From NCBI GenBank assembly GCA_018334755.1, contig JAGXLI010000003.1, positions 1 to 63,342 on the forward strand: a DNA stretch of 63,342 nt, written 5' to 3'. Positions 1 through 63,342 of the stretch are shown here, one piece after another. Every line of letters starts with the position of its first letter. Within the stretch, counting starts at the first letter, position 1. The notes below the pieces were generated by a model. The model was not told the DNA's origin and ran no database searches. It saw only the letters and a program-made list of their open reading frames with translations. The DNA comes from Thermoplasmatota archaeon. Its GTDB lineage: Archaea > Thermoplasmatota > Thermoplasmata > Halarchaeoplasmatales > Halarchaeoplasmataceae. The position numbers were made by a program, and so were the translations under genes.

Positions 1-56
1 GTATCTTTCATTTCGTCCCTGCCACCAAAAGGTTAATTATCACCTGCCCCTAAATT

Positions 57-2132
57 ATGTTGTACATGAAGAGACTCACCCTCGGAAAAAAAGCATTCAC
101 ATGGGCCATATTTTTTTCATTGATCTTACTCGCGGTGGTACCGGCTTTATCTTCGAGTTCAACTGCCGAGAAGAGCGGACTGAAAGACTGGGAGGAAGAG
201 CAGATCGGCAGCGATATCGGGGACCCGAAAGATCCTGGATTGTACGTTCGGTATGACGAGGGATATAAAACTAAAAAATATGACGGCTGGGAGACCTATT
301 CTGAAGATGGTAAAGAATCTATAATCGCTACGGAAAAACTTGTCGTCAGAAGAGGAACTAAACTTTCGATAAGTGGATATACTGAAGCCCAGGCAGAGGT
401 AAATCCAGCTAAAAATGAGATGAGCGAACTCGACTTCGCCTCTACAGAAGAAGGTTGGGAGATGGATATACCCGAAGATTGTACCGTAGGAAGGTACGAA
501 TTCAAGATCGTCGAAGAGGATACCGGATGGAGCGAAAGTTTAGATATATACATTATATTCGATCCCTGGACCCTTGATATATCTGAAAGACAACGAAAAG
601 GATACGCCTATAACGAACAGGGAACTAGAGACGAGTATGGATATATATTGACCAGTGGTGGTGAAAGATTTCCAAGAGACTCCAGTCCTCCAAACCTTCA
701 TCCGTTCGGAGATGATCTTGAAGATAGACCAGACATCTTCGAGTTCGCCCTTGCCGGTGTTGGGAACGTTTCCGACACACAGAGGGCCGCGGCAACACTG
801 AACAGGATCGTCGCTCAGAGGAACGACGCCAGACCTCAGGGACATCTAGATATGAGGGATGCATCTGATCTTCTCTTCTATGGTCAAAATAGTCCTTACA
901 CGAGATATCTTTTTGAACTGGAAAGAGAAGGTAACGTTACAGAGGGAGATGTCCCTGATTGGCTGAGAAGTCAATTTCAAGATAAGGGTATATCATTACC
1001 TGAAGATGCCCAGATATCCACCATCGAAAATGAAACGTGGATCACGGTAACAGAAAAAAGATTCAAGATCGAGCGGAAAGAACAAATATTGAACATATAT
1101 GACGCTCCAGTGACACATACGGATCTCAACGGGGATGTAAAAGAGGTCGAGGGTTTGACCTTGGAAGATGCGAGAAGATTGGCGGTCAATGGGAAGAGTA
1201 TACACGAACTCGAAGGGGAAAGAAGCAAGATAATCAACGGCTGGTGCGACGAAGTTTCTTTTCAGATGGTGAGTCTTTTACGCTCGATAGGCATACCTAG
1301 TCGAGTCACTTCCATCCACCCGACACCGGAAGTCAAAAGAGACCTGATGGGACATTATGTAGCGGAAGCTTGGTTTGAAGACCCCATGTTCAAAAAAAGC
1401 TGGGAAGATGACGGAGGTGGGGATTGGTATGTGGTAGATGCGGATGAGTGGAACGTTAAATTTCCATCAGCCATCGATGAAAATCCACCTTTCTGGATGC
1501 CCGTTGGAGAAACGATCTCTCCGCGCAGGAACTACCTAAAATCGGCCGAGGTTCTATTCCAGGGCAGATGGGAAACTGAAGCCCTCTATGCCTTTGGCCC
1601 TGAAGAAGAGATCCCGCCCGGACAGATCGACGTGACCGACGCCTACCTGGATGAAGAATCCAACCCCCTCAGATATGGGTCAGTTGAAAAATTGATAGGC
1701 CGAGGTGGAGGAGACCTCTACGAGTTGAAAATCAGTAAACCCACCAAATTATCTCTAAAATCAGGTCCTCAGGCTGATCCTAACATATACGTTTCTTCTG
1801 AAAACTTTCCGTCGGTCCCGGTAGCTTCAAAAGGTTATCCATTTTCTTATCCGCCTGAATCTTACGAGGGTGACGAAGTTGTACTTACTCCCAGCGGTAA
1901 TAACGAAACATATTATGTGGGTATATACGCACCCCAGAACGGCGATAGAAGCGTAGAGGGAAATTACGGTTCTTACACTTTGACGGTAGAGGAGACCGAC
2001 GAGGTGGGAGAAACTAGTGATGATTCAAGACTAGGGGGGAATGAAGGCCTACAGAAAGGCCACTTTATAGCTCTAACGCTGGTAGCTGTGTGGCTCTTTT
2101 CTTACGTAGGAAAAAAGAAGCTGGGGGAATAG
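57..2132 (+). CDS. Secreted/membrane-anchored transglutaminase-like (Cys-His-Asp) protein
   Basis: 691-aa ORF. N-terminal hydrophobic signal/anchor (FTWAIFFSLILLAVVPAL). Transglutaminase-like core motifs GWCDEVSF ... GHYVAEAWF ... WYVVDAD. C-terminal hydrophobic helix followed by KKK (FIALTLVAVWLFSYVGKKK). Confidence 0.6.
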   Translation: MLYMKRLTLGKKAFTWAIFFSLILLAVVPALSSSSTAEKSGLKDWEEEQIGSDIGDPKDPGLYVRYDEGYKTKKYDGWETYSEDGKESIIATEKLVVRRGTKLSISGYTEAQAEVNPAKNEMSELDFASTEEGWEMDIPEDCTVGRYEFKIVEEDTGWSESLDIYIIFDPWTLDISERQRKGYAYNEQGTRDEYGYILTSGGERFPRDSSPPNLHPFGDDLEDRPDIFEFALAGVGNVSDTQRAAATLNRIVAQRNDARPQGHLDMRDASDLLFYGQNSPYTRYLFELEREGNVTEGDVPDWLRSQFQDKGISLPEDAQISTIENETWITVTEKRFKIERKEQILNIYDAPVTHTDLNGDVKEVEGLTLEDARRLAVNGKSIHELEGERSKIINGWCDEVSFQMVSLLRSIGIPSRVTSIHPTPEVKRDLMGHYVAEAWFEDPMFKKSWEDDGGGDWYVVDADEWNVKFPSAIDENPPFWMPVGETISPRRNYLKSAEVLFQGRWETEALYAFGPEEEIPPGQIDVTDAYLDEESNPLRYGSVEKLIGRGGGDLYELKISKPTKLSLKSGPQADPNIYVSSENFPSVPVASKGYPFSYPPESYEGDEVVLTPSGNNETYYVGIYAPQNGDRSVEGNYGSYTLTVEETDEVGETSDDSRLGGNEGLQKGHFIALTLVAVWLFSYVGKKKLGE

Positions 2133-2201
2133 ACATCACGCCTTTAAAGACTGAACTCCAAAATTAATTATAGGAGATAATAGTAATCTACCTCTCAATA
2201 C

Positions 2202-3974
2202 ATGTCCGATACCGATTCGAAAGCCGAAGACAGCGATGAAGAACTAGGACCTATATCTGGGTCTTTGCAGAAACTGATAAAGATATTTGAGAAGGACCGC
2301 TTTACCCCCTTGACAGCGTTCATCTTCTTGATAATCCTCGGGATCATACGGTCCGTCTCTGAATCTCTGCTATACGAATATCCTATCTTCTCGATGTATC
2401 TGATCGCCCAACATGTAGCCTTCAATTTTCCTGTGCTCATACTGGGATCCCTCGTACTCTCTCTGGCGAGTGACACGTCACTTCGTAAGGTCTACAACGC
2501 GATCTTACCTGGCTTCGCCATCGTGATCATGCCTCCTTTCATGGATTATTTTGTCCACGGGTATGCCGGTGCGGAATACTCGTACCTTTACTCTTACTAC
2601 GCTTCCGACGTTTCCTTCTTCCAGAAGATCATCGATATCTATCCACCGAACATGTTCTTAGCGGAAGAGATCAGTTCCGGGCTTAAACGTATGGTATTCT
2701 CGATAATGACCCTGAGCGGTCTTTATGTGGCGGTAAAGGTCCGGATCTGGAACTCCTTAGAACACCTAAGAAAAAGAAAATTTAGACCTGTTTTTCAAAA
2801 GATATCTTCTATCTTTTTCGGCGTCTTCGGTATCTGGATGGTTGTATGGTTCATAGTCGCAATCGTTCCAACGGCTATATCTCTTGGAAATGAAGGCATA
2901 ATCCTATTCGATTATTTTTCCTTCCATCCTTACACTAAATATTACACCTTCATCGAAAACTTCGGTTATACCCAGACAGAGGTATTCCCGGAGACAGGCG
3001 GCGGTCTCGCCGGAAAGATGGTCCTGCAGCAGAGGTCCTTATACTTGACCATGTTCTTCTTCATACTTTCCACCGGCCTCATGCTTCTATCCTTATATCT
3101 TAAAGAGAGAAAGATATTGAAGAAAATATTTTCATCGTTGAAAACCACAATAATTCTCTTTACGACCAGTTCAGCTCTTCTAGGCAGCGCCGTCCTCCAC
3201 CTGGTCGACACGGATTTTTCAAAGGGATGGGCCGTTGACCCGAATTACGTACTTCACTTTCCATATGTTTTCTACATCGGAGCGATAGGTTTCTTTCTCG
3301 GATGCTTCGCATCTTTCGTATTGGACTATCATAGAGAGGAAAACGTTCTTTCCAAGACAGTTTCAAAACACATGATCATAGTATCACTTTTGGCCGGGAT
3401 CTCTTTCGCCTTCCTGATGGGTCCTTTCCGTGTACTAACCCTGTTTTTGATCGCTTCGGGACTGCTCTATGTCACCTTCAGGAGAGAAAAGGGTGAATTT
3501 ACTTTATTTTCGAGTTTCCTGTTTTCCATCTCCTGCTTCATCATCTATGTGATCGGGGTATTGACACCAACTATATGGAAGACAAAGATTTATAATAATG
3601 CCGAAGGGGGCTACACCACGGTCGATCTTCCTAGAGAACCAGCGTTCACTTCCGAGGTCATATTATTGGGTCTTTTGATCGTGCTAGTAGCTTTCGCAGT
3701 GACTATACTCACGTTTATCCTAAAAGAGGAACTCCTATCTGAAAAGTTCTCAGAGTCATCGGATCTTATCCTCCCGGCGGTACTTTTCATCATCGCGTTC
3801 ATGCCGGCTTTGATGTTCAACGACATAGGTCACCTGGTAGTATTGAGTACTCTGGGGATAGTCTCGGCCATACTAGTCGATGAAGACCTGCCATTTATTC
3901 CCATGGGCATATCCGCTTTTGGATTCATCTATATCCTTCTCTCGCTGTGGGATATCTTACCCTCTTTTCTGTAA
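2202..3974 (+). CDS. Polytopic integral membrane protein, function unknown
   Basis: 590-aa ORF with an acidic N-terminus and then more than 12 hydrophobic helices. No family motif recognised. Same strand as and 70 nt downstream of the transglutaminase-like gene. Confidence 0.55.
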   Translation: MSDTDSKAEDSDEELGPISGSLQKLIKIFEKDRFTPLTAFIFLIILGIIRSVSESLLYEYPIFSMYLIAQHVAFNFPVLILGSLVLSLASDTSLRKVYNAILPGFAIVIMPPFMDYFVHGYAGAEYSYLYSYYASDVSFFQKIIDIYPPNMFLAEEISSGLKRMVFSIMTLSGLYVAVKVRIWNSLEHLRKRKFRPVFQKISSIFFGVFGIWMVVWFIVAIVPTAISLGNEGIILFDYFSFHPYTKYYTFIENFGYTQTEVFPETGGGLAGKMVLQQRSLYLTMFFFILSTGLMLLSLYLKERKILKKIFSSLKTTIILFTTSSALLGSAVLHLVDTDFSKGWAVDPNYVLHFPYVFYIGAIGFFLGCFASFVLDYHREENVLSKTVSKHMIIVSLLAGISFAFLMGPFRVLTLFLIASGLLYVTFRREKGEFTLFSSFLFSISCFIIYVIGVLTPTIWKTKIYNNAEGGYTTVDLPREPAFTSEVILLGLLIVLVAFAVTILTFILKEELLSEKFSESSDLILPAVLFIIAFMPALMFNDIGHLVVLSTLGIVSAILVDEDLPFIPMGISAFGFIYILLSLWDILPSFL

Positions 3975-4042
3975 AAGCTGACTTCAAATCAGAGGAACCC
4001 ACCAAAATCTTTAAATAGAGATCTCTTTTCTCCAAGGTCAGA

Positions 4043-4094
4043 CCTGTAGGAGGAAGTCCCCTGAGTACTTCTCGGGTTCCGTCTCTACTACAGG
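4043..4094 (+). promoter_or_regulatory. Stem-loop in the rpl1 5' leader (candidate L1 autoregulatory mRNA site)
   Basis: CCTGTAG (4043-4049) pairs with CTACAGG (4088-4094). It encloses an inner helix CCC-ct-GAG/CTC-GGG and ends 12 nt before the GTG start, overlapping the GGAGG Shine-Dalgarno-like box. Confidence 0.3.
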
Positions 4095-4105
4095 AGGTTT
4101 AAATC

Positions 4106-4744
4106 GTGGCAGATGAAAAGACACTTGAAGGAGTTAAGAAAGCCCTAGAGAAGTCGCCCGGTAGAAATTTTGAAGAGAGCTTAGAATTAGCTATAAATCT
4201 AAGAGAAGTGGACCTTTCTCAACCTCAGAACAGAATTGACGAGGAGATAGTCTTACCCAGCGGCAGAGGAAAAGAGATAAAGGTGGGAGTCTTCGGAAGC
4301 GGAGAGTTGGCTCTGCAGGCTAGAAAAGTCGCAGATACGGTCATAGAACCCGATGAGATCGAGGATATATCGGAAGAAAAGAAAGATGCGAGGAACCTTG
4401 CAGAGGAACATCAATTCTTCTTAGCTGAACCACCTCTCATGTCGGCTATCGGTAGAGAACTCGGTTCCATCTTGGGACCGCAGGGTAAGATGCCGAACCC
4501 TATCACACCGGACGAGGACATCGAAGAAGTGGTCAAGTCTTTGAAAGGGACAGTTCACGTAAGATCCCAGGACAGAAGAACGTTCCACGCACCGGTGGGA
4601 ACGGAAAAGCTAGATGCTGAGGAGATAGCGGACAACATAGACACGGTGATAAGACGTATAGTTCAAAATCTGGATAGAAGAGAAAGGAACCTAGAGAGCG
4701 TGTATGTGAAAACGACCATGGGCCCTGCTGTGAGGATCATGTGA
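4106..4744 (+). CDS. rpl1: 50S ribosomal protein L1 (uL1)
   Basis: 212 aa, GTG start. Typical uL1 sequence (ELAINLREVDL ... GKMPNP ... VHVRS ... HAPVG). First gene of the conserved archaeal L1-L10-L12 cluster. Confidence 0.93.
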   Translation: MADEKTLEGVKKALEKSPGRNFEESLELAINLREVDLSQPQNRIDEEIVLPSGRGKEIKVGVFGSGELALQARKVADTVIEPDEIEDISEEKKDARNLAEEHQFFLAEPPLMSAIGRELGSILGPQGKMPNPITPDEDIEEVVKSLKGTVHVRSQDRRTFHAPVGTEKLDAEEIADNIDTVIRRIVQNLDRRERNLESVYVKTTMGPAVRIM

Positions 4745-4754
4745 GGGATCAAAG

Positions 4755-5804
4755 ATGAGTGAAGACATCCCGGTTTGGAAGGAAAAAGAAGTCAAGAAGC
4801 TGACCAATCTCTTGGAAACTTCTCCCGTTGTAGGGATCGTTGATATCGAAGGTATCCCCGCTCTTCAGATGCAGCAGATGAGAGCAAAATTGAGAGGTAC
4901 CGCAAATCTTAGAGTTTCCAAGAACACTTTCCTCGAAAAGGCCATCGATCGAGCTTCTGAAGATCGAGATGGACTCGAAGATGTTAAGGAATTCATGACG
5001 GGTCAGGTCGCTATCGTTTCTACCAATCTAAATCCATTCAAACTGTTCAACCGGATGGAAGAGACCAAGACCAAGGCCCCAGCCAGCGGCGGTGAGACCG
5101 CACCTGATGATGTAGAAGTCGATGAAGGAGAAACACCGTTCAAGCCAGGCCCGATAGTAGGGGACCTTCAAAAGGTCGGCATCCCGGCCTCGATACAGAG
5201 CGGAAAAGTAATGATAAATCAAACTAAAACCGTCGTCGAGGAAGGAGAGACTATAAGTTCGGACCTAGCTAACATGTTGAGCCGCTTGGATATAAATCCG
5301 ATAACGGTAGGTCTCGACCTCAAGGCGGTTTACGAGGACGGTCTAGTTTATAAGAAGGATGATCTAGATATAGATCCCTCTGCATTCATAGAAGACATAA
5401 AGCGGGGTGCGAGTTCAGCTTTCGCCCTATCAATGAGTGTTTCCTATCCAACTGAAGAAAACATCGTCACACTGGTCTCTCAGAGCCAGGGAGATGCAAT
5501 GAGTCTAGCCTTCAACGCTGACATAATAAACGAGGAGACGATCAAGCCACTCCTCTCTCAGGTATCACAGAACATGATGAGCTTGGCATCTAAACTGGAC
5601 AGTGAAGCTCTAGACGAGGAACTCAGAGAAGAGCTGGGTATCGAACCGGAAGAAGAGACCCAAGCTGAGGAGGACGAAGAGACAGATGAAGAGGAAAGCG
5701 AAGAAGATCAAGGAGACGAGGCTGAAGGTGAAGATGAGCAGGAAGACGGCGAAGATCAAGAGGAAGAAACAGAGGAAGAAGATGAAGAAGATGAAGAAGG
5801 ATGA
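4755..5804 (+). CDS. rplP0: 50S ribosomal protein L10 / acidic stalk protein P0 (uL10)
   Basis: 349 aa. N-terminal uL10 domain (PVWKEKEVKKL ... VGIVDIEGIPALQMQQMR), long acidic C-terminal tail, position between rpl1 and rpl12. Confidence 0.93.
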   Translation: MSEDIPVWKEKEVKKLTNLLETSPVVGIVDIEGIPALQMQQMRAKLRGTANLRVSKNTFLEKAIDRASEDRDGLEDVKEFMTGQVAIVSTNLNPFKLFNRMEETKTKAPASGGETAPDDVEVDEGETPFKPGPIVGDLQKVGIPASIQSGKVMINQTKTVVEEGETISSDLANMLSRLDINPITVGLDLKAVYEDGLVYKKDDLDIDPSAFIEDIKRGASSAFALSMSVSYPTEENIVTLVSQSQGDAMSLAFNADIINEETIKPLLSQVSQNMMSLASKLDSEALDEELREELGIEPEEETQAEEDEETDEEESEEDQGDEAEGEDEQEDGEDQEEETEEEDEEDEEG

Positions 5805-5846
5805 TGGATGATTTGAGATATATACTATTCAAAGGAGGTAAAAAAT

Positions 5847-6170
<324 letters not shown>

Positions 6171-6416
6171 ACGGTTAACCGACCCGAACCAAACCTTTCT
6201 TTCTCTCGTAGGTAGAATCTATTTTATCCTTATCTTCAATATCTATTAGCTCTTGCAGAAATTCTGTAAGTATCGCGTTAATAGATGGACCATTCAGATT
6301 GATGATAGGGCCCCTCTCTTTTTCGATCTCCCTTATCCATATCACCTTAAACTATAATCGTAGAATCTATTTCTACTTTTGTTGGAAAGTTTCAAAGACC
6401 TAAAAAAGGCGCAGCT

Positions 6417-6764
6417 TTACATATAAGATCCGTCATTGATCCGGATGACTTCTTCTGTTATATAAGAAGCGTCCTTAGATGCTAGAAAAACTACCGTTCT
6501 AGCTACTTCCTTTAGCTCCGCAAATCGTCCCATCGGAATTTAGTTTTTTATCTTATTCACTTCCTCGGGCATCTCCAATACTATCAGTGTGCCTACAAAA
6601 CCTGGAGCTACCGCATTGATCGTTACTTCTTCTCTGACCATCTCACGAGCAAGTGCTTTAGAGAAACCGATTATGCCAGCCTTTGAGGCGGCGTAATTGA
6701 CCTGACCCAGATTCCTCCTTTGACCCACAACAGAAGAAAAGTCATACACATAAATGGCAGTAAT
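6417..6764 (-). pseudogene. Relic of a FabG-like short-chain dehydrogenase/reductase (N-terminal Rossmann half missing, in-frame TAA)
   Basis: The minus-strand frame reads ..SSVVGQRRNLGQVNYAASKAGIIGFSKALAREM..INAVAPGFV..EEVNKIKN*IPMGRFAELKEVARTVVFLASKDASYITEEVIRINDGSYM*. The SDR YxxxK active-site region and C-terminus are recognisable. A TAA at 6542-6540 interrupts the frame. The frame is closed upstream by TAG at 6767-6765, only about 35 nt from the next gene. Confidence 0.7.
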
Positions 6765-6800
6765 CTATAAAAGGCTCTCATCCTATAAAAGATCGAGAAT

Positions 6801-7964
6801 ATGAAATTAGAGGGAATCAAGATCTTAGACATGACCAGATTGATCCCGGGTCCGTACGCGACCATGCTTTTAGCTGACCTGGGGGCGGAAGTGATAAAGA
6901 TAGAGGACCCGGAGACAGGAGACTATGCTAGAGACATGGAACCTTCCATCGGGGGAGAAGGAGCCCCATTCTTGATGCTGAACAGGAATAAAAAGGCAAT
7001 TGAGGTCGATCTTAAAAAAGAAGAAGGTAAAGAGATATTCATGAAGCTCGTCGAAGACGCCGACGTGGTATTTGAACAGTTCCGCCCAGGCGTCGTCGAA
7101 AAACTGAAGGTGGATTATGACTCGGTCAGAGAGGTCAATCCGGATATAATCTACTGCTCTTTATCCAGTTATGGCCAGACCGGTCCCTCTAAGGATAAGG
7201 GCGGCCACGATCTAAATTATGCTTCCGAAGGAGGCCTGATCGATCTCACCAGGTCGAAGGATGGTAAACCTGCGATCCCTGGCTTTCCCATATCGGTGAT
7301 GACCGCGGGACTCTTTTCCGCCTTTTCCATAATCAACGCGCTCCTTGATAGAGAACTTAATGACTCTGGGGGAGAGTATATAGATATCTCCGTACTGGAC
7401 TGTCTGATATCGTTCTCCACGGGCATCGCCTGGCAGCCTCTCTTGAAAGAAGAAACTCCGCGAGCTAGAGAAACAGAATTGACTGGAAGATATCCCTTTT
7501 ATGATATCTATGAGACAAAGGACGGGCGATACTTCGCCCTAGCGGCTTATGAAGAAAAATATTGGAAGAATTTTTGTAAATTGATAGGGAGGGAAGAATT
7601 GAAAGACCAGCAGTTTTCTGAGAAGAAGGAAAGTATCAGAAAGATAATCGAGGAAGAATTCAAGAAGAAATCTTTTGAGGAATGGAAGAAGATATCAAAA
7701 GAAAACGAAGTGATGATATCTCCTGTAAATAATTTGAAAGAAGTCTTCGAAAGTCAACATGTCGAAGAGAGAGATCTGATCGGTTCTTTGGACTTCTCTG
7801 AAATAGAGATCGATCAGATAGGATTTCCAGCTGGATCAAACAAGAATATTGATGAATTCAGAACATCGCCTCCTCAAAAAGGTGAACATACGCAAGAGAT
7901 ACTGAAAGAGGCGGGTTACACCGAGGAGGAAATAGAAAGATTTGAGGATCTTGGAGTCATGTAA
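6801..7964 (+). CDS. Family III CoA-transferase / alpha-methylacyl-CoA racemase-like protein (CaiB/BaiF family), atypical active-site loop
   Basis: 387 aa. N-terminal LEGIKILDMTRLIPGPYATMLLADLGAEVIKIE, GHDLNY motif, C-terminal GEHTQEIL. The loop aligned to the catalytic Asp reads PISVMTAG. Confidence 0.85.
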   Translation: MKLEGIKILDMTRLIPGPYATMLLADLGAEVIKIEDPETGDYARDMEPSIGGEGAPFLMLNRNKKAIEVDLKKEEGKEIFMKLVEDADVVFEQFRPGVVEKLKVDYDSVREVNPDIIYCSLSSYGQTGPSKDKGGHDLNYASEGGLIDLTRSKDGKPAIPGFPISVMTAGLFSAFSIINALLDRELNDSGGEYIDISVLDCLISFSTGIAWQPLLKEETPRARETELTGRYPFYDIYETKDGRYFALAAYEEKYWKNFCKLIGREELKDQQFSEKKESIRKIIEEEFKKKSFEEWKKISKENEVMISPVNNLKEVFESQHVEERDLIGSLDFSEIEIDQIGFPAGSNKNIDEFRTSPPQKGEHTQEILKEAGYTEEEIERFEDLGVM

Positions 7965-7998
7965 ATCCAAAGCATCGACTTTTCCAACCCTTACCGGT

Positions 7999-8613
7999 CT
8001 ATGGCTCCCATAGAGGTTCTCCTAAAGGCAGTATCTCTTTCTCCGCCATATTGTTGATCAGCACACCGGCGGCTCCGTAGAAGGAGAATATCGAGACAAA
8101 GAGAAGCGAAACACCCACAGGAACCGCTCCTGTACCGACTAAGATATGAGAGACGAGAGCCAAAATGGCGACGTCGATAGATATAAGGACTCCCAGAAGG
8201 GTTTTATTCGTCATCAAAGAGGCCCCTGTCAATATGATACTGAAGATCAAAAATCCTAGCAGCCCATGCGCATAATGCGTGAGATCAAAGTCAATGGACG
8301 TGAAGATGGTGATGAACAACGTGAGTGAAACTGAATACCATAGCATAGAATATGTTGTGAATGCAGTAGCTCCAAATATGTTATCTCTCTTGAAATCCAT
8401 TATACCCGCAACCAACTGCGCCGTAGCTCCTAGAAACAGGGTCCATGGGATCATCAGGGATTCCATTTTGCTCGACGCAAAACCTAGATCTGTAAAAGCT
8501 AGTACCAAAGCAGCTATGGCAAGACCGATCAGACCCAAACAAGCGGGATCAGCTATCTTGGGCGGTGGTTTCTTGATTATCGTACGAGGCTCAAGCTGAT
8601 CGTTTTCGTCCAT
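7999..8613 (-). CDS. satP: GPR1/FUN34/YaaH (SatP) family acetate/succinate channel
   Basis: Motifs ADPACLGLIGLAIAALVL (NPAPLGL-like) and FGATAFTTYSMLWYS, with six hydrophobic helices. I start the gene at the internal ATG 8613 (MDENDQLEP...). The 59 upstream codons of the ORF-track model are Cys/Trp-rich and look non-coding. Confidence 0.75.
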   Translation of the reverse strand: MDENDQLEPRTIIKKPPPKIADPACLGLIGLAIAALVLAFTDLGFASSKMESLMIPWTLFLGATAQLVAGIMDFKRDNIFGATAFTTYSMLWYSVSLTLFITIFTSIDFDLTHYAHGLLGFLIFSIILTGASLMTNKTLLGVLISIDVAILALVSHILVGTGAVPVGVSLLFVSIFSFYGAAGVLINNMAEKEILPLGEPLWEP

Positions 8614-8633
8614 GAAGGGCCAATATATTTCTC

Positions 8634-8646
8634 TTATTTTTATTTT
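8634..8646 (-). promoter_or_regulatory. TATA-like box for satP (leaderless geometry)
   Basis: Minus-strand AAAATAAAAATAA centred about 27 nt upstream of ATG 8613. Confidence 0.35.
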
Positions 8647-8807
8647 GCTGTTCGCAATGGATCTCCACACCTGGACATATCCCCCCTTCCAAATGACGAA
8701 CTTGACACTACAGGAAGTGAAGACTTTACAGAAGATATCACACTTTCCTCTCGGTCTATCCAGTATGTAATGATGATATGTGTGATCCACTGAAGGGCGC
8801 TCGAAGA

Positions 8808-10712
8808 TTACTTTTCTAGGCCTTCTTCTTCTATCGCCTCTTCTATAGTACCTAAAGCTTCCTCGTCCGCGATGGTTGAAGGTACGTTGTACTCTTCACC
8901 GTCGGCGATCTTCTTCATGGTCCCTCTCAGTGTCTTACCAGATCGTGTCTTAGGCAGCTCGTCGACTATCAGCGCCTTCTTGAAAGACGCTATTGGACCT
9001 ACTTCATCTCTGACTATCTGTATCACTTTTGATTTTATTTCTTCATGATCTTGCTCGACACCCGACTTCAAGACCAAGAAACCCATTGGGACTTCGCCTT
9101 TCAACTCGTCATTGATACCGACTACTGCACACTCGGCGACGGCAGGATGCTTCGCGACGGCTTCTTCCATACTCCCTGTAGAGAGTCTATGTCCGGCTAC
9201 ATTGATGACGTTATCAACTCGTCCCATGATAGATATATAGCCGTCCTCGTCGACGAATCCTGCGTCCCCGGTAAAATAATAGCCCGGGAAGGGATCCATA
9301 TATTCCTGCTTGAATTTTTCTTTGTTGTTCCATAAAGTTATGAAAGTTCCTGGAGGTAAGGGAAGTTTTATAGCAATTACGCCTGTCTCGCCTGGGGGCA
9401 GTTCCTCTCCAGTCTGGGGATCTAATATCTGAAGGTCATATCCTGGCATGGGTTTGGTAGCTGAGCCCGGTTTGATGGGGAACTGCTCTAATCCCCTGAA
9501 GTTCCCGACGATGGGCCATCCAGTCTCCGTCTGCCACCAGTGGTCGATAACCGGGACTTGCAGCAGATCGGAAACCCAGTGATAGGTATCGGGATCGGTC
9601 CTTTCACCCGCTAGAAAGAGCGAATCCAAACCAGAAACGTCGTAATCTTCAAAGTACTCCGCATCTGGATCCTCTCTCTTTACCGCCCTGATAGCAGTGG
9701 GGGCGGTGAACAACACGTCGACGTCATGTTGAGAGATCACCCGCCAAAACGCACCCGGATCGGGGGTACCAACAGGTTTACCTTCATACATGACGGTGGT
9801 AGCGCCGATCAAGAGCGGTGCATAGACGATATAAGAATGACCGACGACCCAGCCGACATCCGAAGCGGCCCAGTAAACGTCCCCGGGTTCTATCCCGTAA
9901 ACATTTCTCATAGACCATTTGAGAGCTACAGAATGCCCTCCATTGTCCCTAACGACGCCTTTGGGTTTTCCTGTGGTTCCAGAGGTATACAATACATAAA
10001 GAGGGTCATTGGCACCTACAGAGACACAGTTTGCAGGATCAGCCTCTTCTTCCAGTTCTTCCCAATCGTAGTCTCTCCCTTCTATAAGTTCGCCTTCATA
10101 TTCTGGCCTCTGTTTGATCACGCATTTCGTTGGCTTGTTCTCTGCCAGCTCTATCGCCTCGTCCAGAAGAGGTTTGTACTCTATGACTTTATCCCGTTCG
10201 ATCCCGCATGATGCAGAAAGTATCACGTCGGGCTCGGCGTCATCCACTCTGATCGCCAATTCGTTGGCTGCAAAACCACCAAAAACGACGGAGTGTACAG
10301 CACCTATACGGGCACAGGCTAACATGGACATCAAGGACTCGGGTATCATGGGCATGTATATAACTACCGTATCGCCTTTCTCGACCCCGAGCTCTCTCAG
10401 GAATCCCGCGATCTTTGAAACCCGCTCTTTCAACTCCTCGAAGCTATATTTCTCGATCGTATCGGTGACAGGGCTGTCATATATGATGGCATCTTGGTCG
10501 CCTCTGCCGTTTTCGATATGATGATCGACTGCATTATAACAGGTATTGAGCTTCCCTCCTGAGAACCATCTATAGAACGGTTTGTTAGACTCATCTAGAA
10601 CTTGATCCCATTTTTCATACCATTCTATATCTTCAGCCGCATCTGCCCAAAATGACCTAGGATTATCTATCGATTCTTCATATGCTTTTTCATACTCATC
10701 CATTTTTTTCAC
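8808..10712 (-). CDS. prpE: AMP-forming acyl-CoA synthetase, PrpE/ACSS3-like (propionate/acetate-CoA ligase)
   Basis: 634 aa. YTSGTTGKPKGVVRDNGG, ASDVGWVVGHSYIVYAPLL, FTAPTAIR, GRVDNVINVAGHRLS, PKTRSGK. The GWVVGHSYIVYAPLL block matches my memory of E. coli PrpE better than Acs. Confidence 0.85.
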   Translation of the reverse strand: MKKMDEYEKAYEESIDNPRSFWADAAEDIEWYEKWDQVLDESNKPFYRWFSGGKLNTCYNAVDHHIENGRGDQDAIIYDSPVTDTIEKYSFEELKERVSKIAGFLRELGVEKGDTVVIYMPMIPESLMSMLACARIGAVHSVVFGGFAANELAIRVDDAEPDVILSASCGIERDKVIEYKPLLDEAIELAENKPTKCVIKQRPEYEGELIEGRDYDWEELEEEADPANCVSVGANDPLYVLYTSGTTGKPKGVVRDNGGHSVALKWSMRNVYGIEPGDVYWAASDVGWVVGHSYIVYAPLLIGATTVMYEGKPVGTPDPGAFWRVISQHDVDVLFTAPTAIRAVKREDPDAEYFEDYDVSGLDSLFLAGERTDPDTYHWVSDLLQVPVIDHWWQTETGWPIVGNFRGLEQFPIKPGSATKPMPGYDLQILDPQTGEELPPGETGVIAIKLPLPPGTFITLWNNKEKFKQEYMDPFPGYYFTGDAGFVDEDGYISIMGRVDNVINVAGHRLSTGSMEEAVAKHPAVAECAVVGINDELKGEVPMGFLVLKSGVEQDHEEIKSKVIQIVRDEVGPIASFKKALIVDELPKTRSGKTLRGTMKKIADGEEYNVPSTIADEEALGTIEEAIEEEGLEK

Positions 10713-10894
10713 CTTTTCGTTCTTCTAAATTTTATCCAACTAATCCAATTTGTTTTTTATGTAAAACCGCTTTCAAATTATGAAAGATAGATTTAAACTC
10801 TTCGATTTGATGAATTTTCTTGAATAGAAGTGGATAGAACATTTTTTGAAATTAGCCGATCACTTGTTCATATATAAGATTTATACTATTTGTT

Positions 10895-12373
10895 CTACTC
10901 TTCATCTATCCCCTGGGTGATCTCTTTCAATTTTTCTCCGTCCTCATCATAGATATTGACCTTCAAGGGGGTCTCGCCCATCGCAGAATGAGTCGCACAG
11001 GCCAAGCAGGGATCGTAAGCTCTGAACGCTCTCTCCACTCTGTTGAGCATGCCCTCTTCGATATTCCCGCCGTCTATGTATTTTTTAGCGGCGTCTCTCA
11101 CGCTCATCGAGATGACCGAAGCGTTGTGATTGGTCGCCACTATGAGGTTGGCGTTCTCTATCAGACCGTCTTCGTCAAGATCGTAGTCGTGTATCAAAGT
11201 CCCACGCGCAGCTTCGACTATCCCGATGCCGCTGCCTGGCTCGCCCGGTTCGTTCCTTATGTTGTCGCTTTCCAGATCTTCGTCCTGTGCCAGATTTTCC
11301 AGCAGTTCGGCCGCCTGCAGAACTTCAATCAACCTGGCCCAGTGATAGGCAAGAGTGGAATGAACGGGGTAACCCAACGTATCGAACATCTCTTCATATT
11401 CCTCCTGGGCTAATTCCGTTTTCATCCCCTCGGCGGTATTGATCCTGCCGAGAGTTCCGACACGATACACACCTGAATCTTCACCATCTTCGAATCCTTC
11501 CCAACCGATCTCCTTGAGGTAAGGGAACTTCATATAACTCCAGGATTCTGTATGTTCTCTTATAACATCGGTATAATCGGCACCGGTAAACGAAGCGAAA
11601 TTGTCTCCATCGGGATCGACCACGTTTACTTCGCCTCCGGTATGGCTCAATTCGCCGTCTTCGGTCAGCCCCATGCTGTAAGTCTCCAACCGGTCCTCCT
11701 TTATGACGTCTTCATACTTCGCTAGAACTTCGTCTTTGAACAGGTCCAGAGTGAATTGAGCGAAATCAACCATATCACCGCTCAATTCTTTCAATTCTTC
11801 TCTCTCCTCTGAACTCAGTGACTTCGTGACACCTCCCGGTAGACCGAAAGCCGGATGTACCGATTTTCCAGCAAGCATCCGGACTATCTTTTGGCCTTTA
11901 CCTCTCTGTCGGATGACTTTCTTTCCTATCTCTTCTCCGACTTCACCGATCACCCCTAAGATGTTCCGTTCCTCCCTAGGTGCGTCGACGCCGACCAAAA
12001 AGTCGGGGCTGGCTAAATAGTAAAAGTGTAATATATGATCGGCGAAGATGTATGCGTTGTAGAAAAGTTCTCTTAACTTCTTAGCGGGCTCCGGCGGTTC
12101 TACATCATAAGCGTCGTCGAGAGCTTTAGAAGCCGCAAGGTGATGAGCTTCGGGGCAGACTCCACATATCCTGTTGGTTATGTTCGGCATATCTTCTGCC
12201 CTTCTACCTTCGCAGAACTTCTCGAATCCTTTGTATTCCGGGACCTGTAGGTAGGCGTTCTTAACCTCTTCATCGTCATCCAAAAATATCTCTATCTTGC
12301 CGTGACCCTCTAAACGAGTTATGGGGTCTATCGATATCTTATTCTCGTTTTTATCAACTTTTTCTTCACTCAT
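10895..12373 (-). CDS. mvhA: [NiFe] hydrogenase large subunit, F420-non-reducing type (MvhA)
   Basis: RLEGHGKIEI, N-terminal RICGVCPEAH and C-terminal DPCLACATHS Ni-Fe ligands followed by a cleavable extension. ATG 12373 overlaps the mvhG stop by 8 nt (ATGAGTGA). Confidence 0.9.
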   Translation of the reverse strand: MSEEKVDKNENKISIDPITRLEGHGKIEIFLDDDEEVKNAYLQVPEYKGFEKFCEGRRAEDMPNITNRICGVCPEAHHLAASKALDDAYDVEPPEPAKKLRELFYNAYIFADHILHFYYLASPDFLVGVDAPREERNILGVIGEVGEEIGKKVIRQRGKGQKIVRMLAGKSVHPAFGLPGGVTKSLSSEEREELKELSGDMVDFAQFTLDLFKDEVLAKYEDVIKEDRLETYSMGLTEDGELSHTGGEVNVVDPDGDNFASFTGADYTDVIREHTESWSYMKFPYLKEIGWEGFEDGEDSGVYRVGTLGRINTAEGMKTELAQEEYEEMFDTLGYPVHSTLAYHWARLIEVLQAAELLENLAQDEDLESDNIRNEPGEPGSGIGIVEAARGTLIHDYDLDEDGLIENANLIVATNHNASVISMSVRDAAKKYIDGGNIEEGMLNRVERAFRAYDPCLACATHSAMGETPLKVNIYDEDGEKLKEITQGIDEE

Positions 12374-13343
12374 CGATATCATCTCTCCTGAACTGCATTA
12401 TACTGCTGGGCAGACTGAACATGTAGAAAGAACCCGTAGGATCTCTAACGCTGTTCATCGTCTCCATCACTTCCTCCTCGGTCTTATTCTCTTCTCCTTC
12501 TATCCCCATGACAGAGGCCAGAGCTGAAGCCATCCTGCTTCCCTGGTCCTCTACGCCCTTGACCGGGCCGTTACAGCCGACGCACGGATGACCCACTTCT
12601 GTACAGGGCGCTTCGCACATCCCCGCAGTGGCGGGGCCCATGCAAAGTATCCCTTGGTCCAATAAACATTCGTCTGGGTCTATGTCGGTCGCCTCCTGTA
12701 TAGGGATCAATCTCTCTATCTCTTTCTCTTCCCTCTCCATAGGACACGGGTCACAGACGCTCTTGTCCGTAATCAGGTCCCTTTCTTCCACTTCGATCTC
12801 ATCATCCAAAAGGGCTGGAAGAGCATCTTCGAGTTGGGTCGGCAGAGGCGGACAGCCAGGAAGATAGTATTCGACATCTATATGTTCATCGAGGGGTTTA
12901 ATATGGTCTAGCATCTCCGCTAATTCGAGTTCCCCTTCTTCGACTTCCGTTATCTTCTGCGGGAACGGACCCTGGTCCGTGGTTTTGTTAGTATAACCTT
13001 TCTCCAGTAGTTCATCCTTACTGGAAAGATTGCCCAGGCCGAAAACCCCTCCGTTGCATGCGCAGGAACCGTAGGAGACAACTTCTTTTGTTTTCTCTCT
13101 CAGTAACTCGACCATCTCCTTGTTCTCGTCAAGCCTTATAGCTCCATTTATGAACATGATGTCTATCTCGTTTTCATCCATGGCCTTTACGTCTTCGTAC
13201 TTGGGATCCATCGCACAGGGCCAAAAGACTATCTCGGCCTGCTCCGCTACATCCAGCAGCATCTCGTCTATATCCAATATACTGACCTGGCATCCTCCGC
13301 AGGACCCAGTCCAGTAAAAGCCTATCTTCTTCTTTTCACTCAT
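12366..13343 (-). CDS. mvhG: [NiFe] hydrogenase small subunit (MvhG)
   Basis: KKKIGFYWTGSCGGCQVSILD and C-terminal Cys clusters (CMGPATAGMCEAPC.. GHPCVGCNGP). ATG 13343 overlaps the mvhD stop by 8 nt. Confidence 0.9.
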   Translation of the reverse strand: MSEKKKIGFYWTGSCGGCQVSILDIDEMLLDVAEQAEIVFWPCAMDPKYEDVKAMDENEIDIMFINGAIRLDENKEMVELLREKTKEVVSYGSCACNGGVFGLGNLSSKDELLEKGYTNKTTDQGPFPQKITEVEEGELELAEMLDHIKPLDEHIDVEYYLPGCPPLPTQLEDALPALLDDEIEVEERDLITDKSVCDPCPMEREEKEIERLIPIQEATDIDPDECLLDQGILCMGPATAGMCEAPCTEVGHPCVGCNGPVKGVEDQGSRMASALASVMGIEGEENKTEEEVMETMNSVRDPTGSFYMFSLPSSIMQFRRDDIDE

Positions 13344-13779
13344 CGGTATCGTCCTCCAGTGAAGTACCGTCAAGATTTAGGGGGCCTATTTCCTTGACCT
13401 CCTCTGTCATCTCTTCCATGACCCTTGCAAATTTACCGCCTTCAGCCGAAGAGATCCATTCCAACCTCAACCTCGTTGGCTTGATACCGAAATCTTCCAT
13501 GATCTTCTTCATCAGGTCCGCTTTTCTTATCGTTTTATAATTACCGTTGATATAGTGGCAGTCCCCGGGATGGCACCCCGCGATCAATACTCCGTCAGCT
13601 CCTTTCTTGAACGATCTTAAGACGTGTTCGGGAGAAACCCTCGAGGAACACATGACTTTGATATTCAATATGTTAGCAGGATACTGTTCTCGGCTCACAC
13701 CGGCCAGGTCAGCACCGGCGTAACTGCACCAGTTGCAAAGGAAGGCTATTATTTTTGGTTCGAAGTCTTCGTCACTCAT
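13336..13779 (-). CDS. mvhD: Methyl-viologen-reducing hydrogenase delta subunit (MvhD)
   Basis: 147 aa. KIIAFLCNWCSYAGADLAG ... VMCSSRV ... AGCHPGDCHY signature. Confidence 0.9.
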   Translation of the reverse strand: MSDEDFEPKIIAFLCNWCSYAGADLAGVSREQYPANILNIKVMCSSRVSPEHVLRSFKKGADGVLIAGCHPGDCHYINGNYKTIRKADLMKKIMEDFGIKPTRLRLEWISSAEGGKFARVMEEMTEEVKEIGPLNLDGTSLEDDTDE

Positions 13780-13780
13780 C

Positions 13781-15751
13781 TTATCCCTCCTCCTCGGTCA
13801 GCCCCGCATCTATCATCGCTTCTAACATCTCATCTTTGAAGCCTTTATGCTCGATAGCCCCGGTCGGACATAGAGATGCGCAGGAGCCGCATCCCATACA
13901 TAGGACATCGGTTATCTCCGCGACCTCGTCTTCTTCATTGTATTCGATAGCGTCGTAGGGGCACACCGAAATACACATCTTACACCCGCTGCAGATATCA
14001 TCATCGATACTAGCTATGGTGGCTTCTGATTGTAATTTATCTTTAGATAAAATGGTAGAAGCTTTTGCGGCGGCTCCAGAAGCCTGAGATACCGAGTCGG
14101 GGATATCTTTCGGGCCTTGACAGCACCCTGCGATGAATATGCCGTTCGTGAAAGTATCCATAGGCCGCAACTTGGGATGTGCCTCCTGCAGAAAGCCGTC
14201 ACTAGACCGGGTGATGCGTAACTGTCTAGACAGTTCCTCAGTCCCCTCGCTCGGAAGCAGTGCAGGGACCAAAACGACAAGATCGGATTCCACCTGAAGG
14301 AGCTTATCCATGGTCGTATCGAAGACGTTAAGTTCTACCTTTTCTTCTTGAACGTTCACTTCCGAGGGCCTACCGCGTACGAAGTTGACATCTAAATCTC
14401 TCGTTCTCCTGTAGAACTCTTCATAGCCCTTTCCGAAGGAGCGGATATCGGTATAGCAGATGTTTATGTCCACGTCTTCGTCCAGATGGTCTCTCAATAG
14501 ATGTACATGCTTCAAGGCGCCCATACACCCTATCCTGCAGCAGTAAGATTGTAATTCTTCGTCTCTAGAACCGACGCAGAGGATGAAGGTCACGCTCTCC
14601 ACGTCTTCTCCATCCGATAATCTGTGTATCTCACCATCGGTCGGTCCCGAAGCATCTATTATCCTCTCCAATTCTAAATTCGTGATTATATCCTTAGACT
14701 TTCCATAACCGTACTCGTAAATTTTCTCAGGATCCATGAGATCGTAGCCGGTTGCTACGATTATAGAGCCCACGTTCAATTCTACGATCTCATCCTCGTC
14801 ATCAAGATCTATAGCGTCGAGCTCGCAGACTTCTCTACAGGATGTGCAGGTACCATCATATTCTAGAGAAATACAAACTTCGGAGTCGATGGTATAAGCG
14901 GCGGGAACCGCTTGGGGAAACGGAGTATATATCGCCCCTCTATTGTCCAATCCTTCGTTGAACTCGTCTTCGACGTTCCCACTCCTCCTACATGCTTCTG
15001 CACAATCTCCACATGCGGTACACTTGTCCCAGTCGACATAAGTGGCCTTCTTCTTCACTTTCACCTCAAAGTCCCCAACGCTGCCATCCACCTCTTCGAC
15101 CTCGGAATAAGTCAATAATTCGATATTCGGATTACGAGCTACGTCGGTCATCTTCGGAGTCAAGATACAGGAGGAACAGTCTAGAGTAGGAAAAGTTTTG
15201 TCCAACTGAGCCATCTTTCCGCCTATACTGGGTTCTCGTTCGACCAAGTAGACTTTTTTACCCTGGTCGGCCAGGTCCAGCGCGGACTGGATACCGGCGA
15301 TCCCTCCACCGATCACCAATGCATCTGAATTGACATCTACCTCGGTCTTCTCAAGGTCTTCAGATAAACGAGACTTCTCTACGCTCATCTCTACCAAGTG
15401 TTTTGCCTTCTCCGTGGCTTTTTCCATATCGTCGCTGTGGACCCAAGAGCATTGTTCCCTAATATTGGCCATCTGGAAGCGATAGGGATTTAAACCAGCG
15501 TCCTCAACGACCGCTTGGAATGTCTCTTCGTGCATCCTGGGAGAACAGGCCGCAACGACCACCGAGTCCAGATCCTGCTCTTCGACACTATCTTTGATCA
15601 GTTCTTGACCGGGGTCGGAACACATATATTTGTAATTAGTGGCAAAGGTCACTCCATTCAGATCTGAAGCGTATTCCGTCAGTTCATCCACATCCACAGT
15701 TCCGGCGATGTTGCTTCCACAGTGACATATAAAGACTCCTATCCCTGACAT
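13781..15751 (-). CDS. hdrA: Heterodisulfide reductase subunit A (HdrA)
   Basis: 656 aa. IGVFICHCGSNIAG, FAD fold ALVIGGGIAGIQSALDLA, inserted and C-terminal 2x[4Fe-4S] ferredoxin motifs (CTACGDCAEAC; CSGCKMCISVCP; CMGCGSCASLCP). Confidence 0.93.
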   Translation of the reverse strand: MSGIGVFICHCGSNIAGTVDVDELTEYASDLNGVTFATNYKYMCSDPGQELIKDSVEEQDLDSVVVAACSPRMHEETFQAVVEDAGLNPYRFQMANIREQCSWVHSDDMEKATEKAKHLVEMSVEKSRLSEDLEKTEVDVNSDALVIGGGIAGIQSALDLADQGKKVYLVEREPSIGGKMAQLDKTFPTLDCSSCILTPKMTDVARNPNIELLTYSEVEEVDGSVGDFEVKVKKKATYVDWDKCTACGDCAEACRRSGNVEDEFNEGLDNRGAIYTPFPQAVPAAYTIDSEVCISLEYDGTCTSCREVCELDAIDLDDEDEIVELNVGSIIVATGYDLMDPEKIYEYGYGKSKDIITNLELERIIDASGPTDGEIHRLSDGEDVESVTFILCVGSRDEELQSYCCRIGCMGALKHVHLLRDHLDEDVDINICYTDIRSFGKGYEEFYRRTRDLDVNFVRGRPSEVNVQEEKVELNVFDTTMDKLLQVESDLVVLVPALLPSEGTEELSRQLRITRSSDGFLQEAHPKLRPMDTFTNGIFIAGCCQGPKDIPDSVSQASGAAAKASTILSKDKLQSEATIASIDDDICSGCKMCISVCPYDAIEYNEEDEVAEITDVLCMGCGSCASLCPTGAIEHKGFKDEMLEAMIDAGLTEEEG

Positions 15752-15752
15752 A

Positions 15753-16640
15753 TCATTCCGCCTCCTCGATACTCTCGATGGCTTCTAAGTTATCTACGGG
15801 ACTCAGATTTAATTCCAGTCCTAATCTAGATTGCTCGATGCCCATCGCGACCCCCAATAGTTGGATATAATACATCACCGGTAGATCCAAAGATTCACCG
15901 ATCGTATCTGCGGCGCTATCCTGTTTAGAATCTAACATCCTATGACCCCACGGACAGATGGTTGATAGACCGTCGAAGCCTTGATCCTGCACCGCTTCAA
16001 TTTTTTCCCCCGCCTTCGTAAGGGCCGATTCATTGTGATCCGAAATGACCTGACCTCCGCAGCAGTCTAGTTTCTCTGGATAATCTTCGGTTCCTATCCC
16101 GATTGTCTCCATAAGCTCTTCCAATTTCTGGGGATTCTCGGAATCGTCAGGTCTATCCAGATCGTTAGGTCTGATCGTATTACAGCCGTAATGAGCGGCA
16201 AAAGTAAGATCATCAAGAGGTTCTTCCACCTGATCTTCTATCTCGTCTAAACCGATCTCGTCGTGCAGTAGATCCAGTGTATGATATAGTTCCGTACTCC
16301 CCTCGTATTGTAAGTCCTCTTCCTCCAGCTTAGAGTTTATCTTGTCTTTCAGCTCCGGATTTTCTTCCAGACTCTCCTTCGCCTCTGTCAAACCCAGATG
16401 ACAGATCGGGCACGGCGCGTAGAGGTCTATACCCTTCTTCTCACAGAGCGCCATGTTCCTCGCGGAAAGGTACATAGTCGTGAACATATTGACATTCCGA
16501 AGAGGGGCTCCACAGCAGGTAGATTCCTCTAGATCTACCAACTCTATATCGAATTTTGGGAGCACTTCTCTGATCGACATCTCATAGCCGTACTGTTCTG
16601 TCGGGATAACACATCCAAGATAAAGGCCGAGTTCCTTCAT
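15753..16640 (-). CDS. hdrB: Heterodisulfide reductase subunit B (HdrB)
   Basis: Two CCG domains (ESTCCGAPL; KLDCCGGQ). ATG 16640 preceded by GGTGA, 5 nt after the hdrC stop. Confidence 0.9.
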   Translation of the reverse strand: MKELGLYLGCVIPTEQYGYEMSIREVLPKFDIELVDLEESTCCGAPLRNVNMFTTMYLSARNMALCEKKGIDLYAPCPICHLGLTEAKESLEENPELKDKINSKLEEEDLQYEGSTELYHTLDLLHDEIGLDEIEDQVEEPLDDLTFAAHYGCNTIRPNDLDRPDDSENPQKLEELMETIGIGTEDYPEKLDCCGGQVISDHNESALTKAGEKIEAVQDQGFDGLSTICPWGHRMLDSKQDSAADTIGESLDLPVMYYIQLLGVAMGIEQSRLGLELNLSPVDNLEAIESIEEAE

Positions 16641-16645
16641 AATAA

Positions 16646-17191
16646 TCACCTCAGTTTCTCCTGAGTCGCTTTCATCAATATCTGTTGGACTTTATCCATA
16701 TCTTCAGGTTCAGGTACTGGGGGTAGATCAAGGTCTTCCCTTTTTCTGGTTTCGTTAGCCCGGTTCAGAACCTCTTTAGGTTGCTGGATCAGACCGTTTC
16801 CGAGCACCGACTGCAGCATCTTCTGATAGCCGCTGGGTATCTCTTTTCCCGCGGCCACGGCAAGGTTCTTCAGGGCAAAAATTACCCGGACCGGGGAAAG
16901 GTCCTGCGGGCATCTTTCTTGGCATTTGAAACACTGCATGCATGTCCAGATCTCGTCTGAATTCACCAGCTCGTCTATAAAACCGGCCTTAGATTTCCCC
17001 ATGATGGAATGAGGTTCCAGTTCCAGCAATATAAAGGCCTCACATCCGGAGGTACATTTACCGCACTGGTAGCAGAGGTCCGGTATATCCTCCTTTAAGC
17101 CTTCTAACGTTTCTTCTATCTTTTCCTGCTCCTCTTCATCCGGTTCTGCCATCGAGGTTAAGTCTATCAAGCTCATCTTTTCACGGCTCAC
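16646..17191 (-). CDS. hdrC: Heterodisulfide reductase subunit C (HdrC)
   Basis: CYQCGKCTSGCE and CMQCFKCQERCP motifs. Possible starts are GTG 17191 (abutting the crt stop) or ATG 17176. Confidence 0.9.
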   Translation of the reverse strand: MSREKMSLIDLTSMAEPDEEEQEKIEETLEGLKEDIPDLCYQCGKCTSGCEAFILLELEPHSIMGKSKAGFIDELVNSDEIWTCMQCFKCQERCPQDLSPVRVIFALKNLAVAAGKEIPSGYQKMLQSVLGNGLIQQPKEVLNRANETRKREDLDLPPVPEPEDMDKVQQILMKATQEKLR

Positions 17192-17953
17192 TCATTCTCC
17201 TGTGAAGTCGGCCTCTCTTTTTTCAATGAATGCTTCCAAACCTTTTTCGTGGTCCTCGGTTTTGAAACATCTCTCAAACTGTTCGGATTCTATTTTTAAA
17301 CCCTCGTCAAGAGAAACTTCGATCCCCTTGTTCATCGATGATTTGGCGTATTCAAGGGCTAACGGCGCATTAGAACATATCTCTTCGGCTATCTCAAAAG
17401 AGAAATCCATAAGTTCATCTGCTTCCACTACGTGATTGGCCAGCCCTAATCTTTTAGCCTCTTCGGCATCGATATTCTTACCGGTAAATATCAATTCCTT
17501 CGCAGGACCCATGCCTATCAACCTCGCTAATCGCTGGGTCCCGCCGAATCCCGGAATGAGCCCCAGTCCCACTTCTGGTTGGCCGAACTGTGCCTTTTCG
17601 GAGGCGATGATGAAATCACAGCTCATGGCGATCTCAGTGCCCCCGCCGAGGGCGAAACCGTTAACTGCCGCTATCACCGGCTTAGGAAAATTTTCTATAC
17701 GATTCAAGACGGACTGACCTTTTTGGGAAAACTCCCTCGCTTCTTTGGGGTCCATCTCTTTCATCTGTTTGATATCGGCTCCTCCGACGAAGGCCTTACC
17801 TTTTCCCGTCATTATGACCGCTCTGCTTTCGTCGTCCTTCACTTCGTCCAACTTCTCATCTAATTCGTCCAAAAGTTCCCTACATACCGCATTTACCGGA
17901 GGATTGTTCAATTTGATTACAGTGATATGATCCTCTCTTTCTATCTCGATCAT
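17192..17953 (-). CDS. crt: Enoyl-CoA hydratase (crotonase)
   Basis: 253 aa. ALGGGTEIAMSCDFIIA ... FGQPEVGLGLIPGFGGTQRL, with both catalytic Glu present. Confidence 0.9.
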   Translation of the reverse strand: MIEIEREDHITVIKLNNPPVNAVCRELLDELDEKLDEVKDDESRAVIMTGKGKAFVGGADIKQMKEMDPKEAREFSQKGQSVLNRIENFPKPVIAAVNGFALGGGTEIAMSCDFIIASEKAQFGQPEVGLGLIPGFGGTQRLARLIGMGPAKELIFTGKNIDAEEAKRLGLANHVVEADELMDFSFEIAEEICSNAPLALEYAKSSMNKGIEVSLDEGLKIESEQFERCFKTEDHEKGLEAFIEKREADFTGE

Positions 17954-17964
17954 TTAAATCACCT

Positions 17965-18816
17965 TTAGCTGTAGTCGTAGAAGCCTTTTCCACTTTTCCT
18001 GCCCAGTTCTCCAGCTCTAACCTTCTTTTTTAGGAGGGGGCATGGTCTATACTTTGAATCGTTGAATTCCTCGTAAAGGACCTCCATTATATGGAGTACG
18101 GTATCTAGGCCGATCAAGTCACCCAATTCTAACGGGCCCATGGGATGATTCATCCCCAGCTTCATGACCTGATCTACGTCCTCGACCTCTGCAACACCGG
18201 TCTCTACACAGTAGATCGCTTCGTTGATCATCGGGATCAAAACCCGGTTGGAAACAAACCCGGGTGAATCGTTAACTTCTACCGGTTCTTTCCCCATCTC
18301 CTCGGCTAGAGAAACTATGGTATCAGTGGTTTCATCTGAGGTCGTCAAAGCTCGTATGACCTCGACTAGATCCATCTTCGGGACCGGATTCATGAAGTGC
18401 ATCCCTATGAATTTCTCTGGCCTCTCGGTGATCCCGGCCATCTTGGTTATCGGGATCGTGGAGGTGTTGGAGGCCAATATAGTATCTGGACCACACAGTT
18501 CGTCCAGCTCTTGGAACACTTCTTTCTTTATCTCGAAGTCTTCAACCACCGCCTCTATGATGAGGTCACAATCGCTCAAGTCCTCTAGTTCAAGGGTGGT
18601 CTCGATCCTCCCCAGTATCTCCTCTTTCTCTTCTTCCGAGATCCTATCTTTTTCCACTCCTTTGGACAGCGATCTCTTTATCCCCTTCATGCCGTTATCT
18701 AAAAATTCCTGTTTGATGTCTCTCATAACGACTTCGTGACTAGCTGTGGCCGAGACTTGGGCTATACCGTGACCCATCGTTCCTGCGCCGACTACTCCTA
18801 TCTTTTCTATATCCAT
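17965..18816 (-). CDS. hbd: 3-hydroxybutyryl-CoA dehydrogenase
   Basis: 283 aa. [42 protein letters not shown], typical Hbd/HADH. Confidence 0.92.
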
Positions 18817-18844
18817 CTTAACTACCTCTTTTTGTCTTCAATAT

Positions 18845-20023
18845 TTATATCTCAACGAGCATCGTAACTGCATTTCCACCGCCTAGGCATGCAGTAGCTA
18901 GACCTCTTCCTCCTCCTCTCTGTTTCAACGCGTAGAGAAGAGTCGTTAGAATCCGAGCGCCACTGCATCCTATCGGGTGACCGAGCGCCACGGCTCCGCC
19001 GTGGACGTTGAATTTATCATCAGGAATGTCAAATTCCTTCTGTACAGCTGCAGAAGCGGAAGCGAAGGCCTCATTATGCTCTATCAAGTCAAGGTCCGAG
19101 ATGTCAAGATCGTTCCTTTCTAAGATCGTTTTTATCCCGGGTATTGGAGCTTCCATCACATTCTTGGGTTTAACTCCAGACGTGTAATAATCCACTATCT
19201 TAGCCATCGGTTCGACCCCCTTTTCTTTAGCTTTTTCTTCGCTCGTCACCACGGTGGCAGAGGAACCAGCGGATATCTGTGAGGCGTTCCCCGCAGTTAT
19301 GTATCCATCATCCTGGAACGCCGGTGAAAGCTTGCTGAGGTCGTCAAGTGAAGTGTCTGGCCGGATGCCTTCGTCTTCCTCGAATATTTTCGCGTCGCCT
19401 CTCCTCTGAGGCACCTCTACTGGGACTATCTCATCGTCAAATTTCCCATTTTCCCTTGCTTCGGCTGCGAGTTGATGGCTCCGGAGAGCGAATCTGTCAA
19501 CGTCTTCTCTGCTCAGATCAAATCTCTCTGCTATCCTATCTCCGGTGATCCCCATATGAAAATCGTTAAAGTAATCCCAGAGACCGTCGTAGACCATCGC
19601 ATCTACTAGGTCCCCGTCATTCATTCTATACCCATATCTTGCCTTCCTCAGGATATAGGGCGCTTTATCCATATTTTCCATCCCGCCGGCTACTATGGTA
19701 TCGTATTCATTAGCCTTGATACTGTTAGCGGCGTTCATAATGGTCTTTAGCCCCGAGCCGCAGACTTTGTTAACAGTAACGGCTCCGACATCTACCGGCA
19801 TATCGGCACCTAAAGCGGCCTGGCGAGCAGGATTCTGTCCCATCCCCGCCGATAATACCAGTCCCATCTGGACTTCATCTACATCTTCCTTCTTTATACT
19901 GGCTCTATCAACAGCCTCATCGATTGTGATACTACCCAGTTTTGGGGACCGCATATCCTTCAACGTTCCACCAAATTTACCGATCGGTGTTCTTACCGCA
20001 GAAACTATTACAGGATCTTTCAT
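18845..20023 (-). CDS. thl: Acetyl-CoA C-acetyltransferase (bacterial-type thiolase II)
   Basis: 392 aa. VNKVCGSGLK (nucleophile Cys), NEAFA, GGAVALGHPIGCSGAR, CLGGGNAV. Confidence 0.93.
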   Translation of the reverse strand: MKDPVIVSAVRTPIGKFGGTLKDMRSPKLGSITIDEAVDRASIKKEDVDEVQMGLVLSAGMGQNPARQAALGADMPVDVGAVTVNKVCGSGLKTIMNAANSIKANEYDTIVAGGMENMDKAPYILRKARYGYRMNDGDLVDAMVYDGLWDYFNDFHMGITGDRIAERFDLSREDVDRFALRSHQLAAEARENGKFDDEIVPVEVPQRRGDAKIFEEDEGIRPDTSLDDLSKLSPAFQDDGYITAGNASQISAGSSATVVTSEEKAKEKGVEPMAKIVDYYTSGVKPKNVMEAPIPGIKTILERNDLDISDLDLIEHNEAFASASAAVQKEFDIPDDKFNVHGGAVALGHPIGCSGARILTTLLYALKQRGGGRGLATACLGGGNAVTMLVEI

Positions 20024-20081
20024 GGTTATTTCTCCTTTTAAATCTCATTTAACATATTGCGGAGGAAGATATAGAAACCAT

Positions 20082-20090
20082 CTATTTAAG
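20082..20090 (-). promoter_or_regulatory. Possible internal TATA box ahead of thl
   Basis: Minus-strand CTTAAATAG in the only sizeable spacer (126 nt) of the acd...mvhA array, about 60 nt upstream of the thl ATG. A GGAG box sits 8 nt before the ATG. Confidence 0.25.
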
Positions 20091-20149
20091 ATTGGCGAAA
20101 AGGATAGAAGGTTGAATTCTTTGAGCGGATAAGTGAAGTCTATCTAGGG

Positions 20150-21106
20150 TCAACCTTTTTCCTCGTTTATCGCCTCGACCAATTTCGGCACCACTTCATA
20201 GAGATCTCCTACGATGCCGTAGTCCGCCGATTCGAAGATAGGGGCGTCCTCGTCTTTGTTTATCGCCACGACGGTTCCAGAATCACGCATACCGGCTATA
20301 TGTTGGATCTGTCCGGATATCCCGATAGCTACGTAAAGCTCCGGCTTCACTTCGTGTCCCGAAAGACCTATCCAGTGATCCTCGGGGAGCCATTTAAGAT
20401 CAGCAGCGATGGGCCGAGAACAGCCTATAGTTCCTCTTTCGAGGGCTTCACTAAGGTCCTCTGCAAGATCTAGATCCTCCTGATTCTCGAAACCCCGACC
20501 GCAGGAGACTATTATCTCGGCATCCTCGACGTTGACTCCCTCACTTTCTTTTTCCTGGACATCTATGATCTTCGATTCCGCCTCGATAACTTCTAGTTCT
20601 TCTCGGGTTATCTCACCTTCTCTTCCTTCATCCTTGGACAAGGGATCGAAGTTCTTCGACGGGATCGTTACAATAGAGGGTTCTGATATGAAATTTTTCA
20701 CGGCGACCGCGTTTCCGCTGTACGCGACCCTTTCAGCAGTTAAGGTGCCATCCTCGAAGTAAAGATCGGTACAGTCGGTCACGCAGCCGGTCTCCAGCTT
20801 TGCCGCTAATCTAGGAGCTATTTCCTTTCCACTCTTATCGGAACCGATCAATACGATCTCCGAATCGGTCTTTTCTACCAGCTTTTTCAAAACTTGAGTG
20901 TACTCTTCTGCCTTGAATTGCTCTATATCCGTGTTAGCGAGGATAACTTCATCTGACCCATGGTAGATCAACTCGTTAGCAACCTCATCATCATCTTCTC
21001 CGATGATCACAGAGGTCACCTTACTGCCCGTTTCATCTGCTAATTCCCTTCCTTTGGCTATCAATTCTTTAGTTGTATCTTTATCGTCAGAATATATCAG
21101 CACCAT
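20150..21106 (-). CDS. etfA: Electron transfer flavoprotein large (alpha) subunit
   Basis: 318 aa. C-terminal FAD domain with VAIGISGQIQHIAGM. No N-terminal ferredoxin domain. Confidence 0.9.
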   Translation of the reverse strand: MVLIYSDDKDTTKELIAKGRELADETGSKVTSVIIGEDDDEVANELIYHGSDEVILANTDIEQFKAEEYTQVLKKLVEKTDSEIVLIGSDKSGKEIAPRLAAKLETGCVTDCTDLYFEDGTLTAERVAYSGNAVAVKNFISEPSIVTIPSKNFDPLSKDEGREGEITREELEVIEAESKIIDVQEKESEGVNVEDAEIIVSCGRGFENQEDLDLAEDLSEALERGTIGCSRPIAADLKWLPEDHWIGLSGHEVKPELYVAIGISGQIQHIAGMRDSGTVVAINKDEDAPIFESADYGIVGDLYEVVPKLVEAINEEKG

Positions 21107-21108
21107 CT

Positions 21109-21882
21109 TTATCCCTCCAGTAAACCCTCTTTGGCAATATTTTCGGCCAGATTTTTAACAGAATCTTCTAACTCGTCCTCGTCGAATATGATGTTCTTAC
21201 GTTCCATGGAAACGCCTCTTATGTCCTTCATTTCCGTAGTAGGTTCAATCTCATGATCCATGAATTCCTTCGGTCCCCATTCGTTTATGGGTTTATTTGC
21301 CGCCCCTAGGATCTCCTGAAGGCTCGGTAATCGGGGGTCATTTATTTCTTTAGTTACGGTGACAACAACAGGGTAGGGCGATTCCACTGTCATGATCTTG
21401 TTTCCGCCGACATCCCTTTCACCGACTATCTTCTCCTCTTCAACATCAAGGTTTTCGGCATAAGTGATCTGAGGGACATTCAACAACTCAGCTATCCTGG
21501 GTCCAACTTGACCGGAGAACAGATCGATGGAGGCTTCGCCGCACAGCACCAGATCGATATCGCCGATCTCTTCGACAGCGCCGGCCAATAGTTCAGAGAC
21601 AACCGTATAGTCAGATTCTTCCGGTGGAGATATAATCACCGCTTCGTCAGCCCCCATGGCGAGTAACTCTTTCATATTCTCCATGTTATCCACGGACCCG
21701 ACGGTCAAAATAGTTATCTCTCCGCCGTATTCCTCTTTAATCTTTATAGCCTCCTCGACAGCACTTTTTTCTATATCGTTGACTTCCTTCGAGATACCTT
21801 CTAGGATCGGCTTATTCGTTTTTTCGTCTATCTTTATCTCTGAAACATCGACGACTTCCTTGGCACAGACCGCGATATTCAT
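21109..21882 (-). CDS. etfB: Electron transfer flavoprotein small (beta) subunit
   Basis: MNIAVCAKEV..., VLCGEASIDLFSGQVGPRIAELLNVPQITY. ATG 21882 lies 10 nt after the acd stop; the TTG 21891 of the ORF track is less likely. Confidence 0.9.
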   Translation of the reverse strand: MNIAVCAKEVVDVSEIKIDEKTNKPILEGISKEVNDIEKSAVEEAIKIKEEYGGEITILTVGSVDNMENMKELLAMGADEAVIISPPEESDYTVVSELLAGAVEEIGDIDLVLCGEASIDLFSGQVGPRIAELLNVPQITYAENLDVEEEKIVGERDVGGNKIMTVESPYPVVVTVTKEINDPRLPSLQEILGAANKPINEWGPKEFMDHEIEPTTEMKDIRGVSMERKNIIFDEDELEDSVKNLAENIAKEGLLEG

Positions 21883-21892
21883 CTTTATCAAC

Positions 21893-23032
21893 TCAACTTA
21901 GAAGACTTCTTGCGATGACCATCTTTTGGGCTTCCGAAGTACCCTCGTAAATTTCGGTTATCTTCGCGTCCCTGAACAGCTGCTCGACCTTGTATTCCTC
22001 TATATAACCATAGCCTCCATGGATCTGGATACCTTCATCTGCGGCCTCATTGGCAACTTCAGAGGCGAACAACTTGGCCATAGATGCTTCTTTCGTGAAC
22101 CTTTCACCACGGTCTGCAGCGTCCGCGGCATTATAGACGAGCAACCTTGCAGCCTCTGTCTTGGTCTCCATATCGGCCAATTTGAACTGGATCCCCTGGA
22201 AGTTGGAGATAGATTTACCGAATTGCTCTCTCTGTTGAGAGTATTTGATGGATTCGTCTATCGCCGCTTGTGCGATCCCGACCGCTTGGGCCCCGATACC
22301 TATTCTCCCGTGATCTAGGGCACTGAGCGCTATCTTATAACCTTCACCTTCTTTTCCGAGTAGATTTTCCTCAGGTACCTCCATATCTTCAAAGAACAAT
22401 TCCGAGACCTTGTTAGCATGAATCCCCATCTTGTCGAAAACATCGCCGACCTCGAATCCGTCGGTATCGCTGTTGACGATAAATGCACTTATACCATTTC
22501 GGCCTTTGCTTTTATCGGTCACCGCGAAGACTAGAAAAAGCCCCGCTTCGCTGCCGCTGGTTATGAATGTCTTCTGGCCGTTGATTATGTATTTGTCGCC
22601 GTCCTTTTCTGCAGTAGTCTGCATGGCGCCAAGATTGGTCCCGGCGTCTGGTTCTGTACCGCCGAATGCACCGATCTTTTCACCGCTCGCCAACATCGGC
22701 AGATATTTTTCTTTCTGTTCTTCGGTCCCGTAATGCATTATAGGGCTTGCGACCAATGAGTTATGGACTTCGGTTATAACGCCGGTAGCCGCACACTTTC
22801 TCGAAATCTCTTCGATCACTATGGCAAAACTCACAGTATCCATCCCGGCTCCATCGTACTCCTCAGGGATCATGATCCCGAGAAGGCCGAGATCGGACAT
22901 CTTATCGAGTATCTCGTGAGGATATTCCCTCTCTTCATCCAATTCGTCAGCTACTGGTTCGATCTCATTCTCTGCAAAATCTCTTACCATATTACGGACC
23001 ATCTTCTGGTTATCGGTCAGTTCGAAGTTCAT
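21893..23032 (-). CDS. acd: Short-chain (butyryl-CoA type) acyl-CoA dehydrogenase
   Basis: 379 aa. GAFGGTEPDAGTN, QREQFGK, IYEGTSEAQ (catalytic Glu region). Confidence 0.93.
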   Translation of the reverse strand: MNFELTDNQKMVRNMVRDFAENEIEPVADELDEEREYPHEILDKMSDLGLLGIMIPEEYDGAGMDTVSFAIVIEEISRKCAATGVITEVHNSLVASPIMHYGTEEQKEKYLPMLASGEKIGAFGGTEPDAGTNLGAMQTTAEKDGDKYIINGQKTFITSGSEAGLFLVFAVTDKSKGRNGISAFIVNSDTDGFEVGDVFDKMGIHANKVSELFFEDMEVPEENLLGKEGEGYKIALSALDHGRIGIGAQAVGIAQAAIDESIKYSQQREQFGKSISNFQGIQFKLADMETKTEAARLLVYNAADAADRGERFTKEASMAKLFASEVANEAADEGIQIHGGYGYIEEYKVEQLFRDAKITEIYEGTSEAQKMVIARSLLS

Positions 23033-23053
23033 GCTGTCATCAATCTTCCTGCA

Positions 23054-23063
23054 CTAAATAAAA
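23054..23063 (-). promoter_or_regulatory. TATA-like box for acd (leaderless geometry)
   Basis: Minus-strand TTTTATTTAG centred about 26 nt upstream of ATG 23032. Confidence 0.35.
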
Positions 23064-23149
23064 TTTTCGTCCCAGGATGTTTGTCAGTAAAGAGCCAAGA
23101 CTGGCTCAAATCTCGAATGTGGTTCCCGAGCTTTAGGATAAAATTCCGT

Positions 23150-23677
23150 CTATCCTTCCAATTTAGTCAAGTTCTCTTTGTATCGGGTCGAGAGTTCCTT
23201 GTAGATCTGTTTATAATCCTTCCATTTCTTCTTGTACTCTTCATCCACTTCCTTCACTATTTTAGCCGGAACGCCGACTGCGACCTTTTCGTCCGGTATA
23301 TCCTTCTCGTTTGCCACCAAAGCTCCCTCTCCCACGACGCTCCACTCGCCGATAACTGCAAAATCGCTTATTATAGCTCCCATCCCGACGACCGCGTAGT
23401 CCTTGATCTCCGGTCCGTGGATTATCGCTCCGTGCCCTATAGTCACCCAATCACCTATAACCGTTTTCTCACCGGGTCTTGCGTGAACGACGCAGTTTTC
23501 CTGTATGTTGGTATTATCTCCAACGACAACGGTCCCATAATCACCTTTTATCTTAGCTCCTGGGCCTATGAAGCAGTCCTTACCTATGGTGACGTCCCCG
23601 ACGACTTCCGCACTGTCACTCACGTACGCAGTCTTATCCACATTAGGTCTTCTTCCTTCAAACTTATACAATGTCAT
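23150..23677 (-). CDS. Left-handed beta-helix protein, gamma-carbonic anhydrase / PaaY / CaiE family
   Basis: 175 aa. Hexapeptide repeats, with His triad positions conserved (VVHARPG ... IGHGAIIHG). Confidence 0.85.
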   Translation of the reverse strand: MTLYKFEGRRPNVDKTAYVSDSAEVVGDVTIGKDCFIGPGAKIKGDYGTVVVGDNTNIQENCVVHARPGEKTVIGDWVTIGHGAIIHGPEIKDYAVVGMGAIISDFAVIGEWSVVGEGALVANEKDIPDEKVAVGVPAKIVKEVDEEYKKKWKDYKQIYKELSTRYKENLTKLEG

Positions 23678-23808
23678 GATAGAATCTATAGAAAATACTT
23701 ATAAATCTTTTTTGTAGCCGGATTAAAAATAGTATAGATCTCCACAAAACATTTTTTAACTTGAACGTGTTTTCTCCCCTTGATATCTAAATTTAGAGGT
23801 GAAGCAAG

Positions 23809-24216
23809 ATGGGGCGGAAGATCAGAGTATTGATAGCAAAACCCGGGTTGGACGGTCACGATAGAGGGGCGAAGGTGGTGGCTCGCGCGCTCAGAGATGC
23901 GGGTATGGAAGTGATCTATACGGGATTACATCAGACCCCTGAACAGATCGTGGAAGCCGCGATTCAAGAAGATGTCGTTGTCATAGGTCTTTCGGCACTC
24001 TCAGGTGCTCACTTGGAATTATTTCCCCAGGTGGTTGACCTTCTTGAAGAAAATAATGCGGAAGATATAATAGTGCTCGGCGGGGGAATAATCCCGGATG
24101 ATGATGCCGAAAAGCTTAGGGAAGAGGGGTTAGCTAAGATATTCGGACCGGGTACACCGACCCAGGAGATCGTTGAATATATAAGAGAGAATGTGGAACT
24201 CGAGAGCGGGGAATGA
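23809..24216 (+). CDS. B12-dependent acyl-CoA mutase, small cobalamin-binding subunit
   Basis: 135 aa. [34 protein letters not shown] (DxHxxG), GGGIIP. Confidence 0.9.
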
Positions 24217-24220
24217 CTTG

Positions 24221-25168
24221 ATGGAGATAGTATCTGAATTATTGTCAGGGGACAGGAGAGCCCTCGCTAGATTGATAAGCATGGTAGAAAATTTAGAGCC
24301 GGGGGCGAAGAAGGCCCTTTCTGAACTCTATTCTTATACAGGAAACGCACACGTCATAGGGATAACTGGTCCTCCGGGTTCCGGGAAAAGTACGGTAGTT
24401 GATAAACTCACTTTGGAATTATTGGATGAAGGTAAAAGCGTTGGGATAATAGCTGTCGATCCCACCTCTCCATTTACTGGGGGAGCGCTCTTAGGAGATA
24501 GGGTCAGGATGAACGAGGTATCTCTCGACGAGGACGTGTTCATCCGAAGCATGGGTACGAGGGGACATCTCGGCGGATTGGCCACCAAGACGAGAGATGT
24601 CATAAAGATATTGGATGCCTTCGGTAAAGATTTTATTCTTGTCGAAACAGTTGGAGCGGGACAGTCGGAAGTGGAGGTAGTAAAGGCCGCACATACCACC
24701 ATAATAGTCGAGGTCCCGGGGCTGGGAGACGATATACAGGCGATAAAAGCAGGTATATTGGAGATAGGCGATATCTTTATCGTAAATAAGGCGGACAGAG
24801 ATGGGGCCGATAACACCGCTAGAGAATTGGACACGATGCTCGGTATGAATCAAGAAGAAAAAGATTGGGAACCCCCCATCCTGAAGACCGTAGCTAAGGA
24901 AGGCAAAAATATCGATGAACTGAATGATGCGATCAGCTCTCATCTGTCTCATCTGAAGGAAACGGGCGGTTTTGAAGAGTTGAAAAAGAAACAGATCAGA
25001 GATGAATTCTTAGATATAGTGAGAGAAAAGATATACTCCTACACCATGGAACGTACAGCTGAAGGAAAAATAGATGAGATAGTCGAGAACGTGATGAACT
25101 CCGAGATCGATCCATATTCGGCTGCCGAAGACTTTCTAGAGCCGTTGGAAGAAGATCGGAAGGATTGA
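24221..25168 (+). CDS. meaB: Mutase-associated G3E GTPase (MeaB/ArgK family)
   Basis: GITGPPGSGKST, VETVGAGQSE, NKADR. ATG 24221 (MEIVSELL...) is preferred over the overlapping 24191 start. Confidence 0.9.
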   Translation: MEIVSELLSGDRRALARLISMVENLEPGAKKALSELYSYTGNAHVIGITGPPGSGKSTVVDKLTLELLDEGKSVGIIAVDPTSPFTGGALLGDRVRMNEVSLDEDVFIRSMGTRGHLGGLATKTRDVIKILDAFGKDFILVETVGAGQSEVEVVKAAHTTIIVEVPGLGDDIQAIKAGILEIGDIFIVNKADRDGADNTARELDTMLGMNQEEKDWEPPILKTVAKEGKNIDELNDAISSHLSHLKETGGFEELKKKQIRDEFLDIVREKIYSYTMERTAEGKIDEIVENVMNSEIDPYSAAEDFLEPLEEDRKD

Positions 25169-25201
25169 ATTTTTAACTTTTTCTCCGCTCGGTATTCAAA
25201 T

Positions 25202-26881
25202 TCAGTATATCAGCGGTTCGTCGTATTCTCCAAATACCTCTTTAAGGACACTTGTTATCTCACCGAGAGTCGCATATGCCTTGGCGCATCTCAAAATGGC
25301 GGGCATCGTATTTTCATCGCCTTCAGCCACTTCTCTCAGATTGTCCAATGCTTCCTGGACCTCTTTGTCGTCTCTCTCTTCTTTAAGTTTCTCTAATCGT
25401 TCTATCTGCGTTTTCTCACCTTCCGGATCCATCTCTAAAAGAGGGATATCAGGCTCCTCGTCAAGTTGGAATTCGTTCACCCCTACCACCGTCCGCTTAT
25501 TTTCTTCTATCTCTTTCTGGTACTGTGCCGATGCGTCCGCTATCTCTTTCTGGAAGAAACCCTTTTTGATCGCGGGTATGACCCCTCCTAGACTCTCTAT
25601 CTTGTCGAAGTACTTGTAGGCCTCTTCTTCCATGTGATCGGTAAGCCACTCGACATAATACGATCCTCCCAGGGGATCGATCGTGTTAGGGGCGCCGCTT
25701 TCATGGGCTATGGTTTGTTGAGTTCTGAGAGCTAGCCTGACGGCCTTCTCAGAAGGTAAAGCTAAAGCTTCATCCATCGAATTGGTATGGAGCGATTGGG
25801 TCCCGCCCATAACGGCGGCAAGGGCTTGGATCGCGACCCTGATAAGGTTCACTTCGGGCTGCTGGGCGGTTAGAGAGACACCGGAAGTTTGGGTGTGGAA
25901 TCTCATCCACATAGATCGTTCCTTTTCAGCGCCAAAAGTTTCCTTCATCTCCCTCGCCCATATCCTCCTGGCGGCTCGAAATTTAGCGATCTCTTCGAAA
26001 AAATCGTTATGAGCGTTGAAGAAAAACGACAGACGCGGGGCAAAATCATCGACATCCAATCCCCGATCGACAGCCCATCTTACATATTCCATCCCGTCAG
26101 CTAGAGTAAAGGCAAGCTCTTGGACGGCCGTCGCACCTGCCTCTCTGATATGATACCCGGATATAGATATCGTATTCCATTTCGGCACGTTTTTTGATCC
26201 GTATTCGAACGTATCTACGATCAACCGCATCGACGGTTCTGGGGGAAAGATGAATGATTTTTGAGCGATATACTCCTTCAAAATATCGTTCTGGATCGTT
26301 CCTCTGAGCTCCTCTTTGGGTACACCCTTCTTTTCCGCCATGGCGATATAGAAAGCCCATAATATAGAGGCGGGTCCGTTTATAGTCATAGACGTGCTGA
26401 TCTCACTAGGGTCTATACCATCGAAGAGGATCTCCATGTCCTTCAGAGACGAAACGGCCACGCCGCATTTCCCGAATTCACCTTCGGCCATCGCGTCATC
26501 GGTGTCGTAGCCGTACAAGGTGGGATAATCGAACGCGATAGATAAGCCGGTTTCACCATGGTCTATCAGATATTTAAATCGCTCATTGGTCTCTTCAGCG
26601 GTCCCAAAACCAGAAAATTGCCTCATGGTCCAAAGCTTTCCCCTGTGCATGGTGGGGTGAATGCCCCTGGTGAACGGATATTCCCCCGGAAATCCTAGAT
26701 CTTCTTGATAATCGAAATCTTCTAGGTCATCAGGAGTGTAGAGTCTATCGACGGGCATCGAAGAAGTGGTTATGAACTCTTCCTTCCTCTCCGGCCATTT
26801 CTCCAAGTTCGGCTTTAAGGTCTCATCTTTCCATCTTTCTTTTTCTTCAGCTATCTTTTCCTTATCACACATAACATTCAC
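25202..26881 (-). CDS. B12-dependent acyl-CoA mutase, large (substrate-binding) subunit; not a canonical methylmalonyl-CoA mutase
   Basis: 559 aa. [72 protein letters not shown]. The signature positions are His79 and Gln207. Confidence 0.9.
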
Positions 26882-26893
26882 CTCAGGTTCAGA

Positions 26894-27448
26894 TCAAAAT
26901 TCGATCCCCTCTCTTCCATCCATCCCTATCATATAAGGATGCTTAACTTCACTCATCACCGTGACTAAATCAGCTAAATCTATTATCGATGGGGGAGCGT
27001 TCCTTCCAGTCAATACGATCTCCATGTGCGGAGGCTTGTTTTCGAGCATCTCTATGACATCTTTTTCTTCTAGAAGTTCGAAATCCAGCACCATGTTCAT
27101 CTCATCTAATACGACTATGTCGTATTCTTCTTCTGATAACACTTCTTTAGCTCTATCAAAACCTTCTTTTGCAAAGTCGATATCGACCTGATCAGGATCG
27201 TTTTTATCTACAAAATCAGCTCGCCCATATTGTTCGATCTCTAAGCCAGGTAAATCTTCTATACTGCTGAGTTCCCCATATTTTATCTGTCCTTTCATGA
27301 ATTGGATGATCATACCTTTTTGATCATGACCCGCGGCTCTCAATGCCAGACCGAGAGCTGCCGTGGTTTTTCCTTTTCCTGTACCCGTGTAAACCTGAAC
27401 GATCCCGCTCCTTTTTTCATCTTCCAAGGGGGAACACCTGTTGAACAT
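26894..27448 (-). CDS. cobO: ATP:cob(I)alamin adenosyltransferase, CobO/BtuR type
   Basis: 184 aa. VYTGTGKGKTTAALGLALRAAGH, QFMKG, VLDE. Confidence 0.85.
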   Translation of the reverse strand: MFNRCSPLEDEKRSGIVQVYTGTGKGKTTAALGLALRAAGHDQKGMIIQFMKGQIKYGELSSIEDLPGLEIEQYGRADFVDKNDPDQVDIDFAKEGFDRAKEVLSEEEYDIVVLDEMNMVLDFELLEEKDVIEMLENKPPHMEIVLTGRNAPPSIIDLADLVTVMSEVKHPYMIGMDGREGIEF

Positions 27449-27551
27449 CTATAAACTTAACCCTCATAATATTTTCGGTATTTATCTTGGAATTCACGTA
27501 ACTCATAGTACCCGTGGATAAACTATTTATGTAACATACAGCTCGGCCAAA

Positions 27552-29246
27552 ATGATCGATATGAGCGAAGAACACAACATGTACGAATATGAGAAAGTGA
27601 AAGAAGAATTTGAATGGAACATTCCAGAGTACTATAATTTTGCTTTCGATGAGTTGGATGAAAGAGCTGAAGAGATGCCCGACAAGGACGCGCTGATATC
27701 TATAGACAATTCTGGAAAAAACGCCCAGAAACACACTTTCAAAGAATTGAGCGAGTTGTCCAACAAGTTCGCGAATGTCCTCAAGGACATGGGGCTGGAA
27801 AAGGGAGACAGAGCCATGGTCCTGATCCACAGAGTTCCAGAGTGGTACGTCGCTGTGCTCGGCATGATGAAGCTAGGCGTGATACCCATCCCGACTCCGA
27901 ACCTTGCGGTCTCCGAGGACATCACTTACAGGATAAAAAGGTCAAAGGCGCGTACGATAGTGACGGATTGGTCGAATCACGAGAAAGTCCATAAGGTGAG
28001 AGACAAGGAAGAGATGTCCTCGCTTGAGAACTATATTCTAGTGGATGCTGAGGAAGATAAAGAAGGATGGGAGAAATTCGATGAATTGATGGAAGACGCT
28101 TCAAAAGACCTCGAGAAAGATGATATAGAGAAGACAAAGAGCGACGATCCTTTACTCATATACTTCACTTCTGGAACTACCGGAAAGCCGAAGATGGTCC
28201 TGCATACCCATTCCTATCCATTGGGTCACGAAGTTACGGCGAAGTACGTACAGGATCTTAGAAAAGAAGATATAAACTGGACCATCGCCGACAACGGCTG
28301 GGCTAAAGCCGTCTGGGGCAAGCTTTTTGGACAGTGGATCGTAGGAGCGACAGTAGTGCAGCAGAACATCACCGGTAAGTTCGATCCAAAGAAAGCTTTG
28401 AAGGTACTTCAGGATCATAACGTAACGACTTTCTGCGTTCCGCCGACCATCTACAAGATGATGATAAACGAGGATGTAGAGAGTTACGATCTCAGCTCAC
28501 TGCGTCACTGTCTCAGCGCCGGCGAACCTCTAAATCCCGACGTCATAGATAAGTGGGAAGAGTACACCGGCCTGCACATATACGATTATTACGGCCAGAC
28601 GGAATGCGTAGCGCTTGTATCCAATTATCCCACGATGGAAGTCAAACCCGGCTCGATGGGTAAACCTACCCCTGGCCACGAAGTGGACATAATAGACGAC
28701 AACCAGAAAAGGCTACCCCCAGGAGAGGAAGGTCATATCGGTCTCAAAGTCAAACCCGAAAGACCACCCGGTCTTTTCAAAGAATACTGGAAGGACGAAG
28801 ATAAGACCGCTAAGGTTTTCGACGGCGATTGGTATTACACCGGAGACAGGGCCTACAAAGACGAGGACGGATACTTCTGGTTCGTCGGTCGAGCGGACGA
28901 CGTCATCAAAGCTTCCGGTTACAGGATCGGCCCCTTCGAGGTCGAGAGCGCGCTTCAGGAACATCCCGCGGTTCAGGAACCGGCGGTCATAGGTGCTCCG
29001 CACGAAGTGCGAGGAAAGATAGTGAAGGCCTACGTGATCTTGAACGACGATTACGAGCCGAGTGATGATTTGAAGAAAGAACTGCAGGACCACGTGAAGG
29101 AAGTTACCGCTCCTTACAAGTACCCGAGAGAGATAGATTTCATCGATGAACTGCCGAAGACGATAAGCGGCAAGATCAGGAGAACGGAACTGCGCGATAG
29201 AGCTGAAGAAGAGTACCTAGAAGACCACGACCAGTTACCTTACTGA
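27552..29246 (+). CDS. AMP-forming medium/short-chain acyl-CoA synthetase
   Basis: 564 aa. YFTSGTTGKPKMV, YYGQTE, YYTGDRAYKDEDGYFWFVGRADDVIKASGYRIGPFEVE, LPKTISGKIRR. Confidence 0.9.
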   Translation: MIDMSEEHNMYEYEKVKEEFEWNIPEYYNFAFDELDERAEEMPDKDALISIDNSGKNAQKHTFKELSELSNKFANVLKDMGLEKGDRAMVLIHRVPEWYVAVLGMMKLGVIPIPTPNLAVSEDITYRIKRSKARTIVTDWSNHEKVHKVRDKEEMSSLENYILVDAEEDKEGWEKFDELMEDASKDLEKDDIEKTKSDDPLLIYFTSGTTGKPKMVLHTHSYPLGHEVTAKYVQDLRKEDINWTIADNGWAKAVWGKLFGQWIVGATVVQQNITGKFDPKKALKVLQDHNVTTFCVPPTIYKMMINEDVESYDLSSLRHCLSAGEPLNPDVIDKWEEYTGLHIYDYYGQTECVALVSNYPTMEVKPGSMGKPTPGHEVDIIDDNQKRLPPGEEGHIGLKVKPERPPGLFKEYWKDEDKTAKVFDGDWYYTGDRAYKDEDGYFWFVGRADDVIKASGYRIGPFEVESALQEHPAVQEPAVIGAPHEVRGKIVKAYVILNDDYEPSDDLKKELQDHVKEVTAPYKYPREIDFIDELPKTISGKIRRTELRDRAEEEYLEDHDQLPY

Positions 29247-29363
29247 TCGATAAAACCGATAACCAAAATCCCTTCCTTTTTCTTGCTCTACTTTTTTCTC
29301 TGACCGGCTTCAAAAAATAGAAAAAAAACAGAAAACAAAAAAGAAGAAAGAAATAGTTTTGTC

Positions 29364-29780
29364 CTATTCTGGCCTGTGTGTATCTATGGGCCAGAATTTG
29401 TATCCGTAGTATATCAGTCCTTCTTCGCTCTCTTCTCCGAGTTTTCTCATAGATGCCTCGACTTCCATACCTCTTTCAACGTCTTCAAAGTCGACGTCTA
29501 CGATATGACCGGTCAATCTGACCCCTTCTTCCATCTCTACTATTGTCATTATGTAGGGAGAAAGATCTTTGAACTCTGGATGGGGTTCGTGGACTTTCGT
29601 ATAAGTCACGATCTCTCCTCTACCCTCTAATTCCTGTTCCTCCATATTGTGGAAACTTTCTCTTCTACATTCCGGACATATATCTCTTGGAGGAAAGTAC
29701 ATTTTCCCGCAGGCGTTGCAGGTAGACCCTATACCCTTGTATCTCTGCCTGATCTCTCTCCAAAATCTTGGGATCGCCAT
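29364..29780 (-). CDS. DUF35 zinc-ribbon/OB-fold protein (scaffold of the archaeal thiolase-HMGCS complex)
   Basis: 138 aa. CNACGKMYFPPRDICPECRR zinc ribbon followed by an OB-fold region. The stop of the upstream thiolase-like gene abuts its ATG. Confidence 0.85.
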   Translation of the reverse strand: MAIPRFWREIRQRYKGIGSTCNACGKMYFPPRDICPECRRESFHNMEEQELEGRGEIVTYTKVHEPHPEFKDLSPYIMTIVEMEEGVRLTGHIVDVDFEDVERGMEVEASMRKLGEESEEGLIYYGYKFWPIDTHRPE

Positions 29781-30959
29781 CTAAGACCACCTCCTCAAGA
29801 TATGAACAATCGCACTCGCGCCGGTTCCTCCTATGTTATGGATTAGCCCGTATTCTGCATTCTCCACCTGTCTATCTCCTGCCTCTTCTCTCAGTTGTAG
29901 CGTTGCTTCGACCGCCTGATTTATACCGGTAGCGCCGACCGGACGGCCTTTCGCTTTCAGTCCGCCGGAAGTGTTTATCGAGATATCTGAATTCAACTTT
30001 GTCTTCCCTTTCTCGGTCGCCGGGCCGCCTTCTCCTTTGTCGAAGAAGCCCAGATCTTCGATGGCCATTATTTCAGTTATGGTATAATTATCGTGGACCT
30101 CGGCGAAGTCGATATCTTTTGGTCCTATATCTTCTCTCTTGTAAGCCTTTTCAGACGCTCTTTTGGTCGCTTCCATCGTACCTATATCATCTCTCTCGTG
30201 CACGGCCAAGTTGTCGCCACCCTGACCTATACTAGCTATCTCTACAGGTTCGGTCTGGAAGCTTTCAGCTTTCTCCACTGGACACAATGCCACGGCGGCG
30301 GCACCGTCAGAGATCGGAGCGCAGTCGAACATACCTAAGGGATCAGAAACCATGGGTGCGCTCTTGACAAAATCCTTCGAGGTCTCCCTTGGATACTGGG
30401 CGTTAGGGTTCTTAGCCGCGTTCTCATGATTTTTTACGGCAACCTCAGCCAGTTGGTCCTTCGTTGTGCCGTACTCGTCCATATGGTATCTAGCCATCAT
30501 CGCATAGAGGGAATCGAAAGTTGCTCCGAAGACCGTTTCCCATTCTTGATCGGCTGTAGAGGAAAGGATATCTTTCGCCTCCTGTTCTCCGACATCGGTC
30601 ATCTTCTCCGCTCCTCCGACGACGACGAAGTCATCCATGCCTGAAGCTACCGATTTGTATCCCTCGGCCAGAGCCATACCTCCGGAAGCACCTCCGGATT
30701 CTATCCTCGTTGAAGGTACTTCGCTCAATCCGGCGTAATCCGCTATCAGCGGGGCGATATGTTCCTGATTTATGAGCTTGCCGGCTGACATATTGCCTAT
30801 ATACATCTTCTCGACTTCGTCACCTCTCATCCCAGCATCTTTCAATGCCTTCAGACCGGCTTCGATGCCCAGTTCTCTCAGCGATTTATCCCAGAGTTCT
30901 CCTATTTGGGTCTCTCCTATACCTATTATAGCTACGTCTCTCAAATCATCCACCTCCAT
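29781..30959 (-). CDS. Archaeal-type (SCP2-like) thiolase homologue lacking the catalytic Cys and His
   Basis: [70 protein letters not shown]. The nucleophile motif reads ESGGASGG and the C-terminal motif reads [11 protein letters not shown] 30959 (MEVDD...) overlaps the HMGCS stop. Confidence 0.85.
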
Positions 30960-32007
30960 GGATCTTATCTCTATATTTAGCATACACTGCATATGAGATG
31001 TATTCTTCTCCAGTCGTAACGTCTTCTATCTTTGGAACGTCCTGCTCCTCTATCTTCTCTATGTTTTCGGTCACTTTGATATCGAAACTGTCGGCTCCAG
31101 CTCCTGAGCCGTATGAAGTCACCAGTATATTATCTCCAGGTTCTGCCTGATCTAATGTTGCCGCTAATCCCAGGGGAACAGCGCCTGAATAAGTGTTGCC
31201 TATTTTTGGAACTAGAAGGCCGGGCTCTATCTGTTCTTTAGAGAAACCCATCTTTTTTGCCGCCTTCATGGGAAACTTACCGTTAGGTTGATGGAAGACC
31301 GCATAGTCGTAATCTTCGGGCTCTTTTCCAGTTTCCTCTAGCAACTTTTCAGTACAAGTGGTAACATGTTTAAAGTAAGCCGGTTTACCAGTGAACCTTC
31401 CACCGTGCTGCGGATATTTTTCTCCCTCTCTTCTCCAGAAGTCAGGGGTATCTGTCGTAAAAGAGCAGGTACGTTCTATCGTTGCTAGAAGGTCTTCGGA
31501 CCCGATCACATAGGCGGCGCCTCCGGCTCCCGCCGAATATTCTAAAGCATCAGACGGAGCTCCCTGTGAAGTGTCCGCTCCGATGGCCATACCGTTCTTG
31601 ATCATACCTGAACTCACCATCCCCATACAGGTCTGGAATGCGGCCGTACCTGCCTTACAGGCGAATTCATAATCGGCTGCCGTCATATGTGGAGAAGCCG
31701 CTAAGGAAGCCGCTACGATGGTGGCAGTCGGCTTCACCGCGTAGGGATGCGACTCCGAACCGACATATATCGCATCTAGATCGTTTCCCTTTATACCCGC
31801 TCTCTGGATCGCCCACTTCGCGGCTTGAGTAGAGATCGTTACAACGTCCTCATCTGGAGCCGGGACCGACTTTTGCTCGATCCTCAGACCCTTTCCCATG
31901 GCTTCGCCGTCCTTTCCCCAGACATCACCGATCTCTTTGGGGGTGATCCTGTACTTAGGGACATAACCCGCATATCCTTTTATTCCAACTTCTTTTTCCG
32001 TTTTCAT
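30946..32007 (-). CDS. Hydroxymethylglutaryl-CoA synthase (archaeal)
   Basis: 353 aa. [36 protein letters not shown] (catalytic Cys), FHQPNGKF. Confidence 0.9.
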
Positions 32008-32013
32008 ATGATA

Positions 32014-32685
32014 TCACGACCTTTTTTCCAATATCTTTATCAATCTTTGAACCTCAAAGTCAGTCTTGAGTAGAGGAACGCCTTCCTTTTCCGCTAATTT
32101 CGTCGATAATTTATCGACTTTCTTCGGCTGTATGTAGCATACGGCCGCAGGGGTCAACGGAGTGGAACGGATAGCTACAAGAGGCGATCGACCGTGTTCT
32201 ACTCCTTTAAAAAATAAGATCCTCTCCGTGCTCCATCCGTAAAGGCTTAGGTAATCGAAAGATCTCATGGATAAGATGGCTTTGATACTATCTATAACCG
32301 TATAACCGTAGATCTCATGGTCTAATCTTCCCTCATATATCGGTTCTCCTTCGACCTCATCGATTATCTCTTTTAGGGGCACCCCTTCACCAAATTCTCC
32401 TATGCTCAAGATACCCTCACGGCCTGGCCTAGAGAACCGATCTATCACCTCCCCGCCTCTCTCTTCATCTATCGCGATCAAGGACTCAACTATATTTCTG
32501 ACCAGTGTAGCACCGGGCTTCCGCCTCCCCTTCTCATAATCGCTGATAACGGAGGGTGACACTTCCATCCTCTCCGCAAGCCTGGTCTGAGAGACTTCGA
32601 ACATCTCTCTCCATTTTTTTATTACCTCGCCGGGGTTCTCAGAGATGGTTATCTCCCCAGCGATCTTTTCTTCCAATTCAGACAT
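32014..32685 (-). CDS. HTH (Cro/C1, XRE-type) transcription regulator with an archaeal C-terminal domain
   Basis: 223 aa. FEVSQTRLAERMEVSPSVISDYEKGRRKP helix-turn-helix. Its stop lies 6 nt upstream of the HMGCS ATG on the same strand. Confidence 0.75.
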   Translation of the reverse strand: MSELEEKIAGEITISENPGEVIKKWREMFEVSQTRLAERMEVSPSVISDYEKGRRKPGATLVRNIVESLIAIDEERGGEVIDRFSRPGREGILSIGEFGEGVPLKEIIDEVEGEPIYEGRLDHEIYGYTVIDSIKAILSMRSFDYLSLYGWSTERILFFKGVEHGRSPLVAIRSTPLTPAAVCYIQPKKVDKLSTKLAEKEGVPLLKTDFEVQRLIKILEKRS

Positions 32686-32738
32686 CTTTATGGAGTGTAG
32701 AAAAGGGAACTATATAAAATTGTCGAATATCTATATCG

Positions 32739-33251
32739 TCAATAGTCTAAAAAGATCCGTCGTTTTTTCAACAGAGATTCAAATCTCTTCTCACAGCTCC
32801 TGCAGTACCACTTAGATTTCTTATCCGTGTCCAGCAGGGAGTTAGAAAAATGCATCACACATCTGCGGTTGGAACAATGTTCCAGACCGACAACATGACC
32901 GATCTCGTGTACCGCCTCTTTGATCATCCTCTCTTTCATCTTTTCGCCATCGCCCAACCGGTGTGTAGAGATTATGCATCCCTTCCCGTCTTTTTCCGCG
33001 AGCCCGAAGATGAAATTTAGATGACCAGTAAAAAGATCATGGTCGGTGAGGCCTATAACGATATCATCCAGTTTTTCTCCTCTTTTGGAACAGACCTCTA
33101 AATACCCTCTTCCTTTATATTGACCTCTGTTCGGATCATACATATCTTCCAATTCGACATGTTCTTCTAGCACCTGATTCTTAAATGGGATCTCTTCTGA
33201 GAGTACGTTGGGATCCTCGACCGATGTTTCAAAAGGTAACATGTATAGCAT
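32739..33251 (-). CDS. amzA: Archaemetzincin (zinc metallopeptidase)
   Basis: 170 aa. HEIGHVVGLEHCSNRRCVMHFS ... CRSC. Confidence 0.85.
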   Translation of the reverse strand: MLYMLPFETSVEDPNVLSEEIPFKNQVLEEHVELEDMYDPNRGQYKGRGYLEVCSKRGEKLDDIVIGLTDHDLFTGHLNFIFGLAEKDGKGCIISTHRLGDGEKMKERMIKEAVHEIGHVVGLEHCSNRRCVMHFSNSLLDTDKKSKWYCRSCEKRFESLLKKRRIFLDY

Positions 33252-33479
33252 ATTTTCAGTTCATAAAGATTACAGAGAATCCTCGATAAATACCTTTCTC
33301 ATCACTACTTAAACGCTTCAGGTTTTTGCACGACCGGCACTCGAAAATTTCTGCAGCTCGTCAGTTTCGACCTATTTTATCCACTTGAAGCACATCGATA
33401 TGAGTGTCCCGGCCTTAGCTCTTTTGGTGTAATTGATAATGAAAATATCAGATGATAATCGCGGCAGACCGACCCTTGC

Positions 33480-33488
33480 TTTTAAATA
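33480..33488 (+). promoter_or_regulatory. TATA box of the tbp promoter
   Basis: TTTTAAATA centred about 41 nt upstream of ATG 33525. Confidence 0.4.
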
Positions 33489-33524
33489 GGGGTATTTAAT
33501 TAGGAAGGGGCAGAGTGATTGAAT

Positions 33525-34073
33525 ATGGAAGGTTTAACGATTGAAAATGTGGTAGCATCATCGTCGATAGGGAAAGAGCTGGATCTGTGGGATGTGCATG
33601 AAGCGCTGGAAGGATCAGAATATGATCCTGATAAGTTTCCGGGATTGATCTACAAGATGGATCAACCGAATACTTCTCTCCTACTATTCTCCAGCGGCAA
33701 GATGGTCTGTACCGGTGGAGTCACCTTAGAAGAGCCTCAAAAGAGTGTAGATAAGATAAAGAACCTCCTGAACGAGGGCGGTATAGAGACGGCCGATGAG
33801 GTGAAAGCCACTATTCAGAATATAGTAGCTTCTTATGAATTAGATACTGATCTCAATCTGAATTCTGTAGCCATTACACTCGGACTCGAAAGGGTCGAAT
33901 ACGAACCGGAACAGTTCCCTGGTTTGGTTTACAGGTTACAGGACTCGCCAGTCGTGCTTCTCTTGTTCGGTTCAGGAAGGATGGTCTGCACCGGCGGAAA
34001 AAATGAAGAACAGTTGGAAGAAGGCGTTGAACACATCAAGGACGAATTGAAGAAAGCCGGACTGCTAGATTAA
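33525..34073 (+). CDS. tbp: TATA-box binding protein
   Basis: Two TBP repeats (IENVVASSSIGKELDL ... MVCTGG; IQNIVASYELDTDLNL ... MVCTGG). ATG 33525 is preferred over TTG 33519. Confidence 0.93.
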   Translation: MEGLTIENVVASSSIGKELDLWDVHEALEGSEYDPDKFPGLIYKMDQPNTSLLLFSSGKMVCTGGVTLEEPQKSVDKIKNLLNEGGIETADEVKATIQNIVASYELDTDLNLNSVAITLGLERVEYEPEQFPGLVYRLQDSPVVLLLFGSGRMVCTGGKNEEQLEEGVEHIKDELKKAGLLD

Positions 34074-34120
34074 AAAGAAAAAAAACAAAAAAGAAAAAAA
34101 CTTTTCCCTAACACTCTTCT

Positions 34121-35269
34121 TTACACCAGTTCTTCGACCATGTCGGTCTTTTCCCAGGTGAATTCCTCTTTCTCTCTTCCGAAATGTCCATAGGCTGCAG
34201 TTTTTTCATAGATCGGTCTTTTGAGTTCAAGATGGTCTATCATCTCTGCCGGTCTTAGAGGGAATTTTTCTTTAGTCAGTTTCTCTATCTTTCTCTCCGG
34301 GATATTGTTGGTTCCGTAGGTGTTGACGAGTATACTGGTTGGTTCAGGGACGCCTATGGCGTAGCTGAGCTGGACCTCGCATTTTTCAGCTAGTCCTGCT
34401 GCGATCAGATTTTTAGCTATATATCTAGCCATGTATGCACCCGATCGGTCCACCTTAGAGGGATCTTTACCTGAGAAGCATCCACCACCGTGGCTTCCGT
34501 GACCTCCGTAAGTGTCCACTATGATCTTCCTACCGGTCAAACCGGTATCTGCCTGGGGCCCTCCTAATACGAACCTTCCGGTCTCATTTATGTTGAAGGT
34601 GGTGTCATCATCTACCAGATCTCCACATATCGGATCGATCACCTCTCTCTTGATATCTTCCCTCAACTTTTCGTCTTCCACGTCTTGATCGTGTTGAGCC
34701 GCTATCACCACGTCGTCTATCCTTTTTGCGGTGTCCCCTTCGTATTCTATCGTAACCTGGGACTTTCCATCTGGCCGTAGGTACTTAAGCTTACCTTCTT
34801 TACGAACGTCCGTCAACTTTTTTGATAACTTGTGAGCCGTTATGATAGGCATAGGCATCTTCTCTTCCGTTTCCGTAGTGGCGTAACCGAACATGATCCC
34901 CTGGTCGCCGGCACCTTGTACTTCTCTATCTACGCCCTGGGCGATGTCGGGGCTCTGTGAATGTATAGCGGTCATCACCCCGCAGGAGTCGGCCTCAAAA
35001 CCGTACTCGTGCTCGGTATATCCGATATTATCTATTGTGTCCCTGACGACGTCGTTGACATCTACATATCCGTCACAGGTGACTTCACCTCCGACGAATG
35101 CCAACCCATTGGTCAGGATGGTTTCGACGGCCACCCTCGAGCTCGGATCCTCTCGTATCAATTCATCTAAAATCGAATCGCTGATCTTATCCGCCATCTT
35201 GTCTGGATGCCCTTCCGTAACTGATTCTGAGGTCAGATAATATTTCCGATCTCTATCTCTTCTTCTCAT
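34121..35269 (-). CDS. metK: S-adenosylmethionine synthetase, bacterial/eukaryotic MetK type
   Basis: 382 aa. [49 protein letters not shown]. Confidence 0.93.
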
Positions 35270-35368
35270 GTCGATCTAACTCCTTTTCCACGCATTATAA
35301 CGTATCCCCTATATTTATTTTGCTTTAACCTGAGTGTGTCAATAATTTAGTGATATAATAGATTTAAA

Positions 35369-35527
35369 GTGGAAGTCGGAACTTTTTAAACTAAAGTTCC
35401 AACATCCACAACTCACTGAGGAATTCACAAGAATTCCTCATGTCGTAGGAATTTAGAAAAATTCCTACTAACTTGGAATTTCCTATTGGAAATTCCGAGA
35501 GTCGATGGAATTTGCTCGCAAATTCCA
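35369..35527. repeat. Array of five tandem hairpins/palindromes sharing a GGAAYTT half-site
   Basis: H0 35369-35409 is imperfect (core GGAACTTT/AAAGTTCC). H1 35417-35440 TGAGGAATTC-ACAA-GAATTCCTCA. H2 35445-35468 GTAGGAATTT-AGAA-AAATTCCTAC. H3 35475-35496 GGAATTTCC-TATT-GGAAATTCC. H4 35506-35527 TGGAATTTG-CTCG-CAAATTCCA. H1-H4 have perfect 9-10 bp stems, 4-nt loops and centres 28-31 nt apart. Confidence 0.85.
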
Positions 35528-35779
35528 GTAGACGTCAATGACTCTATAAAAGTTCAAAAAGTTACGTCTTTGACTATAATAAGGAAAAGATTGTTTGCTA
35601 GACTTGCTACCCAAAAATCATGAACGCCCCAAAATGCTTTGAAGTGAAAGAAGGAGGCAAGTCCTGCAAAAGTTGACAGACTCTCTACAACAAAATCTTT
35701 TTATTCCCATATTACTGTTATGTAACAGGGTATACTATTATGAGTAATAAGATACTAACCCAGATATAGAGGTGAAGAT

Positions 35780-36874
35780 ATGGGGTTTATCGCCAGGATC
35801 AAGAGAGCATGGAAACTGATGAAAACGAGCTGGGGAGTCGTTATGTCGGAGAAAAAACTCATGCTCTACCCGGTAGTGACTCTTGTCGTATCCCTCATAG
35901 TTTTAGCATCGTTTATAGTGCCCCTCTTCTTTTGGATGCCAGTAGAGAACATTTATCTGCTTCTAGCATATCTCTTCTTACTTTATCTAGTGTTATCCTT
36001 CGTGGGGATCTTATTCAACGCTTCCATCGTAGGTTATGCGGCGGAGAAGTTCAAAGGCAGACAACCAGATTTCGGTGACGGGCTGGACCTCGCTTTGAGC
36101 AGATGGCCAAAACTCCTCGGCTGGTCCATACTCTCGGCGATAGTTGGCATGCTTATCAGAATCCTTAAAAGGGCTCTACGGAAGAAATTTGGATTCCTTG
36201 GAAGTCTTATAGGCGGGATCCTAGGGGTGGGGTGGACCTACGCCACTTTCTTCGTACTCCCAGTGCTCCTGATGGAGGAAGAGGGTGTCTTTTCCTCGAT
36301 CAAGAAGAGCGCGTTCTTGTTCAAAGATACTTGGGGTGAAACCGTGGCTGGAAGGATCGGTTTTGGGCTGATATTTACTGGATTAGGATTACTCGGGGTC
36401 CTGGCCTTTATCGGAGCCCTGATGACAGGAGCACCTTTTCTGGTCGCTTTTGTATTGCTGGTGATATACCTTCTGGTGATATTTGCACTCCACTCGGCCA
36501 TGAAGAGCGTCTTCGTGACGGCTCTTTACCAGTTCGCCACTGAAGGGACGCTTCCCGGTCCTTACAGTAGAGACCTGTTCCCTGATGCACAATCTTCCGC
36601 CGTCGGAGGAGGCGCTCAAACTCAAAAATCTGAAAGCGCCGCTCCGAGTCAACCATCGAATCAGAGCGGAGTCCTAGAAGATATGGAAGGTGTTGATGTG
36701 ATGCAGCCTGGAAACAGAGGGACATCAAAACAACGAGGTTCCCGAACTCAGACTCAAAAGACGTCTCCGTCGTCCGAAAAAGATTCCAGATATTGTCCTG
36801 ACTGCGGTGAAGAACTTAGGTATTTCGAAGAGTCTGGAAGATGGTACTGTGACAACTGCTACCAGTATAAGTGA
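35780..36874 (+). CDS. Membrane protein with a low-complexity linker and C-terminal zinc ribbon, function unknown
   Basis: 364 aa. About 6 hydrophobic helices, an S/Q/G-rich linker, then YCPDCGEELRYFEESGRWYCDNC. Confidence 0.6.
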   Translation: MGFIARIKRAWKLMKTSWGVVMSEKKLMLYPVVTLVVSLIVLASFIVPLFFWMPVENIYLLLAYLFLLYLVLSFVGILFNASIVGYAAEKFKGRQPDFGDGLDLALSRWPKLLGWSILSAIVGMLIRILKRALRKKFGFLGSLIGGILGVGWTYATFFVLPVLLMEEEGVFSSIKKSAFLFKDTWGETVAGRIGFGLIFTGLGLLGVLAFIGALMTGAPFLVAFVLLVIYLLVIFALHSAMKSVFVTALYQFATEGTLPGPYSRDLFPDAQSSAVGGGAQTQKSESAAPSQPSNQSGVLEDMEGVDVMQPGNRGTSKQRGSRTQTQKTSPSSEKDSRYCPDCGEELRYFEESGRWYCDNCYQYK

Positions 36875-37024
36875 GATCCTGCTCAGCATCTTCAGTCTTT
36901 CTTCCATATCGATCACCGCTCTCTCCGGGAGTTCTATGAAGTACGGCGATCTGCCTTTTCTTCTACTTTCCGAAGGAACACAATATATGAAAACAGTTAT
37001 AATCTATCGGGGAGATATAGATAT

Positions 37025-37783
37025 ATGAGCATAAGATACATACCCTTGATAGAGGCCAGTGCGGAAAGACAGATGGCCATAGATGAATCTATACTTCGAA
37101 GTTTCGACGAGGGGAATTGTGATCCAACATTTCGATTCTTTAGGTTCAAACCTTCGGCTATCACTTTAGGTTATACCCAATCTATCGAAGAAACTATCGA
37201 CGTGAAGAGATGTGAAGAAGAGAACATCCCGTTTGTGAGAAGGATGACCGGCGGAGGCACCGTTTTTCACGATTACGACGGTGAGATAACTTATTCGATG
37301 GTCACTAAAAAAGCTGAAAAGGATATCGAAGAGAGCTTCCGTAAAAATCTGCAGCCGGTGATCAATACGTTAAAAAGATTTGGTCTTGATGCCACCTTCA
37401 AACCTTACAACGATATACTAGTAGGGACCAAAAAGATCTCAGGCAGTGCTCAGCGCAGGGGGAAGGAAGGTTTTCTCCAGCATGGCACCTTGATGTATGC
37501 GACAGATCTAGAAAAGTTATCCGAGATATTGAAAGTAGATGAAGAAAAGTTGAAGGAAAAAGGTGCTGATTCATTTTTGGATCTGGTCACTACGGTGGAG
37601 AAAGAGACAGGGGAAAAGCCGGGTCTAGAAGAAATAATCGATTCGATGAAGGAAGAGTATGTAAAACATTTCCAGGAAGAGGTAGAAGAAGAAGGTTTGA
37701 GTGAAGAGGAAAAAGAGAGAACCTCGAAGTTAGAAAGTAAATACAGTTCCGATAGCTGGACTCATGAAAGGGAGTGGAAATGA
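37025..37783 (+). CDS. lplA: Lipoate-protein ligase A family protein (catalytic domain)
   Basis: 252 aa. FRFFRFKPSAITLGY, RRMTGGGTVFHD, KKISGSAQRR (conserved Lys). Confidence 0.85.
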   Translation: MSIRYIPLIEASAERQMAIDESILRSFDEGNCDPTFRFFRFKPSAITLGYTQSIEETIDVKRCEEENIPFVRRMTGGGTVFHDYDGEITYSMVTKKAEKDIEESFRKNLQPVINTLKRFGLDATFKPYNDILVGTKKISGSAQRRGKEGFLQHGTLMYATDLEKLSEILKVDEEKLKEKGADSFLDLVTTVEKETGEKPGLEEIIDSMKEEYVKHFQEEVEEEGLSEEEKERTSKLESKYSSDSWTHEREWK

Positions 37784-37786
37784 ATA

Positions 37787-38695
37787 ATGGATGAGATAAG
37801 GGTCTCGTACGGTACCGCACTGGTCTCAGATCTGAAGCAAGGGAGCTCCGAGGAGGTGCCGACCACCGCTTATATGATGGTCCCAGGTGATGGAAAAAGA
37901 TGCAGGGGTGGATGTAAATTCTGTCCCCAGGCTAGAGGTGACTCCAAATGGTTATCCAGGGTATCCTGGCCTCTGTTCGATATGGGTGAAGTGAAAGAAA
38001 ATATAGAGCGATCCGACCTGTCCAGGATATGTATTCAATCTCCGGATGTCCCCGGTTACGAAAAAAAATTGAGACAGGTCGTAACCGGATTTGAAGACAG
38101 CGGAAAACCGATCTCGATCTCGTCTCCCCCGCTGGAAGAGAAAACGCTTCAAGAACTCAAAGGCCCGGTAGATAGGATAGGAGTGGGTATAGATGCGGCT
38201 ACCGATCCTTTAAGGGGTCAAGTTAAACCCAACTATGATCCCCTGATATTCTGGAACTATCTGGGAAAGGCGGTCGATATCTACGGCGAAGGGAACGTGA
38301 CAGCTCACCTGATAGTTGGGCTCGGAGAAGATCTAGCTCAAGTGGGATCCGCGGTGAAGAGAAGTCTAGAAGCCGGGGCAGAAGTGTCCCTTTTCCCGTA
38401 CAGATCCAAAGAAGAAGAAGTCGACTTGAAGTACTACCGCAAAGCTCAACTCCTCACGGGTCTGTTGGAAAAAGACATGGACATCTCTAAGGCGATAAAC
38501 TTGACCTCTAACAATGCGGAGGAAGCGTTCAACATGATAGATGAAAAAGATATATTCCAGACCAGAGGTTGCCCGGGATGCAACCGTCCTTATTATACCT
38601 CGTCTCCGGGCAAAGAGCATAAGAACATCCCTAGAGTTCCTACTGAAGTAGAGTTGAACAGGATAAAGAAGGAATTAGACATAGAAGGTGGATAG
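37787..38695 (+). CDS. Radical SAM protein (possible LipS-type lipoyl synthase component)
   Basis: 302 aa. CRGGCKFCPQ (CxxxCxxC) plus a C-terminal CPGC pair. Its ATG follows the lplA stop after a 3-nt spacer. Confidence 0.75.
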   Translation: MDEIRVSYGTALVSDLKQGSSEEVPTTAYMMVPGDGKRCRGGCKFCPQARGDSKWLSRVSWPLFDMGEVKENIERSDLSRICIQSPDVPGYEKKLRQVVTGFEDSGKPISISSPPLEEKTLQELKGPVDRIGVGIDAATDPLRGQVKPNYDPLIFWNYLGKAVDIYGEGNVTAHLIVGLGEDLAQVGSAVKRSLEAGAEVSLFPYRSKEEEVDLKYYRKAQLLTGLLEKDMDISKAINLTSNNAEEAFNMIDEKDIFQTRGCPGCNRPYYTSSPGKEHKNIPRVPTEVELNRIKKELDIEGG

Positions 38696-39316
38696 ATGGA
38701 ACCCATAAAAAGAACTATAGAGGATTACGATCAGATAGCCGAAGAGTACTGTAAAAAGACGGAAGAAGAGGGCGATAGAGAGTTCCACGAGAGGATGTTG
38801 GATAGGACTTTGAATTTTCTTCCTTCCGAACCGAGAGTGATAGATCTCGGCTGTGGAGATGGAAGAGACACAGAGTACATGAGAAAGAAGGGAGTTGATG
38901 TGGTCGGTATCGACCTCTCCGGTAGTATGATAGATCTAGCAAGAAAGAAATATCCAGAGTCTGCCTTCATCCAGGCTGACATGAGAGATACTGTATTTCC
39001 GGACGACTCTTTCCACGGGGCCTGGGCGAGCGCTTCTCTGATAAATATTCCGAAGTCCGAATTTTCGCGTGTTGAGAAGGAAGTCTACAGGATAGTCGAA
39101 CCTGAAGGTATATTCGCTTTCAGTTTCAAGGAAGGAGATCGTGAAGGGTTCGAGGAGAGCGTCGTGGAAGGCCACGAGAGGTACTACTCTTATTACACCC
39201 TAGATGAGATAGAAGATGAATTGAATCTCTTCGATATGGTCAAAAGTGAAAGATGCCCGAAAAAGATTTTCGGATCTGATTTTATATACTGCTGGGCGAG
39301 AGGTAAGAAAAGATGA
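38696..39316 (+). CDS. Class I SAM-dependent methyltransferase
   Basis: 206 aa. VIDLGCGDGRD motif I, Methyltransf_11-like. Its ATG directly follows the radical SAM stop. Confidence 0.85.
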   Translation: MEPIKRTIEDYDQIAEEYCKKTEEEGDREFHERMLDRTLNFLPSEPRVIDLGCGDGRDTEYMRKKGVDVVGIDLSGSMIDLARKKYPESAFIQADMRDTVFPDDSFHGAWASASLINIPKSEFSRVEKEVYRIVEPEGIFAFSFKEGDREGFEESVVEGHERYYSYYTLDEIEDELNLFDMVKSERCPKKIFGSDFIYCWARGKKR

Positions 39317-40566
39317 AGATAGACATACCCTACGGCGACGGCGAAGTAACGATAGATATAGAAAAAGAACGTCTCAACAAGATACTGGCTCCCAACGAAG
39401 TTGAAGTAAAGGACGAAAAGGAGAACATAAAAAACGCTCTGTCCGACCCGATCGAGATGCAAAGATACTCAGACATTTCAGACTTCATCAAAGATGGAAC
39501 TTTGATCATCGTAAACGATGCGACCCGGGCCACCCCGACCTCTAAGGTATTAGAAGTGATGCGGGAAGAGATAGAGAAACACGACGTCAGATTCATAGTC
39601 GCGAGAGGATCCCACGATGATCCAAATGAGGAAGAATACAGGGAGATATTCGGAAATTTTTATGAAACACATCGTGAACAGATCTATTCTCACGATGCGG
39701 AGGAAGATCCTATGGTTAAAAACGGCGAGACTGAAAGAGAAACCCCTGTCAAGTTCAACAGTCTTCTCTCAGAAGCGAAAAATGTCTTGAACATCAATTC
39801 AGTCGAACCTCATTATTTCGCGGGTTACACCGGCGGTAGAAAATCCTTCCTGCCCGGCATCGCTTCCTATGAGACCATAGAGAACAATCATTCTCATGCA
39901 CTAGAGGAAGGAGCCGACGCTCTCAGTCTCGAAGGAAATCCGATCCACGAGGACATGATCGAGGCCGTAGAGATGATAGATAAGGAGATCTTTTCACTCA
40001 ACCTGACCCTCGATAAAGATAACAGGGTGTATCACGCTTCTGCAGGAGACTGGAAGAGATCTTTTTACAGAGAAGCCGAGAAAGCAAAGGAAGTCTTTGC
40101 GGTCGGTCTTGAAAAGAAGTCAGACGTTGTGGTGAGTGCCGCTCATCCCATGGACGTGAACCTTTACCAGAGCGCCAAGGCGATAGAGAACGGGAAGCTG
40201 GCGTTGAAAGAAAACGGCACATTGATACTGGCGGCGAAATGTCCCCAGGGGATCGGGCCTAAGAATTTTTACGAATTACTATCCTCTATAGATTCTCCAG
40301 AAAAAACGGTCGAGAAGGTCAAAGAGGGATACAGGTTGGGTTACCATAAAGCCGGACGTATCGCCGACCTGATCTCCTGCTGGGACGGGATAGAGAAAAC
40401 ACAGCTTTGGGCGGTTACCGATCTAGATGAAGAGACTTTGAATAGTGTGTTTATCACTCCCAAGCAGAAGTTACAAAGCGCCGTCGAGGATGCTCTGGAA
40501 AAGACGGGTGGAGATTTCACCGTTCTGTTGAATGGATGTATGGTCGTTCCTGAGCTAGAAGACTAG
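39313..40566 (+). CDS. LarA-like (DUF2088) nickel-pincer-cofactor-dependent 2-hydroxyacid racemase/epimerase family protein
   Basis: 417 aa. IIVNDATRATP, ARGSHDD, EPHYFAGYTGGRKSFLPGIAS, ENNHSH. LarA His/Lys positions look conserved. ATGA overlap with the methyltransferase stop. Confidence 0.8.
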   Translation: MKIDIPYGDGEVTIDIEKERLNKILAPNEVEVKDEKENIKNALSDPIEMQRYSDISDFIKDGTLIIVNDATRATPTSKVLEVMREEIEKHDVRFIVARGSHDDPNEEEYREIFGNFYETHREQIYSHDAEEDPMVKNGETERETPVKFNSLLSEAKNVLNINSVEPHYFAGYTGGRKSFLPGIASYETIENNHSHALEEGADALSLEGNPIHEDMIEAVEMIDKEIFSLNLTLDKDNRVYHASAGDWKRSFYREAEKAKEVFAVGLEKKSDVVVSAAHPMDVNLYQSAKAIENGKLALKENGTLILAAKCPQGIGPKNFYELLSSIDSPEKTVEKVKEGYRLGYHKAGRIADLISCWDGIEKTQLWAVTDLDEETLNSVFITPKQKLQSAVEDALEKTGGDFTVLLNGCMVVPELED

Positions 40567-40622
40567 ATCTCAGTTAAACAGTTATAGATATTCAATTCCA
40601 TCAGTTCTGTTTACAAGACTGT

Positions 40623-41279
40623 TTACAAGAATCCTGAAAGAGGACCTAGATAGTATCCAGCAGCCAAGGTCCCCCCGATCAAAGCCACGAGTAAGATATA
40701 ATTCTTCACGCTCCAGCTGAATATTTTCCTCCCATCCAAGGGCCCAAATGGAAGTAGATTGAAACCTCCTATGAAAAGATTCACGAAGGCGACGAAGGCC
40801 AGTACAAAAGGCACGAATACTATTCCATAAAGATTTGAGAAGTAAGAACCAGTCAAGAAAAGTGCTCCAACAAGCCAATTCGTCGCGGGACCCGCGGCGC
40901 TGATCTTCCCGTTCTGTTCTCTCGTGATATGTCCCTTGATCATCACCGCACCCGGGGCGGCGAAAACAAAGCCGAGGAAACTGAACATCAGTGCCAATAT
41001 CAAACCCCAGCGCCACATCCTGAATTCGGCCCAGCATCCGTACGCTCTGGCCAATCTACGATGTGCCAGTTCATGGAACAGAAAAGCGGTCCCGACCGAT
41101 ATGAATGAGATGAGTAAAAAGACCGGGAACGTAGTAGAGAGGATCCCATAGAACCCACCAGAAAAGCTTATAGCGAAGGCTAAAGTCAGAACTCCTAGAG
41201 CTATTATCAGGTGCTTTTTCTCGGTGCTGCTCAAGCCCTTTTTTTGTCCCGTTCCGATCTCCCTGTACCCATAACTCAT
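40623..41279 (-). CDS. M50 (site-2 protease) family membrane metalloprotease
   Basis: 218 aa. FHELAHRRLA (HExxH) and FNLLPFGPLDG motifs in a multi-helix membrane protein. Confidence 0.8.
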   Translation of the reverse strand: MSYGYREIGTGQKKGLSSTEKKHLIIALGVLTLAFAISFSGGFYGILSTTFPVFLLISFISVGTAFLFHELAHRRLARAYGCWAEFRMWRWGLILALMFSFLGFVFAAPGAVMIKGHITREQNGKISAAGPATNWLVGALFLTGSYFSNLYGIVFVPFVLAFVAFVNLFIGGFNLLPFGPLDGRKIFSWSVKNYILLVALIGGTLAAGYYLGPLSGFL

Positions 41280-41282
41280 AAT

Positions 41283-42641
41283 TCATTTACCCCACAGTTC
41301 ATCTTTGAAGAGATCAGCGATCTTTTCGGCTGCTTCTTTTTCATCATCGAACTCTTCTAAGGGGATCATCCCCCCGGCAGCATGTTCGTGACCGCCTCCT
41401 TCTCCTATATCTGAATAGGCTCTATCCATGATCCTGCCAACGTTTATCTGTAAATCCTTACTCCGGGCTGACATATGTATTTTTTTATCTTTTATCCCGT
41501 AAACTAAAACGGTCGAGATATCTCTCTCCCTTAACAGCAGATCCGCTATCCTCGAGATATCATCTGGATGAGAAATTTTACCCGAAAAGGACGTCAACAC
41601 GCTTCCTTCTATATCTCTATTCGAGATAGCTCTTCCCATAGCGTCTAACGTTTCTGAGTGGATGGGAGGGCTTTTGAGTATGTCCAAGATGTCTTTATCC
41701 GCTATCGCGGAAAGATAGGAGATGACTTTGTAATCTGCGGTCGATATGTTCTTAGTATAATCATCGGTATCCACCTTTATACCAAAGAGGAGTGCCGCCG
41801 CAAGTAAAGGATCGACCTTGAGATCTAGATTCTGGATGTGCTTGGTCATGATCGTCGATGTCGCTCCCATATCCGATCTTATCTCGTTGTACTCACCGGT
41901 ACTTATGTCCCGGCTGGTATAATGATGATCTATGATGAGATCGGGTTCTACATCTTTCGGCAGGATATTATTTGAGGATGCTTCGGCAAAATCTACAAAA
42001 GCTATCTTTTCGCTCTTTTTTATCACTTCAGGAACGTCCCGTTCCTCGAGTTTCTGAAGTACGAAATCGGTGTTCTCTAAAAATATCTCATTTTCTGGAT
42101 GTCCGATAGAGCCGCCGTAGTAAGTTTTGGCTTCGACACCTTCAGATCCACATATATCTTCGAGGACCATGGCAGAGGCTATGGCGTCCGGGTCGGGATT
42201 ATCATGGATAAAGATAGCTATCTCTTCTTCTGATGAAGCTATTATTTTCTTCAATTCCTCGCTCTTTTCCTTCAGAAAAAGTTCATCGATCTTTTTAAAG
42301 AGTGAGCTGACTAACCGTTCTTCTTTCTCAACTATATCAAGACCATCAAGTCCTGTATTTTGGACGTCGAACTCTTCACTCTCAGATATGACTCCTATCT
42401 GGGGAATATCCGGAAACTTCTTTTCCATCTCTCCGGACAACGAAATCAGTTCTTCTCGACCTAGCTCTAGAAAAGTAAGAACTTCGACTTTACGTTCGTT
42501 TTTTCTTAAGAAATCGATAAGTTTTTCTTTACTAGAAGAATCTAGATCGTTTGGATCAAAGTATCTTATCTCCCTCTCTCTATTATCGGCGGCTTCTTTG
42601 ATCTTATTCAAACTGTCTAACTCGCCGTAAAAAACATACAT
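41283..42641 (-). CDS. DHH/DHHA1 family phosphoesterase with an N-terminal extension
   Basis: 452 aa. IFIHDNPDPDAIASA, LIIDHHY, GGGHEHAAGG. Confidence 0.85.
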   Translation of the reverse strand: MYVFYGELDSLNKIKEAADNREREIRYFDPNDLDSSSKEKLIDFLRKNERKVEVLTFLELGREELISLSGEMEKKFPDIPQIGVISESEEFDVQNTGLDGLDIVEKEERLVSSLFKKIDELFLKEKSEELKKIIASSEEEIAIFIHDNPDPDAIASAMVLEDICGSEGVEAKTYYGGSIGHPENEIFLENTDFVLQKLEERDVPEVIKKSEKIAFVDFAEASSNNILPKDVEPDLIIDHHYTSRDISTGEYNEIRSDMGATSTIMTKHIQNLDLKVDPLLAAALLFGIKVDTDDYTKNISTADYKVISYLSAIADKDILDILKSPPIHSETLDAMGRAISNRDIEGSVLTSFSGKISHPDDISRIADLLLRERDISTVLVYGIKDKKIHMSARSKDLQINVGRIMDRAYSDIGEGGGHEHAAGGMIPLEEFDDEKEAAEKIADLFKDELWGK

Positions 42642-42662
42642 CTTTTTCCTCTGATCGGTCCA

Positions 42663-43442
42663 TCAGTAAACACGATCGAATTCCCCTTTAACTTTCTCCA
42701 GGAACTTCTCTTCGACAGCGTTAGCAGGTAAAGAAGTCACAAGACAGGCCTCGTTATTCGTGACCTTATCTTTTACCCAGTGAAGGAGCTGCAAGACCTT
42801 ACCCTCGGGATTGTAATCCATCAAAAAGGAGAGGCCGGATAGAAAAACCACTGGTTTTTCTTTGGACTTCAGAAATCTGCCTATGATGTCCGATAGACCC
42901 GGAAGGTCCTCCGGTGAATTCCTCTTGACCTCTACTCCATCGAAGGTTTCAGATTTACCTTCCTGCCTCGATAACATGATGAACTTACAGTCTTCGAAGG
43001 AGGCGTCGAATCTTCCAAGATCCTTTTTAGGTGAGCGGCGAAGTACAAAGAGAGCCAGAACTCCTTTATCGACGATATCCACTGTGTTTTCGAGAGAATC
43101 ATGTGGTTTTTCTTCTATGAACAGGTAAGCGTCTCCCGGCTTCCAGGGAAAATCTTTAAGGGCGCTTTTTTCTTCTCTCTCGCCTTCTTCTTCGCCCTCT
43201 TCTCTTTCTTTTTCCCCTTCAACCTCCTCAATAGTTAGGGGCGACGGATCTTCTTTCAGATCTTCTCTCTTGGACTCCACGTCCTGATACAGGGTGCCGA
43301 TCCTGCTTTCAACTCTGCTCTTGAGCTCCCAGCCCTCGTACTTGGATACCGTACTCTCTATATCTGACCAAGCGTCTTTCAGACCCTGTTTGTATCCTTT
43401 TATATAAAGTTCGATTTTCTCTTCTTCGTCCATCCCCATCAC
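42663..43442 (-). CDS. Hypothetical acidic protein, C-terminal DUF835-like domain
   Basis: 259 aa. Poly-E linker. The C-terminal part (AYLFIEEKP ... VVFLSGLSFLMDYN ... LLHWVKDKV) resembles archaeal DUF835 by eye only. Confidence 0.45.
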   Translation of the reverse strand: MMGMDEEEKIELYIKGYKQGLKDAWSDIESTVSKYEGWELKSRVESRIGTLYQDVESKREDLKEDPSPLTIEEVEGEKEREEGEEEGEREEKSALKDFPWKPGDAYLFIEEKPHDSLENTVDIVDKGVLALFVLRRSPKKDLGRFDASFEDCKFIMLSRQEGKSETFDGVEVKRNSPEDLPGLSDIIGRFLKSKEKPVVFLSGLSFLMDYNPEGKVLQLLHWVKDKVTNNEACLVTSLPANAVEEKFLEKVKGEFDRVY

Positions 43443-43460
43443 TTAACTCTACGTGACATC

Positions 43461-44237
43461 TCAACCTATATAATTAAGGTCTTCGCTGCCACTTTCTTGC
43501 TGCTGCATGCCTCCCATGTCCATGTCTTTCACTTTGTTCGTCAGTTCTTCAACCTCTTCGGCCTTTTCATCCAATCTTTCGTAGCCTATTTCTGATTTTA
43601 GGTACTCCATGAGAGTTTTTAGTACCACTCTAGCCGCGGCCGGATCCACGAAATAACCGGACGTTTCCCCCATCAGGCAGACACCGCTGATATCGTAAAG
43701 TTTGTCCCCAAGTCCAAGCAGAAGACCGCTGGCGCCCACGATCCCGGACGAAGGATGTTCTTCAGAGAATTTGACGTCCAACTCTTCCATCTCTTCTACC
43801 TTCTTTTGGGTCGTCGCCGCGCCGAGCACTTCAGGTATATCGACCATCTCGCCTTTGCTGTATCCGCCGAGAGAGAACAACCTATCTATACCCATCTTTT
43901 TAGCCACGGAAAGGATCTCGTCCGTCAATTTGTATTGGCCCTGGGGCGTCATACCCTGATAATCCCCAGTAAGCAGGAGGAGATCAGTATCATCTTCTCC
44001 CACATCCTTTTTGTAGTATAATCTGTTATTCACCAACTTTGAAAGTCCATCCTCATCGACCAAGACTTGAGGAGGGAAGTAGATAGAATGGATATCGGCA
44101 CATTTCTCAGCCTCTATCTCCTCTATAAGGTGTTCTACGGCCAGTTTTCCTACATTACCCACACCCGGTAGGCCTTCGATCATGATCGCTTCTTCTAACT
44201 CCGGTTTTTCTATGAAATCTATGTTTATATCGTCCAT
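43461..44237 (-). CDS. PAC2 family proteasome-assembly chaperone
   Basis: 258 aa. IEGLPGVGNVGKLAVEHLIEE, GDYQG. Position next to nop10 as in many archaea. Confidence 0.8.
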   Translation of the reverse strand: MDDINIDFIEKPELEEAIMIEGLPGVGNVGKLAVEHLIEEIEAEKCADIHSIYFPPQVLVDEDGLSKLVNNRLYYKKDVGEDDTDLLLLTGDYQGMTPQGQYKLTDEILSVAKKMGIDRLFSLGGYSKGEMVDIPEVLGAATTQKKVEEMEELDVKFSEEHPSSGIVGASGLLLGLGDKLYDISGVCLMGETSGYFVDPAAARVVLKTLMEYLKSEIGYERLDEKAEEVEELTNKVKDMDMGGMQQQESGSEDLNYIG

Positions 44238-44246
44238 ATTATCATC

Positions 44247-44405
44247 TCAGTTTTGAAGTCTTTTTTGTTTTCTTCTGTACTCCCCATATCTGTCCTCCGG
44301 TGAGTACTTTGGAGGTTTAGGATTTACGGTTTTTTCTCCACACCGATCACACATTTCCCCAAGAGAGTATTCATCACATGAAGGACATATTCTGATCTTT
44401 TCCAT
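44247..44405 (-). CDS. nop10: H/ACA RNP protein Nop10
   Basis: 52-aa ORF below the ORF-track cutoff: MEKIRICPSCDEYSLGEMCDRCGEKTVNPKPPKYSPEDRYGEYRRKQKRLQN. It has a CxxC...CxxC zinc ribbon and the P-x-K-Y-S-P-E-D-R-Y motif. Confidence 0.85.
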   Translation of the reverse strand: MEKIRICPSCDEYSLGEMCDRCGEKTVNPKPPKYSPEDRYGEYRRKQKRLQN

Positions 44406-44469
44406 CGGGAATCACCAATCTCATTACTGCGGCGGGTTTATATAATTAGTGATTAGGTCCAAGGTAGTA

Positions 44470-45147
44470 TCAGATCTCTTCTTTCTTAGTCATCACTCCC
44501 AGGGTTCCTAGACGATATCTGTTTAAGCCCTTTGCCTCGGTGAAGTCAATGAAAGCATCGCTGAAATCTATGTTGTCTGCAAGAAGGTAGTGATCCTCTT
44601 TAAGGTTCCGCCAGGCGAGCGCAAATTCGAACATCATCGTTTCATAGGAATGACCGCTGTCGTGAAGAAAGAGATCTACCTTGCTAGTTAAACTCTGAAA
44701 TAATCTTGGAAGTTCCTGGTAAGTGTCTCCCTCTTTCAAGGTCCATCTATCTCTCAGATAATCAGGTACGACCCAACCGGAGCTTTTATCCGGAGGGATC
44801 ACGGCCCCTGTCCTATCTTCTTTTTTAATTTCGTCTATGAATACGGGTAGATCTACCGAAAAAAGTTTTCCTTCACCGCTGTCTTCCATGGCCTTCAATA
44901 TGATGGAACTCGAAAAGCCGTTACATACACCGGTCTCGACCATCAGCTCGGGTTTGGTCTCTCTGATGAGAGCGTAAAGTTTCTCCGCATTCTCTCTTCC
45001 GAGTATAGCTGGATGATACTCTTCGAAGTCTAAAAATTCGGTCTCTATCTTTCCCGCCGTAGTTTCGATGAACTCTTCGATATCGTATTTTTTCTCCAGC
45101 TCGAACTCCTCAAATTCAGACCAGTAATCATCCATAAGGATCACCAC
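44470..45147 (-). CDS. Class I SAM-dependent methyltransferase (Methyltransf_24 / O-methyltransferase-like)
   Basis: 225 aa. MVETGVCNGFSS (motif I-like), FLHDSGHSYE. Confidence 0.65.
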   Translation of the reverse strand: MVILMDDYWSEFEEFELEKKYDIEEFIETTAGKIETEFLDFEEYHPAILGRENAEKLYALIRETKPELMVETGVCNGFSSSIILKAMEDSGEGKLFSVDLPVFIDEIKKEDRTGAVIPPDKSSGWVVPDYLRDRWTLKEGDTYQELPRLFQSLTSKVDLFLHDSGHSYETMMFEFALAWRNLKEDHYLLADNIDFSDAFIDFTEAKGLNRYRLGTLGVMTKKEEI

Positions 45148-45180
45148 TCACCGATATAAAAGATAAAAAGTGAAATGTTT

Positions 45181-46086
45181 TCACTGACCTTCTAACAATT
45201 CTTTGTACTCCGGTATGACGTCATCATCGAAGGATTTCATACCTTCTCTGGTCTTGTGGTGGGCCATCATATCTTCTATGACATCGAAGGGTATGGTGGC
45301 GATCTCTGCTCCGATCTCTGCACACTGTCTTACCTGTCTAGCCGTTCTTATACTCGCCGCTATGATCTCAGTATCGTAAGGATAATTGTCCAGTATGTTC
45401 TTTATTGACCAGAGAAGATCTATTCCTGAGAGAACTCCTTCATCGTTACCCCATCCGAAGGTCTCCATGGTATCCTGATCTTTGTAAACTATCTCTTCAG
45501 GATCTTTTTCTGAGATGTTCCTCTGCAGCTCAAGATCTCTTATCCTATCGACTAGATTTTCGGGATAGTACGTTCCCTTGGGATAATCTTCTCCTCTCTC
45601 TAGGCCGATCTGTTTTCGAACGTAGTCATCTATCCTTCCCAGGAAGGGACTGACGTATTCGGCACCGGCTTTGGCTGCCATGAGGGCCTGATTCGGCTTC
45701 ATCACCAGGGTGCAGTTCACCGGGATCCCTTTTTCGCTGAGAGTTTTTATCGCCTTGACGCCTTCAAAATCGTCCTCAGTTTCTTCCATAGCCGTGTTGA
45801 TCGGGATCTTTACGACAACGTTTTGATTGACTGGATCGAACCTATCGTATAAGGTCTCCGCTTCCTCGACCATCTCTTCGTGCTTCACTTCGGTGACTTC
45901 CAAACTCACGGGTCCGTCCACCGTATTTAAGATCTCCTTGATATGGGCTTCTAAACTGATATCGTCGTCTGCAGAGTCCACCGCCCTTTTGATCAAAGAT
46001 GGGTTAGTGGTGACTCCGTCTAAAATACCCCAGGATTCAGCTTCTTTTATCTCCTCTAGATTCGCAGTGTCTACAAATATATCCAT
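45181..46086 (-). CDS. tal: Transaldolase / fructose-6-phosphate aldolase family (short type with a large insertion)
   Basis: MDIFVDTANLEEIKEAESWGILDGVTTNPSLI, VVKIP (Schiff-base Lys), YVSPFLGRIDD, IIAASIR. 301 aa against about 215-220 aa typical. Confidence 0.88.
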   Translation of the reverse strand: MDIFVDTANLEEIKEAESWGILDGVTTNPSLIKRAVDSADDDISLEAHIKEILNTVDGPVSLEVTEVKHEEMVEEAETLYDRFDPVNQNVVVKIPINTAMEETEDDFEGVKAIKTLSEKGIPVNCTLVMKPNQALMAAKAGAEYVSPFLGRIDDYVRKQIGLERGEDYPKGTYYPENLVDRIRDLELQRNISEKDPEEIVYKDQDTMETFGWGNDEGVLSGIDLLWSIKNILDNYPYDTEIIAASIRTARQVRQCAEIGAEIATIPFDVIEDMMAHHKTREGMKSFDDDVIPEYKELLEGQ

Positions 46087-46121
46087 TAGATCACCTCTAT
46101 CTTATCATATCTCCATTTATC

Positions 46122-47072
46122 TTACCTTCTCTCTAACACGTCGTGCGCGCTTTCGACTATATGTTCCGCAGTCAGGCCGTACTTTTCCATCAACTCTTCG
46201 CTCCCTCCGGATTCTCCGAAAACGTTGGGTATGCCGACCCTTTTCATGGGAACGTGATAGTTACTTTCAGATAGGACCTGGGCGATACCGCTTCCCATGC
46301 CCTGACTGACCACGTGTTCTTCAGCGGTCACTATCCCGCCGGTCTCTTTTGCAGATTCGACGATCTTGTCCTCATCTAAGGGCTTGATCGTACTCATGTT
46401 CAACACCCTAGCACCGATATCGTGCTGCTTGTCCAGTATCTCGGCGGCTTTCAAACATCTAGAAACCATTATGCCTGTACCTATCAGGGTCACGTCGTCT
46501 CCTTCCTTGACTTTGGTAGCGGTGCCGATCTCAAATGGATCGTCTTCTTCAGTTATTATGGGTACGCTTGAACGGCCCATCCTCATGTAGAACGGTCCTT
46601 CCTCTTCCGCTATAGCGAAGGTCGCTTTCCTGCTCTCGTGGAAATCTGCGGGGGCGACCACCTTCACGTTCGGTAGTACTCTCATCAGGGCTATATCTTC
46701 CAGCATCTGGTGGGAGGCTCCGTCCCCTCCTACTGTTATTCCGGCGTGGGTCGAAACTATCTTCACATCTAATTTTGGATAAGCTATACTCTGCCTGATC
46801 TGGTCGTAAGCTCTGCCCGTCGCGAAGACCGCGAAGGTGCTCGAGAAAACCGTCTTGTCCGAAAGCGCTAGACCGGCAGCAACGCCAGTCATGTTCTGTT
46901 CAGCTATCCCGACGTTGAACATCCGCTCCGGGAACTCGTCACCGAATTTCTTCAACCTGCAGGAACCCGCGAGATCGGCGCCTAGAACTACGATATCGTC
47001 CCTTTCTCTTCCCAGCTCGACCAGGGCTTCACCGTAGGCGTCTCTTTGTTTTGCCATCTCCCACACGGTCAT
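46122..47072 (-). CDS. Transketolase, C-terminal (pyrimidine-binding) subunit
   Basis: 316 aa. FNVGIAEQNMTGVAAGLA, GASHQMLEDIALMR. ATGA overlap with the N-terminal subunit gene. Confidence 0.92.
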   Translation of the reverse strand: MTVWEMAKQRDAYGEALVELGRERDDIVVLGADLAGSCRLKKFGDEFPERMFNVGIAEQNMTGVAAGLALSDKTVFSSTFAVFATGRAYDQIRQSIAYPKLDVKIVSTHAGITVGGDGASHQMLEDIALMRVLPNVKVVAPADFHESRKATFAIAEEEGPFYMRMGRSSVPIITEEDDPFEIGTATKVKEGDDVTLIGTGIMVSRCLKAAEILDKQHDIGARVLNMSTIKPLDEDKIVESAKETGGIVTAEEHVVSQGMGSGIAQVLSESNYHVPMKRVGIPNVFGESGGSEELMEKYGLTAEHIVESAHDVLERR

Positions 47073-47950
47073 TCACCTCCTTCTAGATCTTCGTCTTTTT
47101 CTCCTAGAGCTTCGAGCGCCTTCTCTAACTCCTCGTCGTTTGCGGCTTTGCCGTGGAATGCGAGTGAGCCTTCCATGAAAGGTACACCTTTACCTTTGAT
47201 GGTATGAGCTATGATTATCGTGGGCTGACCGTGAACTTCCTTTGATTTCTCTACGGCATCATATATCTGAGACATATCGTGACCCTCTATCTCTAAAACG
47301 TGCCAGCCGAATGAATTCCACTTTGAGATTATAGGTTCGATCGAGCTCACTTCTTCAGTAGAGCCGTCTATCTGTAGCATGTTCCTGTCTAAGAAGACGG
47401 TCAGATTATCCAGCTTGTTGTGACTGGAGAACATCGCGGCTTCCCAGATCTGACCTGATTGCATCTCACCGTCTCCACAGATGGCGAACACTTGGTAAGA
47501 CTCTCTGTCCAACTTTGCAGAAAGGGCCATACCGGCCGCGATGGATAAGCCCTGCCCTAATGATCCAGTTGAAGCATCCACGCCGGGCGTAGTTCTAACG
47601 TGGGGATGTCCCTGCAGCCTGGAACCCAATTGCCTCAGGGTCATCAGTTCTTCAACTGGAAAATAACCCGCTTCGGCGAGCACACCGTATAGCGCCGGGG
47701 CGGCATGTCCTTTACTCAGAGCGAGTCTGTCCCTTTTCGGCCACTCCGGTTCTTCGGGCCGGTGATCCATGATCTCGAAATATAAAGCGGTCAGTATATC
47801 CGTAGCGGAAAGAGATCCACCTGGATGACCTGAACCCGCTTCATGGGTACTCTTGACCACGTGGACTCTAACTCTCCGGGCGATCTCCTCTAATTCTTCA
47901 ACTTTTGAGTCGTCTAATGGCGGCATCTGTTCCGTTCCTCCAAAAACCAT
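47069..47950 (-). CDS. Transketolase, N-terminal (TPP-binding) subunit
   Basis: 293 aa. SGHPGGSLSATDILTALY, CGDGEMQSGQIWEAA. Confidence 0.92.
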   Translation of the reverse strand: MVFGGTEQMPPLDDSKVEELEEIARRVRVHVVKSTHEAGSGHPGGSLSATDILTALYFEIMDHRPEEPEWPKRDRLALSKGHAAPALYGVLAEAGYFPVEELMTLRQLGSRLQGHPHVRTTPGVDASTGSLGQGLSIAAGMALSAKLDRESYQVFAICGDGEMQSGQIWEAAMFSSHNKLDNLTVFLDRNMLQIDGSTEEVSSIEPIISKWNSFGWHVLEIEGHDMSQIYDAVEKSKEVHGQPTIIIAHTIKGKGVPFMEGSLAFHGKAANDEELEKALEALGEKDEDLEGGE

Positions 47951-47976
47951 CTTGTCTTTTCGACCGGGTAAATAAA

Positions 47977-48612
47977 CTAAGAGTTATTATCTTTTTCGGG
48001 GAGGATATACGCCTCGCCATCTTCTAACACGACTTTTCTTTCTGCGATAGCCCCGACCACCGCCGGCAGCAATTCATGCTCTTTTTCTTTGACCCTTTCC
48101 GCTAGACTATGTGGATCATCGTCCTTCTTCACCGGCACACATCTTTGGTCTATTATCGGTCCTCCGTCGACTTCAGACGTGACGAAATGGACCGAACATC
48201 CGCTTCTTTTCATCCCGGCTTCTAGGACATTTCGGTGTACCTTTTCCCCGTACATACCTTCTCCTCCGAACAGGGGAAGAAGAGCGGGATGGATGTTTAT
48301 CAACTTTCCCTGATATCTCTCCACGAATTCGTCAGTCAAGATCCTCATGTATCCCGCCAGCACTATCAAGTCTGGATCGTTTTCTTCTAAAATTTCTATG
48401 ATCTCGCTCTCATGTTCGGTCCTGCTCTTACCTTCGTGATCGATTATCGAGTGATCTATATCGTGCTTTTTTGCCCTTTCAACGCAGTAAGCATCCGGAT
48501 TGTCCGTGATCAGGAGCGTCACTTTTGCGTTAATCTCCCCCGATTCGCTGGCATCTATTATCGACTGGAAATCGGTCCCGCCTCCAGACGCCATCACTGC
48601 TACATCTATCAT
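47977..48612 (-). CDS. purN: Phosphoribosylglycinamide formyltransferase
   Basis: 211 aa. MASGGGTDFQSI, LAGYMRIL, INIHPALLP, SVHFVTSEVDGGPII. Confidence 0.9.
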   Translation of the reverse strand: MIDVAVMASGGGTDFQSIIDASESGEINAKVTLLITDNPDAYCVERAKKHDIDHSIIDHEGKSRTEHESEIIEILEENDPDLIVLAGYMRILTDEFVERYQGKLINIHPALLPLFGGEGMYGEKVHRNVLEAGMKRSGCSVHFVTSEVDGGPIIDQRCVPVKKDDDPHSLAERVKEKEHELLPAVVGAIAERKVVLEDGEAYILPEKDNNS

Positions 48613-48761
48613 ATTACCGCTGTATCAATAACTCTATCAGATAAAAAATATTCGGATTTCCGTGGAAAAGAGAAAAAACTTATTAGGTTAGTAACAAATT
48701 ACTATCTTACTCTTCAGGCGGTTGATTTCGATAGAAAATAACCCAGAAGATCAAAATAGAG

Positions 48762-51755
48762 GTGGAAAAAGTGAAGGTGCTATATGTAGATGATGATTCG
48801 AAGTTTAGAGAGCAGGTTAAAACACGGTTAGAAAAGTCAGATTATCCTTTTGAGGTAAGTACTTCTTCCGTTGAGAGGACTCTTCAAGACTTGGAAGAAG
48901 AAGATCATGATGCTATCGTTTTTGCTCTCGAGACAGGGGACAAAGATGGTGTGGAGTTTTTGGAAGAAGTAAGAGAAAAAAGTGATAATATCCCGTTCAT
49001 CTTGTTCACCAGCAAAGAGAGAGAAGAGATCACGAAGAAAGCATTCGAACTGGGCGTCGACAGGTATGTCAGGAAGACCGGAGAAGGTCCGGGTGAGTTC
49101 GATTTTCTCGCCCAAGCGATAGCTCAAGAGGTGAAACATTTTTCCACAAAAGATGAGAAAAAGCTGCAGGAGGCCTATTTTGAACAACTTTTTGAAAACT
49201 CGCCCGAAGGCATAGTGCTTTTAGATGCTGACGACCGTGTAATAGACGTTAACGAGAGCTTTGAAAGTATCTTCGGTTATGAGAGAGATGATATCAAAGG
49301 GGAACACATAAACGATCTGATAGTCCCTGAAGATAAACAAGACGAGGCGACCTCGTTATCAGAATCAGTACTCTCGGGGGACGAGAGGAAAAAGGAGACA
49401 GTGAGGAAAAGGAAAGACGGGAGTAGAGTGACGGTTTCGACATTGGGATACCCGATAGAGATCGACGGGGAACTCGTAGGTGTCTTCGGGATCTACCGGG
49501 ATATAACCCAGCAGAAGAAAAGAGAGGAGAAGATAAAAGAGCTGTACAAAACCGCGATAAAGATGGAGAAGTGCGAATCAGAAGATGAAGCCATCGAGAT
49601 CGCTATGGACTCAGCAAAAGAGATACTGGATTTTAAGGCTAGTAGTTTCCTGATCGCTGAAGATGGGAACTTCGTCGTTCGAGCGACGATAGCAAAGAAC
49701 CTAGAAGTTGGAGATAAGATATCTATCGATAGAGGGATCGCCGGACGTACATACCGGGAAAAAGAATCTCAATTTATCGACGACTTATCAGAAGCTGAAG
49801 AAGCTGAACCTACGGATTCGAATTTTGAATCGCTGATCAGCATCCCGGTAGGAGAGGAAGGCGTCTTCCAAGCACTCTCCTACCAAAAGGAGTACTTCGA
49901 TGAATTCGATATGGAGATGGCTGAAACTCTCATATCTCACACGACTCAGGTTCTAGAGAGGATAAGGAGCGAAGAACGTCTCAAAAAAAGAGAAGAGAAG
50001 TACAGGGCTATCTTCGAATCAGCGAACGATGCTATTTTCACCATGAAGGATTACAAGTTCGTTGACTGTAATAAAAAGACAGAGGAAATATTTGAAGTCG
50101 AATCGGATGAGATCTTAAATGAACATCCTTGGAAATTTTCACCTGAAGAACAGCCCGATGGGAGAAGCTCGGAGGAAAAGGCGAAGGAAAAGATCGACAA
50201 GGCACGGGAAGAAGGACCACAATTCTTTGAATGGGTTCATGAAAAGGCCGATGGGACTCCCATTGAAACCGAAGTCAGTCTGAATAAGTACGAGATGGGT
50301 GAAGAAGAATATGTGATGGCGGTCGTCAGAGATATAACCGAGAGGAAAAAAACGAAGAGGGCCTTGAAAGAAAGCAAAGAAAAGATCGAGAAACTTCACA
50401 AGATTGCAGCGGAGTTAGAAGAATGCAAGGAAGAAGATGAGGTATATGAGCTTACTGCAGAAGCAGCGAGAGAGATCTTAGATTTCCATGACTTTACATT
50501 GGCGAGAGCGGATGAAGAGAATGAAGTATTTGTGGTGAAAAAGACTTTGAAAGGAGAGTACGAAAACGAAGATAGGTTACCGTTTGACACTGGATATCTC
50601 GGTAAGACCTACCATGAACGAAGATCCTATCTCGTGAAAAATTTACTAGAGGACGAGATCGCCGAGCCGTCTAGCGAGGATTATATGTCCGCGATAAGCG
50701 TCCCCGTAGGGGACATCGGAGTGTTTCAGGCGATGTCCGAGGAAGTGGCCGGCTTTAAAGAGGAAGATCTCGAACTAGCGGAAACTCTTCTATCACATAC
50801 TAACCAAGTCTTAAAAAGGATCAAGAGCGAAAGACAACTTAGAGAAAGGGAACAGCGATTCAGAAATATCTTTGATCACGCATTGGTTGGGATCTACAGA
50901 ACCACGCCGGATGGAGAACTTCTCACGGCGAATCCTAAGGTCGCGGAGATGATGGGATATGACTCCGTAGAGGAATTAAAATCTAAAGAGCTCTCGGAGA
51001 TAGCGGATACGATAGATTATTCTAGAGAGGAATTTAAGGAGATCATGGAGAAGGAAGGAAGAGTCGAGGGATTCAGAGGGAAACATAGATTACCGGATGG
51101 TACCATCCTTCACACCATAGAGAATGCAGTCGCGGTCCGTGACGAAAACGGGGAGATAAAGTACTATGACGGAACCATGCAGGATATCACAGAATTGAAA
51201 AAGACCCGGGAGAAACTCGAGGAAAGTGAGAAAAAATACCGGGCGATATTTGAGAATACTGGAACAGCCATGTTGATAATAGATGAAGAATTCACTATCT
51301 CGCTAACAAACAGAAAATTCGAGAAGTTGATCGGTCTCTTTGAAGGCAGCGTCGAGGGTAAATCGTTTAAGGATTACATAGTCGAAGAGGACCTGGAGAG
51401 GATAAAGCGTTATCATGAACTGCGTAGAGAGGATAACAGTACTGTGCCGAATGAGTATGATTTTCAGATGGTCACGGAGCAGGGAGACATCAAGGATATC
51501 CATATAACCGTGAATATGATCCCCGAGACAGAGAAAAGCGTAGCCTCACTCATGGATATCACCGAAAAAAAGAAGATAAAGAAAAAGAAAGATCACTATG
51601 GTTCTCTGCTGAAAGAGGTAGAGGACAACCTGGATATCCTGGAGGGATACACGGAAACGCTCGCTCGGAAGGAACTTGACGAAGAGGGAAAGGAACAGAT
51701 CGAAAAGATAGAGAAGATGATAAACAAAAATAAAAGACTGATAGAAAATATCTGA
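48762..51755 (+). CDS. Multidomain signalling protein: degenerate receiver-(PAS-GAF)x2-PAS-PAS-DHp-like helix, no HATPase domain
   Basis: 997 aa, GTG start. REC fold (VLYVDDD ... FILFTSK ... YVRK). Four PAS segments, each ending (R)DIT(E/Q)xKK. Two GAF segments (ISIPVGEEGVFQALS; ISVPVGDIGVFQAMS). The C-terminus DHYGSLLKEVEDNLDILEGYTETL resembles an H-box/DHp helix and the ORF then stops. Confidence 0.85.
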   Translation: MEKVKVLYVDDDSKFREQVKTRLEKSDYPFEVSTSSVERTLQDLEEEDHDAIVFALETGDKDGVEFLEEVREKSDNIPFILFTSKEREEITKKAFELGVDRYVRKTGEGPGEFDFLAQAIAQEVKHFSTKDEKKLQEAYFEQLFENSPEGIVLLDADDRVIDVNESFESIFGYERDDIKGEHINDLIVPEDKQDEATSLSESVLSGDERKKETVRKRKDGSRVTVSTLGYPIEIDGELVGVFGIYRDITQQKKREEKIKELYKTAIKMEKCESEDEAIEIAMDSAKEILDFKASSFLIAEDGNFVVRATIAKNLEVGDKISIDRGIAGRTYREKESQFIDDLSEAEEAEPTDSNFESLISIPVGEEGVFQALSYQKEYFDEFDMEMAETLISHTTQVLERIRSEERLKKREEKYRAIFESANDAIFTMKDYKFVDCNKKTEEIFEVESDEILNEHPWKFSPEEQPDGRSSEEKAKEKIDKAREEGPQFFEWVHEKADGTPIETEVSLNKYEMGEEEYVMAVVRDITERKKTKRALKESKEKIEKLHKIAAELEECKEEDEVYELTAEAAREILDFHDFTLARADEENEVFVVKKTLKGEYENEDRLPFDTGYLGKTYHERRSYLVKNLLEDEIAEPSSEDYMSAISVPVGDIGVFQAMSEEVAGFKEEDLELAETLLSHTNQVLKRIKSERQLREREQRFRNIFDHALVGIYRTTPDGELLTANPKVAEMMGYDSVEELKSKELSEIADTIDYSREEFKEIMEKEGRVEGFRGKHRLPDGTILHTIENAVAVRDENGEIKYYDGTMQDITELKKTREKLEESEKKYRAIFENTGTAMLIIDEEFTISLTNRKFEKLIGLFEGSVEGKSFKDYIVEEDLERIKRYHELRREDNSTVPNEYDFQMVTEQGDIKDIHITVNMIPETEKSVASLMDITEKKKIKKKKDHYGSLLKEVEDNLDILEGYTETLARKELDEEGKEQIEKIEKMINKNKRLIENI

Positions 51756-51822
51756 TCCTTCGGATTCTGGGAAAACCTTTTTTATAAGGCTTTTTTCCTG
51801 CCTTATGGCCGATGATACAACT

Positions 51823-51907
51823 GCGGGGATAGCCAAGAGGTCAACGGCGAAGGATTGCTAATCCTTTGTCCCATAGGGACACGCGGGTTCAAATCCCGCT
51901 CCCCGCG
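51823..51907 (+). tRNA. tRNA-Ser (anticodon GCU)
   Basis: Acceptor GCGGGGA/TCCCCGC with G73. Anticodon stem AAGGA/TCCTT with loop TTGCTAA. Long variable arm GTCCC-ATA-GGGAC. T arm GCGGG-TTCAAAT-CCCGC. CCA not encoded. Confidence 0.93.
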
Positions 51908-51924
51908 CTCAAGTATTCGCGCTC

Positions 51925-53424
51925 TTACGATCTGCTAAACTCGAAACTCAACAGTTTTCTAAGCTTCTTTTTCTTGTACAGCGACGGATTGAAGAGGACT
52001 ATAGCCGTGAACACTTCGAGTCTCCCTATCCACATGAATATCGCCATGAACAATCTCCCGCTGACCGGGATCGCCCTGAAATCACTCGCTACAAGGCCTA
52101 GACCCGGACCTACATTACCCAAACTGGTCGCAGAAGCGGCGAAGGCGGATATCATGTCCAGGCCCAAAGCTACCAGGATGAATGCTCCCACTGCGAATAT
52201 CAGAAGGTAGGCGCAGAAGAACATAGCAACAGTTTCTAAGGTCTTTTCGTCGACTACAGAATCGCCCATCCTCACCACTAAAACTCTCCTTGGATTGATG
52301 AATTCTTTTAACTTTCTTTTCACCATCTTGAATATAAGAAGAATCCTTAATACCTTCATACCTCCCCCAGTCGATCCGGCTGAACCCCCGATGAACATGA
52401 GCATAAGAAGCAGCATCCTGAATAACTCGGGCCAGGCATCGAAAGCGGCGGTAGTATAACCCGTCGTGGTCACCACCGACACAGTTTGGAACAAAGCATC
52501 CCTTAACGGTATCTCCGCCGGAGCGCCAAGAAAAGTGATTATGGCCGTCGCGCCTATTATTATCCCTAAGTACGTCCTGAACTCCGAGTTCTTTAAGACC
52601 TTTTTGAAATTGCCGTGGAACGCCTGGTAGTGTAAAGAGAAATTGACCCCGGCGATTATCATGAACGGGATGAAGATCCACTGAATAGTAGATGAAAAAT
52701 AGGCGACGCTGTTCGTGTGTGGTGAAAAACCTCCGGTGGGCATCGTGGTAAAGGAGTGATATACCGCATCGTATAGACTAACTCTTGCCCCGAGTAGTAT
52801 TATAACCAGCATCAATGTAAAGAGACAGTAAATATACCAGAGAGTTTTAGCGGTCTCTTTTATCTTCGGTTTCAAACGGGTTATGGTGGGTCCTGGAGCT
52901 TCCGCCTCTAACAGGCTTAAACCGCCGCTGCTGAGTTTGGTGAGTATAGCGACGGAGAGTACGATGATCCCCATACCTCCTAGCCACTGCAGGAGAGCGC
53001 GCCAGAGCATGATACTTTTAGCGTACTCGTTCAGAGGAAAAGATAGAACCGTAGCTCCGGTCGTGGTGAGACCTGACATCGCCTCGAAAAAAGCATCGAT
53101 AGGGGATGAAAGGGTGGAGGTCATCAGGAATGGAACTGAGGATATTAGAGCTAAAATTATCCAGGTGAAGCTGACCAGGACGATCGCCTCATTGTTGTAG
53201 AAGTCTTCAGGTCTCCCGAAGGTCTGAGCGGGGTAACCGAGAGTTATCGTAAAGGAGGCCATGAACAAGAAGACTAGAGCGTTATAGGGTAAAAAACCGA
53301 AGATGATGGGTGCTTCGAAATACCAGACTGCAGGGATAACGGGGACGAAGAAGGCGAGGCCGAAGATCTTGAGGATAGAACCTAAGTTTCCGATGACGAC
53401 CTTCCATCTCATCTTAGAATACAT
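51925..53424 (-). CDS. trkH: TrkH-type potassium uptake membrane subunit
   Basis: 499 aa polytopic protein with repeated pore-loop motifs (MSGLTTTGATV, VVTTTGYTT, GSAGSTGGGMKV, ATSLGNVGPGLG). Confidence 0.9.
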   Translation of the reverse strand: MYSKMRWKVVIGNLGSILKIFGLAFFVPVIPAVWYFEAPIIFGFLPYNALVFLFMASFTITLGYPAQTFGRPEDFYNNEAIVLVSFTWIILALISSVPFLMTSTLSSPIDAFFEAMSGLTTTGATVLSFPLNEYAKSIMLWRALLQWLGGMGIIVLSVAILTKLSSGGLSLLEAEAPGPTITRLKPKIKETAKTLWYIYCLFTLMLVIILLGARVSLYDAVYHSFTTMPTGGFSPHTNSVAYFSSTIQWIFIPFMIIAGVNFSLHYQAFHGNFKKVLKNSEFRTYLGIIIGATAIITFLGAPAEIPLRDALFQTVSVVTTTGYTTAAFDAWPELFRMLLLMLMFIGGSAGSTGGGMKVLRILLIFKMVKRKLKEFINPRRVLVVRMGDSVVDEKTLETVAMFFCAYLLIFAVGAFILVALGLDMISAFAASATSLGNVGPGLGLVASDFRAIPVSGRLFMAIFMWIGRLEVFTAIVLFNPSLYKKKKLRKLLSFEFSRS

Positions 53425-54739
53425 CCTCCACGGCGTTTATCTCTTCCTTCAAGACAAACGTCAGCACTTCGTCCCCTTCCTTGAATTTTTCATCGCCATG
53501 TGGGATTATGGTTTTCCCCTCCCTTATTATGGCCCCAACAATGCTTTCTGGAGGTAGATTGCTTTCAGCTAGAGTTTTTCCACTGACCGGTGAATCCTCT
53601 TCGACGACCATCTCTAGGATGTAGATGTCTCCGCCGTGCACCGGTATCGCCTTTAAGGGGTTCAGTTCTCTAGCAAGCCTCAGCATCGCGTTCGCCGTCT
53701 GAAGTTCTGGAGAGGCGGCTAGATCGATACCTACAGTCTCTATAAGAGATTTAACACCCAGTTCTCTCACTATTGCGATCGTTTTTTCTACCCCGTATAC
53801 TTTCGCCAAAAGGGAAACGAGAACATTGTATTCTTCTGAGTTTGATGTGGATGCCAAAGCGTCCATCCTAAGGATGCCTTCCTCGATCAAAACGTTCTTA
53901 TCCCTAGCATCCGCGTTCAAAACCTCAACATCCTTCAGTTTTTCCGCCGCAGCCCTCCCTCTCTTCTTGGAGTTATCTATTATCTTCACGTCCACTCCTC
54001 TTTTATCGAGTTTCTTTGCCACTTCGATACCTATCGAGGTGGCACCGACGACCATGACCCTGTTGACTTTGTTCTTCGCCCCGAGAAGTTTTAACATCTT
54101 TTTCTCCGGTTTCCTTCCCCCGACCATCACGATCAAAGTGTCCTCCTCTTTTATAGTATCGTCGCCTCCAGGAACTATCACGTCGTTTCCCCTTATGATA
54201 GCTCCCAGGTTGACCTTTGGCGGGAGATCTATATCTTTTATCTTTTTATTCTTTATTTTAGAGTTTGCTAGGACTTTGAATTCTACTACCTCTATTTTCC
54301 CTCCCATGGAGATATTCCTGCCTATCGCAGAAGGTACGGTTATGATATCGACTATTTTTTCCGCTATCAGTAGTTCCGGCGAGATCGCATAATCGACGCC
54401 GATCTTAGTGAACCTTCGGGAAACCTCTTGAGAGATGTACTCGAGACCGTTCACCCGTGCCATGGTTTTGCAGCCCGCTGATTTAGCGATCGAACACGCC
54501 ACCAAGTTGACCTCGTTGTTGTTGGTGACCGCGAAAAAATACTCCGAACCCTTGATATCTAGTGAATTCAACAGCTGGGGGCGAACTCCGTTACCCTTTA
54601 CGACTTTCACATCTAAACTTCTCGCTTTCCGACAGGCTTCTTTGGATTTGTCTACAACTATAACGTCGTGTCCTTTTCGCCTGATGGACTCCGCTAATTC
54701 TCTTCCTACTTCCCCCGCACCTACTATTATGACCTTCAT
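53414..54739 (-). CDS. trkA: TrkA potassium uptake NAD-binding subunit (two RCK modules)
   Basis: MKVIIVGAGEVGRELA and VMVVGATSIGIEVA Rossmann motifs. Overlaps the trkH start. Confidence 0.9.
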   Translation of the reverse strand: MKVIIVGAGEVGRELAESIRRKGHDVIVVDKSKEACRKARSLDVKVVKGNGVRPQLLNSLDIKGSEYFFAVTNNNEVNLVACSIAKSAGCKTMARVNGLEYISQEVSRRFTKIGVDYAISPELLIAEKIVDIITVPSAIGRNISMGGKIEVVEFKVLANSKIKNKKIKDIDLPPKVNLGAIIRGNDVIVPGGDDTIKEEDTLIVMVGGRKPEKKMLKLLGAKNKVNRVMVVGATSIGIEVAKKLDKRGVDVKIIDNSKKRGRAAAEKLKDVEVLNADARDKNVLIEEGILRMDALASTSNSEEYNVLVSLLAKVYGVEKTIAIVRELGVKSLIETVGIDLAASPELQTANAMLRLARELNPLKAIPVHGGDIYILEMVVEEDSPVSGKTLAESNLPPESIVGAIIREGKTIIPHGDEKFKEGDEVLTFVLKEEINAVEDVF

Positions 54740-54760
54740 CTTACACACCTAGAATAAAAA

Positions 54761-55042
54761 CTAAAGAAGTTTGTTGAGTAGTTTCTCGTGCTTTCTCACC
54801 TCTACTTCGTCTTCTTCCTCGACTCCCAGCTTTTTCCTGTCTTTGACTCTTATACTTATATTATCTTCCTCTATCATCTCATCCGAGTAGGCGGAGACGA
54901 GTACGTCCTTGTTTTTTGAACTTACGACGATCAAATCGCCGTCTTCCATATCCAGATCTTCTATAATGCTATTATTGACTCTCACTCTTCCTCCGGATTC
55001 CACTGGACTCTTCTTGACCTTTAAAGTAATTTCCTCCTTCAT
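54761..55042 (-). CDS. Stand-alone Cdc48/VAT N-terminal-like (double-psi beta-barrel) domain protein
   Basis: 93 aa. LKVKKSPVESGGRVRVNNSIIEDLDMEDGDLIVV ... ISIRVKDRKKLGVEEEDEVEV resembles the VAT-N substrate-recognition subdomain by eye. Confidence 0.5.
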   Translation of the reverse strand: MKEEITLKVKKSPVESGGRVRVNNSIIEDLDMEDGDLIVVSSKNKDVLVSAYSDEMIEEDNISIRVKDRKKLGVEEEDEVEVRKHEKLLNKLL

Positions 55043-55184
55043 CTGACATTCTAATAGAGATTTTTTAAATATATTATTTTTGGACAGAAGCGATCATGAT
55101 AGACGAAACAAATCATCGATCATGATGATCCGCTTTTGGAAAATCTTAAATCTAAACACCCTTTTTGTGGGATAGTGGATCGAC

Positions 55185-56144
55185 ATGAAGCATAACTTGG
55201 CCGATAGATTGTTGGATGCCGTGGATGAGAAAAAGAATCCTTCTGTCGTCGGATTAGACCCCCGACTCTGGAGGATACCGGATCATCTTAAGGAGGACGC
55301 GAAAGAGAGTACCGATGACGCCTTTAAAGCTGCTGGAGAAGCGATATTTGAGTTCAATAAGGGGATAATAGATGCTGTCCATGACATAGTTCCCTCGGTG
55401 AAGCCTCAGGTCGCCTTCTACGAAAAATACGGTGTCGAAGGCATCAGAGCTTTCAAGAAGACTATCGAGTATGCTGAAGATAAAGGATTGATAGTGATAG
55501 AGGACGTGAAAAGGAACGATATCGGGAGTACGGCCAAAGCTTACGCGTCCGCGCATCTCGGCGAGGTGGATATGATAGACGGGAACACGGTCTCGTTCGA
55601 TGGAGACATTGTGACGGTCAACCCTTACCTGGGATATGACGGGATAGAGCCCTTCGTTGAAGTCTGCGGGGAGTACGGCAAAGGCATCTTTGTTTTAGAT
55701 AAGACTTCGAATCCCTCGTCTAGCGAACTTCAGGACCTGGTTACCGAAGATGAAAATAAGATATATGAAGTTATGGCCGACCTGATCAGCGACTGGGGTG
55801 AGCAGTTGATAGGTGAAAGAGGTTATTCGTCTGTAGGAGCGGTGGTGGGAGCGACCTATCCCGAAGAGGCTGAAAAGCTACGAGAGATCATGGAGAACAA
55901 TCTGTTCTTGGTGCCCGGTTACGGGTCCCAGGGAGGTACCGCCGACGAGGTGATACCGTGCTTCAACGATGACGGTTACGGCGCCATAGTGAACTCTTCG
56001 AGAGGTATCGACTACGCCTACGAGGACGACGACGAATTCGGTCCGAAGGAATTCGATAAGGCTTCTAGGAAAGCGGCTTTAGAGATGAAAGACGATATAA
56101 TGAAGTCGCTGGAAAAAGGCGAGAAAGTTCCGGACGGTTGGTGA
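55185..56144 (+). CDS. pyrF: Orotidine 5'-phosphate decarboxylase, type 2
   Basis: 319 aa. VVGLDP, VKPQVAFYE, EDVKRNDIGST, VPGYGSQGGT. Confidence 0.88.
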   Translation: MKHNLADRLLDAVDEKKNPSVVGLDPRLWRIPDHLKEDAKESTDDAFKAAGEAIFEFNKGIIDAVHDIVPSVKPQVAFYEKYGVEGIRAFKKTIEYAEDKGLIVIEDVKRNDIGSTAKAYASAHLGEVDMIDGNTVSFDGDIVTVNPYLGYDGIEPFVEVCGEYGKGIFVLDKTSNPSSSELQDLVTEDENKIYEVMADLISDWGEQLIGERGYSSVGAVVGATYPEEAEKLREIMENNLFLVPGYGSQGGTADEVIPCFNDDGYGAIVNSSRGIDYAYEDDDEFGPKEFDKASRKAALEMKDDIMKSLEKGEKVPDGW

Positions 56145-56433
56145 TATATCAAAAAGTATACTAACTATGGAATCATAGATACAAACAAAGATGGATTAGG
56201 CATACTTAGAAGTAGATTTAAAACAAATATGGCTTGATTAATGATGTTCATAATTTCAATGATTATCATATATCGGCTTTAGTAAAAACCTCTCAATAGG
56301 GACGGATAATAGGTTATTTAGAAAAAATGTGTTGTTATCCTTTTGAAAAGGTGATTATTATAACTGTAGATCGCCTAAAACAAAGTTTTTCTACTGAGCC
56401 CTTTAAAAAAAATATTAATATCGCTTATTTATA

Positions 56434-57738
56434 TTGGGAAATATGGGTAGAAATAAGAGGATCATCACCATTATCATCATATTGAGTTTGTTGATAAATT
56501 CAGTTGGAATCATATCTGAGTTTAATATCTCTGAAAAGAGCAAAGGGGAGAGAGATACTTCAGCTTCCGAGATCGGTTCAGCTTTTGGAACTGATATTGC
56601 TCGAAATGGTGACAATCTCTATGTTCCACAGGTAGTCGATGAAGAGGGATTACTTCTATCCATGAGCGATGACAACGGGAAAACGTGGAATACAAAAAAA
56701 CTGGTTGGCTGGGATAACCTATCTTCTTCTCCAGATATAGCCATTGACGATGAATATATACATCTCGTTTTTTCTACAGATTATGAAGAGGGACCAAAAC
56801 ATATCTCAGACCTTTTTTACATGAGAAGCAAAGATGAAGGAGAGACATGGAGTAAACCCTATAAGGTAACCAAAAATGACGATCAGTTCAGATACTCTGG
56901 ATCAAGCATAGTTACAGAAGATAACATGCTCTATGTGATGGGTTATAGATTTGGAAACTCTACGGATCCATGGATATTCTCTATAAGAAGTCCAGATGAT
57001 GGGGAGAATTGGTCAGATTTTTCATATCCCGCAAAAGACCTAGATATAGTCGATTGGCCTCCAGTATCATTCTCAGTAATTGATTCAAAAATATTCCTAG
57101 CCTATTATTCAAGATCAATGACCTATTTCAAAAAAAGTGAAGATGAGGGAAACACATGGAGTTCCAAAAAAGCGCTGAATTCTCAACCAGAATATGCGGG
57201 TTTGTCTCAGATAACAGCTGAGGACGGCATATTGTTTTATGTCTATGCTGCCTGGCCTAGAGATTTCGATTCGGTTTCTTACAAAATCAAAAAAAGCTAC
57301 AACGAAGGCGAAGATTGGGAGTTCAGCGACACGATCTTGCAATATGAGATACCAGACACTGATTTTGAAGGGATAAGGTTTTACGACTTCGAGATAGAAA
57401 ACAAAACCTTAACCTTATCTTACAGTAAATATCTCGGTTCTAATAGATACAAAATTCTTTGTGAAGTGAGTTATGACGGTGGGGAAACATGGAATGAAAG
57501 TATAGAAATTTCTGAAGGTAGTTTGCTTTTATTAGCTCCTTCCACGACTTTTAGTGAAGATGGAAAAGATATCCATGTAATCTGGAACGATTATGGTGAT
57601 AAAAAAGTCCTTTATAGACAGGTAACACCCGGTAAACAGGAAGATGACAATAAGAAAAGGGCGGTTGGTATAGTAGGAATGATCCTATTAGTTCTAGTTT
57701 CAGTTTTTCTCTTTTATATTGTTTCTAGGCGGAAGTAA
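56434..57738 (+). CDS. Membrane-anchored BNR/Asp-box repeat (sialidase-like beta-propeller) protein
   Basis: 434 aa. N-terminal anchor (IITIIIILSLLINSVGII). Six SxDxGxTW-like boxes (SDDNGKTW, SKDEGETW, SPDDGENW, SEDEGNTW, SYNEGEDW, SYDGGETW). C-terminal TM helix plus RRK. Confidence 0.8.
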   Translation: MGNMGRNKRIITIIIILSLLINSVGIISEFNISEKSKGERDTSASEIGSAFGTDIARNGDNLYVPQVVDEEGLLLSMSDDNGKTWNTKKLVGWDNLSSSPDIAIDDEYIHLVFSTDYEEGPKHISDLFYMRSKDEGETWSKPYKVTKNDDQFRYSGSSIVTEDNMLYVMGYRFGNSTDPWIFSIRSPDDGENWSDFSYPAKDLDIVDWPPVSFSVIDSKIFLAYYSRSMTYFKKSEDEGNTWSSKKALNSQPEYAGLSQITAEDGILFYVYAAWPRDFDSVSYKIKKSYNEGEDWEFSDTILQYEIPDTDFEGIRFYDFEIENKTLTLSYSKYLGSNRYKILCEVSYDGGETWNESIEISEGSLLLLAPSTTFSEDGKDIHVIWNDYGDKKVLYRQVTPGKQEDDNKKRAVGIVGMILLVLVSVFLFYIVSRRK

Positions 57739-58197
57739 AGTGAGATATCAAAAAGAAGAAAAACACAACTACTTCTAAAACGCTTTTACCAGAAATCGCT
57801 CTTTGGCTTTAGAAGTGAAAAGATGGGCCAAGAATGGACCTGTAGAGGAGAGAAGGAAAAGTGCCTAGAAACTGGTGAGGATCTTTAGAAAAGTAAAAAA
57901 AAAAGGGTTTTCCCGTCTTCCGAAACCTTCTATTTTCTTCCGGTCAGGACCGTCATCGCGTTGGAGTATTCATAGCTCGGATATCCGGGTCTTTTTTGGG
58001 TTCTTGCTTTTTTCATCATCTTTCTCACAGTAGTAGTAAGGAGAGGCTCGTATATATATTATTCTTGAAAATAAAAATAGTTAAGTGTAATAGGACGGTG
58101 AAAACCTTCAACTTTGAAGTTGAAGAGATGAAAAAGACGGTTTTGGTGCATCAAAATACTTTTATCTCAAAACTTAACTCAAGATTCAAGTGAGAAG

Positions 58198-59535
58198 ATG
58201 AGTGAAGAAGAACACGCTCCCGAACAGAACTCCCTGGGAAAAGAAAATTTCGCTCCGATAGAGGAGATTCTGGAAGGTGAACACACCGGTGAAGAGGTCA
58301 AGATACGAGGATGGGTCCACAGAACGAGAGATATAGGGAATATGGTTTTTCTCAATGTCAGGGATCCCAGCGGCGTCGTTCAGACCACGATCGCCAGCGA
58401 CGAGTTCGAAGAAGAAAAATTCGAAGATCTCAAAGACCTTTTAGTTGAATCTTCTCTCAAAGTGAAGGGGGAAGTTGCCAAGGACGAGAGAGCTCCCGGA
58501 GGTTACGAGATAAGAGCTTCAGAGGCTGAAATAGTTCACGCTTCGGATGATTTTCCGATCCACGAGGATCAGAGCGTGGAGCATCTTTTGGACAATAGAC
58601 ATCTCTGGCTCAGGTCTAGAAGGATGAGAGACATCTTGAACGTAAGGTCGACCGTTTTCGAAGGCATCCACGAATTCTTCAGGGACGAAGGTTACGAGGA
58701 GTTCCACTCTCCCATCCTTACTCCAGTGGCGTGTGAAGGCGGAGCGACTCTGTTCCCGGTCGAGTACTTCGATGACCAGGTCTATCTGACTCAAAGCTGG
58801 CAGCTTTACGCCGAAGCAGCTATCTTTGGCATGGGCGATATCTACACCATAGCTCCTAGCTTCAGGGCGGAAAAGTCTCGGACGCCCAGACATCTGACCG
58901 AGTACTGGCACGCGGAAGTCGAAGGTTTGTGGCACGACCTCGACGACATCATAGACCTGGGAGAAGGCCTTGTTTTACATCTTGTAGAAAAAGTGTTGGA
59001 AAAGAATCGGGAGGAGTTGAAGAACCTGGACGTGGATCTCGAGTATTTGGAAGATCTGGAGGGTCCCTTCCCGATCATAACTTATGAAGAAGCGGTCTCT
59101 AAATTACAGGATGAAGGCATGGATGTATCATATGGTGAGGATTTCGGTGTGCCGGAAGAGAAAAAACTCACCTCTCTTTTCGATAAACCGGTCTTCGTTA
59201 CTCACTACCCCAAAGAGATAAAAGCCTTCTACATGAAGAGAGACGAAGAGGACGAATCAAAAGTGCTAGGTTACGACCTGATGGTTCCGCACGTGGGAGA
59301 ACTGATCGGAGGCAGTGTGAGAGAAACCAAGGTGGAGTCCTTGGAAAGACGGCTTGAAGAGGGCGGAGAAGATCCCTCGATATACGAGTGGTTCTTAGAT
59401 ACCAGAAGATATGGAAGCGTACCTCACGCCGGTTACGGTCTCGGCGTAGAAAGGGTCTTGATGTGGTTGTGTGATCTGGATCACATCAGGGACGCTGTAC
59501 CCTTCCCGAGGACACCTAACCGCTACCGGCCATGA
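58198..59535 (+). CDS. asnS: Asparaginyl-tRNA synthetase
   Basis: 445 aa. Class IIb motifs FRAEKSRTPRHLTEYWHAE, KAFYMK, ELIGGSVRE, FLDTRRYGSVPHAGYGLGVERVLMW. Confidence 0.88.
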   Translation: MSEEEHAPEQNSLGKENFAPIEEILEGEHTGEEVKIRGWVHRTRDIGNMVFLNVRDPSGVVQTTIASDEFEEEKFEDLKDLLVESSLKVKGEVAKDERAPGGYEIRASEAEIVHASDDFPIHEDQSVEHLLDNRHLWLRSRRMRDILNVRSTVFEGIHEFFRDEGYEEFHSPILTPVACEGGATLFPVEYFDDQVYLTQSWQLYAEAAIFGMGDIYTIAPSFRAEKSRTPRHLTEYWHAEVEGLWHDLDDIIDLGEGLVLHLVEKVLEKNREELKNLDVDLEYLEDLEGPFPIITYEEAVSKLQDEGMDVSYGEDFGVPEEKKLTSLFDKPVFVTHYPKEIKAFYMKRDEEDESKVLGYDLMVPHVGELIGGSVRETKVESLERRLEEGGEDPSIYEWFLDTRRYGSVPHAGYGLGVERVLMWLCDLDHIRDAVPFPRTPNRYRP

Positions 59536-60583
59536 CCTCCGCGTATTTTATGTAAACTTCGGCGGCTTTGACCAATTCATTCAGATCTATGAACTCATCC
59601 GGTTTGTGAGCCAGGTCAACTTTTCCCGGGCCGAATATCATCGTGTTCTCGTTCTCCTCATAAAATCTAACCATCTCCGTTCCATACGGTACCGTCCAAG
59701 TTTCAGCTTCAGCCACTTCGATGAGATTTTGAACCGCTTCCTTGTCCTGGTCCAATCTCACCGGATCCAAAAACTGTATATCTTCATATTCGAACTCCTG
59801 ATCTATCGGATCGAAGAGATACCTTTCAAGGATATCTCTATTGAAGTGGTGTGGAAAACGGACGTCCACTTCAGCTCTACACTCTTCCGGTATCACGTTC
59901 GTGGCTTCACCACCTTCTATCACGTCCACGCAGCAGCTCAACTCGTCCTTCTCCGCAGGTTTGTTGTTCTTCCGATCTAAGCTCGTCAGTATAGGCAGGA
60001 TCTTAACTATCGCGTTGTCGCCCTTCTCAGGCATGCTGGCGTGGGCGTTTTTACCTCTTGTTTTGATCTCGAACTGGAATACACCTTTCTCTTCGGTCAC
60101 CACCTGCATAGCGGTGGGTTCACACACGAGGACAGCTGGAGCTTCTTTGATCTCCTTTCTATCAGAGACTTCCATAGCTCCATTCATGGTTATCTCTTCA
60201 TCTGTGGTGAAAACGACAGAGAACGGGATATCTTTTTCTACCAGCTTCTCCGCAGCGGCGATTATCGACACACAGGGCCCCTTCATATCTAGCGTACCTC
60301 TACCGTACATCTTGTCTTCTACTATCTCGCCCTGGTCGTGCTCCCATCCCTCTCCTACCGGCACTGTATCGAGATGACCGGAGAAGCATACGCCTCCATC
60401 CTTGTAGGAAGAGATAACCACGGGATTAGCTCCCTCAGACTCTACTACCTCCGGCTCGAGTCCTATGTCTTCGAGTAATGCGGTAGTATGATCTATTATC
60501 TCGTCCATATTTCCTTCGCTTTCACTGCCGATCTTCACCATCTCTTCCAAATTTTCTTCTATAAAATCCCTCATCCTATACAC
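59516..60583 (-). CDS. M20 family metallopeptidase/deacylase (ArgE/DapE/LysK-like)
   Basis: 355 aa. FSGHLDTVPVGEGW, GRGTLDMKG, FTTDEE, LAHKPDE. Confidence 0.85.
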   Translation of the reverse strand: MYRMRDFIEENLEEMVKIGSESEGNMDEIIDHTTALLEDIGLEPEVVESEGANPVVISSYKDGGVCFSGHLDTVPVGEGWEHDQGEIVEDKMYGRGTLDMKGPCVSIIAAAEKLVEKDIPFSVVFTTDEEITMNGAMEVSDRKEIKEAPAVLVCEPTAMQVVTEEKGVFQFEIKTRGKNAHASMPEKGDNAIVKILPILTSLDRKNNKPAEKDELSCCVDVIEGGEATNVIPEECRAEVDVRFPHHFNRDILERYLFDPIDQEFEYEDIQFLDPVRLDQDKEAVQNLIEVAEAETWTVPYGTEMVRFYEENENTMIFGPGKVDLAHKPDEFIDLNELVKAAEVYIKYAEVMAGSG

Positions 60584-60586
60584 CTC

Positions 60587-61087
60587 TTATGTTAAAATCA
60601 TCATCCCGTAGAGGATCAGCAATACCACGGCGATCCCCAGGCCTATATACATCATCTTCTTGGCTATGCTTTTATCTTTACCAAATACGATCGGGATAGG
60701 GCCTATGAAGATGACCCCACCATATTTGGATTCCTTCTTAGATGTTTTTTCCGCGGGCCTCCTTTCTTCCACTTTTCCAGACCTCTCAGAGCTGTATCCC
60801 ACGGTCGACAAAACGAAGAACAAGATGAAAGAAAGGAAGATGAGTAGAACTCCTATTAACAGGTATATCCCGGATCCCGAGATAACAGGTATGAAAAATA
60901 GAAGTGTGATCGTAGCGTCGCCTTCGATGACCCCTAGTAAGACAAATAAGATACCAGAAAAAAGCACCAGTATAGGTGGGATGATCCTTTTACTCAGGTA
61001 CATCGCCTTTCTAATGTTCTGTTTACTTAATAATTTTACTCCCTTCTTTGGGTTCCTTTCGAAAGAATAATTTATGTCTAACCTCAT
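60587..61087 (-). CDS. Small membrane protein (DUF131/TIGR00304-like)
   Basis: 166 aa, four hydrophobic helices. The GGVIFIGPIPIVFG motif is reminiscent of the archaeal DUF131 family, from memory only. Confidence 0.45.
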   Translation of the reverse strand: MRLDINYSFERNPKKGVKLLSKQNIRKAMYLSKRIIPPILVLFSGILFVLLGVIEGDATITLLFFIPVISGSGIYLLIGVLLIFLSFILFFVLSTVGYSSERSGKVEERRPAEKTSKKESKYGGVIFIGPIPIVFGKDKSIAKKMMYIGLGIAVVLLILYGMMILT

Positions 61088-61096
61088 AGCTCAAAT

Positions 61097-62704
61097 ATGA
61101 ACTTCGATCCGCTCAGCTATCCTTATGACTCTCGACGTTCCGTGAACTACGCCAACAACGGTATGGTCGCGACCTCTCAACCTCTTGCGGCTCAGGCCGG
61201 CCTAGAAGTTCTTAAAAAGGGAGGTAACGCGGTCGACGCGGCCGTCGCTACCGCCGCCAGCTTGACCGTTCTAGAACCGACCTCGAACGGTATCGGCGGT
61301 GACGGATTCGCTATAGTCTGGAAAGACGGAGAACTGCATGGATTGAACTCCAGCGGACCTTCGCCAAGAGCTTTGGATATAGATACCGTGAAAGAAGAGG
61401 GCCATGAAGAGATGCCTAAATTCGGCTGGACGCCCGTGACGGTACCCGGTATCCCGGCAGCCTGGTCAGAGTTGAATGAAAGATTCGGCGAGCTGCCTTT
61501 TGAAGATGTCATCGAACCGGCGGCGGATTACGCTGAAAACGGCTATCCGATCTCGCCCATCCTGGGAAAATACTGGCAGGCCGCATACAGAGGTTACAAA
61601 GAAAATCTGGAAGAAGAAAAATTCCAAAATTGGTTTAACACTTTCGCTCCAAAAGGAAGGGCACCGGATATAGGAGAGATCTGGAGATCTAAAGATCATG
61701 CCGATACACTGAGAAAGATAGGGAAGAGCCGAGCGGAGTCTTTTTACCGAGGCGAACTAGCCGAAAAGATAGTTGAGTTTTCCAAAGAAACAGGCGGTTT
61801 TTTTGATAAAGAAGACCTGTCAGATTTTACGCCGGAATGGGTCGATCCGATAAGTGTAGATTATAGAGGACACGAGGTCTGGGAATTACCTCCGAACGGC
61901 CAGGGTATCGTTGCTCTGATGGCGCTGAACATCTTGAAGGATTTCGACTTCTCCTGTAAAGAAAAAGTAGAAACCTACCACAAACAGATAGAGGCGTTGA
62001 AGCTAGCATTCGCCGATGGAAAGAAGCTCATAACCGATCCCGAATACATGGACGTAGGACCAGAAGAACTTCTGTCCGAAGAGTACGCTTCAGAGAGGAG
62101 AGACATTATAGGAGATGAAGCTATCGAGCCGGAACCGGGCAGGCTGGGAGAGAGGGGAACTGTCTATCTAGCGACCGCCGATGGTGAAGGAAATATGGTA
62201 TCCTATATCCAGAGCAACTATATGGGCTTCGGATCCGGCCTGGTCGTGCCCGACACTGGCATAGCTTTACAGAATAGAGGTAACACTTTTTCACTCGACC
62301 CCGAACATGCCAATTGTATAGAGCCCAGAAAGAGAACGTATCATACTATCATCCCCGGATTCCTCACCAGGCAAGAGGAAGCCGTGGGTCCCTTCGGCGT
62401 GATGGGCGGCTACATGCAGCCACAGGGACATCTTCAGGTAATCATGAACTCTCTGGACTTCGATATGAATCCCCAGGCGGCTCTGGACGCGCCCAGATGG
62501 AGATGGGACGAAGAGAAAAGAGTGTATGTCGAAAAAAGTTTCGCGGATGATATAGCAAAAGCCCTGTCCAGGAAGGGTCATGATGTGAATTACTCCCTTC
62601 ACTCTGGATCTTATGGCAGGGGTCAGATCATCTGGAAAGATGAAGACGGTGTTTACGCGGGTGGAACTGAAAAGAGGACGGACGGCCATATCGCATCCTG
62701 GTGA
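61097..62704 (+). CDS. ggt: Gamma-glutamyltransferase
   Basis: 535 aa. MVATSQPLAAQAGLEVLKKGGNAVDAAVA, GGDGFAIVW, the autoprocessing-site region (GERGTVYLATADGEGNMVS) and the downstream conserved segment (GFGSGLVVPDTG), GVMGGYMQPQG. Confidence 0.9.
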   Translation: MNFDPLSYPYDSRRSVNYANNGMVATSQPLAAQAGLEVLKKGGNAVDAAVATAASLTVLEPTSNGIGGDGFAIVWKDGELHGLNSSGPSPRALDIDTVKEEGHEEMPKFGWTPVTVPGIPAAWSELNERFGELPFEDVIEPAADYAENGYPISPILGKYWQAAYRGYKENLEEEKFQNWFNTFAPKGRAPDIGEIWRSKDHADTLRKIGKSRAESFYRGELAEKIVEFSKETGGFFDKEDLSDFTPEWVDPISVDYRGHEVWELPPNGQGIVALMALNILKDFDFSCKEKVETYHKQIEALKLAFADGKKLITDPEYMDVGPEELLSEEYASERRDIIGDEAIEPEPGRLGERGTVYLATADGEGNMVSYIQSNYMGFGSGLVVPDTGIALQNRGNTFSLDPEHANCIEPRKRTYHTIIPGFLTRQEEAVGPFGVMGGYMQPQGHLQVIMNSLDFDMNPQAALDAPRWRWDEEKRVYVEKSFADDIAKALSRKGHDVNYSLHSGSYGRGQIIWKDEDGVYAGGTEKRTDGHIASW

Positions 62705-62766
62705 ACCATCAGCATCCAAAAAACAGTTATACATCATGATTTTTCATCCTATAGTAGCGGTCCCTT

Positions 62767-62867
62767 GGGCCCATAGATCAGTTGGCAGATCGTCACCTTC
62801 GCATCCTATAGAGACTTTCTGTAGGCGAGACAGGTGAAGGCCGCGGGTTCAAATCCCGCTGGGTCCA
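62767..62867 (+). tRNA. tRNA-Ala (anticodon CGC) with a canonical 37/38 intron of about 28 nt
   Basis: Acceptor GGGCCCA/TGGGTCC with G3:U70 and A73. D arm GATC-AGTTGGCA-GATC. Anticodon stem TCACC/GGTGA. Loop TTCGCA|intron 62804-62831|A. T arm GCGGG-TTCAAAT-CCCGC. The intron GCG (62826-62828) can pair with the anticodon, as expected for a bulge-helix-bulge site. Confidence 0.88.
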
Positions 62868-63050
62868 TCTTTTCTGCGAAAAATGGGTAGTTAGAATATT
62901 TGATTCTGACGGGTCCATCAGAATGATTGTAAATTTGTGCTTAGAGCCCCTCAATTCTCCTTATTGTAGACTCACCAGTCCCTGTTTTATGGTCAGAGAA
63001 GACCATACTGCCCCTCTACTGTTTGATCATCTTAGACTCTATACTGTCTC

Positions 63051-63342
63051 TCAATCCTCAAACTCCTCTAGAGAGTCAAAGATCATCTCGGATAATGCGG
63101 GTCCTATCCCTTTTACTTCTTGGATTTCGTTCTCAGAAGCATTTTTTATGTCTTCAAGGGAATGGAACCCGTTCTCATAGAGGATTTCAGCCTTAGATGG
63201 TCCTAGACCCTTTAGCTTTGATAACTCATCGATAGCTTCATCTCTCGGCAATTCTGCCGTTTCTTCCTGGATCCCCTCTTCGGCAGGAGTTTCTTCTTCG
63301 ACAAATTCCTCTTCTTCTGTTTCGACAGTTTCCTCTTTTCTC
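63051..63342 (-). CDS. Acidic helix-hairpin-helix (HhH) domain protein, 5'-partial (runs off the window)
   Basis: LSKLKGLGPSKAEIL and VKGIGPALSE HhH motifs. The reading frame stays open upstream of the TTG chosen by the ORF track to the window edge (..EETVETEEEEFVEEETPAEEGIQEETAELPRDE..). Confidence 0.6.
   Translation of the reverse strand, partial: RKEETVETEEEEFVEEETPAEEGIQEETAELPRDEAIDELSKLKGLGPSKAEILYENGFHSLEDIKNASENEIQEVKGIGPALSEMIFDSLEEFED

Follow-up and report, generated by a model that had tools for sequence, protein, structure and literature searches.

Modules related to HdrBC are known to exchange electrons with ETF. In mycobacteria, EtfD is an HdrBC homologue and the ETF acceptor (PMC13083937), and in the class II benzoyl-CoA reductase the HdrA-like BamE passes the high-potential electron via the HdrBC-like BamD to ETF, then ETF and butyryl-CoA dehydrogenase reduce crotonyl-CoA in vitro; the distal noncubane cluster of BamD is disrupted through Cys loss (bioRxiv 10.64898/2026.04.10.717634). 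For the MvhADG-HdrABC enzymes of Asgard and other archaea, an undefined thiol/disulfide pair is the standard assumption (PMC7015854; PMC9723716), and the function of the Ca. Natronoplasma group 3c hydrogenase has been explicitly called unclear (PMC11287216).

The locus described here lies in a stretch of 63,342 nt, hereafter the window, from a halophilic Thermoplasmatota archaeon that is kin of Ca. Natronoplasma and belongs to a lineage described in the literature as fermentative or heterotrophic. It holds 12 co-directional minus-strand genes, bcd-etfB-etfA-thl-hbd-crt-hdrC-hdrB-hdrA-mvhD-mvhG-mvhA, whose identities were assigned from Pfam, NCBIfam and PDB matches, and which are listed here with their flanking features from the highest to the lowest coordinate:

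23150..23677, minus strand: hexapeptide-repeat (gamma-CA/PaaY/CaiE-like) protein, Hexapep, just upstream of bcd
23055..23069, minus strand: putative archaeal promoter (BRE/TATA, CGAAAATTTTATTTA), TATA centre ~27 nt upstream of the bcd ATG
21893..23032, minus strand: bcd, short-chain (butyryl-CoA-type) acyl-CoA dehydrogenase, all four ACAD Pfam domains
21109..21891, minus strand: etfB, ETF small subunit, Pfam ETF, divergent b-FAD motif
20150..21106, minus strand: etfA, ETF large subunit, Pfam ETF and ETF_alpha
20024..20149, minus strand: etfA-thl spacer, 126 nt, conserved CTTAAATA at 20083-20090, Shine-Dalgarno-like AAAGGAG at 20032-20038
18845..20023, minus strand: thl, acetyl-CoA C-acetyltransferase, Thiolase_N/C, TIGR01930 453 bits (above cutoff)
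17965..18816, minus strand: hbd, 3-hydroxybutyryl-CoA dehydrogenase, 3HCDH_N/3HCDH, NF004474 450 bits (cutoff 408)
17192..17953, minus strand: crt, short-chain enoyl-CoA hydratase (crotonase), ECH_1 245 bits, NF004475 330 bits
16646..17191, minus strand: hdrC, 2x[4Fe-4S] subunit, Fer4_17/Fer4_8, eight Cys as two CxxCxxCxxxC motifs
15753..16649, minus strand: hdrB, CCG-domain subunit, CCG x2, ~180 bits to methanogen HdrB structures
13781..15751, minus strand: hdrA, FAD and Fe-S bifurcating flavoprotein, 748 bits full length to 8rvu_a and 5odc_A
13336..13779, minus strand: mvhD, [2Fe-2S] adaptor, FlpD 180 bits
12366..13373, minus strand: mvhG, NiFe hydrogenase small subunit, Oxidored_q6, VhuG-like 190 bits, 14 Cys
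10895..12382, minus strand: mvhA, group-3 NiFe hydrogenase large subunit with C-terminal maturation extension
8808..10712, minus strand: short-chain acyl-CoA synthetase, AMP-forming (acetate/propionate), assigned by Pfam, PrpE 767 bits, AcsA 680 bits
7999..8790, minus strand: SatP/YaaH-family acetate/succinate channel, Gpr1_Fun34_YaaH
6801..7964, plus strand: family III CoA-transferase, CoA_transf_3 351 bits, position kept in the related loci L081-L084

The original prediction had described the run from thl to mvhA as a unit ending at 20023. Its coordinates, strand and gene identities are confirmed, and its spacers are reproduced with internal ATG starts (28, 11, 0/15, 5 (or -4), 1 and 1 nt, then two 8-nt overlaps; the full range from thl to mvhA is -38 to 28 nt), with the crt TGA directly abutting the hdrC GTG at 17191, as claimed. 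However, bcd-etfB-etfA (20150-23032), directly upstream on the same strand, had been overlooked. Chance as the source of this gene run is excluded, because the 12 co-directional genes keep their order in independent assemblies, by which an assembly chimera is ruled out as well. None of the 12 proteins has a predicted transmembrane segment, and no thiol/disulfide carrier is encoded among the operon genes. The description of the context as clostridial-type was misleading, since the nearest relatives of the window are Thermoplasmatota and its marker genes are archaeal (TBP, a ribosomal P0 that contains the L10P insert, the trio of archaeal thiolase, HMGCS and DUF35 genes, PAC2, and what is probably a tRNA with an intron).

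Regarding transcription, the BRE/TATA element before bcd is identical in the alignment of the window with L081, L086 and L090, where the surrounding spacer sequence varies, and we infer from this a promoter, which by its position ~27 nt from the bcd ATG would give a leaderless or near-leaderless transcript from bcd. The etfA-thl spacer, aligned with L085, L081 and L090, is a possible internal promoter with a 5' UTR; given this candidate, expression of bcd-etfBA could be separate from that of the genes that follow.

At least five independent assemblies contain the whole operon, with HdrB identities of 85-91%, the order bcd-etfBA-thl-hbd-crt-hdrCBA-mvhDGA-acs-satP being repeated in GCA_048620515.1, GCA_046545875.1 and Logan SRR21542049/SRR21542051 (HdrB 85%) and in GCA_036626195.1 (HdrB 91%). 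Across lineages, the core bcd-etfBA-(thl-hbd-crt)-hdrCB-hdrA is kept down to 54-67% identity, and the electron-input module differs among relatives, being a Mvh hydrogenase, a GltD/NfnB-like or a FrhB-like module. In L086, mvhDGA stands apart from the operon in convergent orientation; in L088/L089 hdrCB comes immediately after etfA and precedes an NfnAB/GltD-like module and hdrA; L090 has a giant HdrA/GltD-like protein with MvhD and a FrhB-like protein; L103 has crt-acd-etfBA-hdrCBA-mvhD, L105 has acd-etfBA-hdrCB followed by an HdrA-GltD-MvhD fusion, and L004 has etfA-hdrCBA. In Bathyarchaeia (L015/L016/L033), hdrACB-acd adjoins etfAB. The identities of Bcd, EtfA, EtfB and HdrB fall together between relatives (e.g., 95/85/88/84% and 70/60/61/67%), a stepwise shared divergence that fits one inherited cassette. 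Moreover, eight of the nine sampled contexts of the 'CPWG' HdrB clade (34 tips), the window included, are Etf-linked, and the ninth ends at a contig edge.

All six Mvh-Hdr subunits share 36-55% identity with their methanogen counterparts, MvhA scoring 397 bits against 7t2r_D and 365 bits against MvhA 5odc_F, and all Hdr and Vhu equivalog scores stay below the NCBIfam cutoffs (HdrC, 80 bits to TIGR03290 with a cutoff of 160; HdrB, 218 bits to TIGR03288 with a cutoff of 345). The claim that all cofactor motifs are intact holds for MvhA (RICGVC and DPCLAC), for the two HdrC motifs and for the FAD site and Fe-S cysteines of HdrA, whose cluster cysteines align with 8rvu_a/5odc_A, but it fails at the C-terminal CCG domain of HdrB. 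Of the ten cluster cysteines of this subunit, nine are present: the N-terminal motif has all five, and the C-terminal one (C156...C196C197...C232-P-W-G235) is without its fifth, bridging Cys, Gly235 aligning with Cys234 of M. thermolithotrophicus HdrB, the bridging Cys that is displaced by substrate. The Gly is common to the whole HdrB clade, and 2-residue deletions stand behind both CC motifs. The substitution differs from those of EtfD and BamD both in kind and in the CCG domain affected. The same Cys-to-Gly change occurs in a separate HdrB clade with no ETF nearby (nuoBCDI-like-hdrA/mvhD-hdrCB operons), and a canonical five-Cys HdrB adjoins etfA in L004. At the altered site the catalytic iron would be permanently open, which is still compatible with the reduction of another disulfide.

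Taken with the EtfD and BamD precedents, these features suggest that crotonyl-CoA, via ETF, takes the place of the methanogen heterodisulfide as electron sink. The best explanation, drawn from synteny, motifs and analogy and held with evenly balanced confidence, is that MvhADG-HdrABC-EtfAB-Bcd may form a soluble, cytoplasmic system of flavin-based bifurcation or confurcation between H2 and crotonyl-CoA plus ferredoxin, whose high-potential output would be the Bcd-EtfAB couple, hence crotonyl-CoA/butyryl-CoA, and not CoM-S-S-CoB. H2 would be oxidised at MvhA and the electrons conveyed via MvhG and MvhD to the FAD of HdrA, to be split there, one passing along the low-potential branch to ferredoxin via the HdrA ferredoxin domains, and the high-potential branch running through the HdrC cubane clusters, the HdrB CCG clusters, the ETF alpha-FAD and the Bcd FAD to crotonyl-CoA. 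The latter would be made from acetyl-CoA by Thl, Hbd and Crt of the same transcript. The net reaction would be 2 H2 + Fd(ox) + crotonyl-CoA -> Fd(red)2- + butyryl-CoA + 2 H+, with ~-60 kJ/mol by textbook potentials. The reverse, from butyryl-CoA and Fd(red) to 2 H2, is possible in principle and would be feasible only at ~1 Pa H2 or less; if run, it would be a membrane-independent route to syntrophic butyrate oxidation. The ETF-HdrB contact, the stoichiometry and the in vivo direction are presumed in this scheme, and operon linkage falls short of proof for a physical ETF-HdrB interaction. The non-methanogenic module joining H2 uptake or evolution to short-chain acyl-CoA redox chemistry, as originally predicted, is consistent with the synteny and the altered HdrB site, although its likeliest physical link, bcd-etfBA, had been missed.

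The main rival, which we consider rather unlikely, is that two independent bifurcating enzymes are only co-transcribed, sharing a ferredoxin pool and a regulon: an NADH-dependent, clostridial-type Bcd-EtfAB, and a Mvh-Hdr that reduces some other small or protein disulfide (the 'X-S-S-X' of archaea that are not methanogens). Bcd, EtfA and EtfB all match best to subunits of established NADH-bifurcating complexes, Bcd to 5ol2_C of the C. difficile Bcd-EtfAB complex (451 bits; its best NCBIfam match is AcrC with 519 bits, below the cutoff of 640), EtfA, which has no N-terminal ferredoxin domain, to CarE, 5ol2_A and LctC, and EtfB to the bifurcating CarD/EtfB/LctB (109-131 bits, vs 79 bits for the human protein). 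The ETF is overall most like NADH-dependent bifurcating ETFs, and its b-FAD motif, DLFSGQVGP against the reference DGDTAQVGP, keeps five of nine positions including QVGP, so Bcd-EtfAB could be a self-sufficient NADH/ferredoxin enzyme; however, two of the four changed positions are mutated in a variant without b-FAD (motif definition and variant from PMC9232219). The complete five-Cys site of HdrB, the standard assumption of an undefined thiol/disulfide pair and the candidate internal promoter between etfA and thl agree with two separate enzymes, but neither the operon nor its neighbourhood encodes a carrier or an enzyme that forms disulfides, and it would remain unexplained why hdrCB stays by acd-etfBA despite the exchange of input modules and why hdrC directly follows etfA in L088, L103, L105 and L004.

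It is improbable that Mvh-Hdr is a general ferredoxin/H2 redox valve of fermentation (H2-evolving confurcation or H2 recycling), placed in the butyrate operon for co-regulation only and with no specific high-potential partner among its products. Such a role would suit L086, where mvhDGA is detached from the operon and convergent, L104, with mvhDGA-hdrCBA and no etf in view, and the faster divergence of mvh compared to the other operon genes in L081 (67-81% vs 84-95%). Nevertheless, thermodynamics demand a high-potential partner for HdrA-type bifurcation, an established mechanism (PMC5861303), and the part kept with etf and acd is hdrCB, not mvh.

Far less probable is the action of Hdr on a protein-bound dithiol, e.g., a lipoylated carrier as in sHdr/LbpA systems, as had been speculated from genes for LplA and a radical SAM enzyme between 37 and 40 kb. 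For Culexarchaeia, GcvH was put forward as a partner of HdrB (PMC9723716), but the lplA-radical SAM genes of the window, 17 kb away, are an ordinary LplA/LipS2-type set (LplA large subunit and LipS2-like radical SAM enzyme) of general lipoylation, no GcvH/LbpA, DsrC, TusA, DsrE or rhodanese gene is seen within the window, and the locus has no sHdr hallmarks, such as duplicated hdrB and hdrC. Among the loci examined, no conserved linkage of lplA-LipS2 to hdr was found, the sole match, L069, being unrelated. Hardly credible is a conventional H2:CoM-S-S-CoB heterodisulfide/ferredoxin oxidoreductase from a methanogenic ancestor, still serving CoM/CoB reactions whose genes lie in another part of the genome, since, even with six of six subunits present and methanogenic Methanomassiliicoccales belonging to Thermoplasmatota, HdrB has only one of the two bridging cysteines that substrate displaces, both of its CC loops deviate, every equivalog score is below cutoff, the lineage is described as fermentative or heterotrophic, and, as originally noted, no methanogenesis genes were found across the 63 kb window.

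In the preferred ETF-linked system, acetate and butyrate would be handled by the adjoining acyl-CoA synthetase, SatP channel and CoA-transferase, the last of which may carry out acyl-CoA:carboxylate CoA transfer. The synthetase gene, separated from the operon by a 182-nt gap and probably having its own promoter, follows mvhA in L081-L084 and, in L086, comes immediately behind hdrA; satP is kept in L081-L084 and is located within the operon, between etfA and thl, in L086. The hexapeptide-repeat gene, a possible further member of the unit, is also found 5' of bcd in L081/L082 and L086.

The nine open reading frames on the minus strand between 10895 and 20023 were identified by Pfam, NCBIfam and PDB sequence searches as thiolase, 3-hydroxybutyryl-CoA dehydrogenase, crotonase, HdrC, HdrB, HdrA, MvhD, MvhG and MvhA, in the order and at the positions of the original prediction. 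Its spacer lengths are recovered when internal ATG starts are used, and the TGA of crt directly abuts the GTG at 17191. The crt/hdrC junction has no room for a promoter, and the six subunit genes hdrC, hdrB, hdrA, mvhD, mvhG and mvhA are all contiguous. The unit had been taken to start at thl, which is wrong, as three further genes lie immediately upstream on the same strand:

21893-23032, minus strand: bcd, short-chain acyl-CoA dehydrogenase, at the upstream end of the unit
21109-21891, minus strand: etfB, electron-transfer flavoprotein (ETF) subunit, between bcd and etfA
20150-21106, minus strand: etfA, ETF subunit, immediately upstream of thl

Gaps of 1-2 nt separate bcd, etfB and etfA, followed by 126 nt to thl. 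The host being archaeal, BRE/TATA-like elements were sought by the alignment of relatives. Upstream of bcd, such an element of 15 nt, CGAAAATTTTATTTA (23055-23069), is invariant in four lineages among which the spacer around it is not conserved, and its TATA centre lies about 27 nt from the bcd ATG, suggesting a transcript starting at bcd that would be leaderless. The etfA-thl spacer contains a conserved CTTAAATA and a Shine-Dalgarno-like AAAGGAG, and may therefore hold a second, internal promoter. No transmembrane segment is predicted in the 12 operon proteins (the top Kyte-Doolittle score over 19 residues is 1.36, below the level of a transmembrane helix), so the system would be cytoplasmic.

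Regarding the host, the clostridial-type setting first assigned to these genes has to be given up, as the window is archaeal by gene content, encoding a TATA-binding protein, ribosomal L1, P0 with an L10P insertion, a PAC2 proteasome-assembly protein and the archaeal thiolase/HMG-CoA-synthase/DUF35 trio. The pI of the 13 cluster proteins is 4.1-5.0 throughout, as expected of a salt-in halophile. Among species-representative genomes, the nearest HdrA proteins come from Thermoplasmata/Thermoplasmatota MAGs with 58-66% identity, while in a larger protein collection the nearest HdrB sequences (91% and 85% identity) are named Candidatus Thermoplasmatota-type and Candidatus Natronoplasma. The latter genus, known from soda and salt lakes, belongs to the halophilic order Ca. 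Halarchaeoplasmatales/Haloplasmatales, and the lineage is described as a non-methanogenic heterotroph (PMC11332174, PMC11287216). Methanogenesis genes are absent from the 63-kb window, as had been noted from the start, and so are genes for Mcr and for CoM/CoB biosynthesis.

The relatives were gathered through HdrB homologues; an exact-sequence look-up of the window HdrA gave no match. Contigs of the NCBI MAGs GCA_048620515.1 and GCA_046545875.1 and of two independent Logan assemblies share a common order, namely a hexapeptide protein, bcd, etfB, etfA, thl, hbd, crt, hdrC, hdrB, hdrA, mvhD, mvhG and mvhA, followed by an acyl-CoA synthetase, SatP and a CoA-transferase, and a third MAG, GCA_036626195.1 (HdrB 91%), has the same order up to its contig end. 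Since this order recurs in independent MAGs and Logan assemblies, an assembly chimera, which the original prediction had named as a possible refutation, is excluded. With falling HdrB identity, acd-etfB-etfA-(thl-hbd-crt)-hdrC-hdrB-hdrA stays together and the electron-input module varies, as listed below.

Gene order at more distant loci of relatives, with identity to the window HdrB
L086, 67%: SatP between etfA and thl; acyl-CoA synthetase after hdrA; mvhDGA convergent, 2.7 kb off
L088/L089, 63%: etfA, directly hdrC-hdrB, two TPP-domain proteins, ferredoxin, NfnA/NfnB(GltD)-like pair, hdrA
L090, 61%: hdrCBA, then a 1502-aa HdrA/GltD-like protein, MvhD and an FrhB-like protein
L103, 60%: crt-acd-etfBA-hdrCBA-mvhD
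L105, 54%: acd-etfBA-hdrCB, then a 1260-aa HdrA-GltD-MvhD fusion
L004 (Thermoplasmatota MAG), 54%: etfA-hdrCBA
L015/L016/L033 (Bathyarchaeia), 47-49%: hdrA-hdrC-hdrB-acd beside etfAB

Thus etfA directly adjoins hdrC in L088, L103, L105 and L004, and in several bacterial loci etfBA stands directly upstream of hdrA-mvhD. A neighbour-joining tree built from 125 HdrB sequences places the window inside a clean clade of 34 tips, which takes in every sampled ETF-linked Thermoplasmatota locus except L004, whose HdrB (P0034) has the canonical cysteines and lies outside it. Linkage to ETF is seen in eight of the nine sampled contexts of this clade, the window's own counted; in the ninth (L104), the contig ends 4.8 kb upstream of hdrB. 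Bcd, EtfB, EtfA and HdrB diverge roughly in parallel among the relatives, which fits inheritance as one unit.

Canonical HdrB carries two noncubane [4Fe-4S] clusters, held by two five-cysteine CCG motifs. In the reference 5odc_B these are cysteines 9, 41, 42, 78, 81 and 153, 193, 194, 231, 234, as placed by HMMER alignment. In the window HdrB, the N-terminal motif is complete (C13, C45, C46, C80, C83), and the C-terminal motif has C156, C196, C197 and C232, followed by Gly235 at the position of Cys234 (C232-P-W-G235-H versus C231-P-F-C234-H in 5odc_B). Cys81 and Cys234 are the bridging cysteines of HdrB, displaced by the substrate (PMC13083937). The statement that all motifs are intact is then correct for MvhA (RICGVC and DPCLAC motifs plus the C-terminal extension), for HdrC (CxxCxxCxxxC twice) and for HdrA, which can be aligned over its entire length with methanogen HdrA (748 bits) and keeps the cluster cysteines, but not for HdrB. 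A 6-residue insertion in the Cys motif of the HdrA inserted ferredoxin domain was set aside, being common in non-methanogen HdrA and hence uninformative.

The glycine occurs as CPWG[HQ] in all 34 members of the window's HdrB clade and as CP[FY]GG in a second clade of 15 sequences, where the change arose independently, while more distant Thermoplasmatota HdrB keep the cysteine as CPWCH. Compared with methanogen HdrB, two residues are also missing after each of the two CC motifs throughout the Thermoplasmatota-type family. The operons of the second glycine clade carry nuoB/C/D/I-like genes, an hdrA-mvhD fusion, hdrC and hdrB, and etf genes are absent from their vicinity, so a Cys-to-Gly change does not by itself single out ETF-linked operons. 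A metagenome scan with HdrB yielded one sister clade and nothing else, its operons having hdrA/mvhD-hdrC-hdrB behind nuoBCDI-like genes. This second clade comprises L091-L100 (e.g., L097 4665-10861), the fusion there having 775 aa and the nuoB/C/D/I-like genes being of group-4-hydrogenase or complex-I-like type; by sequence, these operons look as if a soluble Hdr had been linked to a module akin to complex I. In L097, hdrB is followed by methyltransferase and radical SAM genes, which were compared with the radical SAM and methyltransferase genes of the window at 37.8-39.3 kb; the two sets share no similarity, and the supposed correspondence was rejected.

Compared with the methanogen MvhADG-HdrABC complex (PDB 5ODC, 8RVU), the window shares all six subunits and their order, hdrCBA-mvhDGA, as well as the MvhA NiFe site, the two cubane motifs of HdrC and an HdrA that matches over its full length, with FAD and all Fe-S cysteines, and H2-driven bifurcation at the HdrA FAD presumably proceeds in the same way. 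The differences lie in HdrB, with Gly235 for the bridging Cys234 and both CC loops two residues shorter, and in the embedding of the genes in a butyryl-CoA/ETF operon of a non-methanogen. All NCBIfam equivalog scores also remain below their cutoffs, with 218 against 345 for HdrB, 80 against 160 for HdrC, 662 against 1400 for HdrA, 858 against 1100 for HdrA2, 396 against 800 for VhuA, 190 against 450 for VhuG and 129 against 215 for VhuD. Due to the HdrB changes, the sub-cutoff scores and the genomic setting, CoM-S-S-CoB is unlikely to be the substrate of this Hdr.

Meanwhile, the best PDB match of Bcd is 5ol2_C from the bifurcating complex of C. difficile (451 bits), other short-chain acyl-CoA dehydrogenases being similar as well. 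EtfA and EtfB match 6fah_A/5ol2_A and 6fah_B/5ol2_B best, ahead of non-bifurcating ETFs, being nearest to the bifurcating CarDE, 5OL2, LctBC, 4KPU and FixAB and less like the non-bifurcating ETFs of human, Paracoccus and Geobacter. Each subunit is therefore nearest to the family of clostridial Bcd-EtfAB (PDB 5OL2, 4KPU), with the same crotonyl-CoA/butyryl-CoA reaction at Bcd, and yet the b-FAD recognition stretch of EtfB, DGDTAQVGP in known bifurcating ETFs (PMC9232219), reads DLFSGQVGP in the window. Five of the nine positions are identical, and F and S stand in place of D124 and T125, which belong to the six residues mutated in a b-FAD-less variant. This variant type is conserved in all Hdr-linked archaeal ETFs, reading DSFSGLVGP in Bathyarchaeia. 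The archaeal host and the proposed donor, HdrCB/H2 rather than NADH, are further differences from the clostridial enzyme.

It is possible, at somewhat less than an even chance in our estimate, that a methanogen-type HdrBC was turned from disulfide chemistry to the reduction or oxidation of ETF, within a soluble and undescribed MvhADG-HdrABC-EtfAB-Bcd supercomplex or pathway. Electrons from H2 would pass through MvhAG and MvhD to the HdrA FAD, from which the low-potential electron would reach ferredoxin, and the high-potential one would flow over HdrC, HdrB and the ETF alpha-FAD to Bcd and crotonyl-CoA, a path proposed from the synteny and from the analogy with EtfD and BamE-BamD-ETF. In the forward direction, H2 electrons would be bifurcated to ferredoxin and crotonyl-CoA; in reverse, the electrons of butyryl-CoA and ferredoxin would be confurcated to H2. 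The potentials concerned are -414 mV for H2, about -500 mV for ferredoxin, about -10 mV for crotonyl-CoA/butyryl-CoA and about -140 mV for CoM-S-S-CoB. As computed from these textbook values, the forward reaction yields about -60 kJ/mol, which is more favourable than the methanogen reaction, while in the opposite direction (butyryl-CoA + Fd(red) -> 2 H2) it is calculated to come close to equilibrium only with H2 at about 1 Pa. The co-location of an AMP-forming short-chain acyl-CoA synthetase, a SatP channel and a CoA-transferase would tie the unit to the interconversion of acetate and butyrate, and we lean slightly towards an H2-consuming, butyryl-CoA-forming direction in vivo. The whole proposal is built on sequence, synteny and analogy.

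The closest mechanistic analogue, by comparison of components, is class II benzoyl-CoA reductase, where the HdrA-like BamE passes the high-potential electron to ETF via BamD, an HdrBC-like protein whose distal noncubane cluster is short of one Cys ligand through its loss; the docking of ETF was seen in situ beside the BamD clusters, and crotonyl-CoA was reduced in vitro by ETF and butyryl-CoA dehydrogenase (bioRxiv 10.64898/2026.04.10.717634). Both systems combine an HdrA-type flavoprotein and ETF with an HdrBC-like CCG module in which a Cys ligand of one noncubane cluster is missing. However, the donor would be H2 via Mvh here and is Fd(red) plus NADH via BamGHI there; the low-potential acceptor is presumably free ferredoxin here and the tungsten BamB there; HdrB and HdrC are separate here and fused in BamD; and ETF and Bcd are encoded within the operon here. 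Neither the operon nor the window contains AOR-family (BamB/BamC-type) or NuoEFG-like genes. The missing cysteine also differs from that of BamD: with HdrA canonical, HdrB lacks a single Cys ligand, replaced by Gly in the C-terminal CCG motif, at a residue and CCG domain unlike the losses in BamD and EtfD.

Mycobacterial EtfD is an HdrBC homologue with modified CCG clusters that connects ETF to menaquinone, and EtfD/EMO proteins of mycobacteria and syntrophic bacteria likewise exchange electrons with ETF in beta-oxidation through an HdrBC-homologous Fe-S module (PMC13083937). EtfD and BamD are thus two recent experimental cases of electron exchange between ETF and an HdrBC-like module. They are membrane proteins with heme b that reduce quinone, unlike the window system, which has no predicted transmembrane segment, HdrA/Mvh as the partner, and HdrC (181 aa) and HdrB (298 aa) as separate proteins instead of a fusion; it would thus be a soluble, ferredoxin-coupled alternative to EtfD/EMO. 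In FlxABCD-HdrABC, HdrABC-MvhD-MetVF and Hdr-Fdh, input and output modules are also swapped around HdrA (PMC6687939, PMC5736913), but in none of them is a NiFe hydrogenase paired with ETF/acyl-CoA dehydrogenase as the output.

The main rival explanation is that an ordinary NADH-dependent bifurcating Bcd-EtfAB and an Mvh-Hdr reducing an undefined disulfide are merely co-expressed, as would fit an ETF that overall resembles the bifurcating ones, the one five-Cys site kept in HdrB and the possible internal promoter in the etfA-thl spacer. Against it, hdrCB persistently adjoins etfBA/acd, the input modules are exchanged around hdrCB and etfBA/acd, and no gene for a thiol carrier is present in the operon. 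A role of Mvh-Hdr as a generic redox valve is less likely. The same holds for a lipoyl-protein as the Hdr substrate; the sulfur-oxidising sHdr-LbpA systems have duplicated hdrB and hdrC, in contrast to the single copies here, and no lbpA, dsrE, tusA or rhd neighbours were seen within the 63-kb window. The conventional CoM-S-S-CoB role is also less likely. A 4-hydroxybutyrate-cycle reading of thl-hbd-crt with MCM was rejected, as 4-hydroxybutyryl-CoA dehydratase is missing and bcd-etfBA has no role in those cycles.

Mvh-Hdr is widespread in bacteria and in non-methanogenic archaea (Asgard, Bathyarchaeia, Thermoplasmatota and Culexarchaeia), and in Asgard and Culexarchaeia the high-potential Hdr substrate is routinely drawn as an undefined "X-S-S-X" (PMC7015854, PMC9723716). 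Papers on this lineage and its relatives treat mvh, hdr and beta-oxidation genes apart, at most loosely suggesting Hdr for electron disposal (PMC12220078), and the role of the group 3c hydrogenase of Ca. Natronoplasma is called unclear (PMC11287216). An Mvh-Hdr-Etf-Bcd operon or complex is not described in the full-text literature searched, whose coverage is incomplete. Each module is known by itself, and a precedent for linking HdrBC to ETF appeared very recently. Considering its conserved linkage and the clade-specific change in the HdrB catalytic site, the locus offers a concrete, testable candidate for X, namely ETF/Bcd with crotonyl-CoA. If the proposed wiring is true, ETF would be the X that has long been sought, for one or more families of non-methanogenic Mvh-Hdr complexes, syntrophy's problem of butyryl-CoA oxidation would have a membrane-free answer, and an H2-dependent crotonyl-CoA reductase would join the list of bifurcating enzymes. 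The HdrBC-to-ETF wiring recently shown for benzoyl-CoA reductase would also be carried over to archaea and hydrogen metabolism, and models of hypersaline and other anoxic sediments would have to treat H2 cycling and the formation or oxidation of butyrate differently.

Several further features were observed around the operon and in its relatives. The hexapeptide-repeat gene (gamma-carbonic-anhydrase/PaaY/CaiE-like; 23150-23677, minus strand) is immediately upstream of bcd, as in L081/L082 and L086, and by sequence its product may be an acyl-CoA thioesterase-type accessory protein. Beside the bcd operon there is a split methylmalonyl-CoA-type mutase (B12 subunit 23809-24216, MeaB 24191-25168, large subunit 25202-26881) with a CobA adenosyltransferase (26894-27448), a synteny kept in L081, L086 and L090; methylmalonyl-CoA and butyryl/isobutyryl-CoA are its candidate substrates. 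The gene annotated as acs (8808-10712, minus strand) scores higher as propionate-CoA ligase PrpE (767 bits) than as AcsA (680 bits), under both equivalog cutoffs, and its substrate range may be broader than acetate. In L088, the insert between hdrB and hdrA (10866-15175) encodes two consecutive TPP_enzyme_C-only proteins of about 260 aa each, together with a small ferredoxin and the NfnAB-like pair, an unusual combination.

On the plus strand at 37025-40566, four genes encode an LplA large subunit, a LipS2-like radical SAM lipoyl synthase (218 bits, under the cutoff of 270), a SAM methyltransferase and a LarA-like NPN-dependent 2-hydroxyacid racemase, whose best match is the malate racemase LarAH6 (340 bits, under the cutoff of 500). 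Homologues of the latter with 45% identity lie 3-7 kb from hdrCBA in three Thermoplasmatota loci (L002, L010 and L012), a proximity that could reflect chance or a weak functional link. Two large open reading frames of 691 and 590 aa at 57-3974 (plus strand) have no Pfam match at E<=1e-5. At 56001-58000, the GC content drops to 0.372, against about 0.46 elsewhere, overlapping a BNR/Asp-box repeat protein (56434-57738), and this segment may be acquired DNA. A tRNA at 62767-62867 (plus strand; Rfam 57.5 bits, 101 nt against a 71-position model, no ARAGORN match) is most likely an intron-containing archaeal tRNA. Finally, a 997-aa protein with a response-regulator receiver, multiple PAS and GAF domains is encoded at 48762-51755 (plus strand), with a tRNA-Ser(GCT) directly downstream at 51823-51908.

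Follow-up and report, generated by a model that had tools for sequence, protein, structure and literature searches.

The locus described here comes from a salt-lake archaeon and encodes an acyl-CoA mutase dependent on vitamin B12, which raises the question of which acyl-CoA this enzyme rearranges. A first-pass annotation had placed His79 and Gln207 of the large subunit at the sites of Tyr89 and Arg207 of Propionibacterium MutB, and had proposed either a relative of isobutyryl-CoA mutase (ICM) and 2-hydroxyisobutyryl-CoA mutase (HCM) or a mutase of novel specificity. The ORF is present, with 559 codons counted from a GTG (Table 1); public gene calls begin at an ATG at 26872, three codons downstream, and give the 556-aa form found in the database entries. 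This ATG, preceded by GAGGTG, is likely the true start. In a search of NCBIfam profiles, the large subunit scored 807 bits against TIGR00641 and stayed below the cut-offs of the equivalog models for methylmalonyl-CoA mutase (MCM; NF006944, 649 bits vs. 876) and IcmF (NF045497, 381 bits vs. 1500). The top PDB match was HcmA (4r3u, E = 3.5e-172), followed by MCMs. Relatives in Thermoplasmatota genomes carry the generic name “methylmalonyl-CoA mutase”, and the database cluster members of representatives with Phe and Gln at positions 89 and 207 (Phe/Gln proteins) likewise have generic names only. Every sequencing run in which the locus was detected was a DNA run, from a salt-lake or sediment metagenome.

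The answer depends on the register of the alignment. Alignments to MutB, human MMUT, and HcmA were made with phmmer and are ungapped in the region used; query residues from about 66 to 310 align without gaps to P. shermanii MutB, so that query numbering equals the native numbering of MutB. The residues quoted in the first-pass annotation are real (His79, CAC, 26647-26645; Gln207, CAA, 26263-26261), with peptides exactly as it gave them, and its pairing of Gln207 with Arg207 was correct, as the context YIAQKSF falls without gaps on FMVRNTYIYPP of MutB and Gln207 on Gln208 of HcmA. Its pairing of His79 with Tyr89 was ten residues out of register. The Tyr89 of MutB is the tyrosine of WTIRQYAGF, the “ATMY” tyrosine being Tyr79, and the Tyr89 site is held in the query by Phe89, which falls on Ile90 of HcmA. 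PDB entry 5REQ, which we take to be the Y89F mutant of MutB, differs from 1REQ at residue 89 alone (RQFAGF). These alignments put Phe/Gln, not Tyr/Arg, at 89/207, and the histidine said to match none of the characterized specificities gives way to a phenylalanine, as in ICM, with position 79 itself being variable. The catalytic scaffold is retained (Gln197, Tyr243, His244, Arg283, and Ser285). As judged from these alignments, the residue pair is the ordinary ICM pair Phe89/Gln207 and not a new one. Since the reading of an unprecedented histidine rests on the register error, nothing here speaks for a novel specificity; the ICM/HCM-like branch of the earlier proposal stands, as does its argument that Gln at the Arg207 position speaks against methylmalonyl-CoA as the substrate.

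Both residues are strongly conserved, Phe89 and Gln207 each being invariant in the 120 closest homologues. In 120 genomes retrieved through the motif W-T-[IM]-R-Q-F-[AS]-G-F-G, both positions were covered at 101 loci, and at 100 of them, from Streptomyces to Natrialba, Gln207 accompanied the Phe89 of the RQF motif. Streptomyces is the genus in which IcmA was characterized, and the Phe/Gln pair reportedly marks ICM and IcmF (work of Ratnatilleke in 1999, Mancia in 1999, and Jost in 2015); we take it to lie at Phe80/Gln198 in S. cinnamonensis IcmA and at Phe598/Gln742 in IcmF. Position 122 separates the classes as well: 93 of 94 Phe/Gln sequences have Leu there, and all 53 Tyr/Arg sequences have Gln or His. 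Of the 18 positions that discriminate the classes next best, about 16, Leu122 included, carry the Phe/Gln-class residue in the query, as read from the class-discrimination table. The reference proteins behaved according to function: the Ilyobacter mutase adjoining an operon with mce and methylmalonyl-CoA decarboxylase has Tyr/Arg, and HcmA of Aquincola, Methylibium, and Xanthobacter has Ile/Gln/Asp. Position 79 ranked only 466th of 515 as a class discriminator (mutual information with class, 0.03) and holds Tyr in 95, His in 24, and Phe in 1 of the 120 closest homologues; a relative of 88% identity (P0003) has Tyr there within an unchanged gene neighborhood. His79 was found in none of the 66 Tyr/Arg representatives, in several classes of odd signature, and in Xaut_5043, a mutase of unrelated specificity. 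Its counterpart in human MMUT, Tyr100, was reported to contribute to the substrate-binding region (PMC4441004). On this distribution, His79 appears to be no determinant of specificity but a variant, at the level of lineages, of a residue that lies near the CoA channel and is usually aromatic. The survey also returned many uncharacterized residue pairs at 89/207 in the family, and truly new specificities would best be sought among these.

When an NJ tree was computed with the signature positions 89 and 207 left out, the query lay within one clade holding all the Phe/Gln proteins, those of Streptomyces among them, together with nested HCMs; the bootstrap values, from NJ only, were weak for monophyly of the whole clade, at 9-30 of 100, and the ICM-type sequences of the tree are Phe/Gln by signature, none being an assayed IcmA. 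On the same basis, 77 of 100 bootstraps gave the Thermoplasmatota group a neighborhood, of at least 30 taxa, with none but Phe/Gln proteins (plus HCM). Identity of the query to split-type true MCMs is 60-61%, compared with 58-65% to other Phe/Gln proteins and only about 50% to the Streptomyces type and HcmA. Several matches considered as IcmA or IcmF were set aside: the plasmid-borne Streptomyces matches were of the Tyr/Arg MCM or Ecm-like kind, the Methylobacterium aquaticum plasmid match was Ecm-like, and the Phycisphaerales-type Phe/Gln loci, with ORFs of 560-660 aa, were not fused IcmF.

Table 1. Genes and key codons of the mutase locus (positions in the window, i.e., the whole 63,342-nucleotide stretch of DNA analyzed).
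Feature	Position	Strand	Basis
Acyl-CoA mutase large (substrate-binding) subunit, IcmA-like, Phe89/Gln207 class	25202..26881	-	TIGR00641, key residues
His79 codon CAC, equivalent of MutB Tyr79 and human MMUT Tyr100	26645..26647	-	
Phe89 codon TTT, true MutB Tyr89 equivalent	26615..26617	-	MRQFSGF, alignment
Leu122 codon (DYPTLYG), class-separating residue	26516..26518	-	coordinates calculated from codon map
Gln207 codon CAA, equivalent of MutB Arg207, HcmA Gln208, IcmF residue 742	26261..26263	-	
Small B12-binding subunit, IcmB-like, 135 aa, motif DGHDRG (DxHxxG)	23809..24216	+	TIGR00640, 182.9 bits; PF02310
MeaB-type G-protein chaperone	24191..25168	+	TIGR00750, 379 bits; PF03308
CobA/BtuR-type ATP:cob(I)alamin adenosyltransferase	26894..27448	-	NF004637, 200.7 bits; TIGR00708; PF02572
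AMP-forming short/branched-chain acyl-CoA synthetase	27552..29246	+	MbcS-like, 546 bits; PF00501, PF13193
PaaY/CaiE/gamma-carbonic-anhydrase-like hexapeptide-repeat protein	23150..23677	-	
Butyryl-CoA pathway string, six genes	17192..23032	-	
Acyl-CoA dehydrogenase	21893-23032	-	butyryl-CoA string
EtfB	21109-21891	-	butyryl-CoA string
EtfA	20150-21106	-	butyryl-CoA string
Thiolase	18845-20023	-	butyryl-CoA string
3-Hydroxyacyl-CoA dehydrogenase	17965-18816	-	butyryl-CoA string
Crotonase	17192-17953	-	butyryl-CoA string

The genes around the large subunit provide the remaining parts of a split mutase system. The MeaB gene, which probably begins in fact with the ATG at 24221, keeps the P-loop GPPGSGKST and the NKAD motif intact, and the adenosyltransferase gene lies directly upstream of the large subunit, a position conserved in relatives. 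The acyl-CoA synthetase gene runs divergently from the mutase operon and adjoins the mutase in the P0003 and P0007 contigs too; its best NCBIfam match is the MbcS-like model, under that model's cut-off of 850 bits. As the first-pass annotation had remarked, the mutase adjoins butyryl-/3-hydroxybutyryl-CoA genes. Its linkage to these genes and to the ligase is kept in relatives of 84-88% identity, and the linkage to the butyrate genes is absent in farther relatives (72-74% identity). The hexapeptide-repeat gene is flanked by those of the acyl-CoA dehydrogenase and the small subunit, also in a position conserved in relatives; the Xanthobacter and Methylibium HCM clusters contain a similar gene. 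No methylmalonyl-CoA epimerase, carboxylase, or decarboxylase domain was found among the ORFs scanned in the 63-kb window. An ELFV dehydrogenase adjoining the mutase in CP070767 was considered as a link to valine and rejected, as only glutamate dehydrogenase models matched, and weakly.

With Phe at the Tyr89 site, Gln at the Arg207 site, and a separate small subunit with the DxHxxG motif, the ORF probably specifies the large subunit of a split AdoCbl-dependent ICM (IcmA-type), the reaction most likely being the conversion of isobutyryl-CoA into n-butyryl-CoA and back. The adenosyltransferase would produce AdoCbl, and MeaB would gate its loading onto the small subunit, which would provide the base-off/His-on cobalamin site, as well as the removal of damaged cofactor. 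Homolysis of the Co-C bond would then give a 5'-deoxyadenosyl radical that abstracts a hydrogen from the substrate, followed by a 1,2 shift of the CoA-thioester carbon in a neutral, hydrophobic pocket formed by Phe89 and Gln207. Within the predicted pathway, the neighboring acyl-CoA synthetase would activate isobutyrate, free or derived from valine, the mutase would convert isobutyryl-CoA into butyryl-CoA, and the adjacent acyl-CoA dehydrogenase/Etf, crotonase, 3-hydroxybutyryl-CoA dehydrogenase, and thiolase would carry butyryl-CoA to two acetyl-CoA. Reverse flux through the same genes could yield isobutyrate.

Other substrates have to be weighed against isobutyryl-CoA. Some other uncharged acyl-CoA, for instance isovaleryl/pivalyl-CoA or 2-methylbutyryl-CoA, could be the substrate of a Phe/Gln mutase whose specificity is tuned by His75 and His79 of the channel. 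Phe/Gln enzymes such as IcmF slowly turn over isovaleryl- and pivalyl-CoA, and thus the physiological substrate here could be a C5 compound. The location of position 79 in the substrate-binding region agrees with this, as do the branched-chain (MbcS-like) model that best matches the ligase and the occurrence of His79, absent from the Tyr/Arg representatives, in odd-signature classes and in Xaut_5043, which we take to be pivalyl-CoA mutase (PCM; Xaut_5043/5044). However, His79 alternates with Tyr or Phe in near-identical relatives of the same neighborhood and carries almost no information on class, the Leu89, Asn207, and 116-117 residues of Xaut_5043 are not in the query, and the adjoining pathway is a C4 pathway, which makes a C5 substrate improbable. 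Conversion of 2-hydroxyisobutyryl-CoA or 3-hydroxybutyryl-CoA (HCM or RCM type), feeding the adjacent 3-hydroxybutyryl-CoA dehydrogenase, is favored by HcmA as the top PDB match, by the nesting of HCMs within the poorly bootstrapped Phe/Gln clade, by a 3-hydroxyacyl-CoA dehydrogenase gene close by, and by a gene set (small subunit, CoA ligase, MeaB, large subunit, adenosyltransferase, and hexapeptide-repeat protein) that resembles hcm clusters. This is nevertheless very improbable: Ile90 and Asp117, the two residues that define HCM and are present in all three HcmA proteins examined, are replaced here by Phe89 and Ala116, and the two ligases differ in type (564-aa ACS/MbcS-like vs. the phenylacetate-CoA-ligase-like Hcl of about 477 aa). 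That the enzyme is a genuine methylmalonyl-CoA mutase, as the database names state and as its closeness to split-type MCMs, the Ilyobacter enzyme for one, might suggest, is scarcely credible, given that the carboxylate-binding Tyr89 and Arg207 are both replaced, invariantly across the clade, that the MCM equivalog score is under the cut-off, that the scanned ORFs of the window hold no epimerase or carboxylase domain, and that R207Q reportedly cripples MCM (Vlasie and Banerjee).

By way of a correction to annotation, a large and well-conserved Thermoplasmatota clade named “methylmalonyl-CoA mutase” bears the signature of ICM. Metabolic reconstructions in which this gene is the ground for propionate or succinate metabolism in these sediment and salt-lake archaea are probably wrong, and an alternative for them would be the isomerization of isobutyrate/valine to butyrate. 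In 2010, ICM was considered to be confined to bacteria (PMC2847961), so that an archaeal enzyme with assayed activity would widen its known range; literature searches gave no report of an archaeal ICM. A wider scenario is possible, although we regard it as rather unlikely: the locus would be the first archaeal ICM system, fixed beside one string that joins Bcd/Etf and beta-oxidation to HdrABC-/MvhADG-like modules, with the haloalkaliphile isomerizing isobutyrate, valine-derived or external, to butyrate and on to acetate, the electrons going to H2 by flavin-based electron confurcation, or the reverse. If so, hundreds of “methylmalonyl-CoA mutase” annotations in Thermoplasmata would be wrong. 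As a lesser variant, His75 and His79 in the CoA channel may shift the substrate range of such an archaeal ICM towards C5 acyl-CoAs.

Among the known systems compared, Xaut_5043, with Leu89, Asn207, and altered residues at 116-117 and 243, has only His79 in common with the query and differs from it throughout the pocket. The MCM of Ilyobacter polytropus (ILYOP_RS13925) is 60% identical, of equal length, and of the same split architecture with MeaB; however, it has Tyr89 and Arg207, and split-type MCMs have Gln or His at 122, in place of Phe89, Gln207, and Leu122, and its neighbors are mce, a decarboxylase, and the succinate-propionate pathway, whereas those of the query belong to the butyrate pathway. 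HcmA/HcmB (PDB 4R3U) is the closest solved structure, with about 50% identity, Gln at 207/208, and similar accessory genes, but it differs at Ile90/Asp117 (ISTDFD vs. LSIAFD, with Phe89/Ala116 in the query). Asp117 of HCM binds the substrate hydroxyl. IcmF (PDB 4XC6) has the three functional modules in common with the present system, and query Gln207 lands on SEQRES residue 762 of 4xc6, a match by position number only, which presumably corresponds to native Gln742 if the construct has a 20-residue tag. Unlike the three ORFs on two strands found here, IcmF is a single chain of 1,093 aa with B12, MeaB-like G, and substrate domains, and its PDB match reached 297 bits vs. 577 for HcmA.

The same four components are found in Syntrophothermus lipocalidus, an isobutyrate-isomerizing syntroph with a predicted ICM cluster, Slip_0757-0760, comprising an N-domain protein, a C-domain protein, a cob(I)alamin adenosyltransferase, and a MeaB-like protein, for which an isobutyryl-CoA to butyryl-CoA step ahead of beta-oxidation has been proposed (PMC5017805). 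This cluster is bacterial and itself only predicted, and is likened to the present one by gene make-up, from its description. S. cinnamonensis IcmA/IcmB (EC 5.4.99.13) is likewise split into a large subunit and a B12-binding small subunit of about 135 aa, with Phe/Gln at the Tyr89/Arg207 sites and His244, Tyr243, and Gln197 retained. Unlike the Streptomyces Phe/Gln proteins, to which it is only about 49-50% identical, the query has His79 in place of their Tyr, and unlike IcmA/IcmB it belongs to an archaeal host in which the subunits, MeaB, and adenosyltransferase cluster beside a ligase and beta-oxidation genes. The Thermoplasmatota mutase would thus be an archaeal addition to the known ICM kind.

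The open reading frame of the mutase large subunit (25202-26881, minus strand) is real, and the frame, quoted peptides and codons of the first-pass annotation, with His79 (CAC, 26647-26645) and Gln207 (CAA, 26263-26261) counted from a GTG, agree exactly with the codon map. Public gene calls on this and related contigs start at the ATG at 26872, three codons after the GTG and preceded by GAGGTG, giving a protein of 556 aa; the count from GTG is kept here and, between about residues 66 and 310, happens to equal the native numbering of MutB, the P. shermanii methylmalonyl-CoA mutase (MCM) large subunit. The register was set by phmmer alignments to solved structures, which are ungapped around positions 79-89. 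In the printed MutB coordinates the tyrosine of 'TMY' is Tyr79 and that of 'RQY' is Tyr89; therefore, the true equivalent of Tyr89 is Phe89 (TTT, 26617-26615), and not His79, which had been assigned to this site because Tyr89 was placed ten residues early, in 'ATMY'. PDB 5REQ, which we take to be the Y89F mutant of MutB, differs from 1REQ only at the Tyr89 site, where it reads RQFAGF. The placement of Gln207 on MutB Arg207 was correct, as a 35-residue fragment around it aligns without gaps to SEQRES residues 193-226 of MutB and 749-782 of the fused isobutyryl-CoA mutase (ICM) IcmF (PDB 4XC6). There it falls on SEQRES residue 762 (native 742 if the construct tag is 20 residues), in agreement with Gln742, presumably the IcmF residue named at this site in the literature. 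Gln197, Tyr243, His244, Arg283 and Ser285 are retained, and position 116, which is Asp117 in HcmA, the large subunit of 2-hydroxyisobutyryl-CoA mutase (HCM), is Ala.

Annotated relatives from plasmid records served as controls and were tabulated at the same alignment columns (89/207/116). Tyr/Arg/Ala was found in MutB, human MMUT, plasmid proteins of Acetoanaerobium and Streptomyces parvulus, and the split mutase of Ilyobacter polytropus, a bona fide MCM since its operon includes methylmalonyl-CoA epimerase and a Na+-translocating decarboxylase. Ile/Gln/Asp characterizes HcmA of Aquincola (4R3U), Methylibium PM1 and Xanthobacter (Xaut_5021), and Phe/Gln/Ala is shared by the query and a Natrinema plasmid protein. 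Phe/Gln is the pair defining ICM. The initial reading of the specificity holds in part, as the enzyme is predicted to be ICM/HCM-like and not an MCM, but its residue pair is the canonical ICM one and not unprecedented. The query is probably the large subunit of a split IcmA/IcmB-type ICM, which would connect carbon from isobutyrate or valine with the neighbouring butyryl-CoA pathway. A C5 or otherwise altered specificity is unlikely. In Xaut_5043, which we take to be the pivalyl-CoA mutase large subunit, the 89/207 pair is Leu/Asn, and position 79 is likewise His ('SMH'). Haloarchaeal megaplasmids also carry Phe/Gln-class large subunits, labelled 'methylmalonyl-CoA mutase family protein'; in the Natrinema halophilum plasmid copy (comparison locus L003, 7989-9686), the conserved Arg283 is replaced by Gln, and no small subunit lies next to the gene.

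Phe89 and Gln207 are invariant among the 120 closest homologues in the database (71-100% identity), labelled, where named, as Thermoplasmata, Thermoplasmatota, 'Ca. Natronoplasma', Methanomassiliicoccales or Methanobacteriota archaeon; their position 79 is occupied by Tyr (95), His (24) or Phe (1). At least 120 loci in GTDB species genomes encode W-T-[IM]-R-Q-F-[AS]-G-F-G, and those listed belong to Actinomycetota (several Streptomyces included), Acidobacteriota, Gemmatimonadota, Chlorobiota/Ignavibacteriota, Planctomycetota, Myxococcota, Nitrospira, Natrialba, a Promethearchaeota MAG and others. Of the listed loci covering both positions 89 and 207, 100 have Gln at 207 and one has Lys, and position 79 among the loci listed is Tyr (108), Phe (2) or His (1). 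Thus, Phe89 with Gln207 is a widespread, tightly coupled signature, and His79 is a rare variant inside it. Clustering at 50% identity gave 150 representatives (proteins P0121-P0270), of which 66 are Tyr/Arg, 16 are Phe/Gln and the rest form a long tail of pairs; His79 appears in about six of the odd-pair classes and in no Tyr/Arg or Phe/Gln representative. The uncharacterised pairs include Val/Val, Leu/Cys, Val/Arg, Ile/Cys, Val/Gly and Asn/Ser, among others, and in many of them residue 116 is altered too; it is these odd pairs, not the present gene, that are candidates for new substrate specificities.

When columns 89 and 207 were left out, neighbour-joining gave a tree in which all Phe/Gln proteins (the query, other Thermoplasmatota, haloarchaea, Streptomyces and the rest) formed one clade, with the HCMs nested within it, sister to the split-type Tyr/Arg MCMs. 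The Thermoplasmatota group had a bootstrap of 100/100. Membership of the query in the Phe/Gln clade is likely but not proven, because strict monophyly of the whole clade reached only 9-30/100, and the smallest clade holding the Thermoplasmatota group and at least 30 other taxa was purely Phe/Gln (plus HCM) in 77/100 replicates. When positions were ranked by mutual information (94 Phe/Gln against 53 Tyr/Arg sequences), the top value of 0.94 was common to 207, 89 and 122, the last being Leu in the query as in 93 of the 94 Phe/Gln sequences, and Gln or His in all 53 Tyr/Arg ones; by our own reading of the table, the query agrees with the Phe/Gln class at about 16 of the 18 next-ranked positions. 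An HCM-like enzyme, nested though the HCMs are in this clade, is quite improbable for a protein with Phe89 and Ala116. Residue 122 (query about 26516-26518; MutB His122, human His143) is as clear a class separator as 89 and 207, and is Leu in HCM proteins too; we know of no discussion of it as a specificity determinant.

Position 79 ranked 466 of 515 (mutual information 0.03). His79 corresponds to Tyr100 of human MMUT; Q218/N219, matching Gln197/Asn198, confirm the numbering offset of 21. Tyr100 is described as contributing to the substrate-binding region and as lying close to the N-terminal substrate channel, and the mut- allele p.Y100C as raising the Km for AdoCbl (PMC4441004). This location argues that position 79, usually aromatic, would lie near the CoA channel and not be among the residues reading the migrating group. 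The exchange of His, Tyr and Phe among close relatives with identical gene context points to a near-neutral substitution.

Features around the mutase large subunit gene
Feature	Coordinates	Strand or arrangement
Family-III CoA-transferase (+), YaaH/SatP-type acetate or succinate channel (-), ACS-type acetyl-CoA synthetase (-)	6801-10712	hydrogenase end of the string below
Acyl-CoA dehydrogenase, EtfB, EtfA, thiolase, 3-hydroxyacyl-CoA dehydrogenase, crotonase, HdrC/B/A-like, MvhD/G/A-like	10895-23032	(-), one uninterrupted string
313-aa ORF, probably no gene	22763-23704	(+)
PaaY/CaiE-like (gamma-carbonic-anhydrase-like) hexapeptide-repeat protein	23150-23677	(-)
B12-binding subunit, 135 aa, motif DGHDRG	23809-24216	divergent from large subunit
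MeaB GTPase, P-loop and NKAD motif intact	24191-25168	divergent from large subunit
CobA-type adenosyltransferase	26894-27448	same strand as large subunit, directly upstream
AMP-forming acyl-CoA synthetase	27552-29246	divergent, beyond adenosyltransferase
DUF35 (ChsH2-like OB/zinc-ribbon), archaeal thiolase, HMG-CoA-synthase	29364-32007	(-), beyond the ligase

The make-up of the uninterrupted string points to a coupling of butyryl-CoA/crotonyl-CoA redox chemistry with a bifurcating or confurcating module of the Hdr/Mvh type, and the junction of its beta-oxidation and Hdr genes is kept in relatives; its MvhD/G/A-like genes are of the NiFe hydrogenase type. The acyl-CoA synthetase best matches the branched-chain MbcS type, with a score under the cut-off. 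A true MCM, in spite of the generic label, is scarcely credible: neither a methylmalonyl-CoA epimerase or carboxylase domain nor a second mutase was found among the window ORFs scanned. The genes at the hydrogenase end fit a short-chain fatty-acid handling region, and the trio beyond the ligase, adjacent in the relative L017 too, is the mevalonate-pathway complex that forms acetoacetyl-CoA/HMG-CoA in archaea. The hexapeptide-repeat gene adjoins the mutase genes in Natronoplasma-like relatives as well, and its product may, like PaaY, be a thioesterase that proofreads CoA-thioesters; the 313-aa ORF overlapping it on the opposite strand has no family match. The HCM clusters of Xanthobacter and Methylibium also hold a gene of this superfamily (L005 9942-10988; L006 9343-10365).

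Two relatives, at 88% and 84% identity, have the whole arrangement on their contigs. At 72-74% identity, conservation is limited to the large subunit, the small subunit and MeaB, joined in some cases by the adenosyltransferase or an acyl-CoA dehydrogenase. After the large-small-MeaB operon of the complete genome CP070767.1 comes a dehydrogenase of the Glu/Leu/Phe/Val family (380 aa; L013 13023-14165), whose only matches, weak ones, are to glutamate dehydrogenase models. The locus is present in salt-lake and hypersaline-sediment metagenomes, which fits a 'Ca. Halarchaeoplasmatales'/Natronoplasma affiliation; JBKHKA010000004.1 (L011/L066, 95.7 kb) is 'Candidatus Natronoplasma sp.' in its protein record but 'Candidatus Aenigmatarchaeota archaeon' in its genome record. 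The query is a new, predicted archaeal member of the already known ICM kind, and the practical value lies in correcting the generic 'methylmalonyl-CoA mutase' annotation. Syntrophothermus lipocalidus isomerises isobutyrate to butyrate ahead of beta-oxidation and has a predicted ICM cluster, which the four-gene core of the query locus matches (PMC5017805).

Follow-up and report, generated by a model that had tools for sequence, protein, structure and literature searches.

In archaea, the usual place of a repressor site is just after the TATA box, and NrpR of Methanococcus maripaludis binds the palindrome GGAA-N6-TTCC. Selection at the RNA level, for its part, normally tolerates G.U pairs. REP-type palindromes and the enzymes that spread them have been characterized in bacteria only; RAYTs are reported only from bacteria, and the proteins reported from archaea are only of the IS200 type of Y1 (PMC6006769). 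The foot of a REP is described as tagged GTAG or CGTC (PMC3733652), and three other accounts describe template switching as both creating and perfecting hairpins (PMC8794818, PMC7202029, PMC8604942). Literature searches for tandem hairpins in archaea and for palindromes in Thermoplasmata turned up no specific account.

Here we analyze a row of hairpins upstream of metK in a 63,342-nt stretch of DNA from a member of the Thermoplasmatota (the window, meaning the whole stretch that was analyzed). An initial annotation had proposed either an operator array controlling metK and/or the next gene or a multi-stem-loop RNA. Our best reading is that the array is noncoding, lineage specific, and not a control device made for metK.

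RESULTS

Five hairpins exceed chance expectation

Four perfect inverted repeats of 9 to 10 bp and a longer imperfect one lie at 35369-35527, as the initial annotation had described and as the repeat finder and the sequence confirm. The units, none of them assigned to a strand, are as follows.

35369-35409, hp0: imperfect 41-nt palindrome GTGGAAGTCGGAACTTT-TTAAACT-AAAGTTCCAACATCCAC, 17-nt arms, 88% complementary, core GGAACTTT/AAAGTTCC
35417-35440, H1: perfect palindrome TGAGGAATTC-ACAA-GAATTCCTCA
35445-35468, H2: perfect palindrome GTAGGAATTT-AGAA-AAATTCCTAC, with GTAG at its start
35475-35496 (core), H3: perfect palindrome GGAATTTCC-TATT-GGAAATTCC
35506-35527, H4: perfect palindrome TGGAATTTGC-TC-GCAAATTCCA

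The five units, each 22 to 41 nt long, take up 159 bp of a 510-bp spacer (35270-35779), and their centers stand 39.5, 28, 29, and 31 nt apart from hp0 to H4; the spacer length and the 28- to 31-nt spacing of H1 to H4 given earlier were correct. All 39 core base pairs of H1 to H4 are Watson-Crick pairs. Outside these cores just 1 to 3 further pairs form (TGA/TCA, GTA/TAC, CTT/GAG, and T/A), with no unpaired C, and H3 lengthens by 3 bp to 35472-35499, including one T.G pair on the plus strand. The GGAA/TTCC foot is present in hp0, but this unit has a 7-nt loop and two outer-stem mismatches. GTCG stands 0 to 2 nt before hp0, H2, and H4. The claim that every arm carries GGAAYTT fails at H1, whose arm reads GGAATTC, and holds for the shorter GGAAYT, the core common to all ten arms; the gap from GGAAYT to ARTTCC measures 6, 6, 10, 8, and 11 nt across the five hairpins. 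The units differ by changes on both arms, indicating that pairing is what is kept, as had been noticed, and not a fixed protein half-site.

These hairpins are real and far beyond chance, as seen from the motif counts, the hairpin counts, and the folding scores. The pattern GGAAYTT-N0-10-AARTTCC was found four times in the 63-kb window against 0.02 expected, always in the array. The bare heptamer GGAAYTT showed no enrichment (26 found versus 27 expected in the window), so that the excess is confined to its palindromic arrangement. Perfect inverted repeats (stem of at least 9 bp, loop of 2 to 11 nt) number six in 63 kb, four of which fall within a 111-bp stretch of the array; mononucleotide shuffles gave 0 to 3 per whole window. 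Each hairpin folded with a z score of -3.9 to -6.6 against its own shuffles on either strand. For the 261-nt region, the z score was -9.5 on the plus strand versus -8.6 on the minus strand, with folding energies of -90.2 and -85.9 kcal/mol, and the single hairpins were likewise nearly equal on the two strands. No open reading frame spans the array, again as first noted, although two short ones (43 and 45 aa, 35483-35623) overlap H3 and H4.

Beyond H4 lies a further element that may be the other end of a module containing hp0.

35530-35580, no strand assigned: distal element with a weak hairpin, AGACGT (35530-35535)/ACGTCT (35564-35569)

Its 29-nt arm (35551-35579) is 79% complementary to 35364-35392, and bases 35553-35580 resemble the right arm of a palindrome in contig L085, which carries a homologue of the gene downstream of the array. 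Only one other assembly represents this organism independently; its sequence (Logan contig L001) matches at 100% identity but stops at 35397 inside hp0, so that H1 to H4 are seen in a single assembly. Arrays of this kind tend to be places where contigs break: L182, L196, and L327 end inside one, as L001 does inside hp0.

The array lies at the edge of a lineage-specific insertion

The array separates metK from a divergent gene for a DUF6159 membrane protein. The features of the locus are as follows.

34121-35269, minus strand: metK, S-adenosylmethionine synthetase of the bacterial type (PF00438, PF02772, PF02773)
35303-35316, minus strand: probable metK TATA box, TCCCCTATATTTAT on the plus strand, between the array and metK
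35363-36985, plus strand: lineage-specific insertion of ~1.62 kb between metK and lplA
35780-36874, plus strand: DUF6159 gene, membrane protein with a C-terminal zinc ribbon (PF19656, E 8e-35)

We sought the array at the orthologous metK|lplA place, where its conservation had been proposed as a check, and found nothing in any of the six related lineages. The spacer in L002, L334/L335, L339, and L340/L341 is 108 to 160 bp long and holds neither the array nor a DUF6159 gene; in L336 to L338, metK is missing, TBP stands directly before lplA, and the array is likewise absent. The element at 35303-35316 is probably the metK TATA box, judging from its position and its conservation in relatives without the array (L002, L334, and L340). 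The local HTH gene also stays in place in relatives that have no array.

When 35363-36985 is left out, the remaining spacer aligns end to end with those of the relatives at 51 to 66% identity, and two promoter elements are then in place, the TATA box of metK and the box AAAAYAGTTATAAT of lplA. This comparison shows the array to form the left edge of an insertion of ~1.6 kb, which placed the DUF6159 gene between metK and lplA. The insertion, whose boundaries are approximate to ~20 nt, consists in order of hp0, H1 to H4, ~250 nt of upstream DNA, the DUF6159 gene, and a 110-nt tail. DUF6159 homologues adjoin hydantoinase genes elsewhere, and those on haloarchaeal megaplasmids are distant (29 to 34% identity). 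We attempted to demonstrate that the gene had moved out of its usual hydantoinase neighborhood, and this failed; the window holds no homologue of hydantoinase, SHMT, or aminotransferase, so that a move and a duplication of the DUF6159 gene look alike from here.

The element is rare in this lineage. Outside the array, the GGAAYT palindrome pattern was found neither in the 63-kb window nor in ~130 kb from the nearest relatives, which contain one perfect hairpin of at least 9 bp (0.08 per 10 kb). Upstream of the DUF6159 homologues L082 to L085, H1 to H4 were absent, and only a loose hp0-like palindrome was present in L082. Plasmid and phage collections gave no DNA match to 35340-35600. In viral contigs, the array pattern gave unrelated matches only, and neither the unit pattern of the Thermoplasmatales arrays nor the core of hp0 had a match.

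Counterparts were found for hp0. Over 43 nt, it shares 86% identity with L002 8268-8310, which sits upstream of TBP after TATATAA, and hp0 itself is immediately preceded by the TATA-like TTTAAAG. A related palindrome occurs at L085 108-156. When the window with H1 to H4 removed is compared with the TBP-upstream region of L002, the alignment beyond the 43-nt hp0 match is suggestive at most. The conservation of hp0 and of a TATA-like box in both genomes would fit an operator or a transcript start.

Similar arrays occur in other Thermoplasmatota

A metagenome scan with a search pattern derived from the array returned at least 120 matches, mostly unrelated (for example, eukaryote-like GGAATTCC repeats). 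The relevant contigs among the matches listed were L114, L182, and L196, whose resemblance to the window is in some measure built into the search because the pattern came from the window array. The arrays of like build in Thermoplasmatota contigs include the following.

L182, 1430-1707: at least 8 units, beginning right after a stop codon
L196, 1-150: 5 units, lineage Thermoplasmatales by its thermosome
L114, 4598-4717: 4 units, within an operon for a hydrogenase
L332: 8 units distributed over four intergenic sites in 13 kb

They share a GGAA...TTCC foot, Watson-Crick stems of 8 to 11 bp, loops of 2 to 5 nt, and a period of ~31 to 37 nt, and they stand at gene 3' ends, in operon interiors, and upstream of genes. 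Individual stems recur as well: the 9-bp stem of H4, GGAATTTGC/GCAAATTCC, is found again at L182 1597-1618, and versions with a single mismatch lie at L114 4663-4683, around L196 136-156, and at L002 11070-11098; H3 resembles GGAATTCC-TGTT-GGAATTCC of L196. In a set of 22 such units, pairing was 94.6%, with 71 double-sided versus 4 one-sided changes.

These arrays differ between close relatives, even near-identical strains. A 57-nt two-hairpin insertion with AGTAT at both junctions is present in L196 and absent from L326 to L328 and L331, which encode an identical thermosome protein; the dnaJ|hsp20 spacer has one unit in L327 versus two in L333; and a loop that reads gaa at L332 2068 is found inverted, as ttc, at L327 5885, with stem and flanks unchanged. 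A covariance model built from the 22 units (R1) and run against the 63 kb with filters off found H3 as its best match (18.2 bits, E 0.044), followed by H4 (11.4 bits, E 4.6), with H1, H2, and hp0 unlisted, a result that weakly supports a place for the window array in the Thermoplasmatales hairpin family.

DISCUSSION

We favor, with a probability of roughly 0.5, the explanation that the array is a REP/BIME-like local cluster of DNA palindromes kept perfect by a process at the DNA level. The array is missing at the same spot in all related genomes, suggesting a local cluster of the repeat type and not a dedicated metK switch. Units would multiply locally by being duplicated or inserted; with 74% similarity at a spacing of 59 nt, the H1|H2 and H3|H4 junctions suggest that two hairpins were duplicated together. 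Intramolecular template switching or hairpin-templated repair would hold both arms of a unit identical, giving stems that are perfect although their inner sequences vary among units. As neither the GGAA/TTCC foot nor the length varies, a protein may read the foot of the extruded hairpin. Effects on neighboring genes would be secondary, in that the hairpins or cruciforms might separate two divergent promoters or, if that strand is transcribed, form stem-loops in a long DUF6159 leader. What speaks against the REP-like reading is that we see one cluster in 63 kb and almost none in the nearest relatives; the element is nonrepetitive in the window lineage as far as visible, and the high copy number that defines REPs is therefore lacking. 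A motif scan of window open reading frames of at least 90 aa produced no HUH-Y1, RAYT, or other hairpin-enzyme candidate, and Pfam scans of 26 neighboring proteins identified no transposase or recombinase, only housekeeping genes. In addition, hp0 stands apart from this picture, being conserved in two genomes and preceded in each by a TATA-like box.

A broader proposal, which we put forward tentatively, is that tandem palindromes in some Thermoplasmatota form arrays of a class not yet described, clearest in L182, L196/L327, L332, L333, and L114, of which the window would perhaps hold a reduced form. Such a class would combine a fixed GGAA/TTCC foot and fixed length with a unique, perfectly self-complementary core and with fast gain and loss between strains, and it would need a dedicated mechanism, either a non-RAYT enzyme that reads the hairpin foot or very active template switching. 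Most units carry runs of T4 to T7 on both strands, so that they could act as compact two-way transcription stops.

The structured-RNA reading would have the array transcribed from the plus strand, either into a small RNA with multiple stem-loops or into a long DUF6159 5' leader; it would start from TTTAAAG before hp0 or from a promoter further upstream, and the hairpins would serve to bind a protein or to control stability or translation. We regard this as unlikely overall. A transcript of the plus strand towards the DUF6159 gene may nonetheless exist: the plus-strand fold is very strong (z -9.5), a TATA-like box stands directly 5' of hp0 in the window and in L002, the loops of H1 and H2 are purine rich on the plus strand, and the T.G pair of the H3 extension works on that strand only. 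The units also vary through compensatory changes, and the similar arrays of L182 and L114 follow genes on the coding strand, so that they would be transcribed. However, the minus strand folds nearly as well (z -8.6), the core stems lack G.U pairs, and the related family shows 4 one-sided against 71 double-sided changes. Rfam at gathering thresholds identified only two tRNAs in the window, a permissive scan of 35200-35850 returned chance-level hits only (best E 0.63), and no Rfam family matches the array. None of the DUF6159 homologues examined is preceded by the array, which the orthologous metK spacer lacks as well, and a T5 run in hp0 (plus strand) and another in H2 (minus strand) would tend to stop archaeal RNA polymerase. 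As a leader or noncoding RNA of metK in particular, the initial proposal does not hold well, since the array lies outside the metK transcript, matches no Rfam family, folds equally on both strands, has no core G.U pair, and has no counterpart at the orthologous place in six related lineages.

The palindromes could instead be tied to the event that brought in the DUF6159 gene, either as its site or as a by-product, for example, as the hairpin-forming end of a small nonautonomous mobile element or as the result of a palindrome-mediated rearrangement, which we judge improbable. The insertion does start at hp0, and the 29-nt inverted repeat (35364-35392 versus 35551-35579) flanks the array in the manner of terminal repeats. 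L002 also has a small palindrome with this foot, GTCGGAA...TTCCAAC, which is situated between duplicated 5' parts of tRNA-Thr and adjoined by an H4-like hairpin, and the AGTAT junctions of the L196 element point the same way. On inspection by eye, however, the ends of the 1.6-kb insertion have no clear target-site duplication or matching inverted repeat, no recombinase was found nearby, and a single event has no need of four extra hairpins.

More doubtful still is the first of the readings originally proposed, in which a dimeric or oligomeric protein would cooperatively bind the GGAAYT/ARTTCC arms about three helical turns apart and regulate metK and/or the DUF6159 gene, perhaps in the manner of archaeal Lrp-type or NrpR-type regulators. 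Centers 28 to 31 bp apart, GGAAYT in all ten arms, and the position of hp0 right after a TATA-like box, conserved in L002, speak for such a protein. The uneven half-site gaps, though, are ill suited to one rigid dimer, and unit-specific bases inside and outside the shared core are also perfectly complementary, a pairing that a protein site does not need. H1 to H4 lie upstream of the conserved metK TATA box, 100 to 260 nt away from the ATG of metK and at least 250 nt away from that of the DUF6159 gene; the whole array is at least 50 nt, and H1 to H4 at least 100 nt, upstream of that box. Neither the window nor the relatives yielded a second site, the locus has no regulator gene specific to it, and like-built arrays stand at gene 3' ends in other genomes. 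The uneven gaps, a TATA box that is kept where the array is not, a local HTH gene that likewise stays in place there, and the lack of other sites all speak against a metK operator array. The initial annotation had also named a scattered miniature repeat as the outcome that would speak against it, and similar arrays do occur in unrelated gene contexts in other Thermoplasmatota; for both of its specific readings, what we found is largely what it had listed as contrary evidence.

A replication origin, that is, an AT-rich divergent spacer with repeated protein-binding boxes, is very improbable: the spacer has ~35 to 37% G+C against ~46% around it and a local cumulative GC-skew minimum lies near 35.5 kb, but the window-wide skew follows gene direction with no global switch, orc1/cdc6 is not adjacent (the neighbors are metK and the DUF6159 gene), ORB-like boxes are absent, and relatives do not have the element at the syntenic site. 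We also considered a CRISPR array and rejected it, as there are no identical direct repeats and no cas genes.

The preferred reading, a palindrome cluster maintained at the DNA level, removes a tempting story of a metK control element and leaves a dated event, a 1.6-kb insertion edged by palindromes. The archaeal contigs with dense arrays of perfect hairpins, constant at the foot, hypervariable in the core, and changing between near-identical strains, offer a concrete system in which it can be asked how archaeal palindromes arise and stay perfect and whether they act in transcription termination, mRNA stability, or chromosome structure. Such arrays also matter for assembly and annotation.

Comparison with known systems

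CRISPR arrays resemble the locus in their regular ~30-nt period and alternation of conserved and variable segments, and the number of units varies between related loci in the Thermoplasmatales arrays; here, in contrast, the variable part is itself palindromic, and the Rfam CRISPR-DR match is noise (E 4.5). The SAM-responsive riboswitch leaders of bacterial metK are likewise structured noncoding DNA beside a metK of the bacterial type, whereas the array lies upstream of the metK promoter, outside the metK transcript, and is a row of simple hairpins with no multihelix junction, no Rfam match, and no presence in relatives. With archaeal operator arrays (NrpR, and the regularly spaced boxes of Lrp/FFRP-type regulators), the locus would share the GGAA/TTCC half-site, palindromes about three turns apart, and, in hp0, a place just downstream of a TATA-like box; it departs from them in its variable half-site spacing, complementarity beyond the shared motif, position of H1 to H4 outside both core promoters, and lack of conservation and of a regulon.

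REP/BIME elements come closer. They too are short extragenic palindromes of 20 to 40 nt, single or clustered in tandem between genes, which lie at 3' ends, in operon interiors, and between divergent genes, vary between strains in copy number and presence, and have secondary, context-dependent functions; H2 begins with GTAG, as do many REPs. A REP family, however, has one consensus and is maintained by a RAYT transposase, whereas here nearly every unit has its own, perfectly self-complementary core behind the GGAA/TTCC foot and no RAYT was seen in the window.

The Thermoplasmatales arrays (L114, L182, L196/L327, L332, and L333) differ from the window in that each of their units has a further stem on the outside, ATNTTA(C)...TAANAT, in which a single C or G is unpaired; the window units have no such stem. 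Their stems are mostly GGAAAA.../...TTTTCC, their period is 31 to 37 nt versus 28 to 31 nt, and their contigs are dense in perfect hairpins (5.6 per 10 kb), whereas the window holds a single cluster. They nevertheless share with H1 to H4 the same foot, a stem of 8 to 11 bp, and a loop of 2 to 5 nt, and with the window a tandem period of ~30 nt, the same phylum, and individual stems such as GGAATTTGC/GCAAATTCC.

Five tandem hairpins between metK and the DUF6159 gene

The 510-bp spacer between metK and the DUF6159 gene contains five hairpins, an imperfect one (hp0) and four perfect ones (H1 to H4), laid out as follows.

34121-35269, - strand: metK, left flank of the hairpin spacer
35369-35409: hp0, imperfect, 17-nt arms with 88% complementarity, core GGAACTTT/AAAGTTCC
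35417-35440: H1, TGAGGAATTC-ACAA-GAATTCCTCA
35445-35468: H2, GTAGGAATTT-AGAA-AAATTCCTAC
35475-35496: H3, GGAATTTCC-TATT-GGAAATTCC, lengthened to 35472-35499 if one T.G pair is allowed
35506-35527: H4, TGGAATTTGC-TC-GCAAATTCCA
35780-36874, + strand: DUF6159 membrane-protein gene, its product ending in a C-terminal zinc ribbon, right flank of the hairpin spacer

From hp0 to H4, the centers lie 39.5, 28, 29, and 31 nt apart, and each hairpin folds far more stably than its own shuffles on either strand. The pattern GGAAYTT-N0-10-AARTTCC was found four times in the window against 0.02 expected, and of the six perfect inverted repeats that the whole window has with stems of at least 9 bp, four fall within the 111-bp array stretch, an observation far beyond chance. 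The tandem hairpins reported upstream of metK in the initial annotation are thus real, and the pattern is confined to the array. The initial annotation had placed GGAAYTT in every arm, which fails for H1 (GGAATTC) and is correct for the shorter core GGAAYT; no ORF spans the whole array, as it had stated, but two short ORFs overlap H3/H4. The bare heptamer GGAAYTT is not enriched in the window. The only other assembly of the organism (L001, a Logan contig from SRR14023937 covering 30917-35397) is 100% identical and stops at 35397, within hp0, as if the assembly graph branched or the sequence were heterogeneous at the array.

The array lies in a lineage-specific insertion

Six related lineages (L002, the nearest relative, L334/L335, L339, and L340/L341) retain the gene order HTH, TBP, metK(-), lplA(+), radical SAM, methyltransferase; in them, metK and lplA are only 108-160 bp apart and the spacer has neither the palindromes nor the DUF6159 gene. 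The array is likewise absent from L336-L338, in which there is no metK and TBP directly precedes lplA. The array is therefore not conserved at the orthologous spacer, the comparison that had been proposed for it. Deleting 35363-36985 leaves 138 nt that match the relatives' spacers over their full length (51-66% identity), with the probable metK TATA box (35303-35316) and the lplA promoter box in register. The array therefore belongs, together with the DUF6159 gene and a tail of 110 nt, to a lineage-specific insertion of ~1.6 kb, with hp0 as its first element. DUF6159 homologues in other genomes (84-55% identical) adjoin hydantoinase genes, and H1-H4 were not found upstream of them. A single perfect hairpin with a stem of 9 bp or more was counted in about 130 kb of these relatives.

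A palindrome upstream of TBP in L002 (8268-8310) is 86% identical to hp0 over 43 nt in otherwise unalignable DNA, and a related palindrome lies upstream of SHMT in L085. A TATA-like box directly precedes both hp0 and its L002 homologue, and a 29-nt arm (35551-35579) is 79% complementary to the left side of hp0, so that the array is bracketed. The hp0 element may be an operator, may mark where a transcript starts, or may form one end of a small mobile module. In L002, the homologue belongs to a row of three hairpins (8190-8310; the others are AAAAGACACG...CGTGTCTTTT and CCCCTT...AAGGGG) that begins immediately after TATATATAA. Elsewhere in L002 (10880-11098), 34 nt from the 5' part of a - strand tRNA-Thr(TGT) gene are duplicated 80 nt upstream of it at 88% identity; between gene and copy is a small GTCGGAA...TTCCAAC palindrome with the foot of hp0, and after both come the tandem hairpins GCAGGAAT-TT-ATTCCTGC and GAAATTTGC-AA-GCAAATTCC, one of them H4-like. 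This locus has the look of an integration-site remnant and links palindromes with this foot to rearranged DNA.

Similar arrays in other Thermoplasmatota

The metagenome-contig scan used a pattern derived from the window array, so part of the resemblance is built in; the matches listed were mostly unrelated DNA, and three contigs among them have tandem perfect hairpins built like those of the window.

L182: at least 8 units, with a stop codon immediately before the first
L196: 5 units, at the end of hsp20
L114: 4 units, flanked by the gene for a hydrogenase large subunit and that for its protease
L332 (contig of a close relative): 8 units spread over four intergenic sites in 13 kb
L333 (contig of a close relative): two units

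By thermosome similarity, L196 is from a Thermoplasmatales archaeon, and the methylmalonyl-CoA mutase of L114 is 68% identical to that of the window. No GGAA-type units occur in L342 (thermosome 79% identical), whereas L332 and L333 have them, so the trait is patchily distributed. In these contigs, each unit reads ATNTTA-(C)-GGAA-N5-7-loop-N'-TTCC-TAAN'AT, and both orientations occur. Across 22 such units, 94.6% of cells pair, and double-sided changes outnumber one-sided ones 71 to 4; the pairing is Watson-Crick only, as expected of DNA palindromes and not of RNA helices.

The units also turn over. Upstream of the thermosome gene, L196 carries a 57-nt two-hairpin insertion (6110-6166) with AGTAT at both junctions. 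L332 and L333 lack it, as do L326-L328 and L331, whose thermosome protein is identical to that of L196. In L329, a strain of the same species, a DDE transposase gene (PF01609; 266-1351) replaces this region, so the site is an insertion hotspot. Between dnaJ and hsp20, L327 has one unit where L333 has two, the arrays of L182 and L196 share an identical first unit and then diverge in number and sequence, and L332 2068 and L327 5885 have stem and flanks in common with loops inverted. Such differences are typical of elements that undergo insertion, duplication, and homogenization of one arm against the other. It is documented that template switching creates and perfects hairpins and inverts their loops (PMC8794818, PMC8604942, PMC7202029).

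The H4 stem GGAATTTGC/GCAAATTCC recurs in L182 and, with one mismatch, in L114, L196, and L002; H3 resembles L196 GGAATTCC-TGTT-GGAATTCC, and an H3-like then H4-like succession is also found in L196. The window and Thermoplasmatales arrays have in common phylum, foot, stem and loop sizes, specific stems, and a nearly equal period, whereas the window units have neither the outer stem nor the unpaired C. When the 22 units were turned into a covariance model, H3 was the best match in the whole window at only E 0.044, H4 followed at E 4.6, and H1, H2, and hp0 were not listed. The link is moderate, pointing to an array of the same kind and not to a proven member.

Other palindromes were seen in L114 and L029. 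L114 has a second perfect cluster (8272-8522) of different sequences, such as GGCAATTTGCC-AAA-GGCAAATTGCC and GTTACGAATTT-TGCT-AAATTCGTAAC; one of its palindromes, TGTTTCCGAT-AT-ATCGGAAACA, is found a short way upstream of a 202-aa gene of unknown function and could be its operator. L029, another Thermoplasmata contig (2038-2160, 14269-14291), has its own dispersed family, GGTAAT-N4-(3-nt loop)-N4-ATTACC, whose inner stems vary with compensating changes (TTTC/GAAA, TTAC/GTAA, GAAC/GTTC).

Gene content of the window

The window encodes TBP and typical archaeal housekeeping genes, and its nearest relatives are uncultured Thermoplasmata/Thermoplasmatota, some labelled Natronoplasma or Saliniplasma. 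A search of the window found no transposase, integrase, or HUH-Y1 candidate. The metK product is a bacterial-type S-adenosylmethionine synthetase (PF00438, PF02772, PF02773) in an archaeal host; its best relatives beyond its own lineage are from bacteria and DPANN archaea (56-64% identity), a hint of an ancient transfer between domains. A LarA-like gene of the lactate racemase family (39313-40566) looks like a second lineage-specific insertion, because the flanking methyltransferase and M50 peptidase genes adjoin each other in L339, L340, and L002. A 101-nt tRNA by Rfam (62767-62867; 57.5 bits), which ARAGORN does not report, is probably an archaeal tRNA with an intron.

Interpretation of the array

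The explanation that we favor most is a cluster of DNA palindromes resembling bacterial REP/BIME elements, a reading to which we give a probability of about 0.5. The cluster would have arisen or arrived with the lineage-specific insertion, a DNA-level process would keep its pairing perfect, and effects on neighboring genes would be at most secondary.

A structured RNA read from the + strand is an unlikely alternative, given that both strands fold equally and that none of 39 core pairs is G.T; Rfam had no match for the array. Taken as a metK leader, the regulatory leader proposed in the initial annotation is disfavored, since H1-H4 sit upstream of the TATA box of metK, which is conserved, and are thus not part of its transcript. 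A recombination substrate or scar is less probable still. We doubt slightly more the other initial proposal, an operator array controlling metK and/or the DUF6159 gene: the half-site gaps vary (6, 6, 10, 8, and 11 nt), H1-H4 lie upstream of that TATA box and are separated from the DUF6159 start by at least 250 nt, and bases flanking and within the shared GGAAYT vary per unit yet pair perfectly, which a protein site does not need. A replication origin is highly improbable because GC skew merely tracks gene direction.

No paper describing archaeal arrays of such tandem hairpins was found in the literature; palindromes of archaeal genomes are covered by a general survey tool, without this detail (PMC12306157). 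Measured against the REP definition, the REP/BIME-like cluster that we favor falls short in copy number in the window genome and in association with a RAYT, the transposase associated with REPs, which has been reported only in bacteria (PMC6006769).
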